Shown: piece by piece, positions 1 through 30,815 of the stretch | How positions within the stretch are numbered: position 1 is the first letter of the stretch | Layout: each line of letters starts with the position of its first letter | IMG/VR virus record: IMGVR_UViG_2531839668_000005 | Origin: a virus | Lineage: Duplodnaviria > Heunggongvirae > Uroviricota > Caudoviricetes | Direction: 5' to 3' (one strand) | Length of the DNA: 30,815 nt | Program-made: the position numbers and the translations under genes | The notes under the pieces: model-generated | Databases searched by the model: none | What the model saw: only the letters and a program-made list of their open reading frames with translations | Told to the model about the DNA's origin: nothing

Positions 1-194
1 TTAACGGTATGAGTTCTCACGAATAGCCGATTTGCAAATTGTATCAAAAGACAACAAATTTCTCAGTTCAACTCCCTATTGGTAACTGAACTCATAGATA
101 AGGTCCGTTATGCTTTTCATAGGTAGACGAATACGGTAACTTTTCTCAATAGCACGATTCTATCCGCAGTACCAGCATAGGTGGAGAATGGATT

Positions 195-1040
195 TTGAAC
201 AATTGGTCACCAGAGCATACAAAAGTCATCAAGAGCTGGTTTAAGATTGATACATATCGCAAATTTGAAGACCTCTCATTGATTCAGTTCTACCATGAGA
301 TATGGGCCCGTAAATTGTTCTTTAAGGAGTATCGGGAAGAGTTTGAGAGCAGAGCACTTGCGGGTTACTTCTCAAAAATTTTTAGTGGCAATCCTTTTTT
401 AATTGAAGAAGGACAACTGGGATACATGACTCCTGCCAACAAACTTTTTCAACCTCCCCATTTCTTTCTCACAACTCTTGATCGCCTTGCTGAAACGAGC
501 ATTATTGCAATGCAACGTGGAGGTTTTCTTTGGCATGAAGGTGACAATTATTCTATAAACGCAGAGCTTCGAGAAGAATCACTTTCAGACATTATGCCAG
601 ATCAGTTTACACGAACGATCATGTTCGAGATTGATCTGGCAAGTGGCACAGACGAAGAGATTGCAGAGTCGCTTAAAGCTGCATTACCGCAGTGGCGTAA
701 AGTTAAGGGTATTGATGAAAACCCATTGGAATCTGTTCGTTTTGGATACGGAACTATCAAGAAACTCATCAGTTATCGTGTAATACCTATGCTTGATATC
801 CTGGTGTGGGCAGCCGTTAAAAAAATCCGTGTCTCTGACGACAGGTTATCCAGACTACTATATACAGACGATGACGAAGAAAGCGAAATGAGACAGTCCA
901 GCCAAATCAAAGATACCGACAGGCCTTTGGCTCTTAAATCCTGCACAACTGACTTTATCCGACAATTCCATTACTTCATGAACAAAAACAGCCATTTAAA
1001 GCAAATGAAAGTCTCTGATGTAATGAAACTATCGGATTAA
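195..1040 (+). CDS. hypothetical protein (281 aa)
   Basis: Long ORF in the track; TTG start at 195 preceded by GGTGGAG; followed by a hairpin plus T-run at 1086-1116. No family recognised. Confidence 0.45.
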   Translation: MNNWSPEHTKVIKSWFKIDTYRKFEDLSLIQFYHEIWARKLFFKEYREEFESRALAGYFSKIFSGNPFLIEEGQLGYMTPANKLFQPPHFFLTTLDRLAETSIIAMQRGGFLWHEGDNYSINAELREESLSDIMPDQFTRTIMFEIDLASGTDEEIAESLKAALPQWRKVKGIDENPLESVRFGYGTIKKLISYRVIPMLDILVWAAVKKIRVSDDRLSRLLYTDDDEESEMRQSSQIKDTDRPLALKSCTTDFIRQFHYFMNKNSHLKQMKVSDVMKLSD

Positions 1041-1085
1041 GAGTTAATTAATAACTGTCTGTTTTTTTATTATAAAAATAAACTA

Positions 1086-1116
1086 AAAGCACTACTGTAA
1101 ATGGTGCTTTTTTTTG
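1086..1116 (+). terminator. Rho-independent terminator candidate
   Basis: AAAGCAC...GTGCTTT inverted repeat followed by a run of T immediately downstream of the 195-1040 ORF. Confidence 0.5.
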
Positions 1117-1322
1117 CGATTTTTACTTTAAACCGGCCATTTTTACACTTGCTATAAAACAGGGGAATTTCAGCTACTCTCAAGTTCCCTTGTTCTGTAC
1201 TGCACCAACTTCGAGAAAACCATCCTGCACAGCAGCGAAGAACCTCCGCTTCAGGAGCTTCGCTCCTTTCTTTTCCCAACTGCTCGTATAGTGACTTCAC
1301 CGCAACGACAAGGGATAACGAA

Positions 1323-1529
1323 ATGAAAAATCAAGCAACCCGCCTCATACGCTTACCAGAAGTTCTCGAACGAACTGGCTACGGAAAAGCCTGGATCTAT
1401 CGTCTGATCAACGATGGCAAGTTTCCTGCTCCTGTCAAAATTGGAAGTCGTGCAATAGCTTTCGTTGAAAGTGAGATTGATAGCTGGATTCAGTCTGTTA
1501 TCGAAACAAGTCGAAATAATGTTGCTTAA
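1323..1529 (+). CDS. alpA: AlpA-family phage/island transcriptional regulator (excisionase-like HTH)
   Basis: 68 aa; sequence RLIRLPEVLERTGYGKAWIYRLINDGKFPAPVKIGSRAIAF is the characteristic AlpA/Xis-type helix-turn-helix of P4-like islands such as CP4-57. Confidence 0.8.
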   Translation: MKNQATRLIRLPEVLERTGYGKAWIYRLINDGKFPAPVKIGSRAIAFVESEIDSWIQSVIETSRNNVA

Positions 1530-1549
1530 TTGAATTTAGGAGAGATTTT

Positions 1550-1849
1550 ATGACTATCGAAGAATTTGTGAATGAAGAAAACCATATGTGTAATCTGGGC
1601 CAGGAACTATTCTTTAAAATTTTCGAGCCTGAATCGATTTATAATTTACCCAATAACGAGTTTAATAAAGAAATAATATATTGGCTCAGTCAGTATCTTG
1701 TCGGAAATTTGATACAACCTTTAGACGCGATCTCAGAGCTTAATGCTTCCAAACAAATATATGTTTACGAGACTTGGTTTTCGCTAATTAAATGCCCTGA
1801 TGAAATGAAACTCTTGGCGAAGCGGATAATTGAATATTTATTGGATTAA
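1550..1849 (+). CDS. hypothetical protein (99 aa)
   Basis: ORF beginning 21 bp after alpA with GGAGAG upstream of the ATG; no family recognised. Confidence 0.4.
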   Translation: MTIEEFVNEENHMCNLGQELFFKIFEPESIYNLPNNEFNKEIIYWLSQYLVGNLIQPLDAISELNASKQIYVYETWFSLIKCPDEMKLLAKRIIEYLLD

Positions 1850-2061
1850 GAAATTCATATGGCAATGCAAAGTTTTGCTGCATATTTTAGATTAAAACGT
1901 TAAAGAATAACTTGCATTATTTTTATGACCGTTCTTTTGCAAGGCAGTGAGATGGTTTTAGGTGGGTTGGGTGTGCATAATATTAATAGTGTTAGGACGG
2001 TTTTTAGTATTAAGAAGTAATAATAATAGCCATTGGTGAAAATTATGACGGGATTTTTACC

Positions 2062-2373
2062 ATGACATTTCATATTAATAAGTATAGGAAAGTTAAAATG
2101 AATAATTCAATCATAGTACCAGAAGATAAAGATTTTGTATGTGCGTTTGCGACTTCACCGAATAGCTTTTATGAGGCTATTGAATCCTATCGTAATTATG
2201 TAGATCTAGTCCAAGAGATAGAGTTCGAGCACGTCTTTCTTTATTTATTGTTTTCTATAGTGGTCAATGGTAGTACAGATATTACGATTAATGATGAAGT
2301 ACGAATGTGTATTGAGCAGCTTGTCTATGAAAAAAATAGTATCAGAAATAATAATGCAGATAAAAAGATGTAA
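2062..2373 (+). CDS. hypothetical protein (103 aa; true start may be the internal ATG near 2098)
   Basis: ORF in AT-rich DNA; no family recognised. Confidence 0.35.
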   Translation: MTFHINKYRKVKMNNSIIVPEDKDFVCAFATSPNSFYEAIESYRNYVDLVQEIEFEHVFLYLLFSIVVNGSTDITINDEVRMCIEQLVYEKNSIRNNNADKKM

Positions 2374-2544
2374 AGGCTGTAATAAATTATCATGGGTACA
2401 GACAGCACAAGTCTGTACCTTCTTATTTTAATTCAACAGATAATGATACATGAAAATTATGTGCTTTTGATAGTGGTCATCTGGTTTTCTATAGTAAACA
2501 TTATAGGATATAGGTTATCCTGAATTTTAATATTATGCTCTTTT

Positions 2545-2850
2545 TTATTTAAAAGAGCTGAAAAATACAGGATTTAAATGGTGTTGGTATTTAAACTCAG
2601 TAGGTATAGTAACACTCGCATCAATCAGTTCTGTGATAGCCTGATAAAATTGAGTGGGTGTAATATGTATCCCTTCTTGCTGTGCTATGGGCGTAACACG
2701 ATGAAAAATTAGGTAAACAATGCTCTTATCTGGCTTATACGACGCGATTAATGTAAGCAACCAGAATACATTGTGAATAGTAGTGTTAAGATTATGACTT
2801 TCAACTGATGATTGATTATTTTGAAAGTAAGTGGAGAGTCTTTTTTGCAT
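2545..2850 (-). CDS. hypothetical protein (101 aa)
   Basis: ORF immediately downstream of 2915-3478 on the same strand; no family recognised. Confidence 0.3.
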   Translation of the reverse strand: MQKRLSTYFQNNQSSVESHNLNTTIHNVFWLLTLIASYKPDKSIVYLIFHRVTPIAQQEGIHITPTQFYQAITELIDASVTIPTEFKYQHHLNPVFFSSFK

Positions 2851-2914
2851 AAAGGTATCGTTTTTTTGTTAATGTTATCACTCGCGTGGAGAAAATTACC
2901 ACGCTGTAATGTTT

Positions 2915-3478
2915 TTAAAATGGAATGCCGTCTGCAGGATTTCGTCTTCTGGAGTTTTTAACTGATTTTGTTTTACTCCAGGCACGATAAAAATTAAACG
3001 AATTGGCAAAATCTTCTGTCTCCAGTCTGGATTTTCTGAATTTATCCATCAGATCTTCATTGAAACGACGAGGAATTCCCTTAACGCACAAGTTTGAATT
3101 CAGATATACCTGATTATCTATGGTGTCACGAATAAGTATTTTTTTTCCAAATAACTCTTTGAATGCACGTGAAACATTTGATTTATTCAGCCCAAGCTCT
3201 TTGGCAGTACGTGACTGTGAAAAATCAGGAATAATATTACCGTAATCAATGGCTGAGAAGAGATAAATCACAATTCTAAATGCTGTAGGCGTCAAATCCA
3301 TTCTGGCGAGTGTCGCCATATTACCTTTAAATACCATTGAGAAATCGTCCTTGAAGGACGTCTTTTTATAGCTGGTTGCTTTAATTTTTATTTCTTCTAG
3401 ATCTTCGGGCATAACCTCTAATGCTTCTGCAATAATGGATTTTTGTTCTTTAGTTAATACAACACTTGTGATTGACAT
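2915..3478 (-). CDS. putative winged-helix/HTH DNA-binding protein (replication-initiator-like or regulator)
   Basis: 187 aa; segment AKELGLNKSNVSRAFKELFGKKIL resembles an HTH recognition helix; three iteron-like direct repeats lie about 450 bp away. Confidence 0.45.
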   Translation of the reverse strand: MSITSVVLTKEQKSIIAEALEVMPEDLEEIKIKATSYKKTSFKDDFSMVFKGNMATLARMDLTPTAFRIVIYLFSAIDYGNIIPDFSQSRTAKELGLNKSNVSRAFKELFGKKILIRDTIDNQVYLNSNLCVKGIPRRFNEDLMDKFRKSRLETEDFANSFNFYRAWSKTKSVKNSRRRNPADGIPF

Positions 3479-3939
3479 AATGGCTCCTTTTTTATTGTTG
3501 TGATTACAGACATGGCATATTTAATTTATTTGTCAATGGTTTTGATGATATTATTTTAATTATATCTTATTTGAATTTTTTATCCGTTCTTTGGTGGTGG
3601 TAATAGGTTGTAAAATTTGAAACGAGGGGTGCTAAATTTAACCATCACCTGTTATGTGATTGATAATTTTTGGTGCTGAAATTAACAACGGCATATTTTG
3701 TATAATCATATGATTTTATTAGATAATTTTTGATTTTGATCTGCAAGATAAAAGAGTGATAAAGAAATAAGAAACCACAGTTTTGCATTTGATCGATACT
3801 CAAGGCCTTGGTGTACCTGATGAAAACATTTTTATTATTGCTTTTCTTAAATAATATCATTTGTAAATTGAAGCCTGCGCAACTGTGTGTTACGCCCCAT
3901 TGGGCTTCAGAACATCACTATAGTGTTTTCAGTCAGTAT

Positions 3940-4053
3940 AAATACGCTTCGCGCACGAGTTCACAGTATTTAGGTTTACTGTCATTAAAAATACGCTTCG
4001 TGCAGAAGTTCAGAAAAATGGGGTTAGCTGTCAGCACAAATACGCTTCGCGCA
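3940..4053. repeat. three direct repeats of AAATACGCTTCG(C/T)GCA at 49-bp spacing (iteron-like)
   Basis: Copies at 3940-3955, 3989-4004 and 4038-4053; the first two continue with the related GAGTTCACAG / GAAGTTCAGA extension. Confidence 0.7.
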
Positions 4054-4517
4054 AAAAAAAATCAGGAGGCTAAGTTGATCGGGAAAGCGAACACAGATAC
4101 ATGATTTACCCGTTTGCTGACTACGGCTCACGCCGGGACCCTTCGGAAAAACCCTTTCTGCTTCAGCGAGTGAGTGCTGCGGGCACTCAGAGGCGCTGCC
4201 AGGGAGACAAAATTAAGTTTTTCAACTGTTTGGTAAAAATAATTAACATTTATAGGTAGTCGGGGCGTAAGCCAGTGCGTAGCACGCTCTCAAAAAATAT
4301 TCCTGTGGGTTTCTTATCTGCAATAGGGAAATAACTCAGATAATTGATATATGAAAAAACAATACAATCGGGAAGACACAACTTTAGCACAGTAAAAGCT
4401 ATTTGTATTTATGAGGAATAAAATATATATGAATAATAAAATATTTTTATTTTGCTATTGATTTTAATTTTTAAGATGATAGTACTTAATTATAAAAACA
4501 AAATAATGGAGGATATT

Positions 4518-4943
4518 ATGAGTGCTATTAATGTGTTATCTCAGGAGGAAAAATTTATACATGTTGTTGATAAATTTATAACCCATAATCACAACGGCGT
4601 TAATAACAATGTCTTTTATAAAAAACTTTATGTTCTCTTCGCCGGATATCATCTGAAGTATTTTTATTCACGGGCGCAATATCGCAATTCGTGTTATCAC
4701 GTTGATAATATCATGCAGATGTTTATGGGTGTCGTTTCTACCCTGAAGACCCCTCTGCTCAGGCAACTCGCAAACAGTGACACATTGCTGCATTGCCTGA
4801 ATTCGCTCGTGAATTATATTTCAGGCAATCTGGATGAAGCAGAGCACATTTATGCTGATTTACTGGCACAGTATGAAAAGAAACGCATTGCACGTTCTCT
4901 GGCTTATACACCACCAGGATCCGTGGTCAGGAAAAGACTGTGA
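4518..4943 (+). CDS. hypothetical protein (141 aa from the ATG at 4518)
   Basis: GGAGG 8 nt upstream of the ATG at 4518 (the track ORF starts earlier at 4452). C-terminus ...PPGSVVRKRL matches the C-terminus of the ankyrin protein at 8169-9122. Confidence 0.5.
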   Translation: MSAINVLSQEEKFIHVVDKFITHNHNGVNNNVFYKKLYVLFAGYHLKYFYSRAQYRNSCYHVDNIMQMFMGVVSTLKTPLLRQLANSDTLLHCLNSLVNYISGNLDEAEHIYADLLAQYEKKRIARSLAYTPPGSVVRKRL

Positions 4944-5030
4944 GACATCGGAAATGCGCCGGACAAGGCAGAGTATGGCAGAGTGACATAAAAGCAGTCG
5001 TTTCCCGCAAGATATTACCGGGCATTAAAA

Positions 5031-5061
5031 AGGCAGGATCCACCGATTTGGTGTCCTGCCT
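5031..5061. terminator. bidirectional hairpin between convergent genes
   Basis: AGGCAGGA ... TCCTGCCT perfect 8-bp inverted repeat between the plus-strand gene ending 4943 and the minus-strand gene ending 5085. Confidence 0.4.
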
Positions 5062-5084
5062 GGCGGGATTATTTTATTGTGGTC

Positions 5085-5363
5085 TTACTTATCAACGACC
5101 TGCCAGCCATCATCTGTTTTGACCAGCTTGACAGCCGCTGTGCGTTTTTCGTTATCGACAACAGCTGTTACATTGCATTTATAGCTTTTATCCGATAGTT
5201 TTTCGCAGTCGTGTTTTTTGACTGATTTTAACTTCCGCAGCATGTCAGGCGTGATATCGTTTCTCGCTATGGATTTAACGATGGCATTCGTCTGCTCCAC
5301 GACCTTATTCATCGCAGTGTAAATATCCTGCTCAGACGGTTCACTGGTGCAGCCGGTCAGCAA
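5085..5363 (-). CDS. putative lipoprotein, mature domain; signal peptide lies in an adjacent frame (possible frameshift)
   Basis: ORF begins L-T-G-C (lipobox) at a TTG. An ATG at 5402-5404 encodes MKTYAFTTLIASIF then stops; adding one T to the T6 run (plus-strand A6 at 5362-5367) would give MKTYAFTTLIASIFLLTGC..., a canonical lipoprotein signal peptide. Confidence 0.5.
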   Translation of the reverse strand: MLTGCTSEPSEQDIYTAMNKVVEQTNAIVKSIARNDITPDMLRKLKSVKKHDCEKLSDKSYKCNVTAVVDNEKRTAAVKLVKTDDGWQVVDK

Positions 5364-5430
5364 AAAATGGACGCAATGAGTGTGGTAAATGCATATGTTT
5401 TCATAAAATAATCCCAGACGGTAGAGTACG

Positions 5431-5829
5431 TTATTGAAAAAGGCCGGTTTTCATCTTGCTGTTGTTTTCAGAGAACGTCCACTTGCTGACGGTTTCGCCT
5501 TTAAATTCGATTTCCAGCGTTTTGGCCTGCGTCTGTGAACCCCCGGTCAGCAGTCCAATCACGGGAATGAATGTGGTGGCATCAAACTGATTGTTGTCCA
5601 TCGAATAAGTCCATTGTTCATTGCCACTATCAAGTGTAGTTTTGGTTTCGGGCTGACCGAATGCGGTAATGATTTCTGATTTCGTTGTTTTATTTTTGAT
5701 GATTTTCGACTGCAGACTTTGTGATGTTTCTTTTTTTAGATGCTGGTTGCCTGATGTTGAACAGCCAGAAATAAGTAAAGAAGAAATAAAAAACACAGAA
5801 ATCATGAATCTGTTCATAAGTTTTCTCAT
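5431..5829 (-). CDS. putative lipoprotein (132 aa)
   Basis: N-terminus MRKLMNRFMISVFFISSLLISGCS has a hydrophobic signal sequence and a LISGC lipobox. Confidence 0.6.
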   Translation of the reverse strand: MRKLMNRFMISVFFISSLLISGCSTSGNQHLKKETSQSLQSKIIKNKTTKSEIITAFGQPETKTTLDSGNEQWTYSMDNNQFDATTFIPVIGLLTGGSQTQAKTLEIEFKGETVSKWTFSENNSKMKTGLFQ

Positions 5830-5866
5830 ATTAATTTTTTATGTTTGCGGTGGTGTGAAATTAATA

Positions 5867-6142
5867 TCATCTTATAAAAACAACTCTGTCTGCATATTTC
5901 TTTTTAATAATGCAGATAAGAATAATGACGCTGGCAAAAAACGTAATGACTGAGGCAGGAGTGCTGCCGGTCAATGAAAACACTAACCAGGCGAGAGCTA
6001 ATGCCACGAATTGAAACAGGAATGCCACACTGAGTGGACTTTCACCATAGGCCACTTTTGCATGGCAACCTTTGCAAACCCGCACACCGTGTGGGCTTTG
6101 TGTAAAGCAGAAAGGGCAGCTAATCGTTTTATTATCCATCAT
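5867..6142 (-). CDS. small zinc-ribbon membrane protein (91 aa)
   Basis: CPFC...CKGC cysteine pairs at the N-terminus followed by two hydrophobic helices. Confidence 0.5.
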   Translation of the reverse strand: MMDNKTISCPFCFTQSPHGVRVCKGCHAKVAYGESPLSVAFLFQFVALALAWLVFSLTGSTPASVITFFASVIILICIIKKKYADRVVFIR

Positions 6143-6327
6143 GACTCCGTAGCCTGATTTAAGGTGATGTATTTTTGAACATTTTCGATGAATGAACTGC
6201 TTTAGTAAAATTGCTTGTACCGATCGATGGATCTCAGGCGATAGGTTATATCTATTATAACTAGATTATCGATCTATAAAAACGATCGATATCTTATTGA
6301 CTATCACTAAAGTATGGACTAGCTAAC

Positions 6328-7563
6328 TTATGGTGCAGGATGGTTGTTGTTTTTAAATGATTGTTCTTTATTGGTATTTGTTGTCATGGGATGACAGGGT
6401 GTCAGAATATGTAGGTGGAGGATTTGGTGGAAAGGATGTGCAGTGGCATGTAACAGAGACATGCCTCTGCGCCTGAGAAGTGCCACAATATGGACGAGCA
6501 ATACAAGCCATGAATACAGACGACGCTGGCGGGGTATCTGACGAGCTGTATTGTGCAGATTGCTCCTGAGCTGGATGATACCCACTGTCTCCTGTTGTCT
6601 TTCCAGACGAATTTTTTCTTCAAGCTGATGGATTTTCTCCAGAATCGTTTCCCGGTTTGCAGCCTGCTCTTCAGACTCGCATGATGGCACTGGCACTGGC
6701 ACTGGCACTGGCACTGGCACTGGCACTGGCGCGGTTGTAGGTTCTATTGGCCTCTGGGCTTCTTTCAGTAAACTCAGATGCTCAGGCGTAAAATCAATCA
6801 GTGCTTGCAGGGAAGACCAGCCATATTTTTTACCCAACTGAGATGCTTTAAAGGCAATACCCTGGTATTGAAATGAAAATCCACTCATTTTACCCGTAGT
6901 GGCGATATTGGGTTTGCAGGTCACTCCTTCCTGTTCCAGTAAGCGAACAAAGGTTAGTAAATCGGGATGGTGTGTTAATGCATTGTCGAGCAGGGCCTGC
7001 AACAGTGACTTAGGGCAGGGAGCTGCTGTGCGTTCTGCCATCATCAGTTCATTACGGGAAGGCTTCCTTTTATCCTGGCGGCTACTGCCGGTTACACCCG
7101 TAGTTTCGGTGAGGCCGTGTACTCTCTCCAGCTCACTGATAATCCGTGTGCCGATAAGATTTTCATTTTTCCCCAGGTACAGTTTTCCACCGACCATGTT
7201 AATACGACTTGCAATGATATGAATATGCTGCCCATCCGGATCATCGTGCATGATATAGCAGCGAAGATGGGTGTCAGTGAAGCCCATTCGGGCCATATAA
7301 TCGTCAGCGAATGCTGCCCACTGTCTGTTTGACAGTTTCTCACCCTTTGGCAGGCGAAGTGAATTATGCCAGACAGGTTTGGCGACATCGGGACGCAGCA
7401 GTCGGGTGCCTTCAAATTCACTTATAAGCTCAGCAGCAGTGCTACCCGTCATGTTGCCACCGATGACATAAGGCGTGATTTTGTGGTGAGAACCTGACTT
7501 CAGGCTATAAATAACCACACCTGTGAATTGTTTACCCCTTTTTATTTTCTGCATGCCTTTCAT
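6328..7563 (-). CDS. mobA: MobA/relaxase-family mobilization protein (C-terminal boundary uncertain)
   Basis: N-terminal region contains the relaxase histidine triad context (HDDPDGQHIHIIASRI) and an early Tyr; start overlaps the mobC stop. Includes a (Pro-Val)7 linker; sequence after the linker is low-complexity and may not all be coding. Confidence 0.7.
   Translation of the reverse strand: MKGMQKIKRGKQFTGVVIYSLKSGSHHKITPYVIGGNMTGSTAAELISEFEGTRLLRPDVAKPVWHNSLRLPKGEKLSNRQWAAFADDYMARMGFTDTHLRCYIMHDDPDGQHIHIIASRINMVGGKLYLGKNENLIGTRIISELERVHGLTETTGVTGSSRQDKRKPSRNELMMAERTAAPCPKSLLQALLDNALTHHPDLLTFVRLLEQEGVTCKPNIATTGKMSGFSFQYQGIAFKASQLGKKYGWSSLQALIDFTPEHLSLLKEAQRPIEPTTAPVPVPVPVPVPVPVPSCESEEQAANRETILEKIHQLEEKIRLERQQETVGIIQLRSNLHNTARQIPRQRRLYSWLVLLVHIVALLRRRGMSLLHATAHPFHQILHLHILTPCHPMTTNTNKEQSFKNNNHPAP
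6688..6729. repeat. (CACTGG)7 perfect hexanucleotide tandem repeat
   Basis: Seven uninterrupted CACTGG units on the plus strand; on the minus strand they encode the PVPVPVPVPVPVPV linker inside mobA. Confidence 0.95.
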
Positions 7564-7967
7564 GGGTCTGACTCCAGAAATGTTGAGGGAATAAGGTGAT
7601 CCCTGAGAGTTTTGATTTGTCTGCGCAGGGCGAAGAGTTCTGTACGGGTCAGTTCGCTGTCAGGGCTTTTGCTGTCGAGATGACTCAACAGGTAGTTTAA
7701 ATCCTGTGAAAGGCTGCCAAGTTTTATCCATGCTTCACGATTGATTTCTGGCAGAACCGGCGGGAGTTTATTCAGGGAAGCCATCCTGAGCCATTCTCCT
7801 TTTTTATACTGACCTCTTTTACTGTCGAGAATAATTAATTCTTCTTCATTTAATCTGACACTGATGCAGTGATGTCGTATTTCATTCTCAGGAAATTTGT
7901 CAGTATGGAATTTACCGCGTTTTGATACTCTGGTTATATCATCATCATTACTCATGTCACTGTTCAT
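7560..7967 (-). CDS. mobC: MobC-like relaxosome accessory protein
   Basis: 135-aa ORF directly upstream of and overlapping the relaxase gene start, the conserved mobC-mobA arrangement; ELFALRRQIKTLRDHL region is typical of the family. Confidence 0.6.
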   Translation of the reverse strand: MNSDMSNDDDITRVSKRGKFHTDKFPENEIRHHCISVRLNEEELIILDSKRGQYKKGEWLRMASLNKLPPVLPEINREAWIKLGSLSQDLNYLLSHLDSKSPDSELTRTELFALRRQIKTLRDHLIPSTFLESDP

Positions 7968-8168
7968 AGTTATCCTTTTATTTCATGTTTATTACTACAG
8001 ATAACCGATGAAATGAATAAGTCAAGTTGTTACGGGATAAATAATTTAATTATCTGGATTAAAAAAGGTATACCATTTGACAAATAGTATACCCACGAGG
8101 ACATATCAGATTAATGGTCATTAAATGAATCCTTGCAGACTAAGAAAAGGGTTGTTTACTCCAGAGTT

Positions 8169-16927: not shown

Positions 16928-18157
16928 TTATGCGGCAATAACTTTGTATTTTTGAGACGAAACATAGTCACTCCACCATTGCATGAGAACCACACGTTCT
17001 GTGAGATACTCTGCACGATTGTAGGCTGCAATTATTTCATCTTTTTTCGAGTGGGCAAGGGCGGCTTCTAAGACATCAGTTCTAAACTTGCCACACTCCT
17101 CAGCCGCCGTTCTAGCGATTGATCGCATACCATGAGCTACAAGCTCACCTCCGAAGCCCATACGGATTATAGCCGCATTAGCTGTTTGTTCATGCATGTG
17201 ATTGAGTGGAGCTTTGATACTGGGAAAAACCCACTCTCTATGCCCGCTGATGGCTTTCATTGAATCCAAGACTCGCAAAGATTCTTTGCTCAGTGGAACT
17301 TTGTGAGGCTTCTTCATTTTCATAAACTCCGCCGGGATGTTCCACATGCTGGTTTCTATATCAATATCTGACCATCTTGTGCGAACAGCTTCACCAGGGC
17401 GAACCCATGTGAGAAGTTGCCACTCAATCAGTAGCCTTGTTTCTAAACGGATAGAAGCATTGTTTAGAGCAACCAGGAAGCGGGGGAGTTCGGAAGGGGG
17501 TAATGCTGGCATATTCTGTTTTTTTGGCTTGCTGAACCGTTGCCCCAGGTTGTCAGCCGGATTGAATTCTATGAGTTCTTCTGTTGCTGCATAGCGGAAA
17601 ATTTCATTCAGGCGGGATATGACGCGGCGAAGTGTTTCAAGGACACCTCGTTTTTCTATGGGGTCTAAATGCTGTTTAAGCATTTTAGGGCGAATCTCCT
17701 TAATGGGGGTATCACCCAACGTTGGAAAGATATTTCTCTCTAGGCTTCGCCAGATGTCGTTAGCATGATCCTGGGAGATGCCTGACGTTTTGACTTTCTC
17801 ATCAAGCCACTTCTTGGCTACTGCTTGAAATGTATGTTCCGTTGCATCCTTAAGGGCATTGGCTTTGTGGGTGTTATGAACTTGTGGGTCTATACCATTT
17901 GCAAGCAACGACAAGTACTCATCACGTAAAGCTCGTGCCTTCGCAAGTGTAAGGTGAGGATAGGTTCCTAAGCTCACCTTAGTTCGCTTTTTGGTCACAG
18001 GCACTGCATATCTGAAATACCAATTTTTCTTTCCTCCCTTCGCTAAGGGGGCGATTCGCAGGAGCAAACCATCGCCGTCAAAAAGGTTAACCTCTTTCTC
18101 GGCAGGTTTGGTGCTTTTGATTTCAGTGTCAGTGAGCTTCTTAGCGATTTTTGCCAT
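16928..18157 (-). CDS. int: P4-type tyrosine integrase
   Basis: From the ATG at 18155-18157: MAKIAKKLTDTEIKSTKPAEK...GLLLRIAP...WYFRY... N-terminal arm-binding domain and C-terminal HGMRS...Y catalytic region typical of P4/CP4-57 integrases; adjacent to the ssrA-derived att repeat. Confidence 0.85.
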   Translation of the reverse strand: MAKIAKKLTDTEIKSTKPAEKEVNLFDGDGLLLRIAPLAKGGKKNWYFRYAVPVTKKRTKVSLGTYPHLTLAKARALRDEYLSLLANGIDPQVHNTHKANALKDATEHTFQAVAKKWLDEKVKTSGISQDHANDIWRSLERNIFPTLGDTPIKEIRPKMLKQHLDPIEKRGVLETLRRVISRLNEIFRYAATEELIEFNPADNLGQRFSKPKKQNMPALPPSELPRFLVALNNASIRLETRLLIEWQLLTWVRPGEAVRTRWSDIDIETSMWNIPAEFMKMKKPHKVPLSKESLRVLDSMKAISGHREWVFPSIKAPLNHMHEQTANAAIIRMGFGGELVAHGMRSIARTAAEECGKFRTDVLEAALAHSKKDEIIAAYNRAEYLTERVVLMQWWSDYVSSQKYKVIAA

Positions 18158-18323
18158 GTTTGGGACCCTCATGTTTTGGACCCTTTGTGTTGGGTCCCAA
18201 AAAGGGTGCCATAACGAGTAGATTCTAGCAATTCTCGGTAGACTACTATAGACGTAAAAAAGCCCGCAAGGCTGGTTCCATGCGGGCTTGATAGACTTCA
18301 CTGAACTTCAATATATCAAAAAT

Positions 18324-18368
18324 TGGTGGAGCTGGCGGGAGTTGAACCCGCGTCCGAAATTCCTACAT
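18324..18368 (-). other. ssrA: partial ssrA (tmRNA) 3' end, attachment-site repeat
   Basis: Plus strand TGGTGGAGCTGGCGGGAGTTGAACCCGCGTCCGAAATTCCTACAT is the reverse complement of the 3' terminus of E. coli tmRNA as recalled; the match stops after 45 nt, so only the 3' end is present. Confidence 0.8.
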
Positions 18369-19130
18369 AGCATTTCAATGTCTGTAAAAACAATGATTTG
18401 CTTTGATTTTCAGTTGGTTAGATTTATGCGGTGTCTGTCCGTTTTATGGGTTTTTAACTTTCTGCCGCCAAAGTGCCGCCACTGCATTTGTCGCCTAAAC
18501 GCCTATTCGAAACGATTAATCTCTCGGCGATCTTAATCTTGGAGAGCTTATCTAGGCAGATAAAGCATATTGCTACTCCCGATACCACAAAATAGCTGCT
18601 TAAACCAAAGTATTGCCAAGTAGTTAGATGGTTTATCTTCTCCATCATCTTAGCACTTACTACAACAGAATAACTGAAAGGAAGTGCTACGATGAGACTG
18701 CTCATGAAGTAAATTAGAGTTGTTATGATTTTTATTAATTTTCTATATATGCTGTATTTATATCTTTTTTTATTCCATGCGAATATTTCTTTATGGGTGG
18801 TAATGGAAATTAGACTTTGACATTGGAATAATTATCTATATCGCTAACGGGGTTTGTTGTGTTGAGTAATATTAATCTTTGTTTTTTGTCAATGTGTTAT
18901 CTTTGGTTAATGCAGCAATGCCGTAATCTTCCGCCAGTTTTTTGAAGGTCGGATCTTCACTGCTTTTATACATCTGATATGAAAATTCGCTAATGTTTTT
19001 ACGTGATGTGAATAGTTTATCTTTTTTATAAGTCCACCCTGTTTTAAGCCCTAATAAGGATATAATGGCAGATAGGGAAGGGAATAATATTTTTATAAGT
19101 AACTCTAGTTCGCTATTCATAAATTACTAC

Positions 19131-20147
19131 TTACCTCAAATTAAATAAAGGATTTTTAGTTACGGCATCTTCTAAATGGTCTGGGGCGAAGTGTGCATAG
19201 ACCATGGTCATTTTTATATCTGAATGTCCTAGGATATCCCGCAAAACCAATATGTTTCCACCATTCATCATAAAATGGCTAGCGAATGTATGACGCAGAA
19301 CGTGAGTACATTGACCCTCTGGCAGATCGATACCAGCCCGCTTTACTGCACGCTCAAAGGCTTTTCTGCATGGGGTGAATAACTTCCCCCTATTCTTAGG
19401 CAGTTCTTCATATAAATCCTTAGAAATAGGCACAGTTCGGTTTTTCTTGCCTTTGGTCTTGGTATAAGTGATACGGTATTTTGATACCTGATGACTCTGC
19501 AGGTTTTCGGCTTCGCTCCAGCGTGCGCCGGTGGCCAGGCATATTTTTGCAATCAAAAGCAGGCTGGAGCTTTGAGAATCGGCGCAGGCATCCAGCAGAC
19601 GTTTAATTTCTTCCGGGGTCAGGAACGCCAATTCACTCTCAGCAATTTTAAATGTTGGCAGCCCAGCAAGCGGGTTGGGGGCTGACCAGTGGCCCAGCTT
19701 TTTCAGCGTACCAAAAACAGATGATAGATTGCGCTGTTCAAGGTTTACCGTGCGGGGCTTAACGGGCGACATAAACGTGCCATCTTCATTTCGTACTTCA
19801 CCTTTTAACCGTGCTTCGCGGTATTTCGTAAAGTCACCGGCTGTCAGTTCTGAGGCGATGGGGTCGCCTAGACCATTACAGATAATTCTAAGTTTCGCCA
19901 TGAGGCGCTTGGGGTCTGCGAGTGTCTGACCATACAGGGAATACCAAAGCTCAATTAATTCTGATAGGTGTCGCCGATCATCCTTTTCTCCTAACCACGG
20001 TTTTTTGTTCACTTCTTCCATTGTGAAGCTTTCAAATGCAATGGCTTCGCCTTTGGTAGCAAATTGCTTACGCACGCGCTTACCATTGCGTCCATTGGGA
20101 TAGCACTCACACAACCATTTTCCGTTCGGCTGTTTTCTGATGGTCAT
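19131..20147 (-). CDS. int: P2/186-type phage tyrosine integrase
   Basis: N-terminus ...YPNGRNGKRVRKQFATKGEAIAFE... and C-terminal HVLRHTFASHFMMNGG...LGHSDIKMTMVYAH catalytic region; followed by the CI repressor gene on the same strand. Confidence 0.85.
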   Translation of the reverse strand: MTIRKQPNGKWLCECYPNGRNGKRVRKQFATKGEAIAFESFTMEEVNKKPWLGEKDDRRHLSELIELWYSLYGQTLADPKRLMAKLRIICNGLGDPIASELTAGDFTKYREARLKGEVRNEDGTFMSPVKPRTVNLEQRNLSSVFGTLKKLGHWSAPNPLAGLPTFKIAESELAFLTPEEIKRLLDACADSQSSSLLLIAKICLATGARWSEAENLQSHQVSKYRITYTKTKGKKNRTVPISKDLYEELPKNRGKLFTPCRKAFERAVKRAGIDLPEGQCTHVLRHTFASHFMMNGGNILVLRDILGHSDIKMTMVYAHFAPDHLEDAVTKNPLFNLR

Positions 20148-20150
20148 AAG

Positions 20151-20789
20151 TTAGAGGTTCTTGATTACTTTGACTGCACGTCCTACAACTTCCACATCAT
20201 CTACAGAACATTCAAATGAAGTGTCATCTTGGCTAACTACTATTTTGTTTCCGGGTATGCGCGCAATTTTGACGATGCTTTTAACTCCGTCCATATCGAC
20301 TAACCAGAAGCCATTACTGACTTGTTTAACGGACGTATCCACTACAAAGCTATTATTAGCTGTTTTAACAAATAAAGCGTTGGATGAGTCACCATCGAGC
20401 AGGCTGCTATCAAGAAGAATTTCATCACTTGCCTGCAGTTCGCCGTTCTTCAGTTCAACACGTTTGATGCTAGGAGCAACGATCTTAGAAAGTGGTCTTA
20501 CAGTGACGGGAGGTTCATTTTTGAGATTTGTTTCTTCGTTCTCACACGCATACATATCTCCTTGACCAGTAGCCAGCCATAGAAGGGAAGCTCCTGTTTC
20601 AAGGGCACATTGAATTACCCATTCGGCAGGAAAGCTATCCCTTAAGTATCTGTTAGCCATAGTGCTTTTGGATACTTCCAGATGTTCGCAGAGCTGCTGT
20701 CGTGAGCTGAAGTTGTAAGCCTTAATAAGCCTGTTAATTGCATCGCGCCCACCACTATCATTTCCCGCTTTGATTAAACTCATAATCAA
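20151..20789 (-). CDS. cI: 186-like CI immunity repressor
   Basis: CALETGASLLWLATGQGDMY and C-terminal WLVDMDGVKSIVKIARIPGNK...FECSVDDVEVVGRAVKV closely resemble phage 186 CI as recalled. Confidence 0.75.
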   Translation of the reverse strand: MIMSLIKAGNDSGGRDAINRLIKAYNFSSRQQLCEHLEVSKSTMANRYLRDSFPAEWVIQCALETGASLLWLATGQGDMYACENEETNLKNEPPVTVRPLSKIVAPSIKRVELKNGELQASDEILLDSSLLDGDSSNALFVKTANNSFVVDTSVKQVSNGFWLVDMDGVKSIVKIARIPGNKIVVSQDDTSFECSVDDVEVVGRAVKVIKNL

Positions 20790-20794
20790 ACCTC

Positions 20795-20823
20795 TTGACG
20801 TATATAAAAAGTGATCTTAATAT
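20795..20823 (+). promoter_or_regulatory. sigma70-type promoter candidate for the early lytic operon (pR-like)
   Basis: TTGACG (20795-20800), 17-bp spacer, TAATAT (20818-20823), in the cI to apl intergenic switch region. Confidence 0.45.
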
Positions 20824-20899
20824 CCATTCATGGTTTGAAAAGCAAAACCAAACCACATAAAACAAGATAAAACGAAACCAAACTAAGAGATACTGCACT

Positions 20900-21058
20900 A
20901 TGAGTACTGATATTTCAATTCGTGTACCAAAAGAGATGGCAACGCCTGCTGAGTTCGCTGAATGGGAAGGTATCTCCCGCGGCTCTGTGTATCAAAAAAT
21001 TCACCATGGTCAGCTTGCTAAATACATGGTCAAGAAGGAAAAAACAAAGGCCGCGTAA
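20900..21058 (+). CDS. Apl/Cox-like small HTH excision-regulatory protein (52 aa)
   Basis: Small ORF, not in the supplied track, at the position of apl/cox in P2/186-like phages; translated by eye as MSTDISIRVPKEMATPAEFAEWEGISRGSVYQKIHHGQLAKYMVKKEKTKAA. Confidence 0.5.
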   Translation: MSTDISIRVPKEMATPAEFAEWEGISRGSVYQKIHHGQLAKYMVKKEKTKAA

Positions 21059-21173
21059 GCCTGCGTTATTTAATGTACAAAACCGATCAGGTCCGTGAAT
21101 CCCTCGGTCATTCCAACTTCCGCGTCATTGTTGGTAAGTAAGTTCAATTATGAGAACTTTCTAAGGGGGTAGC

Positions 21174-21683
21174 ATGTTTGATTATAAGATTTCCAAACAC
21201 CCGCATTTTGATGAAGCCTGTAGAGCTTTTGCACTTCGTCACAATATGGCGAAGCTGGCAGAACGTGCAGGAATGAATGTCCAGACTCTGCGAAACAAAC
21301 TCAACCCAGATCAACCGCATCAGCTCAATGCGCCAGAAATCTGGCTGCTTACCGATCTGACTGAAGATTCAACGCTGATAGATGGTTTTCTGGCACAGAT
21401 TCACTGCCTGCCATGTGTACCGATTAATGAGGTAGCAAAAGAGAAACTGCCGCATTACGTCATGAGTGCAACCGCAGAGATCGGGCGTGTTGCTGCAGGT
21501 GCGGTATCTGGCGATGTAAAAACCAGTGCCGGTCGTCGTGATGCCATCAGCAGCATTAATTCTGTAACACGACTGATGGCGCTGGCGGCTGTTTCATTGC
21601 AGGCCCGTTTACAGGCTAACCCTGCGATGGCGAGTGCAGTTGATACTGTGACTGGCCTCGGTGCTTCATTCGGTTTGCTGTGA
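21174..21683 (+). CDS. cII: 186-like CII regulatory protein
   Basis: 169 aa, HTH region AKLAERAGMNVQTLRNKLNP; position and size match phage 186 CII. Confidence 0.65.
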   Translation: MFDYKISKHPHFDEACRAFALRHNMAKLAERAGMNVQTLRNKLNPDQPHQLNAPEIWLLTDLTEDSTLIDGFLAQIHCLPCVPINEVAKEKLPHYVMSATAEIGRVAAGAVSGDVKTSAGRRDAISSINSVTRLMALAAVSLQARLQANPAMASAVDTVTGLGASFGLL

Positions 21684-21690
21684 GGTGCTT

Positions 21691-21987
21691 ATGCTGACGA
21701 AAGAACCATCATTTGCGTCGCTGCTGGTAAAACAAAGTCCGGCAATGCACTACGGTCACGGCTGGATCACGGGTGAGGATGGAAAACGCTGGCATCCATG
21801 TCATTCACAAGATGAATTGCTGTCTGAATTGACCACGAGGAAACGGAGAAAGTCCAAATGTATGCGGCAGAAAGTGAAGTGGTTTATCAGTTTCGTTACA
21901 GAGGGGAGAGTTATTCAGTACCTGAAGATGATTTGCTCTGTTGCTATCCGTCATTGTCGGGCGATGGCAGTTACTTTTTCACGTTAA
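21691..21987 (+). CDS. hypothetical phage early protein (possibly Fil-like); 3' boundary uncertain
   Basis: ATG at 21691 preceded by GAGGTG; overlaps the next ORF in another frame, so one of the two boundaries is wrong. Confidence 0.3.
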   Translation: MLTKEPSFASLLVKQSPAMHYGHGWITGEDGKRWHPCHSQDELLSELTTRKRRKSKCMRQKVKWFISFVTEGRVIQYLKMICSVAIRHCRAMAVTFSR

Positions 21988-22082
21988 AGGATGGGACGTT
22001 TTTACGGGGAGAGCAGGTTAAAGAGACGATACGAAAAAATGTATCTCCTCTTGAGCGTTACCGTAAGAACAAAGAACGATAG
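21858..22082 (+). CDS. hypothetical phage early protein (74 aa)
   Basis: ATG with GGAGAAAG upstream; within the early operon. Confidence 0.4.
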   Translation: MYAAESEVVYQFRYRGESYSVPEDDLLCCYPSLSGDGSYFFTLKDGTFLRGEQVKETIRKNVSPLERYRKNKER

Positions 22083-22104
22083 CTGCGTTTGGGGGATATG
22101 AAGT

Positions 22105-22446
22105 ATGGCAATTAATGGCGCTGCAGCAACTGTTCCATTAAGCCCCGGTGAACGCCTGAATGGACTTAATCACATTGCGGAGTTAAGGGCGAAAGTTTTT
22201 GGCATGAATATTGAGTCAGAGCTTGAGCGGTTTATTAAAGATATGCGTGATCCACGGGATATCAATAATGAACAAAATAAACGGGCACTGGCTGCCATAT
22301 TCTTTATGGCAAAAATTCCAGCTGAACGTCATAGCATCAGCATTAATGAGCTGACCACTGACGAAAAGCGGGAGCTGATTAAAGCAATGAATCATTTTCG
22401 TGCAGTGGTGAGCTTATTTCCCAGACGGCTAACCATGCCGAATTAA
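22105..22446 (+). CDS. hypothetical phage early protein (113 aa)
   Basis: ORF in the early operon; no family recognised. Confidence 0.45.
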   Translation: MAINGAAATVPLSPGERLNGLNHIAELRAKVFGMNIESELERFIKDMRDPRDINNEQNKRALAAIFFMAKIPAERHSISINELTTDEKRELIKAMNHFRAVVSLFPRRLTMPN

Positions 22447-22513
22447 CCAACTAATGAAATTAATGGCGTAAACCCGCCGGGCATCCCTTTATCTAAATTC
22501 AGGAGAATTGATT

Positions 22514-22747
22514 ATGCGTAATATTGAAACCCTCACGACTAAAACCGGACCGGATGATGCAGGGCTTAATATTTTACTGACAGAGGCTCGTCTGGAAGAA
22601 CGCCGGGCAAGGGCTGAAGCAATGGCAGCTCGCCTTGATAGCCTGGCGTGTCATATCACATCCCGCCAACTAAACCACGTCGAAGCGGCAGAACTGCTGC
22701 GTGTGACTGCTGAAGCAATCCAGAACGAAGCGCAGGAGATCCACTGA
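22514..22747 (+). CDS. hypothetical phage early protein (77 aa from the ATG at 22514)
   Basis: AGGAG at 22501-22505 before the ATG at 22514; stop overlaps the next start (TGATG). Confidence 0.45.
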   Translation: MRNIETLTTKTGPDDAGLNILLTEARLEERRARAEAMAARLDSLACHITSRQLNHVEAAELLRVTAEAIQNEAQEIH

Positions 22748-22974
22748 TGGCTGATGCAATGGATCTCGTACAGCAGCGAGTTGAAGAAGAACGCCAACGT
22801 CATATCCGTGCTGCCCGTGCCAAAGCGCCGGGCGTGTCCCGCGTGCTTTGCGTTGAGTGTGAAGCGCCAATTCCGCCAGCACGCCGCCGTGCCATTCCGG
22901 GGGTGCAGCTTTGCATTACCTGTCAGGAAATCGCAGAGCTGAAAGGCAAACATTACAACGGAGGTGCTGTATGA
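22747..22974 (+). CDS. TraR/DksA-family C4 zinc-finger protein
   Basis: 75 aa with CVECEAPIPPARRRAIPGVQLCITCQ (Cys-x2-Cys ... Cys-x2-Cys), as found in the P2-like zinc-finger early protein. Confidence 0.7.
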   Translation: MADAMDLVQQRVEEERQRHIRAARAKAPGVSRVLCVECEAPIPPARRRAIPGVQLCITCQEIAELKGKHYNGGAV

Positions 22975-23828
22975 GCACCATCCTGAAATGGGCGGGAAAT
23001 AAAACCGCCATTATGTCCGAACTGAAAAAACACCTTCCTGCTGGCCCGCGACTGGTTGAACCTTTCGCGGGTTCCTGTGCTGTGATGATGGAGACGGATT
23101 ACCCCAGCTATCTGGTTGCGGATATTAATCCTGATTTAATCAACCTCTATAAAAAGGTTGCTGCTGATTGTGAATCGTTTATATCTCGCGCCAGAGTTTT
23201 ATTTGAGATCGCAAACAGGGAGGTGGCTTATTACAACATAAGGCAGGAGTTTAATTACTCCACTGAAATTACTGATTTCATGAAAGCGGTATATTTCCTG
23301 TATCTCAATCGTCACGGTTACCGTGGTTTATGTCGCTATAACAAGAGCGGGCATTTCAACATTCCCTACGGTAATTATAAAAATCCGTATTTCCCTGAAA
23401 AAGAAATTCGCGCATTTGCAGAAAAGGCCCAGCGAGCAACGTTTATCTGCGCCAGCTTTGATGAAACGCTGGCGATGTTGAAGGCGGGGGATGTGGTGTA
23501 TTGCGATCCGCCGTATGACGGTACGTTTTCCGGCTATCACACTGATGGTTTCACTGAAGATGACCAGTATCACCTGGCATCTGTTCTTGAACATCGGTCA
23601 TCAGAAGGACATCCGGTCATTGTTTCTAACAGTGACACATCCCTGATCCGTTCGCTGTATCGCAATTTTACTCACCACTACATCAAGGCAAAACGCAGCA
23701 TCGGTGTGGCAGCTGGCGAGGGTAAATCAGCAACAGAAATCATTGCTGTTTCCGGGCCGCGCTGCTGGGTGGGATTTGATTATTCGCGTGGCGTGGATAG
23801 TTCTGCCGTGTACGGAGTACGTGCATGA
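22971..23828 (+). CDS. dam: DNA adenine methyltransferase (Dam-like, N6-adenine, DPPY motif)
   Basis: [11 protein letters not shown]...FAGSCAV (AdoMet-binding region) and YCDPPYDG catalytic motif; GGAGG upstream of the ATG at 22971; stop overlaps the gene A start (ATGA). Confidence 0.85.
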
Positions 23829-26239
23829 GCCATGCCGATATGAACAACTGCTGCGGCTTTAACGAGGCTGCCGCATCGTTCTCATGGAACAGCCCGAAAA
23901 AGGCCATTAACCCTTATCTGGACCCGGCGGAAGTTGCGCCGGTTTCTGCGCTTTCAAACCTGATCACTCTGTACGCTGCCGATAACGAGCAGGAACAGCT
24001 GCGCCGCGAGGCACTGAGTGATCAGGTCTGGGAGCGTTATTTCTTTAATGAATCCCGTGATCCTGTCCAGCGCGAAATGGAGCAGGATAAGCTCATTAGT
24101 CGGGCAAAGCTGGCGCATGAGCAGCAGCGTTTTAATCCAGATATGGTCATTCTGGCGGACGTCAATGCCCAGCCTTCCCATATCAGCAAGCCGCTGATGC
24201 AACGTATTGAATACTTCAGCAGCCTGGGCAGGCCAAAGGCTTATTCCCGCTATTTGCGTGAGACGATTAAGCCATGTCTGGAACGACTGGAGCATGTACG
24301 CGACAGTCAGCTATCCGCTTCTTTTCGCTTTATGGCAAGCCATGAAGGGCTGGATGGCCTGCTTATCCTGCCTGAAATGAGTCAGGATCAGGTGAAGCGC
24401 CTGTCTACCCTTGTCGCTGCGCATATGAGCATGTGCCTTGATGCAGCTTGTGGTGATTTGTATGCCACCGATGACGTTAAGCCAGAAGAAATCCGCAAGA
24501 CATGGGAAAAGGTGGCAGCGGAAACCCTGCGTCTGGATGTTATCCCGCCTGCGTTTGAGCAACTCCGTCGGAAAAGAAACCGCCGTAAACCCGTGCCCTA
24601 TGAACTCATTCCGGGTTCGCTGGCGCGTATGTTGTGCGCTGACTGGTGGTACCGGAAATTATGGAAGATGCGTTGCGAATGGCGGGAAGAGCAGTTGCGT
24701 GCTGTCTGCCTGGTCAGCAAAAAAGCATCTCCCTATGTCAGCTATGAAGCCGTGATGCATAAACGTGAGCAGCGCCGTAAGTCGCTGGAGTTTTTTCGTT
24801 CTCATGAACTGGTGAACGAAGACGGCGACACGCTGGACATGGAGGATGTGGTAAACGCCAGCAGCAGCAACCCTGCGCATCGCCGCAATGAGATGATGGC
24901 CTGTGTTAAAGGCCTGGAGCTTATCGCGGAAATGCGTGGTGACTGCGCCGTTTTCTACACCATTACCTGTCCGTCACGTTTCCATTCCACGCTCAATAAC
25001 GGCAGACCAAACCCAACCTGGACAAATGCGACGGTAAGACAAAGCAGCGATTATCTGGTCGGCATGTTTGCTGCATTTCGTAAGGCGATGCACAAAGCCG
25101 GGTTGCGCTGGTATGGCGTGCGGGTGGCTGAGCCGCATCATGACGGTACGGTTCACTGGCACCTGTTGTGTTTCATGCGCAAAAAAGACCGCCGTGCCAT
25201 TACTGCATTGTTGCGTAAGTTTGCCATCCGTGAAGACCGCGAGGAACTGGGTAATAACACTGGTCCACGCTTTAAATCTGAGCTGATAAACCCGCGCAAA
25301 GGAACACCGACAAGCTACATCGCGAAATACATTAGTAAGAACATTGACGGGCGTGGTCTGGCTGGCGAGATCAGCAAGGAAACGGGTAAATCCCTGCGTG
25401 ATAACGCTGAATACGTTAATGCCTGGGCGTCTCTGCATCGTGTTCAGCAATTCCGCTTCTTTGGTATTCCGGGGCGTCAGGCTTACCGTGAACTGCGATT
25501 GCTGGCTGGTCAGGCGGCAAGGCAACAGGGCGACAAAAAAGCAGGTGCGCCGGTACTGGATAACCCGCGCCTTGATGCCATCCTGGCTGCTGCTGATGCT
25601 GGTTGTTTTGCCACTTACATCATGAAGCAGGGTGGTGTACTGGTTCCCCGCAAATATCACCTCATCAGAACTGCTTATGAAATTAACGAAGAGCCGACCG
25701 CCTATGGCGATCACGGCATTCGTATTTATGGCATCTGGTCACCCATTGCAGAGGGCAAGATCTGCACTCATGCAGTGAAGTGGAAAATGGTTCGTAAAGC
25801 CGTTGACGTTCAGGAGGCGGTAGCCGACCAGGGCGCTTGCGCCCCTTGGACTCGTGGCAATAACTGTCCCCTTGCTGAAAATTTGTACCAACAAGGGAAA
25901 GACAAATCAGCTGATGGAGATACCAGAACGGATATCACCCGCATGGATGACAAGGAGTTGCACGATTACCTGCACAGTATGAGCAAAAAAGAGCGCCGGG
26001 AACTGGCAGCAAGGTTACGCCTGGTGAAACCGAAACGGCGTAAAGACTACAAACAGCGAATTACAGATCATCAGCGACAGCAGCTCGTGTATGAACTGAA
26101 GTCCAGGGGATTTGATGGCAGCGAGAAAGAGGTCGATTTACTGCTTCGCGGCGGCAGTATTCCGTCAGGAGCAGGCCTGCGTATCTTCTATCGGAACCAG
26201 CGTTTGCAGGAAGATGATAAGTGGCGAAACCTGTATTAA
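23825..26239 (+). CDS. P2/186 gene-A-type rolling-circle replication initiator (HUH endonuclease)
   Basis: HWHLLCF (HUH motif) and SYIAKYISK (catalytic tyrosine motif); roughly 800 aa, as for P2 gpA. Confidence 0.85.
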
Positions 26240-26331
26240 TTACGCGGGTTAACAATTCGTGCTCTTAATAATACCAGGCATATCAGGCCGATGAGCGTAA
26301 AAAAACGTTTTACATCAGTAAGATTATTATA

Positions 26332-26351
26332 TACTGTAAATATAAACAGTG
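26332..26351. promoter_or_regulatory. LexA (SOS) box
   Basis: taCTGTaaatataaACAGtg: exact CTGT-N8-ACAG with an AT-rich spacer, about 40 bp upstream of the 26392 ORF. Confidence 0.6.
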
Positions 26352-26391
26352 GTTATTTATACAGTATTTCTTTGGTGTTATAGGAGGAAAG

Positions 26392-26580
26392 ATGCAGGAC
26401 TATTTTTTGGAGTCTTTGAAGCTCCAGCGCATTGATTTTTTTCTTAAGCTTGTAGCGGCTAGTGAGTGTAGTGATGAAGAGAAGGGGCTGGCTTTGCAGT
26501 GGGTTTCTGAACTGACAGATGAACTCATGGCAAAAATCAGAACCCACGAATACAACCGCTCAATGGATGTCATCAGTTGA
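26392..26580 (+). CDS. hypothetical protein, possibly the N-terminal part of a Tum-type SOS-inducible antirepressor
   Basis: GGAGG before the ATG; immediately downstream of the LexA box; overlaps the upstream extension of the DinI-like ORF in another frame. Confidence 0.4.
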   Translation: MQDYFLESLKLQRIDFFLKLVAASECSDEEKGLALQWVSELTDELMAKIRTHEYNRSMDVIS

Positions 26581-26590
26581 GGTGACTTTT

Positions 26591-26824
26591 ATGCGCATTG
26601 AAATAATGATCGATAAAGAGCAGAAGATTAGCCAGTCTACCCTGGACGCCTTTGAATCCGAGCTTTACCGCAATCTGCGCCCCCTGTATCCCAAAACGGT
26701 AATTCGTATCCGTAAAGGTAGCTCTAACGGTGTGGAACTGACCGGACTGCAACTGGACGAAGAAAGGAAACAAGTAATGAAAATTATGCAGAAGGTGTGG
26801 GAAGACGACAGCTGGCTGCATTAA
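26591..26824 (+). CDS. DinI-family protein (Tum C-terminal-domain-like)
   Basis: MRIEIMIDKEQ...YPKTVIRIRKGSSNGVELTG...VWEDDSWL parallels E. coli DinI (MRIEVTIAK...VSVRYAAANNLSVIG...TWESADDWF) as recalled. Confidence 0.7.
   Translation: MRIEIMIDKEQKISQSTLDAFESELYRNLRPLYPKTVIRIRKGSSNGVELTGLQLDEERKQVMKIMQKVWEDDSWLH

Positions 26825-30815: not shown

Follow-up and report, generated by a model that had tools for sequence, protein, structure and literature searches.

A candidate replication origin of a pHW126-like replicon, with a possible ssi-like accessory part, in a chromosomal mobilizable island

The direct repeats and the nested hairpin at positions 3940 to 4210 of the 30,815-nucleotide stretch of DNA analysed here (the window) are, with a probability that we put at roughly 0.7 from sequence comparison, part of the replication origin of a pHW126-like replicon located in a chromosomal mobilizable island. 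That this segment forms the rep-distal part of an origin of about 1 kb (3479-4517) and includes an ssi-like mechanism is, by analogy with the small plasmids of the family, slightly favoured. The origin of a captured plasmid-derived replicon had been one suggestion of a preliminary description of this DNA, and it is supported by the homology of Rep, by synteny and by purifying selection on non-coding blocks. The features of the region are listed in Table 1.

Table 1. Positions of rep and of the sequence features found in the adjoining spacer
Feature	Position	Strand	Basis
rep, 187 aa, single winged helix	2915-3478	-	BLASTP, tblastn, Pfam profile
rep-proximal GGGTG..CACC	3626-3650		compensatory variant in relatives
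palindrome TTATGTGATTGATAA	3652-3666		matches TTATG-N6-ATAA iteron core of closest plasmids
purine/pyrimidine tract, rep-sense GGTTTCTTATTTCTTTAT...	3743-3777	-	invariant
stem-loop GAAGCC-TGCGCAAC-loop-GTT(G/A)CGC-bulge-GGCTTC	3866-3910		DNA MFE and centroid folds
tandem 49-bp units, n=3	3920-4053	-	in-register copies, TRF, alignments of relatives
A9 run and weakly conserved spacer	4054-4114		conservation 0.55 and 0.28
GC-rich block ACGGCTCACGCCGG + GGGACCCTTCGGAAAAACCC	4115-4159	-	CGGC..GCCG pairs, conservation
nested hairpin TTCAGCGAGTGAGTGCTGCGGGCACTCAGAGGCGCTG	4160-4198		all folds; 22 distinct sequences
conserved block GGGGCGTAAGCCAGTGCGTAGCAC, small hairpin GTGC-GTA-GCAC	4262-4322		conservation
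conserved block ATATTCCTG..TTATCTG	4262-4322		alignment of relatives

The gene nearest to the repeats, described beforehand as encoding an HTH protein, indeed encodes a winged-helix homologue of pHW126-like initiators, a family that takes in pHW126 Rep, pIGRK RepR and pIGMS31 RepM. By BLASTP, its product Rep is 47% identical over 164 aa (E 7e-55) to the Rep of a 2.8-kb plasmid, relatives at this level of identity being the main ORF of 2.7-2.8-kb plasmids, 40% identical over 131 aa (E 1e-30) to RepM of pIGMS31, and 30% identical (E 7e-15) to Rep of pHW126. A tblastn search of PLSDB gave 46 records, mostly plasmids of 2.3-3.1 kb and some of them annotated RepL, and about 65 Rep homologues lie on contigs of 2.6-2.9 kb. 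Since the homologues are the only or main ORF of plasmids of 2.4-2.8 kb, the main job of this Rep family should be initiation. The island Rep and the plasmid Reps have a sub-threshold Pfam profile in common (HTH_36, Phage_rep_O, RepL and Rep3_N), and the island Rep has the same recognition helix, SNVSRAFKEL, as the Reps of the 2.8-kb plasmids. The 187 residues of the island Rep include no histidine, and hence no HUH motif. Rep is not an initiator of the Rep_3 type with two winged helices: Rep3_N matched at E=0.028, its 15.2 bits falling short of the cut-off of 22.4, and the AlphaFold model, made from an alignment of 14 sequences, contains one wHTH core at low confidence (pLDDT 55). A sequence search of the PDB with Rep returned weak matches to MarR and Cro only. 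As far as sequence tells, Rep is a clear homologue of pHW126-like small-plasmid initiators, and its current names, 'MarR/Crp family regulator' and 'hypothetical', are probably misleading.

The gene order of the module is rep, spacer, a divergent gene of 141 aa, relaxase and mobC. The arrangement of rep, 1-kb spacer and mobilization module is syntenic in about 25 loci of more than 12 enterobacterial genera (22 loci from genome contigs and four E. coli variants). The integrases that it adjoins are of two types or more: in three loci (L003-L005) a tyrosine recombinase next to mutS, and in L002 another integrase; because the module thus moves as a unit between islands with different integrases, it would be the replicon of an integrative mobilizable element (IME). 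The island carries AlpA, DUF6387, a MobA/VirD2-type relaxase and a MobC-like gene, and by its integrase and excision genes, its relaxase and its chromosomal location at different sites it is classed here as a putative IME. The element was found in 107 of 5,426 complete E. coli genomes, at 108 places, all of them chromosomal. In the E. coli lineage of the window no integrase stands beside the DUF6387 end and the relaxase is truncated in some copies, so that the copy in the window may be inactive. Islands that are intact occur in E. coli F247, H1 and NIPH17_0020 and at loci L002-L004. Homologues of the 141-aa gene were found only within this island family, none of them annotated.

The spacer between rep and the divergent 141-aa gene is non-coding and carries no annotation in RefSeq. 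As judged from the aligned relatives, non-coding blocks within it are under purifying selection. In close relatives the identity of rep is 0.91-0.98 at codon positions 1-2 and 0.71-0.87 at the third; the nested hairpin reaches 0.92 and 0.89, against 0.71 and 0.52 for rep third-codon positions. The tract has an identity of 0.94 among all relatives and 0.92 among distant ones, and conservation was 0.81-0.84 for 3626-3668, 0.86 and 0.76 for 4262-4290, and 0.80 and 0.67 for the GC-rich block; two more conserved blocks, at 3510-3535 and 4456-4517, are promoter-proximal. The surroundings are AT-rich as described before, with GC contents of 0.28-0.33 in the flanks and of 0.43-0.45 in counting windows over 3801-4400. 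No DnaA box was found in the spacer. Comparison of the spacer, or of its GC-rich piece, with the PLSDB plasmids gave only chance matches of 20-40 nt, and k-mer sharing between the spacer and four pHW126-like plasmids was at the level of noise. A XerCD/cer-like site at 4230-4258 was considered and rejected, its XerD arm being mismatched when compared by eye with the dif/cer consensus.

Close to rep, 3626-3668 is from its sequence a candidate duplex Rep-binding site or operator. Its GGGTG..CACC element has a compensatory GGGG..CCCC variant in L028 and L029, and its TTATG-N6-ATAA motif occurs at an equal position in most related loci, including those of Yersinia; the same motif is the core of the iterons, four copies each, of two plasmids, L007 and L008. 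Because the recognition helix is identical between the island Rep and the Reps of the 2.8-kb plasmids, this AT-rich palindrome, rather than the GC-rich core of the 49-bp repeats, is indicated as the duplex site. Farther from rep, the tract is the sole block of the spacer that could be aligned to pHW126-like plasmids: in an nhmmer comparison with a database of four plasmids it matched L007 at 1975-2000 (E=0.018) in the same orientation relative to rep, the aligned stretch being 20 nt. The window has a single occurrence of its pattern, against an expected 0.04. In the plasmids the tract is flanked by ssi and by the conserved region, close to where the pIGMS31 nick was mapped; the plasmid conserved region itself, about 20 bp long and common to the family's members (CCCTTGnTATTACTcACTT in alignment A2), was not recognised in the window, where only the neighbouring tract aligns. 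The stem-loop at 3866-3910 has a compensatory GAAGTC..GACTTC variant in L030 and L031. On the far side of the hairpin, the block at 4262-4322 includes a GCGTAGC mini-hairpin on the plus strand, and the stem of its small hairpin underwent A-T to G-C changes in L020 and L028. Part of this block, 4262-4297, may resemble the ColE1 bom region, a likeness kept out of the argument.

The three copies of the core at exact 49-bp phasing noticed beforehand were borne out. In-register copies lie at 3920-3955, 3969-4004 and 4018-4053, with start-to-start spacings of 49 and 49, and the 16-nt core AAATACGCTTCG(C/T)GCA stands on the plus strand at 3940-3955, 3989-4004 and 4038-4053, the second with one mismatch, C to T, in a middle unit that is degenerate in the window. 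TRF reported 3925-4053 with a period of 49, 2.6 copies, 76% matches and a score of 139. When both strands of the 30.8 kb were searched with up to three mismatches, these three core matches and no others were found, against 0.30 expected by chance, and none of 100 shuffles reached three. The core forms an imperfect palindrome (TACGC-TTC-GCGCA). Its rep-sense reading is TGCGCGAAGCGTATTT, which includes the GAA-loop mini-hairpin GCGAAGC. A search for intrinsic terminators gave one 'terminator-like' match, the repeat core itself.

Among relatives the number of units is one to three, the distance to the rep ATG staying at about 465 nt, and orthologous units resemble each other more than paralogous units do. 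Other genera have the core, the spacing of 49 bp and the hairpin too, at an equal distance from the HTH gene, which is more than chance would give; the array is unrecognisable in the most distant relatives. Some relatives have one unit or none, yet keep rep, tract and hairpin. Reckoned to the start codons, the repeats are some 440 nt away from rep and some 465 nt away from the 141-aa gene, and these distances bear on the proposal that they are an operator or regulator array for rep, for the 141-aa gene or for both, with no role in replication. The annotation of the protein as MarR/Crp-like by several sources, the autoregulation of family Reps and the location between divergent genes agree with such an array, but the distances count against it, the conserved promoter-proximal blocks lie elsewhere, and homologues that are the only or main ORF of tiny plasmids point to initiation. 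An operator array is therefore held to be improbable.

The GC-rich nested inverted repeats of the preliminary description were confirmed as a hairpin at 4164-4198, with stems CAGCG (4164-4168), TGAGTGC (4171-4177), GCACTCA (4183-4189) and CGCTG (4194-4198) and TGCGG in between. The hairpin is present in the MFE and centroid DNA folds of both strands; the whole 231-nt stretch folds no better than shuffled sequences (z -0.73 and -1.88). Across 22 distinct sequences that represent more than 12 genera, all 12 stem pairs are retained, one pair being G-C in 20 sequences and G-T in two, and substitutions are confined to the loop and the bulges. With stems this invariant, zero compensatory changes were seen in the main helices among the 22 sequences; the fold is thus a predicted one, without support from covariation. 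In the weak outer helix, wobble-type changes speak for the plus strand rather than for the rep-sense strand. In the adjacent GC-rich block none of the 22 sequences departs from the CGGC..GCCG pairs, and a CCGAAGG mini-hairpin stands on the rep-sense strand at 4140-4146. The segment between this block and the repeats is deleted in L028 and L029.

The earlier statement that the region has no convincing ORF holds, in that the ORFs 3808-4104 and 4101-4259 exist without conservation in relatives. A coding role for them, including a coupled AGGAGG-TTG...ATGA pair, was rejected on the grounds of indels of the 49-nt unit, 1-nt indels and one group lacking the ATG region; the AGGAGG/TTG/ATG arrangement within 4054-4114 is not conserved. 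The earlier suggestion of a structured small RNA, for instance an antisense copy-number regulator or a primer RNA encoded by the GC-rich segment, did not hold up. A conserved hairpin within AT-rich intergenic DNA and G-T wobble-type variation fitting plus-strand folding would suit an RNA, and the pIGMS31 origin holds promoters of undefined purpose (PMC6854812; bioRxiv 10.1101/2022.12.05.519187). Against it, Rfam gave no match in the whole window at gathering thresholds and none overlapping the repeats or the hairpin at E up to 5, no flanking promoter or terminator consensus was found, and the invariant stems and the shuffle-like folding energy of the stretch point the same way; this explanation is very improbable. 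The window contains no tRNA or tmRNA gene.

For the origin, the closest comparison is with the pHW126-like plasmids: pHW126 of Rahnella, and pIGRK and pIGMS31 of Klebsiella (PlasmidFinder types Col(IMGS31) and Col(IRGK)). Their origins consist of an ssi-like palindrome, a conserved region and direct repeats; their Reps bind the iteron-like repeats and the conserved region, autoregulate, and relax or nick DNA; and their ssi is non-essential, its loss leading to multimers (PMC6854812; bioRxiv 10.1101/2022.12.05.519187). In pIGMS31, the ssi-like element is dispensable for initiation, and it primes or organises lagging-strand synthesis and prevents multimers (PMC6854812; bioRxiv 10.1101/2022.12.05.519187). 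The island shares with these plasmids a homologous single-wHTH Rep without HUH motif, preceded by a GC-rich ssi-like palindrome in AT-rich DNA, by direct repeats and by the alignable tract, and also the GCGAAGC-type mini-hairpins on the rep-sense strand a few hundred nucleotides upstream of rep. It differs in being chromosomal and within an IME, whereas the plasmids are 2.3-3.1 kb in size, in a control region of about 1 kb against about 0.4 kb, and in its MobA/VirD2-type relaxase and MobC-like protein, against MOBV in pIGMS31 and pHW126 and a reported MobK in pIGRK (PMC8152469). Counted outward from rep, the order in the island is iteron-like palindrome, tract, then hairpins and repeats, and in the plasmids iterons, conserved region, tract and ssi. 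This mapping hangs on a thin anchor, since the similarity between spacer and plasmids is limited to the one 20-nt tract, and the correspondence with the ssi-like GC-rich palindrome is one of position and structure only, without sequence homology. By this analogy, the hairpin at 4160-4198 is proposed as the counterpart of the family's ssi-like palindrome.

Four of eight pHW126-like plasmids have GCGAAGC on the rep-sense strand, at 280-520 nt upstream of rep, with a chance of about 0.012 per plasmid and a binomial tail of 1.3e-6. Of the four plasmids added after this idea was formed, two have the motif. The idea itself arose post hoc, and three of the plasmid occurrences share sequence context and so are not independent. 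GAA mini-hairpins number five in sense and one in antisense, and in pIGMS31 three stand at a spacing of 44-45 nt, immediately 5' of the mapped nick. Mini-hairpin motifs of the GAA type are known at the priming sites of G4 and of RSF1010 ssiA (PMC13037366). The G4-type oric and RSF1010 ssiA likewise have GC stems with GAA loops (GCGAAGC, CCGAAGG) on one strand near the origin, but the similarity to the island is limited to the motif, which in the island, unlike there, sits in a conserved 16-nt core every 49 nt.

By analogy with the plasmids, the following course of events is proposed. Once the island is excised, Rep would bind duplex sites near its own gene, among them the TTATG-N6-ATAA palindrome and possibly others, and opening or nicking of the origin by Rep would follow close to the invariant pyrimidine tract (3777-3743, rep-sense strand). 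The nested hairpin and the three 49-nt units would work in single-stranded form, as structures in the rep-sense strand, with one very stable GCGAAGC mini-hairpin in each unit, and together they may be the ssi-like counterpart that primes or organises lagging-strand synthesis and prevents multimers. The segment is read as such a rep-distal accessory part because GCGAAGC is contained in each repeat and recurs in half of the plasmids, and an accessory element fits the variable number of units and their loss in distant relatives. For the 49-bp repeats specifically, an ssi-like role is a tentative assignment, at somewhat less than even odds.

The main rival to an ssi-like role is that the repeats are true iterons, duplex sites at which cooperative binding of Rep would open the origin and set incompatibility and copy number, as at IT1-4 of pIGMS31 or in theta replicons, the hairpin alone being ssi. 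The family is marked by direct repeats upstream of rep, the cores resemble plasmid iterons in being imperfect palindromes, the repeats lie between the GC-rich hairpin and rep, and family Reps are reported to bind dissimilar sequences (PMC6854812; bioRxiv 10.1101/2022.12.05.519187). The conserved core of 16 nt also exceeds the 7-nt mini-hairpin, and its palindrome would suit a duplex-binding protein too. The earlier label 'iteron-like' needs qualifying: the direct repeats are real, but their period of 49 bp, out of helical phase, differs from the 21-22 bp of the family's iterons, their number varies, and they lie on the far, ssi side of the alignable tract, with a better match to the iteron core at 3652-3666. 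Iterons in the plasmids number three to four at 21-24-bp spacing; the island lacks the four iterons of about 20-22 bp directly upstream of rep and has instead one to three 49-bp units, 440 nt from rep in the window and rep-distal of the tract, and a single TTATG-N6-ATAA site. Moreover, relatives with none or one unit keep rep, tract and hairpin, whereas pIGMS31 needs every iteron; 8 bp between half-site centres is little for a dimer of a winged-helix protein; and the same recognition helix serves plasmid Reps whose iterons are AT-rich and unrelated. True iterons are thus judged unlikely.

The constant linkage of the rep-spacer block to relaxase and mobC, seen in every locus, means that phylogenetic profiling cannot assign the hairpins to Rep or to the relaxase, and it is also the starting point for reading the segment as part of oriT, with relaxosome accessory sites and a hairpin by the nick site. 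The MobA/VirD2-type relaxase, encoded 2 kb away, has sub-threshold MOBP-like matches, and TTATCTG at 4314-4320, following small hairpins, resembles the MOBP nick core. But the window contains 17 copies of TTATCTG, conservation of the putative nick region breaks down in L030-L032, where the hairpin is kept, and no similarity to a plasmid oriT was found in the PLSDB comparison. A more typical oriT candidate is an inverted repeat that immediately precedes the mobC-like gene (8067-8093); a diverged island group has a different inverted repeat in its place. An oriT at the repeats therefore has little probability.

The 49-bp units may also be compared with a centromere-like partition site bound by a partition protein, in the style of F sopC, which has 43-bp units with a short palindrome in each. 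Long-period tandem units with a palindromic core, and two ParB_N/RepB-like genes at 13312-15101, are what such a site would call for. Yet neither ParA nor ParB is encoded in the conserved module, the ParB-like genes lie 9 kb off, past an IS, and not syntenic in relatives, and one to three units are very few, which leaves a partition site highly improbable.

As a replicating integrative mobilizable element, the island is comparable to SGI1 (Rep_3-type RepA/oriV), PIME (repA, iteron oriV) and GIsul2: all are chromosomal islands with an integrase, AlpA, their own initiator, a repeat-bearing origin and mobilization genes, and by analogy excision, transient replication and mobilisation would be expected here as well. 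The RepL/pHW126-like initiator of the island is unrelated to their Rep_3, RepA or RepC, and the island, unlike them, has no DnaA box and no trbJ, trbL or traJ gene. Identity with PIME of the 2026 preprint was rejected, this being a separate island family with a different repA. Replication has been demonstrated for SGI1 and PIME1 (PMC7433901; bioRxiv 10.64898/2026.01.12.698999); for the island it is a prediction. With the theta iteron origins of R6K, pPS10 and F (RepE; Rep_3), the island has in common direct repeats beside a winged-helix initiator gene; it differs in one wHTH against the WH1-WH2 pair, in the 49-bp period, in repeat copies that are few and variable, and in that no DnaA box was found.

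What is new is the setting, a pHW126-type initiator with a related, rearranged origin that, on present evidence, lies inside an integrative mobilizable element. The initiators named in a review of IMEs are Rep_3, RepA/RepC, replisome organisers and Rep_trans (PMC5704250), and the island would add a further family to this short list. The pHW126-like replicons are small and poorly understood plasmids, for which the island is a fresh context, offering comparative material beyond the tiny plasmids in the form of conserved blocks, natural repeat-number variants and the recurrent mini-hairpin; its spacer could be annotated as a candidate oriV. Whether the family replicates by rolling circle or theta is disputed in the literature, its initiator being without classical rolling-circle motifs. 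A wider and rather doubtful idea, founded on the three mini-hairpins at 49 nt in the island and the three at 44-45 nt in pIGMS31, is that spaced GAA-loop mini-hairpins are the working ssi units of the whole pHW126/RepL-like family, with the islands as its chromosomal reservoir. If true, the repeats would be a modular array for single-strand priming or nick presentation, not iterons, and the natural alleles with one, two and three units could settle the choice between rolling-circle and theta replication.

Three in-register repeat copies were identified in the non-coding spacer between rep, which encodes a 187-aa winged-helix protein, and a divergent gene, with start-to-start distances of 49 and 49 bp, exactly the phasing given in the preliminary description. 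On both strands of the 30.8-kb window, the 16-nt core AAATACGCTTCGCGCA (one position C to T in the second copy) was matched at up to three mismatches by these three copies only, against 0.30 matches expected by chance, and none of 100 shuffles reached three. TRF detected a single array (3925-4053, period 49, 2.6 copies, 76% matches). The GC content was 0.43-0.45 across windows of 3801-4400 versus 0.28-0.33 on either side. The GC-rich inverted repeats were also found as described, CAGCG..TGAGTGC-TGCGG-GCACTCA..CGCTG forming a nested hairpin in the DNA folds of either strand, minimum-energy and centroid alike. Two ORFs run across the segment (3808-4104 and 4101-4259), but neither is the convincing ORF whose absence had been noted: the sequences of relatives are set apart by entire 49-nt units and 1-base indels, and the start region is missing from one group of relatives. 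The core counts, the array, the folds, the GC content and the unconserved ORFs altogether indicate that the segment is real, non-random and non-coding.

The whole 231-nt stretch folded no better than shuffles (z -0.73 and -1.88). Among 22 distinct sequences of the nested hairpin, all pairs were retained (one of them G-C in 20 and G-T in 2), substitutions were confined to the loop or bulges, and no covariation was detected in the stems. Since the constraint is strong and covariation absent, recognition of the hairpin sequence itself is as likely as folding. The structured small RNA suggested earlier becomes a lesser alternative, because no Rfam family match, promoter/terminator pair or covariation was found.

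Features of the window, with identity of spacer blocks among all 11 relatives / the five most distant
Feature	Position	Strand	Identity	Remarks
DUF6387 gene	195-1040
AlpA gene	1323-1529			small ORFs next in order
rep (HTH gene)	2915-3478	minus		followed by 1,039-bp spacer
GGGTG..CACC	3626-3650		0.81 / 0.66	includes GGGTGCTAAATTTAACCATCACC
TTATG-N6-ATAA palindrome	3651-3668		0.84 / 0.74	TTATGTGATTGATAA at 3652-3666
Purine/pyrimidine tract	3743-3777		0.94 / 0.92	gAtAAAGAAAtAAGAAAcc
Stem-loop	3865-3911		0.78 / 0.69	3866-3910: GAAGCC..GGCTTC around GCGCAAC..GTTGCGC
Repeat copies	3920-3955, 3969-4004, 4018-4053			cores at 3940, 3989, 4038
ACGGCTCACGCCGG block	4115-4159		0.80 / 0.67
CCGAAGG	4140-4146	rep-sense		like GCGAAGC of repeat core
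Nested hairpin	4160-4198		0.92 / 0.89	folded part 4164-4198
GGGGCGTAAGCC..GTGCGTAGCAC	4262-4290		0.86 / 0.76
Divergent 141-aa gene	4518-4943			then three small minus-strand ORFs
MobA/VirD2-type relaxase	6328-7563	minus
135-aa MobC-like gene	7560-7967	minus
Inverted repeat GGTATACCATTTGACAAATAGTATACC	8067-8093			near-perfect
Ankyrin-repeat gene	8169-9122			past MobC-like gene
IS3-family transposase	10540-11406
ParB_N/RepB-like genes to integrase	13312-18301			two neighbouring ParB_N/RepB-like genes first
Serine recombinase	15731-16651
P4-type integrase	16928-18301
P2-like prophage start	19131-30630			integrase, CI repressor, Dam-type methyltransferase, GPA replication protein, portal

The window is chromosomal E. 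coli DNA. A 981-bp spacer sequence was found in 107 of 5,426 complete E. coli genomes, chromosomal every time and under no annotated feature, and gave no nucleotide match among 72,556 plasmids. Some E. coli islands carry the block from rep to the MobC-like gene beside mutS, together with one tyrosine recombinase, and others have it elsewhere, accompanied by a different integrase; it was also found in 22 loci of Superficieibacter, Citrobacter, Leclercia, Enterobacter, Phytobacter, Pseudocitrobacter, Atlantibacter, Kluyvera, Lelliottia, Salmonella diarizonae, E. ruysiae and Yersinia pekkanenii. Such recurrence is the hallmark of an integrative mobilizable element whose integration modules are exchangeable. 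The window's copy may be partly decayed, because no integrase adjoins its DUF6387 end and, among loci with identical Rep, the relaxase is truncated in some copies.

The relaxase contains a (Pro-Val)n run; loci with identical Rep encode relaxases of 405 to 420 aa, truncated copies and loci lacking the gene also occurring. The 141-aa gene is linked to the spacer in every case and has homologues within this island family only; its product matched no Pfam, PHROG or NCBIfam family. An IS3-family element parts the rep-mob module from the ParB_N/RepB-like, recombinase and P4-type integrase genes, which are not syntenic with the module in relatives. Accessory genes of relatives (L033-L040) include DUF4928, NA-iREase2 and RelA/SpoT-like genes beside the ankyrin-repeat protein, all possibly defence cargo.

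Two other roles within such a module were considered for the segment, both as lesser alternatives. An oriT is disfavoured because nick-like TTATCTG is common in the window and because the DNA upstream of the MobC-like gene offers a more conventional candidate; there, the inverted repeat GGTATACCATTTGACAAATAGTATACC, replaced by a different inverted repeat in diverged H1-type islands, is likely to be the oriT recognition repeat for the island relaxosome. A partition site is disfavoured by the lack of partition genes in the conserved module.

Pfam searches of the island Rep and of plasmid Reps gave the same pattern of sub-threshold hits only (HTH_36, Phage_rep_O, Cro, Rep3_N). A large protein search yielded two populations of relatives, one 59-96% identical on long chromosomal contigs, the other of about 65 members with 44-48% identity, the longest contigs being 2.6-2.9 kb. 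By tblastn against PLSDB, the latter were small enterobacterial plasmids of 2.3-3.1 kb, with the Rep homologue, annotated RepL in some copies, as the only or main ORF; pIGMS31 (NC_011406, type Col(IMGS31)) and pHW126 (NC_019295) are among the plasmids bearing homologues. BLASTP aligned the island Rep with the Rep of a 2.8-kb plasmid (47% over 164 aa, E 7e-55), RepM of pIGMS31 (40% over 131 aa, E 1e-30) and pHW126 Rep (30% over 120 aa, E 7e-15). The predicted recognition helix SNVSRAFKEL is identical between island Reps and those of the closest plasmids, and the island Rep contains no histidine and hence no HUH motif. As judged from this homology, the rep product is a homologue of plasmid initiators.

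In published work on the pHW126 family (PMC2831885, PMC6854812, bioRxiv 10.1101/2022.12.05.519187), the REP module comprises an ssi-like (single-strand initiation) palindrome, a conserved region (CR) of about 20 bp, four iteron-like repeats of 20 bp, operator repeats and the rep gene. The same studies report that the Rep protein binds both the iteron-like repeats and the CR, acts as a repressor at its own promoter and relaxes supercoiled DNA; that the pIGMS31 nick falls between 2268 and 2269; that plasmids can do without the ssi, though copy number then rises and multimers form; and that both rolling-circle and theta intermediates are observed.

An alignment of 12 representatives with a per-block identity table, read against rep third-codon identity as the neutral yardstick (0.71 in the 82-84% Rep group, 0.52 in the 66-67% group), revealed patchy conservation along the spacer, with blocks of strong and of weak conservation and with the DNA between blocks showing 0.5-0.6 identity in all and 0.3-0.4 in the most distant relatives. 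Small compensatory changes were found in three elements other than the nested hairpin, namely the stem-loop (GAAGCC/GGCTTC to GAAGTC/GACTTC, in Salmonella diarizonae and E. ruysiae), GGTG/CACC of 3626-3650 (to GGGG/CCCC) and the GTGC-GTA-GCAC hairpin. The tract, whose pyrimidines are on the rep-sense strand, does not vary between E. coli and Yersinia. No other non-coding block of the spacer is as conserved, and no other can be aligned to pHW126-like plasmids, which makes the tract a candidate for the nick or core-origin region. The element GGGTGCTAAATTTAACCATCACC resembles GGTGATAAATTTAAC, present twice in pHW126 (L010; 1397-1411 and 1451-1465) upstream of the ssi, a likeness of nhmmer E only 0.48 that may be chance.

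Searched against a small database of four plasmids, an island-spacer profile gave one noteworthy match (E=0.018), which pairs the tract gAtAAAGAAAtAAGAAAcc with AAT-AAGAAAGAAGAAACC of 2.7-kb plasmids; both run the same way with respect to rep. The tract-derived pattern occurs once in the window versus 0.04 expected. From rep outward, the plasmid order is iterons, CR, tract and ssi, and the window order is GGTG..CACC, palindrome TTATGTGATTGATAA, tract, stem-loop, 49-bp units and GC hairpins. By tract alignment and this order, the 49-bp units would occupy the place of the plasmid ssi. On the same mapping, the AT-rich palindrome, which most related loci, Yersinia included, keep in the same place, is the likely duplex Rep-binding site; it has TTATG-N6-ATAA in common with the iteron ATTATGAAAATCATAAT (four copies) of the closest 2.7-2.8-kb plasmids.

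The repeat units recur in homologous islands, with the core about 465 nt from the rep ATG in every locus carrying it and a spacing of 49 bp except in one group (39 bp). Three copies are present in the window and four relatives (L013, L014, L016, L017), two in eight loci (L011, L012, L015, L018-L021, L025) and in two E. coli islands short of exactly one unit (NIPH17 and CAVP773), two again in L023, L024 and L026, where one core is a variant at 39-nt spacing, and one in L028 and L029; the units are unrecognisable in L030-L032, though rep, tract and hairpins are retained there. Orthologous units from different genera are more alike than units inside one array, so the triplication is ancient, with later unit loss. 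Across these loci the array is conserved yet dispensable.

The rep-sense (minus) strand of each core, TGCGCGAAGCGTATTT, includes GCGAAGC (degenerate in the window's middle copy, intact in relatives), an exceptionally stable GAA-loop mini-hairpin that the priming sites of G4 and RSF1010 (ssiA) also contain (PMC13037366). In four of eight pHW126-like plasmids, GCGAAGC occurs upstream of rep at a distance of 280-520 nt, in the rep-sense strand (chance about 0.012 per plasmid; binomial tail 1.3e-6, three occurrences sharing flanks and so not being independent). The mini-hairpin idea arose post hoc, after the data were seen; the motif was found in two of four plasmids fetched afterwards. In the eight plasmids, GAA mini-hairpins number five sense versus one antisense. 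In pIGMS31, GCGAAGC (2144) and CGGAACG (2188, 2233) lie 44-45 nt apart on the rep-sense strand, with a GCGTAGC and the mapped nick following shortly 3' of them. In the distant island relatives L028 and L032, the rep-sense strand has a further GCGAAGC about 300 nt before rep, separated by 3 nt from the pyrimidine tract that follows it; the window has GCAAAAC there.

The position relative to the tract, the plasmid-shared motif, the strand bias and the dispensability tentatively suggest that repeats and hairpin are an ssi-like, accessory, single-strand part of the origin. A serious though rather unlikely rival is that the repeats are classic Rep-bound duplex iterons: the conserved core, an imperfect palindrome, exceeds the mini-hairpin in length, and there are reports of family Reps binding dissimilar sites. 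A pure operator array is a lesser possibility.

The origin of a plasmid-derived replicon proposed in the preliminary description gains support from the Rep homology to plasmid initiators, the syntenic island block and the conserved non-coding blocks. With a probability of about 0.7, a pHW126-family replicon inside a mobilizable island has its origin and control region at 3479-4517, each mechanistic step (replication, binding, nicking, priming) being one that we infer. Such an origin differs from those of pHW126-like plasmids in its one to three 49-bp units, its 1-kb control region and the lack of a recognisable CR. SGI1 (PMC7433901) and the PIME family (bioRxiv 10.64898/2026.01.12.698999) are established cases of islands that, once excised, replicate from iteron origins of their own, and the initiators of such elements are listed in a review as Rep_3, RepA/RepC, replisome-organiser and Rep_trans (PMC5704250). 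The pHW126 family papers make no mention of chromosomal or island-borne relatives. Within the searchable literature, then, an integrative mobilizable element with a pHW126/RepL-like replicon is undescribed.

Follow-up and report, generated by a model that had tools for sequence, protein, structure and literature searches.

The stretch of DNA analyzed here (the window, 30,815 nt) is contig AFAE02000020.1 in full, taken from the draft genome of Escherichia coli 3.2303 (assembly GCA_000194645.2). On its minus strand lies a small lipoprotein gene whose signal peptide and lipobox are separated by a one-base frame break within a run of thymines (Table 1). The ATG frame reads ATG AAA ACA TAT GCA TTT ACC ACA CTC ATT GCG TCC ATT TTT TGC TGA and encodes MKTYAFTTLIASIFC, a peptide of 15 residues, with the TGA stop at 5359-5357. 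The product of the second frame, which opens at a TTG, is 92 residues long and begins MLTGCTSEP. As the ATG and the TTG are separated by 41 nt, one added base in the tract (T7) puts both into a single frame. The T7 version reads ATT TTT TTG CTG ACC GGC TGC, which translates as IFLLTGC, and the repaired gene encodes a 106-residue lipoprotein precursor, MKTYAFTTLIASIFLLTGC..., with the lipobox cysteine at position 19. The coordinates assigned to the ATG (5402-5404) and the T6 run (5362-5367) in a preliminary description of this DNA were reproduced, and the TTG reading frame noted there spans 5363-5085. That description was also right that the ATG frame opens and soon stops, although it counted 14 residues and missed the final cysteine.

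The gene is the second of a pair of lipoprotein genes located downstream of a MobA/VirD2-type relaxase gene. Its upstream partner is intact and ends only 26 nt before the ATG of the disrupted gene, so the two are probably cotranscribed. The lipoprotein may plausibly act in the envelope or in transfer. Besides the relaxase, the surrounding island encodes an integrase, a recombinase, and two ParB proteins; in related strains, it adjoins ssrA. Of 5426 complete E. coli genomes, 151 carry the locus, in each case on the chromosome, and a search of the plasmid collection returned no match to it. No Rfam family was found across the entire window at gathering thresholds.

The window as a whole is a composite of two mobile elements, an integrative mobilizable island and a P2-like prophage. 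An IS3 element is inserted in the DUF4928 gene of the island, and the relaxase gene contains a perfect hexanucleotide repeat whose copy number differs between strains without loss of frame (24 nt longer in L001 and 6 nt longer in L002, and also expanded in L014). A TIR-domain gene sits beside the portal gene of the prophage, in the cargo position; at comparable positions, relatives have NACHT, SEFIR, P-loop NTPase, or dCTP-deaminase genes.

Table 1. Features of the window and one-base deficits relative to the finished genome of strain 98-3133 (NZ_CP051001.1)
Feature	Position	Strand	Remarks
Integrative mobilizable island	1-18400		Relaxase, ankyrin-repeat protein, two ParB, recombinase, integrase
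Terminator-like hairpin and T-run	5032..5044	-	Directly downstream of the lipoprotein gene; consensus scan only
Disrupted lipoprotein gene	5085..5404	-	Orthologue of WP_000860556.1 (106 aa); 320 nt here versus 321 nt intact
Deposited 92-aa ORF, EII76117.1 / EC32303_2983, TTG start	5085..5363	-	Starts at lipobox LTGC; entire mature domain inside
Short frame, MKTYAFTTLIASIFC and stop	5357..5404	-	Signal-peptide n- and h-regions, ended early by the frame break
Deficit	5361		Plus-strand A6 versus A7 in reference; lipoprotein CDS
T6 run (plus-strand A6)	5362..5367	-	Site of one-base deficit; T7 in relatives
True start ATG	5402..5404	-	GGGA 7 nt upstream, weak Shine-Dalgarno; RefSeq starts the intact CDS of relatives here
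Upstream lipoprotein gene, intact	5431..5829	-	Named "SEN1984 family lipoprotein" by some RefSeq records; read as 132 aa, it has its lipobox cysteine at Cys23
Relaxase gene	6328-7563	-	Contains hexanucleotide repeat
Hexanucleotide repeat, TGGCAC x 7.7	6685-6730		Perfect; encodes (Pro-Val)n
IS3 element	~10.5-11.7 kb		In the DUF4928 gene of the island
Split recombinase	15091-15696 + 15731-16651		Two ORFs
Deficit	15733		T1 versus T2 in reference; recombinase-family CDS
Deficit	15798		T5 versus T6 in reference; recombinase-family CDS (also hit at 15733)
P2-like prophage	18400-30815		Integrase, CI, CII, Dam methylase, replication endonuclease
Split hypothetical gene	18454-18705 + 18872-19120		Two ORFs
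Deficit	18822		T2 versus T3 in reference; hypothetical CDS WP_001083625.1
Deficit	18881		T6 versus T7 in reference; hypothetical CDS WP_001083625.1
Deficit	21038		A6 versus A7 in reference; Rha-family regulator CDS, P2-like prophage
Replication endonuclease gene	23825-26239		P2-like prophage
Deficit	27442		T7 versus T8 in reference; hypothetical CDS WP_000212611.1
Other split hypothetical gene	27477-28151		Broken by the deficit at 27442
TIR-domain gene	28895-29497		Prophage cargo position

Lipoprotein signal and protein family

The reading frames were examined with a lipoprotein rule of the PROSITE PS51257 type, which combines a lysine or arginine within the first seven residues, an uncharged hydrophobic h-region, and a lipobox [LVI][ASTVI][GAS]C with its cysteine at residues 15-35, all in one frame. 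In the sequence as deposited, Lys2 is present in the n-region, but the h-region (in the frame of the ATG at 5404) and the lipobox LTGC (in the frame of the TTG at 5363) are out of frame with each other. The T7-repaired protein, in agreement with the signal expected for the corrected sequence in the preliminary description, contains Lys2, an uncharged core, LTGC, and Cys19 in a single frame, and all six E. coli allele groups conform to the same rule. The TTG was considered as a functional alternative start and rejected, as no purine-rich ribosome-binding site is found upstream of it and its product, having neither n- nor h-region, does not conform to the lipoprotein rule.

The protein belongs to a family that we sampled as 112 cluster representatives from the Enterobacterales (Escherichia, Salmonella, Citrobacter, Klebsiella, Enterobacter, Cronobacter, Raoultella, and Pectobacterium). 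A signal peptide and lipobox are present in 100 of the 112 representatives, with the cysteine at position 19 in 88 of them. The remaining 12 are either fragments or singletons whose N terminus is disrupted, and a TTG-type start among orthologues occurs only in such disrupted singletons. Four singleton entries (P0087, P0124, P0089, and P0126) have aberrant N-termini, such as MHLPHSSRPFLLSGC... and MLSGC..., which further indels at or close to the T tract could explain, as could the choices of gene callers on fragmentary contigs. The residue following the lipobox cysteine (position +2) is threonine in this allele and asparagine, threonine, serine, or aspartate across the family. No Pfam family matched the repaired protein, and its sole NCBIfam match scored 16 bits against a curated cut-off of 800. 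By sequence comparison, the adjacency of signal peptide and lipobox is not a chance juxtaposition, because E. coli orthologues hold the exact T7 sequence as one 321-nt coding sequence and the family keeps the lipobox.

Tract length among relatives and losses of the gene

In close relatives, the same DNA is present with T7 and is annotated as a single 321-nt coding sequence, WP_000860556.1, a 106-residue protein named "hypothetical protein" or "cell wall-binding protein" in RefSeq and found in E. coli and other Enterobacteriaceae. The gene in the window is identical in DNA to the coding sequence of strain 98-3133 and others apart from one absent T. The neighbors at these loci are also those of the window (the relaxase, a small zinc-ribbon membrane protein, and the SEN1984-family lipoprotein), in the same island by ssrA. 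The difference is that the window has T6 rather than T7, and its deposited protein, EII76117.1, is consequently truncated at the N terminus. The proposal that this is one lipoprotein gene split by a one-base break and repaired by T7 is therefore upheld by the orthologues.

Comparison of tract length among related strains, as had been suggested for this locus, gave a consistent picture. Among 108 complete genomes, an 82-nt query carrying T7 was matched exactly in 59, whereas the corresponding 81-nt query carrying T6 was matched exactly in only one, MLI104K2; the nonexact rows among the matches listed all span 82 nt and thus represent T7 alleles whose flanks carry substitutions. When metagenome contigs were scanned with a pattern permitting T5 to T10, 31 loci were recovered, and all 31 had T7. 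In the protein collection, the exact intact 106-residue protein is found on at least 1000 contigs versus five for the 92-residue product. Alleles of 92%, 88%, and 82% identity also contain T7 (ATT TTT followed by TTG or TTA), whereas still more distant alleles have GCA TTT TTG, an in-frame T5, or the interrupted GCA TCG TTG. Because divergent alleles carry T5 or an interrupted run, the T run, as judged from these alignments, simply follows from the Ile-Phe-Leu codons that specify part of the signal peptide's hydrophobic core and is not a conserved element.

The T6 form of MLI104K2 (NZ_CP116925.1) is no confirmation of T6 by itself, as the assembly is riddled with homopolymer undercalls and its deficit pattern is of the same kind as that of the window. 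In the inspected part of this "complete" genome (1150000-1195000), we found T8 reduced to T7, A9 to A7, and T7 to T6. Many of its genes, among them the core gene yfiB and both ParB genes, are annotated as "frameshifted" pseudogenes, and such annotations are suspect. However, a contig from a second sample (L017, SRR29981078, 4.6 kb inspected) also has T6 at the tract, yet it retains full-length A7, T9, and A8 runs that are undercalled in MLI104K2. Two SNPs are shared by L017, MLI104K2, and a third sample (L018, SRR18191587) and are absent from the window, and T6 is present in all three samples of this lineage. Since L017 is clean at the neighboring long runs, the MLI104K2-like lineage probably carries a genuine and apparently fixed T6 allele. 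The island of the window, in contrast, matches the T7 strain 98-3133 at the lineage SNPs, so a real T6 in the window would need an independent event.

The gene has been lost by other routes as well. In AST46 (NZ_AP043639.1, 1124-1857), the codon of the lipobox Cys19 is changed from TGC to TGA, and the upstream lipoprotein gene has a glutamine codon replaced by a stop. The relaxase of AST46 is truncated too; this is a module in genuine decay. In E24377A (NC_009801.1, 1-1656), the lipoprotein gene lacks its 5' half, which was lost to the IS21-family element ISEc62. Given these real knock-outs, the lipoprotein gene is evidently dispensable.

One-base deficits along the contig and their likely cause

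The full window could be aligned in one piece to the finished genome of the O157:H16 strain 98-3133 (NZ_CP051001.1). Over 30,815 bases, the two differ by two substitutions, both G/A transitions, and by seven one-base gaps, all seven of which are deletions in the window within a run of A or T (Table 1). These deficits break five genes, two of them twice, and all five are intact in the reference. At all seven sites, other genomes with homologous sequence side with the reference length. For the sites at 18822/18881 and 27442, queries of 301 bases found the exact window form in no complete genome among 29 and 52, respectively, and the best matches to these queries span 303 and 302 bases. A possible sharer of the shorter run at 27442 is strain MIN9 (NZ_CP069682.1), whose homologue of window 27300-27600 was matched by the 301-nt query over 301 rather than 302 bases and is annotated in three pieces.

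These differences have the profile of homopolymer error: indels outnumber substitutions by seven to two, all lie in A/T runs, all are undercalls, and the other genomes are longer. With insertions and deletions taken as equally likely, seven deletions out of seven have P = 0.008; if a quarter of real mutations are indels, at least seven indels among nine differences have P = 1.3e-3. At the lipoprotein tract, the rate of 7-mer shortening (apart from this tract, the contig has 15 A/T 7-mers, two of them shortened) can be set against the natural frequency of T6, 0.6-0.9%, which gives a computed posterior of ~0.94-0.96 for an artefact. Because the comparison covers assembled sequences, our own confidence was set somewhat below this value. 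Taken together, the frame break is very probably an assembly artefact, a one-base undercall of T7 in the draft contig. Homopolymer undercalling is indicated by seven one-base deletions in A/T runs, all in one direction, at sites where relatives agree with the reference, and we infer a technical cause because it explains all seven deficits at once. The sequencing error that the preliminary description listed first among three causes is thus the best supported of them, now with six more one-base deletions relative to a near-identical finished genome. Like the window, draft or long-read-only assemblies with homopolymer errors show multiple one-base deficits in A/T runs, in one direction, far in excess of substitutions, and with breaks in genes that every relative has intact. 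A difference is that two of the seven deficits in the window lie in very short runs, of only two and three T in the reference; such runs are not slippage hot spots, which counts in favor of the artefact.

A genuine fixed frameshift, in which strain 3.2303 truly has T6 and the gene is a pseudogene, is unlikely. In that case, the signal peptide would be made as the 15-residue peptide, and the TTG product, having no signal peptide, would be neither exported nor lipidated; six bases are probably too short for appreciable transcriptional or ribosomal slippage to restore the frame. The T7 to T6 change in the MLI104K2-like lineage seems to be a real allele, so the tract does mutate naturally, which lends the pseudogene proposed in the preliminary description some probability. 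The knock-outs in AST46 and E24377A likewise mark the gene as dispensable, the tract is a plausible mutational hot spot, and the window holds only accessory DNA, island and prophage, where decay is tolerated. However, the island in the window otherwise matches that of 98-3133, a T7 strain, and has none of the SNPs that mark the T6 lineage, so the independent event would have to be one of <1% natural frequency, and the six further homopolymer deficits of the contig are shared by no other genome. For the window itself, a pseudogene is therefore a minor possibility. A real T6 would add another to the loss-of-function alleles of this dispensable accessory gene and would matter little beyond it.

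Slipped-strand phase variation, the third cause that had been put forward, finds little favor in the census and is very improbable. It would require an elevated rate of alternation of the tract between T7 (ON) and T6 (OFF), by which expression of a surface-exposed lipoprotein becomes reversible. Phase-variable lipoprotein and surface-protein genes with homopolymer tracts are found in Neisseria, Haemophilus, Campylobacter, Helicobacter, and Mycoplasma. As in these contingency loci, the tract in the window is a mononucleotide run within the 5' part of a lipoprotein coding sequence, a classic switch position in other bacteria, where a one-base change switches the frame; in addition, T6 would occur in two unrelated backgrounds if that of the window were real. 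Unlike these loci, the tract has only seven A/T bases, short for a contingency tract, and it is essentially monomorphic in nature: T7 in all 31 metagenome contigs, T6 in one of the 108 complete genomes, and no T8 among the loci inspected. Moreover, the T6 lineage is uniform across its three samples, as expected of a fixed allele rather than of switching, and the tract is not kept in divergent alleles. Nor is E. coli known for homopolymer switches of this sort. A weaker form of this proposal, in which the T7 tract is a low-rate slip-strand switch turned OFF independently in two or more E. coli lineages, including 3.2303 and the MLI104K2-like clone, is just as hard to credit; if true, it would represent a rare case in E. 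coli of a surface lipoprotein switched ON and OFF by a homopolymer.

Finally, a mutator strain deficient in mismatch repair, in which all seven deletions would be real products of raised homopolymer slippage, is extremely unlikely: loss of mismatch repair raises both run indels and transitions, and both substitutions are indeed transitions, but the predominance of indels and their single direction remain improbable (the P values above) even under generous assumptions, two of the deficits lie in runs of 2-3 bases, and the indel density of the window extrapolated across a 4.9-Mb genome gives ~1100 frameshifts, incompatible with a viable isolate.

Annotation and predicted product

With an undercall of T7 as the preferred explanation, the deposited EII76117.1 (92 residues, TTG start) is probably a truncated misannotation of a common 106-residue lipoprotein, and the four other genes interrupted on the contig are probably broken by the same type of error and thus false pseudogenes. 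Pseudogene counts, lipoprotein prediction, and searches for phase variation could be misled by the assembly of 3.2303 or of MLI104K2. The feature itself would be ordinary, and its main value lies in the quality flag that it places on the contig and on the deposited protein.

In the cell, the gene would encode an ordinary intact lipoprotein precursor of 106 residues, MKTYAFTTLIASIFLLTG followed by the lipobox cysteine. Along the established lipoprotein pathway, export of this precursor by Sec would be followed by lipidation of Cys19 (Lgt), cleavage (signal peptidase II, LspA), and N-acylation (Lnt). An aspartate at position +2 keeps a lipoprotein from sorting to the outer membrane (the Lol-avoidance rule). 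As this allele has threonine rather than aspartate at +2, the Lol system is predicted to carry the lipoprotein to the outer membrane. The mature domain of 87 residues is predicted to pack one helix against an antiparallel sheet of four strands, as a putative cystatin/NTF2-like fold; the small alpha+beta folds closest to it are tentatively those of the cystatin-like and NTF2/VirB8-like types, including phytocystatins, TcpC (3ub1), PrgL (7aed), and IseA (8wt4).

Follow-up and report, generated by a model that had tools for sequence, protein, structure and literature searches.

A candidate gtr/agn43-type OxyR/Dam phase-variation switch behind the relaxase gene of enterobacterial integrative mobilizable elements

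The locus described here lies on an integrative mobilizable element at ssrA in an E. coli chromosome. The window that was analysed is the whole stretch of 30,815 nucleotides (30.8 kb), and all coordinates refer to it. The island at ssrA has an integrase, a recombinase, two ParB-family genes and defence-type cargo. Its anti-phage genes code for NACHT and RelA/SpoT proteins, and retron, HerA and Hxs systems are found in the islands of relatives. The genes around the region of interest are the following.

7560 to 7967, minus strand: accessory gene of 135 aa in MobC-type position, overlapping the relaxase start; the pair is conserved in all loci.
6328 to 7563, minus strand: relaxase of 411 aa, MOBP-like, with a MobA/VirD2 nuclease domain (PF03432, E=1.6e-22), directly upstream of the candidate switch.
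5867 to 6142, minus strand: first downstream gene, a Zn-ribbon protein of 91 aa with C-terminal hydrophobic segments and a weak DZR match (E=0.005, below the gathering score).
5431 to 5829, minus strand: second downstream gene, a lipoprotein of 132 aa, in RefSeq a 'SEN1984 family lipoprotein' or BamE-domain protein (phrog_3135, E=5e-24).
5084 to 5404, minus strand: third downstream gene, a lipoprotein of about 106 aa with an LLTGC lipobox and a weak match to the Cor exclusion family (E=0.003).

The relaxase matches the TraI/MobA(P) models of NCBIfam weakly and shares 43% identity with the MobA protein of the IncQ2 plasmid pGNB2; its 135-aa accessory partner gave no Pfam or NCBIfam match. Searches of the three downstream proteins against PDB, NCBIfam, PHROGs and PADLOC assigned no function to them. 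Many E. coli islands that differ in cargo share this module, in which the accessory gene is followed by the relaxase, the spacer and the small envelope genes.

An intergenic region of 185 bp (6143-6327) separates the stop codon of the relaxase, at 6328, from the ATG of the Zn-ribbon gene on the minus strand, at 6142. All four GATC sites of interest are inside it. The original prediction had pointed to them as a cluster within 66 bp upstream of the minus-strand gene that starts at 6142, embedded in CGATCG and ATCGAT palindromes, and had proposed epigenetic control of the downstream membrane and lipoprotein genes. Positions, location and palindromes all hold when the motifs are mapped. The sites are listed here with their conservation among 81 distinct homologous regions, which come from about 25 Enterobacterales genera; H1, H2 and H3 are the candidate half-sites described further below.

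6222 to 6225, no strand assigned: GATC #1, at the edge of H1 and overlapping its distal edge; kept in 81/81.
6230 to 6233, no strand assigned: GATC #2, between H1 and H2; kept in 13/81 only.
6271 to 6274, no strand assigned: GATC #3, at the edge of H3; kept in 81/81.
6284 to 6287, no strand assigned: GATC #4, at the opposite edge of H3; kept in 80/81.

The successive spacings are 8, 41 and 13 bp, and the palindromes around the sites are CGATCG (6221-6226), ATCGAT (6223-6228), ATCGATC (6267-6274) and CGATCGAT (6283-6290). Is such a cluster unusual by itself? GATC is slightly under-represented in the window, with 89 sites against 109.6 expected. Four GATCs in at most 66 bp were nevertheless found somewhere in the 30.8 kb in 182 of 2000 dinucleotide shuffles (9%), a cluster of the same tightness arose in 5.8% of uniform placements, and a tighter one is present in the window itself at 28140-28187. 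The clustering taken alone is therefore not significant, and from these numbers one could argue for a chance grouping of GATCs in an AT-rich spacer, without any function. The conservation data refute this. At three of the sites GATC persists in 80-81 of the 81 divergent relatives, and the spacing between them is fixed: the distance from 6222 to 6271 is 49 bp in 78/81 sequences, and that from 6271 to 6284 is 13 bp in 81/81. We thus regard the cluster as real on account of its conservation among the relatives, not of its tightness, and give chance next to no credence. By this comparison the GATCs at 6222, 6271 and 6284 appear as parts of one functional element, and the GATC at 6230 is probably incidental.

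The three sites belong to a larger conserved block.

6184 to 6302, minus strand: conserved non-coding core (candidate switch and promoter), with much stronger conservation than the coding DNA on either side.

For the most distant blastn matches in E. coli, the alignment is confined to window positions 6181-6311. When ten divergent spacers were aligned, invariant blocks stood out amid otherwise diverged sequence. The relaxases of these loci are 47-86% identical and the core is nearly invariant (81 sequences, about 25 enterobacterial genera). A relaxase-profile scan with one genome per species gave 80 loci, and in 70 of these, every one from Enterobacterales, an nhmmer DNA profile located the core immediately behind the relaxase gene. 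Among the ten loci without it, four (L053, L086, L087 and L088) have no sequence or too little sequence past the relaxase match; one (L068) is from Winslowiella and has a longer relaxase; and five (L089, L090 and L092-L094) are from Pseudomonas, Methylobacter and Gallionella and have much longer relaxases. The element was thus found in Enterobacterales only, with relaxase relatives lacking it in the three other genera. The family is present in 299 of 5426 complete E. coli genomes (about 5%) and in about 70 enterobacterial species. Enterobacterales as a group are Dam+ and OxyR+, and the 70 core-bearing species loci are all from this order.

What could such a block do behind a relaxase gene? An origin of transfer was the first hypothesis. 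It says that the core is an oriT or a relaxosome-assembly site, that the repeated CGATCGAT-type palindromes serve as binding sites for the accessory protein or the relaxase, and that the GATCs are merely part of the motif. The core is always within about 30-100 bp of the relaxase stop codon, even with different downstream genes, as in the distant subfamilies. It is the most conserved non-coding DNA of the mob module, and the surroundings of the mob genes showed no other conserved non-coding block fit for an oriT; upstream of the accessory (mobC-position) gene the mean column identity is 46%, with little conserved beyond the TTGAC of a -35-like box. The core also has inverted repeats and opposite-strand self-matches, and it shares with the MOBP/MOBQ oriTs (RP4, RSF1010 and IncQ2 pGNB2) both these repeats and the place beside a MOBP-like relaxase gene. 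Few oriTs of integrative elements are known, and the island oriT survey of Ares-Arroyo et al. (2026 preprint) covered intergenic regions upstream of relaxases only. Unlike the MOBP/MOBQ oriTs, however, the core is downstream of the mob genes, and none of their nick motifs (YATCCTGY nicked before the final Y, or the GCGCCCT type), which stand a few bases 3' of an inverted repeat, occurs in it. The one YATCCTGY in the vicinity (6335-6342) falls within the relaxase coding sequence and is not conserved, and motifs of this type show no enrichment (7 against an expected 3.4). In the large inverted repeat the two arms fail to co-vary, the left one being invariant and the right one complementary at the variable position in 23 of 81 sequences. 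Inspection by eye found no resemblance between the core and the region upstream of mobC in pGNB2. A plasmid search returned as its sole match a 3.6-kb Salmonella contig that bears the same module. Moreover, what is conserved are the OxyR consensus positions and a constant phasing of 31 bp, as described below, and an oriT hairpin would require neither. With the nick motif missing, no co-variation of the arms and a precise fit to OxyR sites, the oriT was demoted, and we now think it rather improbable as the explanation of the core. An oriT or relaxosome function and a switch are not mutually exclusive and could coexist. That the position at the relaxase 3' end is constant and the downstream genes vary also fits a transfer-related site, and to this extent it counts against reading the core as a switch. 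As for RNA, an Rfam search gave only a sub-threshold match to IS102 RNA (21.8 bits, gathering score 46) and so lends no support to a known RNA family.

A search of the region for OxyR-like half-sites was made with the consensus ATAGnTnnnAnCTAT, which has 10 scored positions. It is our own rendering of the half-site consensus that reportedly goes back to Toledano et al. 1994. Three candidates were found, named below with their equivalents in the gtr system.

6210 to 6224, minus strand: H1, promoter-proximal OxyR-like half-site (gtr 'C' equivalent), ATTGCTTGTACCGAT, score 8/10.
6241 to 6255, minus strand: H2, central OxyR-like half-site (gtr 'B' equivalent), ATAGGTTATATCTAT, score 10/10, GATC-free.
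6272 to 6286, minus strand: H3, promoter-distal OxyR-like half-site (gtr 'A' equivalent), ATCTATAAAAACGAT, score 7/10.

All three are 15-bp palindromes, and the conserved GATCs flank the outer two: those at 6271 and 6284 bracket H3, and the one at 6222 overlaps H1. Such an overlap would let methylation and OxyR binding compete. Together the half-sites occupy a stretch of 77 bp, upstream of the predicted promoter. H2 is the sole 10/10 match in the window, where a score of 10 is reached at 0.003% of positions and a score of at least 7 at 0.5%; from these background frequencies a triple at fixed spacing would be expected in well under one window per thousand. In 78 of the 81 sequences H1, H2 and H3 follow one another at 31/31 bp, close to the spacing of about 32 bp centre to centre that suits reduced OxyR. 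Two overlapping candidate tetramer sites, H3 with H2 and H2 with H1, are formed in this way around a common central half-site, as far as sequence architecture goes. The outer half-sites score only 7-8/10, an observation that weighs against a switch.

How the half-sites vary among relatives is informative. In H2 the ten consensus positions are conserved in the 81 sequences and the five N positions are free to vary. In H1 and H3, position 13 is G in 81/81, and position 3 of H3 is C in 81/81; these departures from the consensus (positions 3 and 13) are exactly the ones that create the GATCs. Palindromes and phasing as such indicate only that a multimeric protein binds, and the outer half-sites fit the general LysR pattern T-N11-A. 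The core might then be an ordinary operator, at which OxyR, a different regulator of the LysR type (HdfR, for instance) or a protein of the island represses or activates, with no heritable switching and with GATCs that are tolerated or of minor effect. [quoted passage not shown] The ordinary operator does not, however, account well for GATC-creating departures that are fixed at both outer half-sites in all 81 sequences next to a central site that keeps the consensus. Selection on the Dam sites themselves would be expected to produce this pattern.

Is there a promoter that such an array could control? A scan with a position weight matrix at a fixed offset was used, and the following candidates were obtained.

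6181 to 6209, minus strand: predicted sigma-70 promoter of the Zn-ribbon operon, with -35 TTTACT (6209..6204), a 17-bp spacer and -10 GAAAAT (6186..6181).
6254 to 6282, minus strand: secondary promoter candidate inside the putative switch, with -35 TTTTTA (6282..6277) and -10 TATAAT (6259..6254).

The -35 box of the main candidate abuts H1, beginning 1 nt past it, and transcription is predicted to start near 6174. A promoter-like match 16 nt past the G of GATC #1 on the minus strand scores at least 6 in 80 of 80 relatives, a level reached at 1% of background positions. The -35/-10 hexamers are TTTACT/GAAAAT, TTGCTA/TAATGT, TTGCCT/CAAAAT and TTGATA/CAAAAT in the different subfamilies. A generic promoter/terminator scan gave no match in the core. 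The mean profile score of the secondary candidate is 5.8 against 8.3 for the main one, and it scores highest in some subfamilies only. A plus-strand promoter built on the conserved TTGAC (6297-6301) was considered and rejected: its -10 is not conserved, and the TTGAC is missing from distant subfamilies.

To our knowledge, the OxyR/Dam switches established by experiment are few, namely agn43, gtr, opvAB and the OxyR/Dam control of phage Mu mom. Which of them does the core resemble? In gtr of Salmonella and P22, there are three OxyR half-sites A, B and C and GATC pairs at -110/-97 and -46/-33, which gives GATC distances of 13, 51 and 13 bp (Broadbent et al. 2010, PMC2909390). Experiments in that study established that OxyR binds these half-sites, that binding is blocked by GATC methylation and in turn blocks methylation, and that the three-half-site layout with its overlapping alternative tetramer sites yields phase variation, with OxyR on AB giving the ON state and OxyR on BC the OFF state (PMC2909390). 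Read from the P22 sequence, A is ATCGGTAACAACGAT, B is ATAGATAAAAACTAT and C is ATCGCTTGTATCGAT, with a spacing of 32/32 bp. H1 is identical to C at 13 of 15 bases, and the H3 of a distant subfamily, ATCGGTATAAACGAT, is identical to A at 13 of 15. The best four nhmmer matches of the core profile in 8 kb of P22 are all within the gtr control region, and the local alignment of the core with gtr has a score of 18, against 10.9 +/- 1.8 for the null, that 5 of 1000 shuffles reached. A blastn search of the core against phages gave no match; the similarity to gtr shows up in the half-sites and the architecture alone.

The likeness in architecture is close. In both, the central half-site is free of GATC and GATCs edge the outer ones (G, then ATCG...CGAT as half-site, then C); both have a 13-bp GATC pair, a spacing that fits reduced OxyR, a promoter adjoining the proximal half-site (predicted here), and a place on a mobile element with envelope-related genes downstream. 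The two differ as well. The half-sites of the core are 1 bp closer together than the 32/32 bp of gtr, and 32 bp is also found in opvAB; this is another observation that counts against a switch. There is one GATC at the proximal half-site and not a pair, and methylation blockage may therefore be weaker. The -35 box starts just past the half-site here, and in gtr it overlaps GATC4. Small Zn-ribbon and lipoprotein genes, as the predicted targets, take the place of glycosyltransferases, and a relaxase-bearing island takes the place of a phage. Relative to gtr, the 31-bp spacing, the single proximal GATC and the residence on a relaxase-bearing island are what sets the candidate switch apart. That its layout is the one which in gtr experimentally gives phase variation (PMC2909390) also speaks against an ordinary operator.

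The similarity to agn43 (flu) of E. coli is stronger in sequence. The core HMM matches the OxyR/Dam site of agn43 at GATC-II/III with E=3.5e-6. The H3 region is identical to the GATC-II/III block at 32 of 37 bases in the same transcriptional orientation, and the local alignment score of 27 (null 11.3 +/- 2.0) was reached by 0 of 1000 shuffles. GATC-II and GATC-III of agn43 are likewise 13 bp apart, and agn43 too is on a horizontally acquired island. Its layout is different: agn43 has one OxyR site with three GATCs inside, at which OxyR is a repressor only (PMC2909390). In our own reading of the agn43 sequence this site is at or downstream of the transcription start, whereas here three separated half-sites stand upstream of the predicted promoter, so that an agn43-type layout is not what the core has. 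Likeness among short AT-rich palindromic sites that contain GATC could be partly convergent. The high identity to the agn43 switch, like the layout of gtr, counts against an ordinary operator, an explanation that we consider unlikely.

Two further systems help to place the core. In Salmonella opvAB, the half-sites are centred on -148, -116, -75 and -43 and score 10, 8, 10 and 7 (Cota et al. 2016, PMC4856963). OBSA and OBSB, and OBSC and OBSD, are 32 bp apart, a distance called 'canonical for the reduced form of OxyR', and the authors point out that a perfect consensus would destroy the GATCs overlapping OBSB and OBSD (PMC4856963). By this description opvAB shares with the core half-sites on one helical face at intervals of about 32 bp, a mixture of 10/10 with 7-8/10 half-sites in which the GATCs overlap the weaker ones, and a proximal site immediately upstream of the -35 box. 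It is unlike the core in having four half-sites and four GATCs, a spacing of 32/41/32 and an activation for which OxyR is required. In pap, two GATC boxes 102 bp apart are within Lrp sites, and a PapI-like co-regulator takes part (PMC2909390). The core would resemble this type in having Dam sites inside alternative regulator binding sites (predicted here), but its conserved GATCs are spaced by 13 and 49 bp and a layout of the Lrp type was not observed, so it is not of the pap type.

Does the architecture occur elsewhere? Viral contigs were searched with the pattern GATC-N9-GATC-N14-17-ATAG-N7-CTAT-N14-17-GATC, and 23 loci were recovered: gtr-type regions, relatives of the present locus, a relaxase-adjacent variant with extra GATCs, and a fimbrial operon. 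The fimbrial operon has the same layout, with a -35 box TTTACT after its third half-site. Neither gtr nor the fimbrial operon is linked here to a relaxase, which is a further point against the oriT.

Taken together, the region 6204-6287 is probably a gtr/agn43-type OxyR/Dam phase-variation switch for the downstream envelope operon. How would it work? From the analogy with gtr we infer OxyR binding, differential methylation, bistable expression and the assignment of the ON state. Three OxyR half-sites 31 bp apart would present one face of the helix, H3 being distal, H2 central and H1 proximal, and an OxyR tetramer would take either H2 and H1 or H3 and H2. With OxyR on H2 and H1, the -35 box would be covered and the operon OFF, the GATC at 6222 unmethylated and those at 6271 and 6284 methylated. 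With OxyR on H3 and H2, the promoter would be free or activated and the operon ON, 6271 and 6284 being unmethylated and 6222 methylated. Methylated GATCs would bar OxyR from the unoccupied outer half-site, and the state would be inherited until replication allows switching.

For the Dam-dependent control of the membrane and lipoprotein genes that had been predicted, the agn43/gtr form with OxyR is thus the one that sequence similarity, half-site spacing, GATC placement and promoter position support in silico. The pap/Lrp form falls away, as its 102-bp architecture is not applicable, and so does the GATC at 6230, since only three of the four GATCs belong to the element. The neighbouring P2-like prophage does encode a Dam-like methyltransferase of its own, a D12-class adenine methylase at 22911-23828 (PF02086, E=1e-76), but this enzyme would not be needed, for host Dam suffices. 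Our literature searches found no report of the locus as a Dam/OxyR target. Methylome papers on Photorhabdus and Xenorhabdus list unmethylated GATCs, and their text makes no link to the present element.

Why should such a switch reside on a mobilizable island? We offer only a speculative and rather doubtful scenario. A gtr-like OxyR/Dam switch might be a fixed core part of integrative mobilizable elements that form a large family in enterobacteria; placed directly behind the relaxase gene, it would make a small envelope operon bistable. The operon might serve entry or phage exclusion, or act on conjugation. Because conjugative entry yields DNA with an unmethylated new strand, the switch could be reset at each horizontal transfer, which would couple the epigenetic state to mobility, and the same DNA might double as a relaxosome site.

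If the core is indeed an OxyR/Dam switch, it would add a family of such switches on mobilizable islands with anti-phage cargo. Carrier populations would then be mixed, some cells having the three small envelope proteins and others lacking them, and this would bear on receptivity to phage and conjugation as well as on the interpretation of methylome data. The architecture pattern, which also recovers further candidate switches such as that of the fimbrial operon, would offer a simple route to loci under Dam/OxyR control.

Is the architecture of the proposed island switch found elsewhere? Among the viral contigs returned by the architecture-only pattern search, five (L100, L110, L113, L118 and L119) carry the same three OxyR-like half-sites and three GATCs, with a -35 element, TTTACT, immediately after the third half-site. 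In these five contigs the array lies about 240 bp upstream of an operon for a fimbrial subunit and a chaperone, and the sequence makes this fimbrial locus a candidate for OxyR/Dam control. Two further contigs, L101 and L106, have a variant of the switch with extra GATC-flanked half-sites. The variant array lies 27-28 nt after an ORF of about 300 aa, whose C-terminus loosely resembles the island relaxase family, and is followed by a gene for a 184-aa membrane protein. A similar GATC-rich array is present in L103 and L104, without this upstream ORF.

Four features of the window, in the island and in the neighbouring P2-like prophage, are as follows.

6685-6730, the hexanucleotide TGGCAC in a perfect tandem array of 7.7 copies, within the relaxase gene
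10540-11711, IS3-family transposase pair with rve domains, an insertion in the island cargo region
22911-23828, D12-class N6-adenine methyltransferase of the P2-like prophage (PF02086, E=1e-76)
28140-28232, second cluster of GATC sites (5 within 93 bp), in the P2-like prophage

The cargo at the position of the IS3 pair varies among related islands; examples are NACHT with RelA/SpoT, a retron, HerA with DUF4297, and HxsB/HxsD. One related record, L012 (OX345050.1, Salmonella enterica, 3582 bp), is a 3.6-kb sequence labelled as a plasmid. Apart from the accessory gene, relaxase and switch, it contains just the start of the Zn-ribbon gene and a single additional unnamed CDS. The record is probably not a real plasmid but a fragment of an island produced by assembly. 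The third putatively regulated gene, encoding a lipoprotein (5084-5404), shows weak similarity (E=0.003) to the Cor family of superinfection-exclusion proteins.

Within the relaxase gene, the TGGCAC repeat encodes a (Pro-Val)n linker. Since the tracts of relatives at this linker, (PV)n, (PA)n or (TA)n, differ in length, the linker is possibly slippage-prone or length-variable. Upstream of the accessory/relaxase operon (window 7968-8168, alignment A2), conservation extends barely beyond the TTGAC of a -35-like box, and no oriT-like conserved block was found there. Surveys for oriT that start from the relaxase and take the first upstream intergenic region would, in this island family, capture this poorly conserved stretch. 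The ankyrin-repeat protein encoded further upstream (8169-9122) matches the PADLOC candidate PDC-M72A (E=3e-8).

The second GATC cluster contains a repeated GCATGAGATCGCATGATCGTTTGAGGATCG adjoining a GC-rich hairpin and then a T run, and has an ORF of 224 aa on one side and a cargo gene for a TIR-domain protein (28895-29497) on the other. As for the prophage methyltransferase, Dam overproduction is known to lock agn43 ON and to abolish gtr switching (PMC2909390). If the enzyme is expressed and GATC-specific, the additional Dam activity could bias OxyR/Dam switches.

Follow-up and report, generated by a model that had tools for sequence, protein, structure and literature searches.

A length-variable in-frame hexanucleotide microsatellite in the relaxase gene of an ssrA-integrated Enterobacterales island

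The relaxase gene of an ssrA-integrated Enterobacterales island contains a perfect hexanucleotide array, and the length of the Pro-Val linker that it encodes is polymorphic, changing in whole units on near-identical backgrounds. We put a probability of roughly three in four on the reading that the array is a slippage-prone coding microsatellite in a spacer that tolerates changes of length. The window referred to below is the whole stretch of DNA that was analysed (30,815 nt), and the coordinates of its features are collected in Table 1.

Table 1. Features of the relaxase gene and its surroundings in the window
Feature	Position	Strand	Basis
Hexanucleotide microsatellite (CCAGTG)7; relaxase residues 279-292, (Pro-Val)7	6688..6729	-	Sequence reading, Tandem Repeats Finder, ORF
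Relaxase gene, 411 aa plus stop codon	6328..7563	-	Pfam PF03432, invariant residues, Foldseek
N-terminal HUH relaxase (nuclease) domain, residues 1-148	7120..7563	-	Pfam, AlphaFold2, Foldseek
Second folded domain, residues 185-270, helices then beta sheet	6754..7011	-	AlphaFold2 (pLDDT 68-88)
Inter-domain linker, residues 272-297, predicted unstructured, contains the repeat	6673..6750	-	AlphaFold2 (pLDDT <50, without secondary structure)
Family-specific C-terminal helical hairpin, predicted helices 298-342 and 345-365	6469..6672	-	AlphaFold2, in-frame dN/dS
135-aa gene in the place of a MobC-like accessory gene; 4-nt overlap of its stop with the relaxase start	7560..7967	-	ORF
13-nt inverted repeat, 92% complementary, upstream of the mob genes	8067..8093	-	Candidate oriT hairpin
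Tyrosine integrase of the island, beside the ssrA 3' end	16928..18301	-	Pfam Phage_integrase, Arm-DNA-bind_3, Phage_int_M

A sequence-only reading of the window had described seven perfect CACTGG units encoding (Pro-Val)7 in a relaxase gene, and the array proved to be real. Direct reading of the plus strand gave (CACTGG)7 with 100% identity between units, and Tandem Repeats Finder reported it at positions 6685-6730 with a period of 6, 7.7 copies, 100% matches, no indels and a score of 92; all other arrays that the program found in the 30.8-kb window had at most 2.6 copies. By our own arithmetic, the 36 bases beyond the first unit would match by chance with a probability of about 4^-36, or about 1e-17 over the window. 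The ORF that contains the array lies on the minus strand, where the repeat is read as (CCA GTG)7 followed by CCA TCA and gives the peptide (PV)7-P-S at residues 279-294. In form it is an in-frame VNTR, with several perfect head-to-tail units, a length that is a multiple of three and a position inside an ORF.

The locus was found at 174 places in 171 of 5426 complete E. coli genomes (~3%), all of them chromosomal. Among the matches listed, the spans of 58 near-identical E. coli copies differed only by multiples of 6 bp (1622, 1634, 1640, 1646, 1652, 1658, 1664, 1670 and 1676 bp), and one representative read from each of these span classes contained 4, 6, 7, 8, 9, 10, 11, 12 and 13 perfect units, respectively, between 15-nt flanks that were identical across the representatives. 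Counted by span, the same classes comprise 1, 7, 17, 10, 6, 3, 6, 4 and 4 of the 58 copies. A 5-unit allele is known as a protein (P0001), and more divergent E. coli alleles likewise differ in 6-bp steps (spans of 1565, 1571 and 1577). With the array removed, the surrounding 4.6 kb showed 0-5 substitutions between copies, and 6-, 7- and 11-unit copies had no difference outside the array, in a comparison that omits two loci with IS insertions in their flanks. Two isolates of the pig-farm clone Res13-Lact (Quebec) differ by one additional unit and have no substitutions across 41.6 kb, in which the two indels are the repeat unit itself and a 15-bp deletion abutting an IS2 end. Since one length is shared within each of the other clone sets (MRE162 substrains, Z217-2/-4 and TB4019/TB4328), the locus appears to be fast, yet not unstable on laboratory time scales. 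Every allele that we examined is in frame, with a full-length ORF (399-436 aa), as the earlier proposal that hexamer changes alter linker length without breaking the frame had anticipated, and an invariant repeat number is contradicted by the 4-13 units between identical flanks. A phase-variable ON/OFF locus was considered and rejected, because the unit is 6 bp and all these alleles are full-length.

The protein matches the Pfam Relaxase family (PF03432, MobA/VirD2-like nuclease) over residues 32-151, with an E value of 1.6e-22 and 80.7 bits against a gathering score of 24.6. Y19, H106, D108, H113 and H115 are invariant in a 61-sequence alignment that includes two clades ~52% identical to each other, and we infer that Y19 and H106-x-D108...H113-x-H115 form the catalytic tyrosine and the His-triad metal site of the relaxase. 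An AlphaFold2 model built on this alignment (mean pLDDT 63) has a disordered loop directly after the relaxase domain and then a second folded domain, which more distant relatives share along with the relaxase domain, their sequence matches ending at residue ~250-261. The earlier placement of the linker between the N-terminal relaxase module and the C-terminal region is borne out by the model, in which the linker falls below pLDDT 50 amid folded parts. Searching the model against the PDB with Foldseek gave as top matches 2ns6 (the minimal relaxase domain of R1162 MobA) and 4lvl (MobM), with a probability of 0.99 and a target-normalised TM of 0.46-0.51; the E value of ~0.01 is weak since the query was the whole multi-domain model. 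The sole match in a sequence search of the PDB was to a PV tract of a polyketide synthase (E = 0.48) and was uninformative. The curated NCBIfam subfamilies all scored below their cut-offs (TraI_MobP_relax, 52.2 against 250 bits; Bacteroid_MobB, 57.5 against 400; MbpB, 41.7 against 400). Judged by these profiles, the protein is a PF03432-superfamily relaxase outside every named curated NCBIfam subfamily, with predicted nicking activity. The name MobA given to it in the sequence-only reading therefore stands for relaxase identity and fails as a subfamily name, being a generic label.

The region after the repeat had been described as low-complexity, its true C-terminal boundary as uncertain, and its conservation at the protein level as a point to be checked. 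All of the best 120 homologues have 100% query coverage and most share one stop position, and a codon alignment of 19 sequences gave dN/dS values of 0.12 for residues 1-160, 0.16 for residues 161-270, 0.36 for residues 294-350 and 0.43 for residues 351-411. The region is thus conserved instead of low-complexity; it is predicted to be helical, and only the last ~45 residues are predicted by AlphaFold2 to form a disordered tail. Full query coverage and purifying selection in frame together indicate that the C-terminal boundary at 6328 is sound, which settles the doubt for the annotated ORF, and the annotated C terminus is real, though under weaker constraint than the N-terminal module. When the C-terminal 118 residues alone were compared with 1.84 billion representative proteins, there were seven matches, all of them short fragments, and this domain is essentially private to the relaxase family. 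Helix 345-365 was considered as a transmembrane anchor and rejected; the homologous stretch in the (PA)n-bearing clade described below has Arg and Glu, and the helix is more likely amphipathic. Synonymous divergence is low for residues 294-350, with a pS of 0.19 against 0.43 in the N-terminal part of the gene.

Upstream of the relaxase gene, the 135-aa gene has no Pfam or NCBIfam match and is labelled hypothetical or 'ATP-binding' in RefSeq. The inverted repeat beyond it, a candidate for the oriT hairpin, lies at an equal distance from the relaxase start (486-487 nt before it) in 8 of 18 close cross-genus loci. The window shares the island from position 1 to ~18368 and then continues as a P2-like prophage; sequence of the ssrA 3' end occupies ~18325-18368, where the island ends, and in one E. 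coli locus (L001) the annotated ssrA (tmRNA) directly adjoins the island in RefSeq. According to the RefSeq annotation of L001 and a second locus, L002, the island carries the relaxase, the tyrosine integrase, a serine recombinase, two ParB-like genes and variable cargo that includes NACHT and RelA/SpoT genes and IS elements, and no T4SS or T4CP genes are annotated in the island of either. Because the integrase lies beside ssrA and the island has its own relaxase and no T4SS or T4CP genes, the element has the anatomy of an ssrA-integrated integrative mobilizable element (IME), with mobilisation predicted from its genes. We found no experimental report in the literature of excision of the island or of its mobilisation by a helper. 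Membership of the PIME family was rejected, the hallmark genes trbJ/trbL, alpA and repA being absent from the island. Compared with its relatives, the window has single-base homopolymer indels at ~5366, ~15733 and ~15798.

We also assessed the same site in other lineages, using 45 loci recovered from contigs that represent one genome per species. Relatives with 75-86% identity come from Leclercia, Citrobacter, Phytobacter, Kluyvera, Lelliottia, Enterobacter, Superficieibacter and Atlantibacter; their tracts are (PV)n written as CCAGTG or (PM)n written as CCAATG, the shortest having 1-2 dipeptides and the longest 18 perfect DNA units (PV). In relatives that are ~50% identical (Kluyvera, Erwinia, Rahnella and Citrobacter amalonaticus), the homologous position holds (PA)n, built from CCTGCT (up to 23 perfect units) or CCAGCA, and Erwinia tracheiphila writes PV as CCTGTC. 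At least five DNA units (CCAGTG, CCAATG, CCTGCT, CCAGCA and CCTGTC) therefore occur at one site, always read as Pro-X and in 1-23 units, and the long cross-genus arrays are perfect at the DNA level. A protein search with the PA clade gave a similar spread of lengths, with some members having (SA)n beside (PA)n. Because the DNA units differ while the Pro-X reading stays, it is the peptide that is conserved, rather than a nucleotide motif. Homology to more distant relaxases (L035-L047) extends only to about residue 261; these proteins lack the repeat and differ in their C-terminal part, indicating that the repeat sits where a widely shared N-terminal module meets a C-terminal domain specific to the lineage. 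No near-identical DNA match to the locus was found among the PLSDB plasmids; at the protein level the same collection holds one full-length relative with 66% identity, OX345050.1, a 3.6-kb linear contig labelled as a plasmid that we excluded as evidence.

A short interrupted linker, ...VPLTVPVPSC, characterises the commonest allele class, to which 47 of the 120 listed clusters belong. All 47 are 403 aa in length, or 400 aa with a shorter N terminus, so that this class is length-invariant, and two of its clusters each occur on >500 contigs. Length variation tracks array purity, as is expected from slippage. Forms with 1-2 units, 399 aa in length, also exist and are widespread, on hundreds of contigs, indicating that a long spacer is not required; they fit tolerance of length change and say nothing about an optimum length.

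These observations best fit replication slippage. Tandem repeats misalign during replication, and slippage would change the array in whole 6-bp units, so that at each step the spacer, which is predicted to be unstructured and is probably extended, would gain or lose one Pro-Val dipeptide. Loops of more than ~4 nt are left uncorrected by MutS-dependent repair in E. coli, and slippage intermediates of 6 nt would probably escape mismatch repair. The spacer would tether the DNA-processing module (residues 1-270) to the C-terminal helical domain (residues 298-365). With a unit length divisible by three, in a segment that serves only as a spacer, changes of length would leave the frame and both domains undisturbed. 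Alternating Pro-X tracts take extended conformations, and at ~3 Å per residue we estimate that 4-13 units span roughly 25-80 Å. Changes of length would then be tolerated as nearly neutral and accumulate as polymorphism.

The presence of pure arrays at one site in lineages that are only ~50% identical could, however, equally fit selection for variability. In the alternative that survives best, though we think it improbable, selection keeps the array as an evolvable spacer, an adaptive tuning knob that sets the reach between the relaxase module and the C-terminal domain. The C-terminal domain would on this view serve for docking or oligomerisation, and spacer length would adapt the relaxase to different helper conjugation machineries or modulate how often transfer occurs. 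The range of 1-23 units and the occurrence of pure arrays, built from five different DNA units, at one domain junction in clades that are only ~50% identical, with Pro-X kept throughout, favour such selection, as does the purifying selection on the rest of the relaxase, which means that the element is not simply decaying. There is no preferred length, however: the modal number of units is 7 in the E. coli allele, 5 in the PA clade and 2 in the commonest allele, and the wide distribution of the 1-2-unit forms argues against a required length. The purity of the arrays can moreover be explained by high turnover alone, if only benign Pro-X units are able to expand. We regard as equally unlikely the broader proposal of a family-wide 'evolvability device', in which Enterobacterales island relaxases actively maintain Pro-X arrays where the DNA-processing module meets a C-terminal docking domain, and repeatedly rebuild them from different codons; were it true, quick and reversible changes of the tether would retune the hijacking of different helper conjugation systems.

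A role at the DNA or RNA level, in which the array would bind a protein, be a hotspot of recombination or form a structured RNA and would code for a peptide only incidentally, is very improbable. The low pS after the repeat hints at extra nucleotide constraint nearby, but the DNA unit varies between clades while the Pro-X reading is kept, an Rfam scan of the whole window returned no matches, and no alternative frame across the repeat is consistently open. We give equally little credence to an overlapping gene in another frame that would own the variable tract, as mobB lies within RSF1010 mobA. Several sequences have no stop in the +1 frame across the repeat (for example, gene nt 821-1159, 113 codons), and the dN/dS of this frame after the repeat is intermediate at 0.76, but the frame is broken by stops in the close relatives L012, L013, L018, L022 and L019. 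The +2 frame has a dN/dS of 1.30 after the repeat, the relaxase frame (0.36-0.43 there) has the lowest value in every region of the gene, and we found no alternative frame that is open in all relatives; an overlapping gene is accordingly unsupported as the cause of the low post-repeat pS. Least probable of all is that the copy-number differences are sequencing or assembly artefacts: the homopolymer indels do suggest an error-prone assembly behind the window, but the differences are exact 6-bp multiples across dozens of complete genomes that different laboratories obtained independently, each length class other than the single-copy 4-unit one recurs in several genomes, the array of 24-78 bp is shorter than one short read, and the same variation is found in independent protein databases.

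A slippage-prone microsatellite in a tolerant spacer is thus the reading we prefer. A hypervariable in-frame microsatellite in the relaxase of an ssrA-integrated Enterobacterales island is a new instance, and the slippage mechanism is ordinary. E. coli rarely has long perfect microsatellites, and discussion of hypermutable coding repeats usually centres on surface proteins of host-adapted pathogens; here, the enzyme that contains the repeat serves DNA transfer, and the chromosomal mobilizable island that encodes it often includes defence genes. Our literature search found no paper on a repetitive, Pro-rich or length-variable relaxase linker, nor on this repeat or the PV peptide. If linker length affects mobilisation, the repeat would offer islands a simple and fast way to adjust their use of helper plasmids. 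Even if it is neutral, it provides a high-resolution marker for island-bearing sublineages, with 4-13 units and one change within a farm clone, and it pinpoints a domain boundary in an uncharacterised relaxase family, which would help in designing constructs.

The closest parallels in kind are the coding VNTRs, such as the 6-bp MLVA loci of E. coli O157:H7 and the Ser-Asp repeats of the staphylococcal Clf/Sdr proteins, which share with this array units that are a multiple of three inside an ORF, copy-number polymorphism in close strains and a spacer-like low-complexity peptide. Here, however, the repeat belongs to the relaxase of a chromosomal island present in ~3% of complete E. coli genomes, a cytoplasmic and not a surface protein. 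The contingency loci of Haemophilus, Neisseria and Campylobacter likewise have a hypermutable repeat in a gene and heritable, reversible variation by slippage; with a 6-bp unit all alleles of the relaxase stay in frame, giving a quantitative spacer length and no ON/OFF switching.

The relaxase itself resembles RSF1010/R1162 MobA (MOBQ, 2ns6) in its N-terminal HUH domain, a tyrosine near the N terminus, a His triad and a separate C-terminal domain, and RSF1010/R1162 MobA is helper-mobilised, as the island relaxase putatively is, judging from the genes of the island. IncQ-like plasmid relaxases are ~43% identical to it, only over residues 6-253. It lacks the primase domain of RSF1010 MobA and has instead a C-terminal helical hairpin of ~70 residues that is almost confined to its own family; we know of no repetitive linker in RSF1010 MobA. 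At the level of the peptide, the likeness is to Pro-rich spacers, among them the (Glu-Pro)n(Lys-Pro)n tract of TonB, the Ala-Pro linkers of the E2 chains of 2-oxo-acid dehydrogenases and the hinge of OmpA. In these proteins, as here, an alternating Pro-X tract joins two parts and is expected to be extended and length-tolerant. Within a species, the linkers of TonB, E2 and OmpA vary little in length, and they are not encoded by perfect DNA microsatellites, whereas the relaxase array is perfect and varies between near-identical strains.

The linker region of the relaxase appears, from the protein sequences of its relatives, to host more than one microsatellite. In four members of the clade of relaxase relatives that carry (Pro-Ala)n at the homologous linker site (P0131, P0135, P0142 and P0144), that tract is immediately followed by another dipeptide array, (Ser-Ala)n, and P0143 possesses a second Pro-Val tract located after the conserved KDV motif. 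The relaxase sequence that follows the repeat in the window was also assessed. At 6514-6684 (relaxase residues 294-350), synonymous divergence (pS) was 0.19, less than half of the value of 0.43 in the rest of the gene. A conserved overlapping ORF was sought in this same segment and none was found; the dN/dS of its +1 frame was intermediate (0.76).

The island loci of the two clone-mates, L001 and L002, differ at only one other place over 41.6 kb besides the repeat unit, namely a 15-bp deletion (L001 26192 / L002 26198), which directly adjoins one end of an IS2 copy and lies upstream of a NACHT-domain gene. The island cargo varies by copy: the window carries an IS3 copy at 10507-11768, whereas the L001 locus (24182-28793) instead contains IS2 together with NACHT-domain and RelA/SpoT-domain genes, which are likely to form a defence module.

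The serine recombinase of the island (15091-16651) is present as two ORFs in the window, compared with an intact gene of 518 aa in L001. The split results from the loss, with respect to L001, of one base from each of two T-runs, near positions 15733 and 15798. The split gene is either a pseudogene or a product of homopolymer errors in the source assembly. One base is also missing from an A-run at about 5366, in comparison with all other copies, which shortens the N-terminus of a small hypothetical gene (5085-5363) to give 92 aa here versus 106 aa in the RefSeq copies. This deletion and the recombinase indels jointly point to homopolymer errors in the source of the window.

An ssrA 3'-end copy at about 18325-18368 constitutes the end of the island, and no complete tmRNA was detected in the window with ARAGORN or Rfam. 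A P2-like prophage (18368-30815) lies in tandem with the island; its genes are listed in the table together with the repeats and the gene found upstream of the mob genes.

Coordinates of prophage genes, non-coding repeats and features upstream of the mob genes in the window
Feature	Position	Details
49-bp tandem repeat	3925-4053	2.6 copies, 76% matches; non-coding, upstream of ORF 4452-4943
18-bp AT-rich repeat	4406-4444	2.2 copies; non-coding, upstream of ORF 4452-4943
13-nt inverted repeat	8067-8093	GGTATACTATTTG/CAAATGGTATACC, then T-run; upstream of mob genes
Ankyrin-repeat protein	8169-9122	317 aa; Pfam Ank_2 and Ank_4; immediately upstream of mob genes
Prophage integrase	19131-20147	
Prophage CI repressor	20151-20789	
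Prophage Dam-type methyltransferase	22911-23828	
Prophage replication protein GPA	23825-26239	
Prophage portal	29530-30630	

The two non-coding tandem repeats could be iteron-like or regulatory. The inverted repeat, which is conserved with unchanged spacing in 8 of the 18 close loci from other genera, is a candidate oriT. The neighbouring ankyrin-repeat gene was present in every E. coli copy examined, and a protein of this type is unusual as the cargo of a bacterial island.

Follow-up and report, generated by a model that had tools for sequence, protein, structure and literature searches.

The mobC-relaxase gene pair found in the window (the whole stretch of DNA analyzed, 30,815 nt) raises two linked questions: to what kind of mobile element do these genes belong, and where is the origin of transfer (oriT) on which their products would act? 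The answer that we consider likely is that they are the mobilization genes of a ~18.5-kb integrative mobilizable element at the 3′ end of ssrA, with its oriT at positions 12534-12601.

The mobC-relaxase pair and its island

The overlapping mobC and mobA genes anticipated by the original prediction were confirmed as open reading frames on the minus strand, with 4 nt (ATGA, 7560-7563) shared between the stop codon of the former and the start codon of the latter. The downstream gene (6328-7563; 411 aa) encodes the expected relaxase, assigned by HMM to Pfam PF03432 (80.7 bits versus a cut-off of 24.6; E 1.6e-22; residues 32-151). The HUH nuclease domain occupies the N-terminal ~260 aa of its product and is joined through a (PV)7 linker to a C-terminal region that is variable. 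Mutated active-site residues had been named as evidence that would speak against a mobilization module; instead, Y19 was unchanged in 7 aligned sequences, down to 43% identity, and the HxDx4HxH motif was intact, with H106, D108, H113, and H115 invariant in the same alignment. Tyr19 is the likely catalytic tyrosine, and the His triad probably provides the metal-ion ligands. Residues 6-253 share 43% identity with MobA/RepB of IncQ-3 plasmids. The nearest NCBIfam models were those of TraI/MobA(P), with similarities so far below the family cut-offs that membership in these equivalogs was ruled out, and a phmmer search of the PDB returned a PV-repeat artefact only, with no solved relaxase matched by sequence.

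The partner gene (7560-7967, minus strand) encodes a 135-aa protein, predicted from tblastn, the Pfam matches of its homologues, and synteny to be a MobC/NikA-like ribbon-helix-helix relaxosome accessory protein. It is 40% identical to the annotated MobC of IncQ-3 plasmids (tblastn; E ~1e-13). The window's own protein scored below the cut-off for Pfam NikA-like (PF21983; 14.4 bits versus 27; E 0.042) and did not match Pfam MobC (PF05713); among its 15 aligned homologues, 12 matched NikA-like (best E 2.9e-10) and 7 matched MobC (best E 4.6e-6). Comparison of a MobC-like profile with PDB sequences yielded low-complexity or coiled-coil noise only. A mobC-like ORF lies directly upstream of the relaxase gene in nearly all of ~95 related loci, and the pairing is therefore not a chance association. 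The dN/dS values of mobC (0.08-0.29) and of the relaxase gene (0.16-0.21) point to purifying selection on both. The GC content of the two genes is 46.6%, versus 38.7% for the island. As judged from sequence, 7560-7967 and 6328-7563 form an intact DNA-transfer module, made up of a relaxase and a MobC-like helper.

The island that carries this module is inserted at the 3′ end of E. coli ssrA. A 45-nt copy of the ssrA 3′ end (18324-18368, minus strand), identical to the 3′ end of the ZYB62 tmRNA gene, constitutes the integrase-proximal attachment repeat. It is followed, all on the minus strand, by a P4-type tyrosine integrase gene (16928-18301; Pfam Arm-DNA-bind_3, Phage_int_M, and Phage_integrase), a large serine recombinase (15091-16651; Pfam Resolvase and Recombinase), which spans two ORFs in the window and corresponds to one CDS of 518 aa in the RefSeq genome, and two ParB/RepB-like genes (13312-15101; Pfam RepB and ParB_N) beside the predicted oriT. 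The ParB-like pair (loci L073, L074, and L077), and indeed the whole integrase-serine recombinase-ParB-ParB block, remains tied to oriT-mobC-relaxase even at 43 to 49% identity. In strains without a P2-like prophage, the integrase gene adjoins ssrA.

Between oriT and mobC lies cargo, likewise on the minus strand. It includes IS3 transposase genes (10540-11711; RefSeq annotation) and a degraded DUF4928 gene fragment (10159-10431) matching only the C-terminal 87 residues of the Pfam family, in a slot that in other strains is occupied by NACHT/RelA-SpoT genes or a type I restriction-modification (R-M) system. A 146-aa gene (9137-9577; recognized by synteny) and an ankyrin-repeat gene (8169-9122; Pfam ankyrin matches) are found upstream of mobC, and in its orientation, throughout the clade. 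Downstream of the relaxase gene, family-wide synteny identifies genes for a 91-aa zinc-ribbon membrane protein and two small lipoproteins (5085-6327, minus strand), the GATC-rich upstream region of which, with an inverted repeat, is at 6143-6327. Next come three 49-bp iteron-like repeats (3920-4053, minus strand; repeat search) and the gene of a 187-aa helix-turn-helix (HTH) protein (2915-3478, minus strand), whose matches to HTH_36 (E 0.001) and Phage_rep_O (E 0.01) are weak. The plus-strand genes alpA (1323-1529; Pfam Phage_AlpA, E 1.4e-19), encoding a likely excision factor, and DUF6387 (195-1040; 843 bp plus stop codon; E 1.2e-80) precede the distal repeat. The candidate for the latter, TTGGTGGGCTGGCG, is located ~82 to 95 nt to the left of base 1 and hence outside the window. 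It is degenerate (15/16 nt) and marginally above shuffled sequences; it lies beyond DUF6387 in 3 loci, and an exact copy was not found in strain MLI104K2. A PHROGs scan gave two matches, both to families of unknown function. The full gene order is identical in E. coli ZYB62, where the cargo separating oriT from mobC amounts to 10.7 kb.

Pfam and NCBIfam scans of the island ORFs matched no type IV secretion system (T4SS) or coupling-protein family, and the largest of these ORFs is at most 518 aa. The island thus appears to have no coupling protein, since none of its ORFs is large enough and none matches the T4SS families. Together with the integrase, the ssrA repeats, AlpA, and oriT, this supports the suggestion, made in the original prediction, of an integrative mobilizable element.

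An unlikely but still credible alternative is that the module is an inactive remnant of an island decaying in place, with transfer lost in this strain. Between oriT and mobC, the cargo slot has been degraded by the IS3 insertion and contains a truncated DUF4928 gene. With the serine recombinase also split in the window, the element as a whole might no longer be fully functional. The degenerate distal repeat points in the same direction, as do the many E. coli ssrA islands devoid of mob genes, such as that of EC195 (in a survey of 5,426 E. coli genomes, oriT was present in 569 and a mob homologue in 368). However, mobC, the relaxase gene, integrase, alpA, and oriT are all intact, and both the low dN/dS values (0.08-0.29) and the invariant catalytic residues argue against decay. 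Moreover, unrelated E. coli of human, pig, dog, and chicken origin harbor near-identical islands, and at least 6 genera contain close relatives, a distribution that speaks for recent transfer of the family.

The predicted oriT and the spacer upstream of mobC

Some 80 related loci and the IncQ-3 plasmids have in common a conserved oriT that consists of AGCAAGGnnTAAC on the mob strand and a covarying hairpin. In distant relatives, it is located upstream of mobC, with AGCAAGnnnTAAC invariant (consensus AGCAAGGGCTAAC) and a hairpin showing compensatory changes; the sequence published as the IncQ-3 oriT core, TTACACCTTGCT, is this same core read on the other strand (PMC7557826). The oriT structure was assigned manually and verified through pair counts, RNAalifold having given none on the gapped alignment; the inner helix is 82.6% paired, with both-side changes at 3 pairs. 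A covariance model of the family oriT (R1), from the building of which the window's 12534-12601 was excluded, was run on the window with filters off and produced one strong match, at exactly this place (minus strand; 62.9 bits; E 1.1e-15). Here, the invariant 13-mer core AGCAAGGGCTAAC (12586-12598), which has no other exact match in the window, is followed by the hairpin and then by CCCCTTGC. A scan of the whole window at Rfam gathering thresholds gave no match, nor did a comparison of the oriT sequence with plasmid DNA.

The predicted oriT shares its strand with the relaxase gene and precedes mobC by 4.6 kb. An upstream position on the relaxase strand was common to all 47 loci with a match, at distances of ≤300 nt from mobC in 30, 1.1 to 3 kb in 10, and >3 kb in 7. 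Another ~16 loci of the close clade had no match within 10 kb upstream of mobC; their oriT may have been lost or may lie farther out.

The original prediction had instead put the oriT in the spacer immediately upstream of mobC (7968-8168). Its description of this spacer as AT-rich with a palindromic pair is accurate: the GC content is 30.3%, and GGTATACC (8067-8074) and GTATACCC (8087-8094), both present on the plus strand, are the outer ends of a 13-bp hairpin with a 3-nt loop (8066-8094). Folded as RNA, this hairpin reached -13.6 kcal/mol (z -3.7), a value equalled by 0 of 200 shuffles, which places it beyond chance. A terminator scan and RNA folding delineated, on the minus strand, a terminator-like element comprising the 13-bp hairpin and a T6 tract (8061-8094). 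Because the T6 tract lies on the transcribed strand beyond the end of a gene, the hairpin being located on the coding strand 75 nt past the stop codon of the ankyrin-repeat gene, we read it as terminator-like. The palindrome is kept in close relatives and not in diverged ones, which have unrelated hairpins and T-rich tracts at the same position of the spacer. The only spacer stretches that remain unchanged in the diverged variants from Salmonella and E. coli are a promoter-like block, i.e., TTGACT (8025-8020) and TATCTG (8003-7998) separated by 16 nt, and a ribosome binding site (RBS), AAGGA (7977-7973), together spanning 7973-8025 on the minus strand. Given this conservation, the block is the putative mobC promoter; a consensus promoter scanner did not call it. 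The hairpin would end transcription of the ankyrin-repeat gene, and the mobC promoter and RBS would come next.

It is very unlikely that the oriT lies in this spacer, with GGTATACC and GTATACCC as the relaxosome binding site beside the nick. The oriT of MobC/MobA modules usually adjoins mobC on its upstream side, an arrangement seen in 30 of the 47 relatives mentioned above, and the spacer contains a significant inverted repeat that is retained in close relatives and replaced by others at the equivalent site in diverged ones. Yet model R1 reported nothing there, with filters off and E values up to 10, and the invariant 13-mer found no match with ≤3 mismatches. The terminator anatomy of the hairpin also speaks against this placement, as does the canonical oriT already present 4.6 kb upstream on the same strand. 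A stretch that resembles the oriT core by eye, TGCAAGGATTCA (~8130), was rejected, with more than 3 mismatches to the 13-mer and no R1 signal. We thus place the predicted oriT at 12534-12601 and not at the palindrome beside mobC, a cargo block having apparently been inserted between the two.

This location carries a lesson for annotation, in that an oriT should not be assumed to occupy the mobC-adjacent spacer. In this lineage, cargo insertions have probably displaced it by 2 to 11 kb, and whereas a palindrome search settles on a terminator, a family-wide covariance model locates the oriT itself. For genome surveys, an oriT probe could be derived from the conserved 13-mer and hairpin.

The question of plasmid capture, proposed transfer, and distribution

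The original prediction also offered the capture of a small mobilizable plasmid (Rep gene, iterons, and mobC/mobA) by a pre-existing island, citing the Rep-like gene and iterons at 2915-4053; although the relaxase domain and oriT core are common to IncQ-3 plasmids and the weakly Rep-O-like HTH protein adjoins the 49-bp iterons, this origin is highly improbable, because the DNA is unmatched among the 72,556 plasmids of PLSDB and chromosomal in all matching E. coli genomes (206 by megablast to 368 by blastn), RepA helicase, RepC initiator, and RepB primase genes were not found among the island ORFs, and any common ancestry with plasmids must be old at 43% identity. Furthermore, the order of the HTH gene, iterons, mob genes, alpA, and DUF6387 is constant across many genera and different insertion sites, which makes the HTH gene, the iterons, and the mob genes part of the island backbone. 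Tandem Repeats Finder reported no iterons in relatives; an exact search for the iteron 16-mer core revealed 2 to 3 copies at 49-bp spacing in 23 related loci and shows retention within the close clade. One apparent plasmid match to the mob region, OX345050.1, was discarded as a 3.6-kb linear Salmonella contig with the island gene order. These comparisons favor an integrative mobilizable element over a captured plasmid.

For such an integrative mobilizable element, we propose the following life cycle. AlpA and the integrase would excise the island as a circle, and the MobC/NikA-like protein and the relaxase would assemble at 12534-12601. The relaxase, through Tyr19 and with its His triad holding the metal, would then nick the plus strand in or beside GTTAGCCCTTGCT. 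Both the nicked strand and the nick position at the family oriT are predicted by analogy; the nick region was also compared with that of RP4, ATCCTG/C. Coupling protein and pore would come from a co-resident conjugative plasmid or integrative and conjugative element (ICE). Provided that the strand prediction is correct, transfer into the recipient would lead with the ParB/recombinase/integrase side and finish with the cargo and mob genes, cargo genes having presumably been inserted between oriT and mobC in this lineage.

Related islands occur across Enterobacterales, and our literature search found no paper describing this island family. About 200 E. coli genomes seem to retain oriT without the relaxase gene, and many E. 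coli carry relaxase-less derivatives in which int-ParB-oriT alone is retained. In related loci, type I R-M, NACHT, and ankyrin genes lie beside oriT as cargo between it and mobC, and SIR2 is found at the DUF6387 end in one locus. We put forward, tentatively, that this is an undescribed, widespread family of mobilizable islands of Enterobacterales, whose relaxase-less derivatives might be mobilized in trans if a sibling island provided the relaxase and a conjugative helper were available. If true, this would amount to a two-tier hitch-hiking network that shifts defense genes at ssrA. An active island would carry defense and other cargo among the chromosomes of E. coli, Klebsiella, Enterobacter, Salmonella, and Citrobacter, using the conjugation pores of other elements.

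Comparison with known systems

The island is ordinary in kind, and several known systems resemble it in part. NikA/NikB of R64 and TraJ/TraI of RP4 likewise combine a small ribbon-helix-helix protein with a PF03432-type relaxase, whereas the similarities of the island proteins are far below the family cut-offs. The cryptic prophage CP4-57 of E. coli K-12 occupies the same ssrA site and has an integrase and alpA; unlike it, the island encodes a relaxase, mobC, oriT, ParB-like genes, and a serine recombinase.

PIMEs (Pseudomonadota integrative mobilizable elements) combine an integrase and alpA with genes for replication, an oriT of their own, and a large defense cargo; their excision, replication, and mobilization by IncP helpers have been demonstrated. 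Their defining genes are trbJ, trbL, repA, and often traJ, and their oriT is IncP-like (bioRxiv 10.64898/2026.01.12.698999). The island is similarly integrative, with an integrase, alpA, a putative replication module, its own oriT, and a large defense cargo, but trbJ, trbL, repA, traJ, and an IncP-like oriT are all missing from it, which excludes membership.

ROD21-like (EARL) genomic islands of Enterobacterales, including ICEKp258.2, carry alpA and an 843-bp DUF6387 gene at one end, insert at tRNA-Asn, and encode a MobA/MobL (MOBQ) relaxase, TraD, and type IV pilus genes (PMC6035254, PMC10763509). The present island likewise has a P4-type integrase at the insertion-site end, AlpA and DUF6387 at the other, low GC content, and the logic of a relaxase without a T4SS. 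In contrast, it resides at ssrA, pairs a PF03432 relaxase with a MobC-like partner, possesses a serine recombinase and two ParB-like genes, and contains neither TraD nor pilus genes. The alpA-DUF6387 end module alone is thus common to both, and we rejected membership in the EARL group.

IncQ-3 plasmids of the pGNB2 type (mobC, mobA/repB, and oriT core TTACACCTTGCT) differ from the island in that the latter is chromosomal and integrative, lacks RepA/RepC, and encodes a relaxase with no primase fusion and an unrelated C-terminal half; its oriT core, GTTAGCCCTTGCT, lies 4.6 kb from mobC. In both, mobC directly precedes the relaxase gene, the relaxase domains (43%) and MobC proteins (40%) are similar in sequence, and the oriT core is situated beside an inverted repeat, on the strand opposite to that of the mob genes.

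The mobC-relaxase gene pair

The overlapping mobC/mobA pair of the original prediction is present: the stop of a 135-aa ORF (7560-7967, minus strand) overlaps the start of a 411-aa ORF (6328-7563, minus strand), the two sharing ATGA. Profile HMM searches matched the 411-aa protein to Pfam family PF03432 (E 1.6e-22); in NCBIfam, MOBP-type models were nearest, with every score far under cut-off. Over its first ~250 residues, the protein shares 43% identity with the IncQ-3 MobA/RepB relaxase domain (pGNB2 type) and 50% with a relaxase from small Pseudomonas plasmids. Y19, H106, D108, H113, and H115 (HxDx4HxH) are invariant in a relaxase alignment reaching down to 43% identity, so the active-site mutations named beforehand as one part of a refutation are absent. 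Judged by its sequence, the 411-aa protein is a relaxase. The 135-aa protein retrieved nothing above threshold from Pfam, but 12 of 15 aligned homologues matched NikA-like and 7 of 15 matched MobC models. It shares 40% identity with annotated MobC of IncQ-3 plasmids, the alignment displays a ribbon-helix-helix start (R-x-H-C-V-S-V-R-L-N-x-x-E-L), and in almost every one of ~95 loci a homologue directly precedes the relaxase gene. dN/dS values of 0.08-0.29 indicate that purifying selection acts on both genes.

The nuclease domain of the relaxase is joined to its C-terminal part by a (PV)7 linker, the product of seven tandem TGGCAC units (6685-6726). This linker is slippage-prone: the PV-unit copy number varies among relatives, whose relaxases are 399-413 aa long, with 36 extra bases at the repeat in three chicken-derived strains and a longer PV run in a Salmonella contig. 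The non-coding DNA following the relaxase gene (6143-6327) is 85% identical to a Salmonella contig and so better conserved than the flanking proteins (66-77% identical). Its 185 nt contain 4 GATC sites, a density ~7.5 times that of the window as a whole, and an 8-bp inverted repeat, TATCGATC-N9-GATCGATA, both arms of which change in Salmonella (ATTGATC...GATCAAT). A Dam-sensitive promoter or operator controlling the downstream zinc-ribbon and lipoprotein genes may lie here.

A predicted origin of transfer remote from mobC

The oriT had been proposed in the palindromic spacer upstream of mobC (7968-8168). We surveyed 80 related loci, one genome per species. In relatives with relaxases 42-63% identical, a conserved element occurs ~100-200 nt upstream of mobC; it reads AGCAAGG[GT][CG]TAAC, a hairpin, and GTTnCCTTGC. 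On the opposite strand, its core is TTACACCTTGCT, the 12-bp core published as the putative IncQ-3 oriT (PMC7557826). The inner helix has compensatory changes: three of its six pairs are altered on both sides, and pairing holds in 82.6% of cells. We built a covariance model from the element in related loci; run across the whole window with filters off, it returned a single strong match at 12534-12601 (minus strand; 62.9 bits, E 1.1e-15) and nothing in the spacer, even to E 10. Likewise, the invariant 13-mer of the element has one exact match in the window (12586-12598) and no match in the spacer with up to 3 mismatches. The true oriT is thus predicted at 12534-12601, a useful correction to the spacer assignment. 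The inner stem (window 12558-12585) is AACCC...GGGTT, as opposed to AACTC...GAGTT in E. coli strains ZYB62 (L098 9374-9441) and EC195; such a compensatory pair between two E. coli island variants favours a functional oriT hairpin.

The element lies upstream of mobC on the relaxase strand in 47 of 47 loci, at a distance from mobC of up to 300 nt (30 loci), 1.1-3 kb (10 loci), or >3 kb (7 loci). All loci with the longest distances come from the window's clade or from one intermediate between that clade and the distant relatives, and about 16 close-clade loci gave no oriT match within the 10 kb searched. An oriT far from its relaxase is known in F, R391, pVCR94, and ICEclc (bioRxiv 10.64898/2026.01.13.699239).

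The spacer itself is AT-rich as originally described (30.3% GC, versus 46.6% for the mobC and relaxase genes), and its palindromic pair exists: GGTATACC (8067-8074) and GTATACCC (8087-8094) mark the outer ends of a hairpin (13 bp, 3-nt loop), whose RNA fold (-13.6 kcal/mol, z -3.7) was equalled by none of 200 shuffles. Klebsiella and Enterobacter copies of the spacer are ~90% identical throughout, no more conserved than coding DNA. Diverged Salmonella and E. coli spacers keep only a promoter-like block (8025-7998; TTGACT, 16 nt, TATCTG) and the RBS; at the position of the palindrome they carry unrelated hairpins, each with a T-rich tract after it. The window hairpin, 75 nt past the stop of the ankyrin gene, also precedes a TTTTTT run on the transcribed strand, and a consensus scanner labelled it terminator-like. 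We read the spacer as a putative terminator, promoter, and RBS, in this order, a reading in which the palindrome would serve as a terminator rather than as oriT.

Backbone and distribution of the island

The window lies in a variable region adjoining ssrA and corresponds to chromosomal sequence of E. coli O157:H16 strain 98-3133 (NZ_CP051001.1; identity reported as 100.0%, with a few indels). tblastn of all window proteins against related loci, together with RefSeq annotation, delineated a backbone that runs from ssrA through a P4-type integrase, a large serine recombinase, two ParB/RepB-like genes, oriT, and variable cargo to mobC, relaxase, a zinc-ribbon protein, two lipoproteins, ~1 kb of non-coding DNA with iterons, a 187-aa HTH protein, alpA, and DUF6387. 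ZYB62 has the full order with an oriT-mobC gap of 10.7 kb. Its slot holds a type I R-M system, IS1, and ankyrin genes, and that of the window a DUF4928 fragment, IS3, three small ORFs, and an ankyrin gene. The order of the ankyrin-repeat, 146-aa, and 118-aa genes (8169-9936) between cargo and mobC recurs across the clade, some members of which have a second ankyrin gene upstream of mobC. Even where identity falls to 43-49% (Kosakonia, Erwinia, and Pantoea), the integrase/recombinase/ParB block stays linked with oriT-mobC-relaxase; these are therefore parts of a single element rather than of two adjacent islands. In the window, the recombinase (15091-16651) is divided between two ORFs that lie in different frames, but it is a single 518-aa CDS in NZ_CP051001.1, from which the window differs by a few indels over 25 kb; with the IS3 insertion, this split shows local decay of the window copy.

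The last 45 nt of ssrA adjoin the integrase (18324-18368). This copy is now separated from the true ssrA by a P2-like prophage that has since inserted into ssrA; the prophage spans 19131-30815 and encodes an integrase, CI, a replication endonuclease, and Dam methylase, with a TIR-domain gene (~28895-29497) directly before a truncated portal gene. Just beyond DUF6387, ~82-95 nt outside the left edge of the window, lies a degenerate copy in the same orientation, TTGGTGG-GCTGGCG, which is short and only marginally above shuffles; in two other loci the motif occurs beyond DUF6387 beside another integrase. No island ORF is long enough for a coupling protein or matches a T4SS family. With its integrase, ssrA repeat, alpA, relaxase, and predicted oriT, the island is by gene content an integrative mobilisable element (IME), the first of the two origins initially proposed, and an ordinary one in kind, with a plasmid-related mob module. 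Our literature search found no description of this island family.

Of 5,426 complete E. coli genomes, 206 carry the mob region (always on the chromosome, never on a plasmid), 368 carry mobC-relaxase homologues, and 569 carry oriT, all chromosomal. EC195 (L097) has kept int-SerRec-ParB-ParB-oriT and a type I R-M system but lost the mob genes; oriT-only islands therefore exist. Relaxases with 83-98% identity are present in Klebsiella, Enterobacter, Citrobacter, Salmonella, Raoultella, and Cronobacter. In two Enterobacter hormaechei loci, the mobC-relaxase-to-HTH block lies beside a different 489-aa tyrosine integrase next to mutS, without alpA or DUF6387 and with a bgl-type sugar operon upstream, indicating that the mob backbone combines with different integration modules.

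Proposed transfer cycle and comparison with known elements

In the transfer cycle that we infer, AlpA and the integrase would excise a circle, the MobC/NikA-like protein would bend or mark oriT, and the relaxase would nick the plus strand in or beside GTTAGCCCTTGCT and stay attached via Tyr19. A helper's coupling protein and pore would then export the strand, the ParB/recombinase/integrase side leading into the recipient should the strand prediction hold; both the nick site and the leading end are proposed by analogy. The RK2 system mobilises some IncQ-3 plasmids and not others. The two tandem ParB/RepB-like genes (13312-15101) lie 0.7 kb from oriT, and no island ORF matched a ParA-type ATPase. 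A 2025 paper reports partition-related proteins that bind oriT regions and enhance transfer (PMC12421886).

The Rep-like gene and iterons had been taken as consistent with a captured plasmid. The three 49-bp iteron-like repeats are real (3920-4053); their 16-mer core, AAATACGCTTCGYGCA, recurs 2-3 times at exact 49-bp spacing in 23 close relatives and is absent from the more distant relatives searched. The adjoining 187-aa HTH protein has only weak similarity to Rep-O or HTH_36. The HTH/iteron block is island backbone across many genera at different insertion sites, and plasmid searches found no plasmid carrying it; its presence does not speak for plasmid capture. By analogy, the block may support replication after excision, a capacity shown for PIMEs (bioRxiv 10.64898/2026.01.12.698999) but only proposed for this island. 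In its end layout, the island resembles ROD21-like islands, which carry the integrase at one end and AlpA with an 843-bp DUF6387 gene at the other (PMC6035254, PMC10763509), as does the island in the window.

Follow-up and report, generated by a model that had tools for sequence, protein, structure and literature searches.

The 30,815 nucleotides analysed here (the window) are chromosomal DNA of E. coli O157:H16 98-3133, and the 3' end of its single tmRNA gene (ssrA) very probably carries two independent integrative elements in tandem. The layout is real, yet it is an ordinary and already described architecture. Tandem arrays at ssrA, ssrA integration of the Fels-2 type and CP4-57-type islands with a mutated distal fragment have all been documented, and dedicated software (Islander/TIGER) has been made to find such arrays. 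Our analysis adds base-precise limits for both elements in this strain. The window is divided as follows:

1 to 18323, no strand assigned: island with a P4-type integrase, about 18.4 kb, cut at the left end of the window
18324 to 18368, minus strand: displaced 3' end of ssrA (45 nt), which forms the att site of the prophage on its int side
18369 to 30815, no strand assigned: 12.4 kb from the int end of a defective Fels-2-like (Felsduovirus) prophage, which measures 22.8 kb in all and continues past the right end of the window to the complete ssrA

Read in the ssrA sense, the order is smpB, the complete ssrA, the prophage (22.8 kb), the displaced 45-nt ssrA end, the island (18.4 kb), a degenerate ssrA end of 13 nt and ypjA.

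The plus-strand sequence of positions 18324-18368 is TGGTGGAGCTGGCGGGAGTTGAACCCGCGTCCGAAATTCCTACAT. It occurs once in the window, found no match in 100 shuffles, and matches the final 45 nt of the ssrA annotated in the same genome exactly, as their reverse complement. This complete gene (363 nt, tag ANDENYALAA; annotation confirmed by ARAGORN) adjoins smpB outside the window, 22,787 bp to the right of the 45-nt copy and past the ogr end of the Fels-2-like prophage. Identity between the two runs one base further, to 18323, which makes a 46-bp direct repeat. The Rfam tmRNA model gave a 5'-truncated match of 42.5 bits on the segment, which falls short of the gathering score (47) and has a high posterior probability over the last ~45 nt alone; in the window as a whole, neither ARAGORN nor Rfam at its gathering threshold found a tmRNA gene. 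The segment is the same as the annotated attP core of Fels-2. A preliminary description of the window, made from its letters alone, had read the segment as the tmRNA 3' terminus and as an att repeat rather than the functional gene. The first reading proved exact on alignment, and the complete gene 22.8 kb away together with the Fels-2 attP core bears out the second. That the fragment is a relic of some non-site-specific duplication or rearrangement of ssrA, unconnected with the adjacent integrases, is effectively refuted: the mere existence of a gene fragment would fit it, and nothing more, against a fragment boundary that coincides with the Fels-2 attP core to the base, flanks that match phage DNA on one side and island DNA on the other, and the occurrence of precise empty and singly occupied sites.

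Both elements also end in an ssrA-derived repeat on their outer side. The prophage ends at the complete ssrA, the island at the remnant CGCCAGC-CCACCA, which starts 82 bp beyond window base 1, adjoins ypjA and lies in ssrA orientation. With its 13 nt and one deletion relative to the ssrA end, this degenerate remnant is not significant alone; its weight comes from two coincidences. In an alignment with K-12, chromosomal homology resumes exactly at the remnant, and the remnant is identical to K-12 psaA, annotated as an ssrA pseudo-fragment at the end of CP4-57. The same string is also given in Table 1 of PMC10107115. Another candidate for the outer repeat of the island, the inverted 11-mer GTTCAACTCCC at window positions 66-76, was rejected because of its wrong orientation, its chance length and its position within the island itself; it was the K-12 alignment that revealed the real remnant.

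Comparison of the 45-nt segment with the distal remnant sets the int-proximal att core of the island at the last 14 nt of the fragment (window 18324-18337, CGCCAGCTCCACCA in the ssrA sense). Of the segment, just the final 13-14 nt serve as core for the island, against all 45-47 nt for the phage. The claim of the preliminary description that the segment is the shared att junction of two tandem elements, which the lack of further ssrA-derived repeats at the outer ends would have contradicted, therefore stands, since such a repeat was found for both elements; the full ssrA and the outer repeat of the island are both located beyond the window. Its remark that ssrA is a target of CP4-57-type islands and of Fels-2 agrees with PMC3448106 and PMC10107115.

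We propose that the attP of each element would consist of a copy of the ssrA 3' end plus the element's own terminator. Since attP would bring in both, a working tmRNA gene would be rebuilt on integration and the previous 3' end shifted downstream. The core of the Fels-2-type integrase would comprise 45-47 bp, covering, within the tRNA-like domain, both the T-arm and the 3' acceptor strand, and that of the P4-type integrase just the last ~14 nt of ssrA. By analogy with CP4-57 (the integrases are only 49% identical), strand exchange of the island may occur within CGCCAGC, 5' of T357. A crossover 3' of T357 had first been proposed because ssrA is intact in island-only strains; it was dropped, as CP4-57 excision leaves deltaT357, which puts the exchange 5' of T357 in CGCCAGC.

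Two tyrosine integrase genes flank the fragment:

16928 to 18157, minus strand: P4/IntA-type tyrosine integrase, 409 aa, intact, ATG at 18157
19131 to 20147, minus strand: Fels-2-type (P2/186 family) tyrosine integrase, 338 aa, intact

The left protein has the domains Arm-DNA-bind_3, Phage_int_M and Phage_integrase and scores 445 bits against NCBIfam PRK09692 (cut-off 434). It is 49% identical to K-12 IntA and 86% identical to the product of a phage phi467 gene annotated as 'CP4-57 integrase', and the family motifs HGMRS, LAH and AAY are conserved when the translation is read by eye. The right protein has the domains Int_N and Phage_integrase, is 92-94% identical to the integrases of Fels-2, RE-2010 and Cartapus and, also read by eye, conserves the motifs ATGAR, HVLRH, LGH and VYAH. 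The two cannot be aligned to each other (E = 0.05). Domain architecture with the PRK09692 match on the left, and domains with the identity to Fels-2 and RE-2010 on the right, thus confirm the earlier assignment of a P4-type and a P2/186-type integrase, both on the minus strand.

The Islander algorithm holds an explicit definition of tandem arrays at tDNAs (PMC4383910), in which each member brings an integrase and a tDNA fragment of its own. In the present array each element has one intact integrase gene, the two being of unrelated subfamilies, and one displaced 3' ssrA fragment in ssrA orientation; the intact target gene is present at one array end, and precise empty or singly occupied sites exist in related genomes.

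Further features of the island are:

1323 to 1529, plus strand: AlpA-family regulator (Pfam Phage_AlpA, E = 1.4e-19; 36% identical to K-12 AlpA)
6328 to 7563, minus strand: MobA/VirD2-type relaxase (Pfam Relaxase, E = 1.6e-22; RefSeq annotation agrees)
18160 to 18198, plus strand: three TTGGGACCC-like motifs at 15-bp spacing, between the int start codon and att
18254 to 18289, minus strand: island-borne hairpin and T-run, a terminator-like site just downstream of the ssrA fragment

A CP4-57-type ssrA island is marked by a P4/IntA-type integrase, an AlpA-family regulator and an insertion point at the very 3' terminus of ssrA with a mutated distal fragment; all of these were found. The AlpA-family regulator is probably the excision factor of the island, and the relaxase suggests that the island could be mobilised by conjugation. 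The TTGGGACCC-like motifs form the sole such cluster in the window and are candidate arm-type or regulatory binding sites. The hairpin sequence lies directly 3' of the complete ssrA in 967 genomes; hairpin and T-run would serve as the ssrA terminator in island-only strains. Neither the RefSeq annotation of the island nor a Pfam scan of its ten larger ORFs showed any of psu, delta, sid and alpha (primase), the core genes of a P4 satellite. In the ssrA sense, the gene order of the island is P4-type int, serine recombinase, two ParB/RepB genes, IS3, relaxase and AlpA.

On the prophage side, the integrase gene is followed by:

20151 to 20789, minus strand: 186-type CI repressor (Phage_CI_repr and Phage_CI_C domains; RefSeq annotation agrees)

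Felsduovirus is characterised by a Fels-2-type integrase, an attP core that matches the ssrA 3' end, the 186-type switch (CI, Apl, CII) and an A-type replication gene, and the prophage has them all. Its apl is intact in the RefSeq assembly, with a product 100% identical to Fels-2 Apl, and is split at 21043 in the window. The ogr-side arm with its terminator is nearly identical to the annotated Fels-2 attP. The gene order in the ssrA sense is ogr ... tail genes ... truncated portal ... A, cII, apl, cI, int, cargo gene. About 11.5 kb are deleted: RE-2010 coordinates 12555-24078 have no counterpart in the prophage, and the missing head, packaging, lysis and baseplate genes span the portal N-terminus to most of the tail fibre gene. 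The complete P2-type morphogenesis set (Q, P, O, N, M, L, lysis, baseplate, tail) is accordingly absent from the prophage, and its portal gene is annotated as an N-terminally truncated pseudogene. By its gene content the prophage is a defective deletion derivative that would form no virions on its own, with int and cI intact; 'phage' thus refers to its origin, not to its present capacity. Strain MSB1_4I harbours an intact sibling prophage whose int and cargo alleles are the same.

For the occupancy of the site elsewhere, synthetic junction queries were run against 5426 E. coli genomes. The empty site was found in 1389 of them and the island-only ssrA-island junction in 967, both at 100% identity, the phage-only site in at least 8 and the tandem in at least 27. 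ML35 is one of the island-only strains. Precise junctions for empty, island-alone and phage-alone sites in other E. coli support the independence of island and prophage. In data with one genome per species, ten integrases share at least 69% identity with the right Int; nine of them have a tmRNA 3' fragment 130-1700 bp downstream, and the tenth locus ends inside the int gene. A P4-type int follows the tmRNA fragment at four loci (Klebsiella, Photorhabdus, an Enterobacteriaceae MAG and Shewanella), three of which belong to the set of at least 69% identity, the fourth being a Shewanella locus with 61%.

The tandem recurs with the same int alleles and island module in no fewer than 27 E. coli genomes, and other genera have it too. 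Prophage and island could accordingly form a single 41-kb unit, with two integrases, for movement or inheritance, and both integrases do occur within one Klebsiella 'phage' record. We consider such a unit very improbable. Each part is found alone with precise junctions, the same prophage slot adjoins three or more different islands, no repeat pair with matching arms surrounds both elements, and the DNA downstream of the three copies differs. The Klebsiella record, for its part, is unannotated, has the integrase genes about 1.4 kb apart and may be a predicted prophage region, not a packaged genome.

The most likely order of arrival is the island first and the phage later, into the rebuilt ssrA. 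With this order the 45-nt segment in the window would be the int-side att of the phage and of the island alike. The reverse, a Fels-2-like phage entering the virgin ssrA and an island later using the displaced 45-nt copy as a secondary attB, would end in the identical sequence. The displaced copy does contain the full 14-nt core of the island, and phage-only genomes with an intact displaced copy at the ypjA flank exist (strains 4314 and 2012EL-2448). We nevertheless regard this order as unlikely: island-only genomes are far commoner than phage-only ones (967 versus at least 8), and a P4-type Int would have to integrate beside a gene fragment that has no tRNA-like context upstream. Also, phage-free K-12 has the very same degenerate distal remnant, which for this reason looks ancient and linked to the island state.

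Excision of CP4-57 leaves ssrA-deltaT357 and thereby inactivates tmRNA (PMC10107115). In the tandem the functional ssrA is separated from the island, and island excision would therefore scar the displaced 45-nt copy (deltaT357) and not tmRNA. A phage entering an already scarred ssrA would restore the gene because its attP has a perfect copy of the last 45-47 nt. We tentatively propose that a Fels-2-type phage between ssrA and a P4-integrase island may act as a buffer, possibly as a repair patch, for tmRNA, an idea we regard as somewhat less likely than not. If true, island loss would be uncoupled from the ArfA 'rescue switch' in the tandem state. Strain MSB1_4I has an intact ssrA, the complete sibling prophage and a displaced copy with a delta-5 scar (CGCCAGC-----CA), a footprint that fits either route, buffering or repair. 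A deltaT scar in an ssrA at the functional position of an empty site was found in only 1 of the 5426 genomes, that of a laboratory strain. That the prophage decouples island excision from tmRNA inactivation is a testable prediction.

Between the fragment and the prophage integrase gene, the segment 18369-19130 has 34.3% GC, versus about 46% in both integrase genes. It contains:

18454 to 19122, minus strand: cargo gene in the int-att slot, 222 codons (WP_001083625.1, phrog_21256), broken in the window

The preliminary description had rightly called this segment AT-rich. The two small ORFs it reported there did not hold up: 18454-18705 and 18872-19120 are pieces of one 222-codon gene. Both the RefSeq assembly of 98-3133 and strain C21, which is unrelated, have one T at 18822 and another at 18881 that the window lacks. 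Several 'small ORFs' of the window are probably products of such single-base homopolymer errors, and gene calls from this version of the sequence consequently need care. Besides 18822, 18881 and 21043, suspected frameshifts lie at window positions 5364, 15733, 15798 and 27442.

The cargo gene has a narrow distribution, and its product is predicted to be a three-helix membrane protein of 222 aa. Searches against Pfam, NCBIfam and PADLOC gave sub-threshold noise only (best PADLOC E = 0.007); in PHROGs the protein falls into phrog_21256, a family of unknown function. An AlphaFold model built with 17 homologues reached a mean pLDDT of 71, and Foldseek found nothing informative for it among viral structures (best E 0.18). 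Some homologues in Klebsiella stand in a non-phage chromosomal context. As no known defence family was matched and some homologues lie outside a phage context, a defence role is no more than a possibility.

Among known systems, the closest arrangement is that of Salmonella Typhimurium LT2, whose ssrA, according to Table 1 of PMC10107115, holds a P4-integrase element (Stm27X) and Fels-2. As far as the table describes that locus, target gene and pairing of a P2-type with a P4-type integrase are the same; there, too, the phage leaves a perfect repeat (CGCCAGCTCCACCA) and the P4-type element has a mutated distal fragment. The present locus differs in its host, E. coli, in the form of the distal fragment (deltaT here, delta-5 in LT2), in the content of the island and in the deletion of the prophage.

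With K-12 CP4-57 the island shares the attB (the ssrA 3' end), an identical remnant on the ypjA side and an IntA-type integrase with AlpA. In contrast, the element bodies have no DNA similarity, blastn for CP4-57 gene content in the island returning only two IS-related snippets of 76-88 bp, and the proteins are only distantly alike (Int 49%, AlpA 36% identical). A relaxase, a large serine recombinase, two ParB/RepB genes and IS3 set the island apart from CP4-57, and the island does not adjoin the functional ssrA. Judged by these sequences it is the same kind of element as CP4-57, not CP4-57 itself.

Fels-2 and SopEPhi integrate in ssrA (PMC3448106). The prophage resembles these two and RE-2010 (Felsduovirus, Peduoviridae) in Int (92-94%), Apl (100%), a 186-type CI, the 45-47 bp attP core, the ogr-side arm and the order int-cI-apl-cII-fil-...-A ... 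D-ogr. It differs from them by the loss of ~11.5 kb, by other cargo in the int-att and A-Q slots and by an extra BRCT-domain gene between ogr and ssrA. The int-att slot of P2-like phages has been described as a minor defence hotspot (PMC13586616, 2026). Its contents vary among relatives (an anti-phage dCTP deaminase, an HNH protein, unknowns of 343 aa or 401 aa); in Fels-2 the slot is empty of cargo, whereas here it holds the 222-aa gene. In contrast to the defence genes of that hotspot this gene matches no known defence family, and a predicted membrane protein of 222 aa in a known anti-phage cargo slot is a candidate for testing.

Our analysis provides strong evidence that the island and the prophage, which meet within the window, are two separate site-specific insertions at the tmRNA gene ssrA. 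The junction is framed by the following features:

16928-18157, minus strand: left integrase with Arm-DNA-bind_3, Phage_int_M and Phage_integrase domains, the P4/IntA architecture (NCBIfam PRK09692 above cut-off)
18254-18289, minus strand: island-borne hairpin with T-run, just downstream of the 45-nt ssrA 3'-end copy
19131-20147, minus strand: right integrase with Int_N and Phage_integrase domains

Both integrases are full length and carry the conserved integrase-family motifs (translations read by eye), and they do not align with each other (E = 0.05). The left one is 49% identical to K-12 IntA of CP4-57 and 86% identical to a phage phi467 gene annotated 'CP4-57 integrase'; the right one is 92-94% identical to the integrases of Salmonella phages RE-2010 and Fels-2 and of Escherichia phage Cartapus. 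Between these P4-type and P2/186-type genes lies, as the preliminary description had it, a 45-nt segment (18324-18368) that matches the tmRNA 3' terminus. The string occurs once in the window and not at all in 100 shuffles, and it is the exact reverse complement of the final 45 nt of the ssrA annotated in the same genome; compared with that complete gene, identity runs one base further (46 bp). The complete ssrA (363 nt, tag ANDENYALAA according to ARAGORN) was located next to smpB and just past ogr, outside the window and 22,787 bp from the 45-nt copy. Within the window no tmRNA gene was detected by ARAGORN or by Rfam at the gathering threshold, and a permissive Rfam scan returned only a sub-threshold, 5'-truncated tmRNA match that is confident only over the last ~45 nt.

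The phage attP was rebuilt from the int-side arm in the window and the DNA downstream of the complete ssrA. Its core is the same 45-47 bp as that of the attP annotated in the Fels-2 record, and its ogr-side arm, nearly identical to that of Fels-2, has a hairpin and T-run that would terminate ssrA. RE-2010 holds the same 45 nt within its terminal 84-bp repeat, and ssrA is the reported integration site of Fels-2 and SopEPhi (PMC3448106). The complete gene lies elsewhere and the 45 nt are the Fels-2 attP core; the proposal that the partial copy is an att repeat and not the functional gene is supported. On the ypjA side, alignment with K-12 places the start of chromosomal homology exactly at CGCCAGCCCACCA, the terminal 14 nt of ssrA minus one T; K-12 has the same string where CP4-57 ends, annotated there as psaA, a pseudo-fragment of ssrA. 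As this remnant begins 82 bp past the window's left end, the island measures ~18.4 kb. Outer ssrA-derived repeats thus exist for both elements, the complete gene at the prophage end and CGCCAGCCCACCA at the island end, and their alignment defines the att cores: the entire segment (45-47 bp) for the phage and its last 13-14 nt (18324-18337) for the island.

Junctions of 600 bp were constructed synthetically and searched against 5426 complete E. coli genomes, with the following occupancy states found:

Empty site, ssrA directly joined to the ypjA flank: 1389 genomes with at least 80% junction coverage, 100% identity among the matches listed
Island only, ssrA directly joined to int-proximal island DNA: 967 genomes with at least 80% coverage, 100% identity among the matches listed
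Phage only, phage cargo arm followed by the 45-nt copy and the ypjA flank: at least 8 genomes, counted with this cargo allele
Tandem, the two integrases separated by the repeat: at least 27 genomes

All four states occur with base-precise junctions and each element is found alone, which argues for two separate insertions and upholds the reading of the segment as the shared att junction of two tandem elements. In other E. coli contigs the same slot is joined to at least three different P4-integrase islands. Among integrases sharing at least 69% identity with the right one (one genome per species), nine of ten have a tmRNA 3' fragment 130-1700 bp downstream, the tenth locus ending inside the int gene. 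A P4-type integrase comes next in four loci, three of those nine and a Shewanella locus at 61% identity, the others being from Klebsiella, Photorhabdus and an Enterobacteriaceae MAG.

The 3.5 kb around the junction are 99.9% identical to the chromosome of Escherichia coli O157:H16 strain 98-3133 (NZ_CP051001.1), and the wider context was taken from its RefSeq annotation and surroundings. The full window matches it in reverse orientation at 99.97%; against this RefSeq assembly it shows two substitutions and seven deletions of one base each (5364, 15733, 15798, 18822, 18881, 21043 and 27442). Most of these lie in or beside short homopolymer runs, and the deletions probably stem from sequencing errors in an older version of the assembly. 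At least three genes intact in RefSeq are split by them:

15091-15696 and 15731-16651: large serine recombinase, seen in the window as two pieces
18822 and 18881: breaks in the 222-aa cargo gene
21043: break in apl

The spacer at 18369-19130 is AT-rich as described (34% GC vs 46% in the integrase genes), but its supposed two small ORFs are one broken gene of 222 codons (WP_001083625.1), the window being without a T at both positions; the corrected same-strain assembly and the unrelated strain C21 have the gene intact and are otherwise identical to the window. In relatives this att-int slot holds a 343-aa unknown protein, an anti-phage dCTP deaminase or an HNH protein; RE-2010 has a 401-aa protein there, and in Fels-2 the slot is empty. 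A 2026 survey describes the stretch between integrase and att in P2-like phages as a minor hotspot of defence (PMC13586616). The protein family is small, comprising 22 clusters, with all named members in Enterobacteriaceae genera. The 222-aa protein has no Pfam domain, matches phrog_21256 (a family of unknown function) and is predicted to form three long hydrophobic helices and a helical soluble part of ~95 residues; fold searches gave no informative match. A 53%-identical homologue occupies the same slot in many E. coli contigs. Another (47% identity) lies at 4001-4624 in two Klebsiella quasipneumoniae loci (L015 and L016), where its neighbours are LysR and ordinary metabolic genes and phage genes are absent nearby, so that the family is not exclusively phage-borne. 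Position alone makes phage exclusion a reasonable guess for the role of the 222-aa protein.

A 186-type CI repressor adjoins the right integrase (domain search), Apl, as encoded in the corrected assembly, matches Fels-2 Apl at 100% identity, and the gene order is that of the family (int, cI, apl, cII, fil, ..., A, ..., tail genes, D, ogr). The prophage is nevertheless defective: RE-2010 coordinates 12555-24078 have no counterpart, and the missing ~11.5 kb include the rest of the portal gene (N-terminus), terminases, scaffold, capsid, lysis genes, baseplate and most of the tail fibre. A complete sibling that shares its int and cargo alleles is present in strain MSB1_4I. Deletion and cargo map as follows:

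about 30339-30445: deletion junction
29530-30630, minus strand: portal fragment, marked truncated in RefSeq and directly followed by the tail-fibre C-terminal domain
28478-29497, plus strand: two-gene cassette of a 138-aa unknown and a 200-aa TIR-domain protein (PADLOC TIR models, E down to 5e-11)
8917-9399 of L002 (the ssrA/ogr-side surroundings), outside the window: 160-aa BRCT-domain gene between the ogr-side att arm and ogr

The TIR cassette sits between replication gene A and the portal gene, the classic site of defence genes in P2; in RE-2010 this position is taken by an AIPR gene. Where the prophage has the BRCT-domain gene, Fels-2 has only ~115 bp, and this interval resembles another cargo slot, placed at the opposite end of the prophage.

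The island encodes an AlpA-family regulator (1323-1529), a MobA/VirD2 relaxase and an ankyrin-repeat protein, together with:

about 10540-11711: IS3 copy, GC ~55% vs ~35% around it, beside a truncated DUF4928 gene
near 13125-13240: further IS3 fragment
13312-16651, minus strand: two ParB/RepB-like genes and the large serine recombinase, directly beside the P4-type integrase

It has no DNA in common with CP4-57 except two short IS-related snippets, and is a different element of the same kind. No P4 satellite core genes were found in the RefSeq annotation or by Pfam on ten larger ORFs. Other E. coli genomes (L007-L009, L014) have this ParB/RepB and serine recombinase module next to the same integrase allele; it may serve in maintenance, as a second recombination system or in defence. 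The interval from the P4-type int start codon to att contains three TTGGGACCC-like motifs with 15-bp spacing (18160-18198), which may serve as operators or as arm sites for the integrase; none was found at the distal island end.

With each element come a separate copy of the ssrA 3' end and a separate terminator, so ssrA is rebuilt after each integration and the earlier end displaced. The island probably arrived first and the phage second: genomes with the island alone are common, and K-12, which lacks the phage, carries an identical distal remnant. The reverse order is unlikely, although the sequence is compatible with it. Excision of CP4-57 in K-12 yields ssrA-deltaT357, abolishes trans-translation and switches on ArfA (PMC10107115). 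Judged from this deltaT357, island strand exchange would take place within the 7-bp CGCCAGC common to its two att sites. In 98-3133 the displaced 45-nt copy serves as the int-side att of the island, so tmRNA should escape damage when the island excises. The deltaT scar at an empty site was found in only 1 of 5426 E. coli genomes, that of a laboratory strain. In phage-only MSB1_4I the functional ssrA is intact (31169-31531 of its locus L102), and the displaced copy past the complete sibling prophage bears a delta-5 scar, CGCCAGC-----CA (locus L100, ~1768-1830), of a type typical of other ssrA islands. This is expected either if an island left a tandem array or if the phage integrated into, and repaired, a scarred gene.

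Our results add precise boundaries of both elements, the recognition of the prophage as defective and of the window's frameshift errors, the finding that a known cargo slot holds an uncharacterised membrane protein and, as a proposal drawn from sequence, the idea that the phage may buffer tmRNA against island excision. Tandem arrays at tRNA and tmRNA genes, in which every member has an integrase and a gene fragment of its own, have been defined as a category (PMC4383910), and a table in PMC10107115, based on Williams 2003, lists Fels-2 as well as a P4-integrase element at ssrA of Salmonella LT2. In LT2 the phage repeat is perfect and the island fragment mutated (PMC10107115), the same pattern as in 98-3133. 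The tandem arrangement first noted is therefore correct, at the coordinates given, and the earlier inference is supported; the locus is a further instance of a known arrangement.

Follow-up and report, generated by a model that had tools for sequence, protein, structure and literature searches.

A probable two-cistron SOS operon (tumA-tumB) downstream of gene A in a Fels-2/186-like prophage of Escherichia coli

Genomic setting of the locus

The window analysed here, i.e. the whole stretch of 30,815 nucleotides of IMG/VR virus record IMGVR_UViG_2531839668_000005, was found to carry, from about 19.1 kb rightward, a prophage of the P2 family with a lysis-lysogeny switch of the 186 type. Its integrase gene (19131-20147, minus strand) is followed by that of a CI repressor of the 186 type (20151-20789, minus strand), which shows 93% normalised similarity to the CI of phage Fels-2. 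Only the domains Phage_CI_repr and Phage_CI_C were identified in this protein with Pfam, the self-cleavage domain Peptidase_S24 not being found, as expected for a repressor of the 186 type, on which Tum acts, that has no autocleavage domain. The immunity region was also found to encode Apl (20900-21058), CII, Fil and a Dam-type methylase. Replication gene A is located at 23825-26239 and directly after it lie a LexA box, ORF1 (26392-26580, plus strand, 62 aa) and ORF2 (26591-26824, plus strand, 77 aa), occupying the slot that is held in phage 186 by promoter p95, its LexA site and tum. P2 itself is, to our knowledge, not SOS-inducible. The two ORFs do not overlap and are separated by 10 nt. A preliminary description of the locus had given these ORF coordinates along with a CTGT-N8-ACAG box at 26334-26349, all of which were found to hold, and its identification of a putatively LexA-controlled, Tum-related region within a 186-like prophage was also correct.

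The region that adjoins the P2-like prophage directly on its left (15731-18301) was found to encode a serine recombinase (15731-16651, minus strand) and another tyrosine integrase, whose arm-binding domain is of the P4 type (16928-18301, minus strand). This suggests that a further mobile element is inserted there in tandem. No tRNA gene was detected in the whole window using ARAGORN.

To the right of ORF2, the sequence just after its stop codon (GAAACGTTGC..GGCGT) was conserved in relatives. Neither an intrinsic terminator nor a consensus promoter was found at 26825-27094, between ORF2 and the downstream cargo genes on the same strand, so that transcription from the SOS promoter might extend into this cargo, as it does into orf97 in phage 186. 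A genuine frameshift was identified at 27443-27449, where the window has a run of seven T residues and E. coli O157:H16 98-3133 has eight. It divides an otherwise intact 280-aa gene (WP_000212611, phrog_3630; 27310-28151) between one ORF of 56 aa (27310-27480) and another of 224 aa (27477-28151), and is due either to a homopolymer mutation or to an assembly error. Two genes lie between ORF2 and the portal gene, at 28478-29497, one for a protein of 138 aa (phrog_25392) and the other for a protein of 200 aa with a TIR domain (Pfam TIR_2, E = 3.6e-17) and weak ThsB/SAVED-TIR-like matches in PADLOC; no complete known defence system of PADLOC was matched by these genes. We take this region to be a cargo or defence hotspot of the P2 family.

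The LexA box and its promoter

Upstream of ORF1, hexamers TTTACA (26309-26314, plus strand) and TACTGT (26332-26337, plus strand), separated by a spacer of 17 nt, were read from the sequence as the -35 and -10 elements of a p95-like SOS promoter. The -10 hexamer forms the left half of the LexA box TACTGTAAATATAAACAGTG (26332-26351, plus strand), and thus lies beneath it. The core of this box, CTGTAAATATAAACAG (26334-26349), is an exact CTGT-N8-ACAG and occurs once in the window. The bare pattern is not significant, at least one match being present in 27 of 100 shuffled sequences. Scored as a 20-mer against the LexA consensus TACTGTATATATATACAGTA, the box shows three mismatches, and a match of this quality was obtained in none of 100 shuffles. 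The layout matches that annotated for p95 of phage 186 (TTCACA, 18 nt, TACTGT within the LexA site). A strict sigma-70 consensus scan of the region called no promoter, the TTTACA/TACTGT pair included.

Comparison with seven relatives showed that the position of the box is kept and that both of its halves are invariant, with the -35 hexamer being retained in six of the seven. This conservation exists although the synonymous divergence of the adjacent genes amounts to 0.5-2. Furthermore, 13 phages with a Tum N-module of one type or another were compared, and the gene for this module proved in every case to be preceded, at a distance of 33-92 nt, by a CTG-N10-CAG box. At the level of sequence, the locus therefore has the LexA box of the PSP3/Fels-2-type two-gene operons, which is a good one placed over the -10 element of a 186-p95-like promoter, and it is predicted to be an operator. 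By homology, and from the literature on phages 186 and PSP3, LexA would be expected to repress this promoter by binding the box.

A second, degenerate box-like element, CAGTGGTTATTTATACAGTA (26347-26366, plus strand), was identified next to the first. It has five mismatches to the LexA consensus and its left half lacks CTG, but its ATACAG (26359-26364) is invariant in the seven ORF1-type relatives amid an otherwise variable 5' untranslated region. A similar element was not found in the promoters of 186, PSP3, ENT90, the Yersinia phages or the ESSI2-type phages. Judged by this comparison, the element appears specific to the Fels-2-type promoter among the types compared and not to be a canonical LexA box.

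Two genes or one broken gene

Each of the two ORFs was found to possess its own Shine-Dalgarno sequence and ATG. That of ORF1, AGGAGG (26382-26387, plus strand), is situated 4 nt before the start codon and is invariant in seven relatives, the ATG being invariant as well. That of ORF2, GAGGTG (26579-26584, plus strand), was read from the sequence and overlaps the stop codon TGA of ORF1 (26578-26580). The title of the preliminary description had favoured a split or frameshifted tum. On such a reading, the ORFs would be debris of a single 146-aa gene, disrupted either by a frameshift mutation or by an error of sequencing. The features that the description pointed to do exist: the frame of ORF2 remains open as far back as an ATG at 26519, giving 25 stop-free codons before 26591, and a run of five A residues is present within 26519-26580, at 26532-26536. 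The real homopolymer frameshift 600 nt downstream in the window also speaks for such an event. The chance probability of a 25-codon open stretch was estimated at about 0.3, however, and the corresponding stretch measures only 4-22 codons in relatives; as it shrinks in this way, the open frame upstream of ORF2 carries no signal.

The junction was compared in six phages, namely the prophage of the window, Fels-2, Yersinia phage MLG42, Klebsiella phages ST437-OXA245phi4.1 and ST13-OXA48phi12.1, and SopEphi. The stop codon of ORF1 and the start codon of ORF2 are present in all six and, with the stop codon at 26578-26580 kept in relatives, there is no single polypeptide of about 146 aa such as Tum of phage 186. 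The intercistronic spacer was found to be 10, 10, 12, 11, 11 and 13 nt long, meaning that all three relative frames (0, +1 and +2) occur and that the relative frame is not conserved. The purine-rich Shine-Dalgarno sequence of ORF2 is kept despite this change of spacer from 10 to 13 nt. Values of dN/dS, calculated for each ORF in its own frame, ranged from 0.02 to 0.12 (ORF1, 0.03-0.12; ORF2, 0.02-0.10), indicating strong purifying selection on both.

The two-gene arrangement is also widespread. The locus was found at a coverage of at least 80% in 1083 of 5426 complete E. coli genomes, including BL21, HS, NC101 and LF82, and all matches listed in E. coli are annotated as a 'hypothetical protein' followed by a 'DinI-like family protein'. 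A copy identical at 100% is present in an independent complete genome, that of E. coli O157:H16 98-3133. Homologues of ORF1 numbered 484 in a large protein collection, and the best 120 of these are 55-109 aa long, with a precomputed DinI Pfam domain in none of the 120; the longer homologues examined proved to be upstream start-codon extensions running through the promoter. Since ORF2, in addition, begins at the Met1 of DinI itself (see below), debris of a broken tum is a most improbable account of the locus, and the natural two-protein arrangement, which the preliminary description had named as its other option, is the one that these data bear out.

Programmed +1 frameshifting or stop-codon bypass, yielding a minor fused Tum-like protein besides the two separate products, was also considered. 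A +1 shift anywhere within 26519-26580 would join the frames, and PSP3 and MLG42 have both genes in one frame. The features of such a signal are nevertheless unconserved, whether slippery sequence, relative frame or stimulatory RNA structure. Relatives have A6 or A4 in place of the A5 run, the relative frame varies as described above, and folding of the junction RNA of the six relatives gave a weak consensus (-3.8 kcal/mol) with one compensatory pair only. This weak fold likewise gives no support to occlusion of the Shine-Dalgarno sequence or translational coupling. A scan of 26000-27300 against Rfam returned nothing meaningful, and a terminator-like hairpin at the junction of the ORFs (26569-26586) is within chance expectation (0.7 per region). 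A fused minor product is accordingly very hard to credit. Due to the conservation of the junction, the selection on both ORFs, the variable spacer and the wide occurrence of the locus, frameshift mutation, sequencing error and conserved programmed frameshifting can be regarded as excluded for practical purposes.

One record in the databases is divergent. In Escherichia phage 500465-1 (NC_049342), several single-base indels were observed inside both the tumA and tumB homologues, IS100 fragments are located within gene A, and the coding sequences called by RefSeq in this part (291 and 318 nt) are distorted. This record looks like a low-quality or degraded copy.

Relationship of the products to Tum and their predicted roles

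ORF2 was identified as a tumB-like gene encoding a complete protein of the DinI family. It matches Pfam DinI (PF06183) over profile positions 1-63 of 63 (E = 1.9e-22), with a score of 79.8 bits against a gathering cut-off of 24.2 bits. Alignment to E. coli DinI (PDB 1GHH, residues 1-77) starts with Met1 of ORF2 at residue 1 and extends over the full length (1-75 against 1-77), including the acidic C-terminal W-E-x-x-D-x-W region. Unlike DinI, however, ORF2 is phage-encoded, and it scores 40.5 bits in the NCBIfam equivalog model, below the cut-off of 111 bits, and is thus a paralogous DinI-like protein and not DinI itself. It shares 43% identity with residues 71-145 of Tum of phage 186, which is the span of Tum95.5, a product described in the 186 record as translated separately from an internal GTG. 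Truncated Tum products are described in the same record as modulating SOS induction. Homology to 1GHH, together with the 186 and PSP3 literature, suggests that the product of ORF2 (TumB) may act on RecA filaments.

ORF1 is 98.4% identical to STM2728 of Fels-2 and belongs to phrog_698. An AlphaFold2 model predicted a two-helix hairpin (helices 2-23 and 28-61, pLDDT 90), for which Foldseek against the PDB returned generic helical hairpins only, all with E values of at least 1 and no informative neighbour; a sequence search of the PDB gave no match. No family containing ORF1 was found in Pfam, NCBIfam or PADLOC. No alignment was obtained between ORF1 and 186 Tum using BLASTP, and profile methods were therefore needed. 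With tblastn, one protein of Yersinia phage vB_YenM_06.16-2, a 'tum protein' of 60 aa, was reached both from ORF1 and from residues 1-70 of 186 Tum. Comparison of strictly separate, independently collected families using hhalign gave P = 3.8e-4 (score 21.9, columns 4-42 against 4-42). When intermediates were included (ESSI2_ev040, Cronobacter ESSI-2, ENT90, Yen324 and Yen06.16-2), ORF1 aligned with the N-terminal half of 186 Tum at 95% probability (E = 2.7e-8, ungapped over columns 1-42) with a score of 39.6, as against about 6 for reversed controls and a maximum of 14.1 among 30 column-shuffled controls.

Independent PHROG searches agreed with this, residues 7-44 of 186 Tum matching positions 7-44 of phrog_698 (E = 2.4e-5). 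ORF1 also matched the Yersinia-type family phrog_8554 (E = 2.4e-8), and 186 Tum matched phrog_1993 (E = 1e-22), the family of PSP3 TumA. A joint alignment is ungapped over the 62 residues of ORF1, with E7, L20, C26, A34 and E40-L41 invariant. At the profile level, ORF1 can thus be classed as a remote homologue of the N-terminal module of Tum. The preliminary description had considered that Tum might align to only one of the two ORFs, and this is not so, as ORF2 corresponds to Tum residues 71-145 and ORF1 to residues of about 4-44, the latter at profile level only.

N-modules were also found without an adjacent DinI gene, in ENT90, the Yersinia phages and the ESSI2-type phages, which fits the N-module being an autonomous antirepressor and the DinI-like protein an accessory. 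In the databases, stand-alone 'Tum protein' entries of 63 aa of the 186 subtype, ending in SIVFSAKPIEN, were observed from Salmonella Javiana, Kluyvera, Enterobacter and Edwardsiella, indicating that N-modules without a fused DinI half exist inside the 186 subtype too. When residues 1-70 of 186 Tum were compared with a large database, most of the proteins retrieved were short or truncated, and full-length Tum of 146 aa was not found among them.

The arrangement of two genes is already known, being annotated in PSP3 and covered for both Fels-2 and PSP3 in the literature, and it is very common. The gene pair of the window is nearly identical to that of Fels-2 of Salmonella Typhimurium LT2 (STM2728/STM2726.1), with ORF2 differing from STM2726.1 at one of 77 residues, and the LexA box, 10-nt spacer, position after gene A and CI type (0.93) are the same. 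The two differ in host, Salmonella as opposed to E. coli, and in downstream cargo, which includes the TIR-domain protein in the window. As in PSP3, two adjacent cistrons behind a LexA box, just downstream of gene A, encode an N-module of about 60 aa and a DinI-like protein of 77 aa, and either cistron has a ribosome binding site and start codon of its own. The PSP3 GenBank record describes tumA as 'similar to 5' end 186 tum; UV induction of prophage', thereby making it responsible for UV induction, and tumB as 'similar to dinI and 3' end of 186 tum'. PSP3 TumA nevertheless belongs to another subfamily (phrog_1993; P = 2.8e-6 against the 186 Tum N-module and 0.04-0.08 against ORF1), its CI is a different protein of 286 aa and, unlike in the window, its two genes are in the same frame, with a stop codon plus one extra codon between them. 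According to Lemire et al. 2011 (PMC3121763), who cite Bunny et al. 2002, the tum of Fels-2 and PSP3 is split in two by a stop codon. The same authors report, on the basis of a personal communication from G. E. Christie, that the upstream gene of PSP3 is an antirepressor.

LexA-controlled Tum of phage 186 (146 aa) shares with the window the promoter and box architecture, the genomic position and the CI/Apl/CII switch, the difference being that both modules are fused through a linker of about 25 aa in 186 and encoded by separate cistrons here. The dinI-gfoA and dinI-gftA operons of the Gifsy prophages are likewise driven from a LexA box and encode a small antirepressor and a DinI homologue, but in reversed order with dinI first (PMC3121763). 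The repressors targeted by their antirepressors form a group apart, that of the gfoR/gtgR type, related to DicA and RacR (PMC3121763).

The inferred target of the product of ORF1 (TumA) is the resident CI. Comparison of 186 with PSP3 showed high similarity of gpA (0.86) and low similarity of both CI (0.23) and TumA (0.18), and the opposite pattern was seen between Yen06.16-2 and Yen324. In individual swaps such as that of 186 and PSP3, TumA type thus appears to track CI type where the neighbouring gpA does not, which lends some support to co-variation of the two proteins. A Mantel test gave a correlation of TumA with CI (rho = 0.62, p = 2e-4) that was equalled by that of TumA with gpA (rho = 0.64), and as the global test therefore cannot separate functional coupling from shared ancestry, only the individual swaps are informative. 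A counter-example is ST13-OXA48phi12.1, with a TumA similarity of 0.91 to the window and a CI similarity of only 0.36. The segment of CI with the helix-turn-helix (HTH) is 70-97% identical among the ORF1-type phages, at about 70% in ST13-OXA48phi12.1, and we would guess from this that it could be the place where TumA binds.

These comparisons leave room for ORF1 being a small SOS-induced protein with another role, directed at the repressors of other prophages or at a host target, with induction proceeding via something else. The subfamily is assigned no function by PHROG, Pfam or NCBIfam, and no direct experiment on it (phrog_698) was found in the literature searched. TumA is, in addition, about 90% similar across phages with a strongly different CI, as in ST13-OXA48phi12.1, and crosstalk through trans-acting antirepressors is known in Salmonella (PMC3121763). 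Against this role stand the collinear homology to the N-module of Tum with conserved Cys26, A34 and E40-L41, and the genomic position and LexA control that genes of this kind share across 13 phages, all with a 186-type CI. As Peptidase_S24 was not found in the CI of the window, SOS induction would also need some antirepressor. Such another role is hence considered unlikely, and the homology and the 186/PSP3 literature point to ORF1 as a probable antirepressor of the resident CI.

The locus thus comprises a LexA box, a p95-like promoter architecture and two intact genes under selection, each homologous to one half of Tum, in a prophage with a 186-type CI. It very probably represents a natural two-cistron SOS operon (tumA and tumB), carried in E. 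coli by a prophage of the P2 family (Peduoviridae) that resembles Fels-2 and 186. In the lysogen, LexA bound to the box over the -10 element would keep the promoter off, and self-cleavage of LexA, stimulated by RecA upon DNA damage, would free it. The 62-aa helical-hairpin TumA would then be made, bind the 186-type CI and block its binding to the operators, with the lytic promoter firing as a result, while the separately translated DinI-like TumB may act on RecA filaments and so tune the SOS signal. [quoted passage not shown] 1998, cited in PMC3121763).

More tentatively, and with considerable doubt, the Fels-2-type operon may differ from p95 of 186 in two respects, with 26347-26366 serving as a second regulatory site, be it a weak second LexA half-site or the site of another factor, and the TumA hairpin recognising the conserved HTH domain of CI. 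If TumA did so, one TumA type could induce prophages whose CI proteins differ in their C-terminal domains, and cross-induction between co-resident P2-like prophages might follow.

The upstream gene is still annotated as a 'hypothetical protein', and sometimes as a 'levan regulatory protein', in about one fifth of complete E. coli genomes. It could be renamed as a TumA-like SOS antirepressor, which would be of use for annotation, and the presence of ORF1 would predict P2-like prophages that are SOS-inducible.
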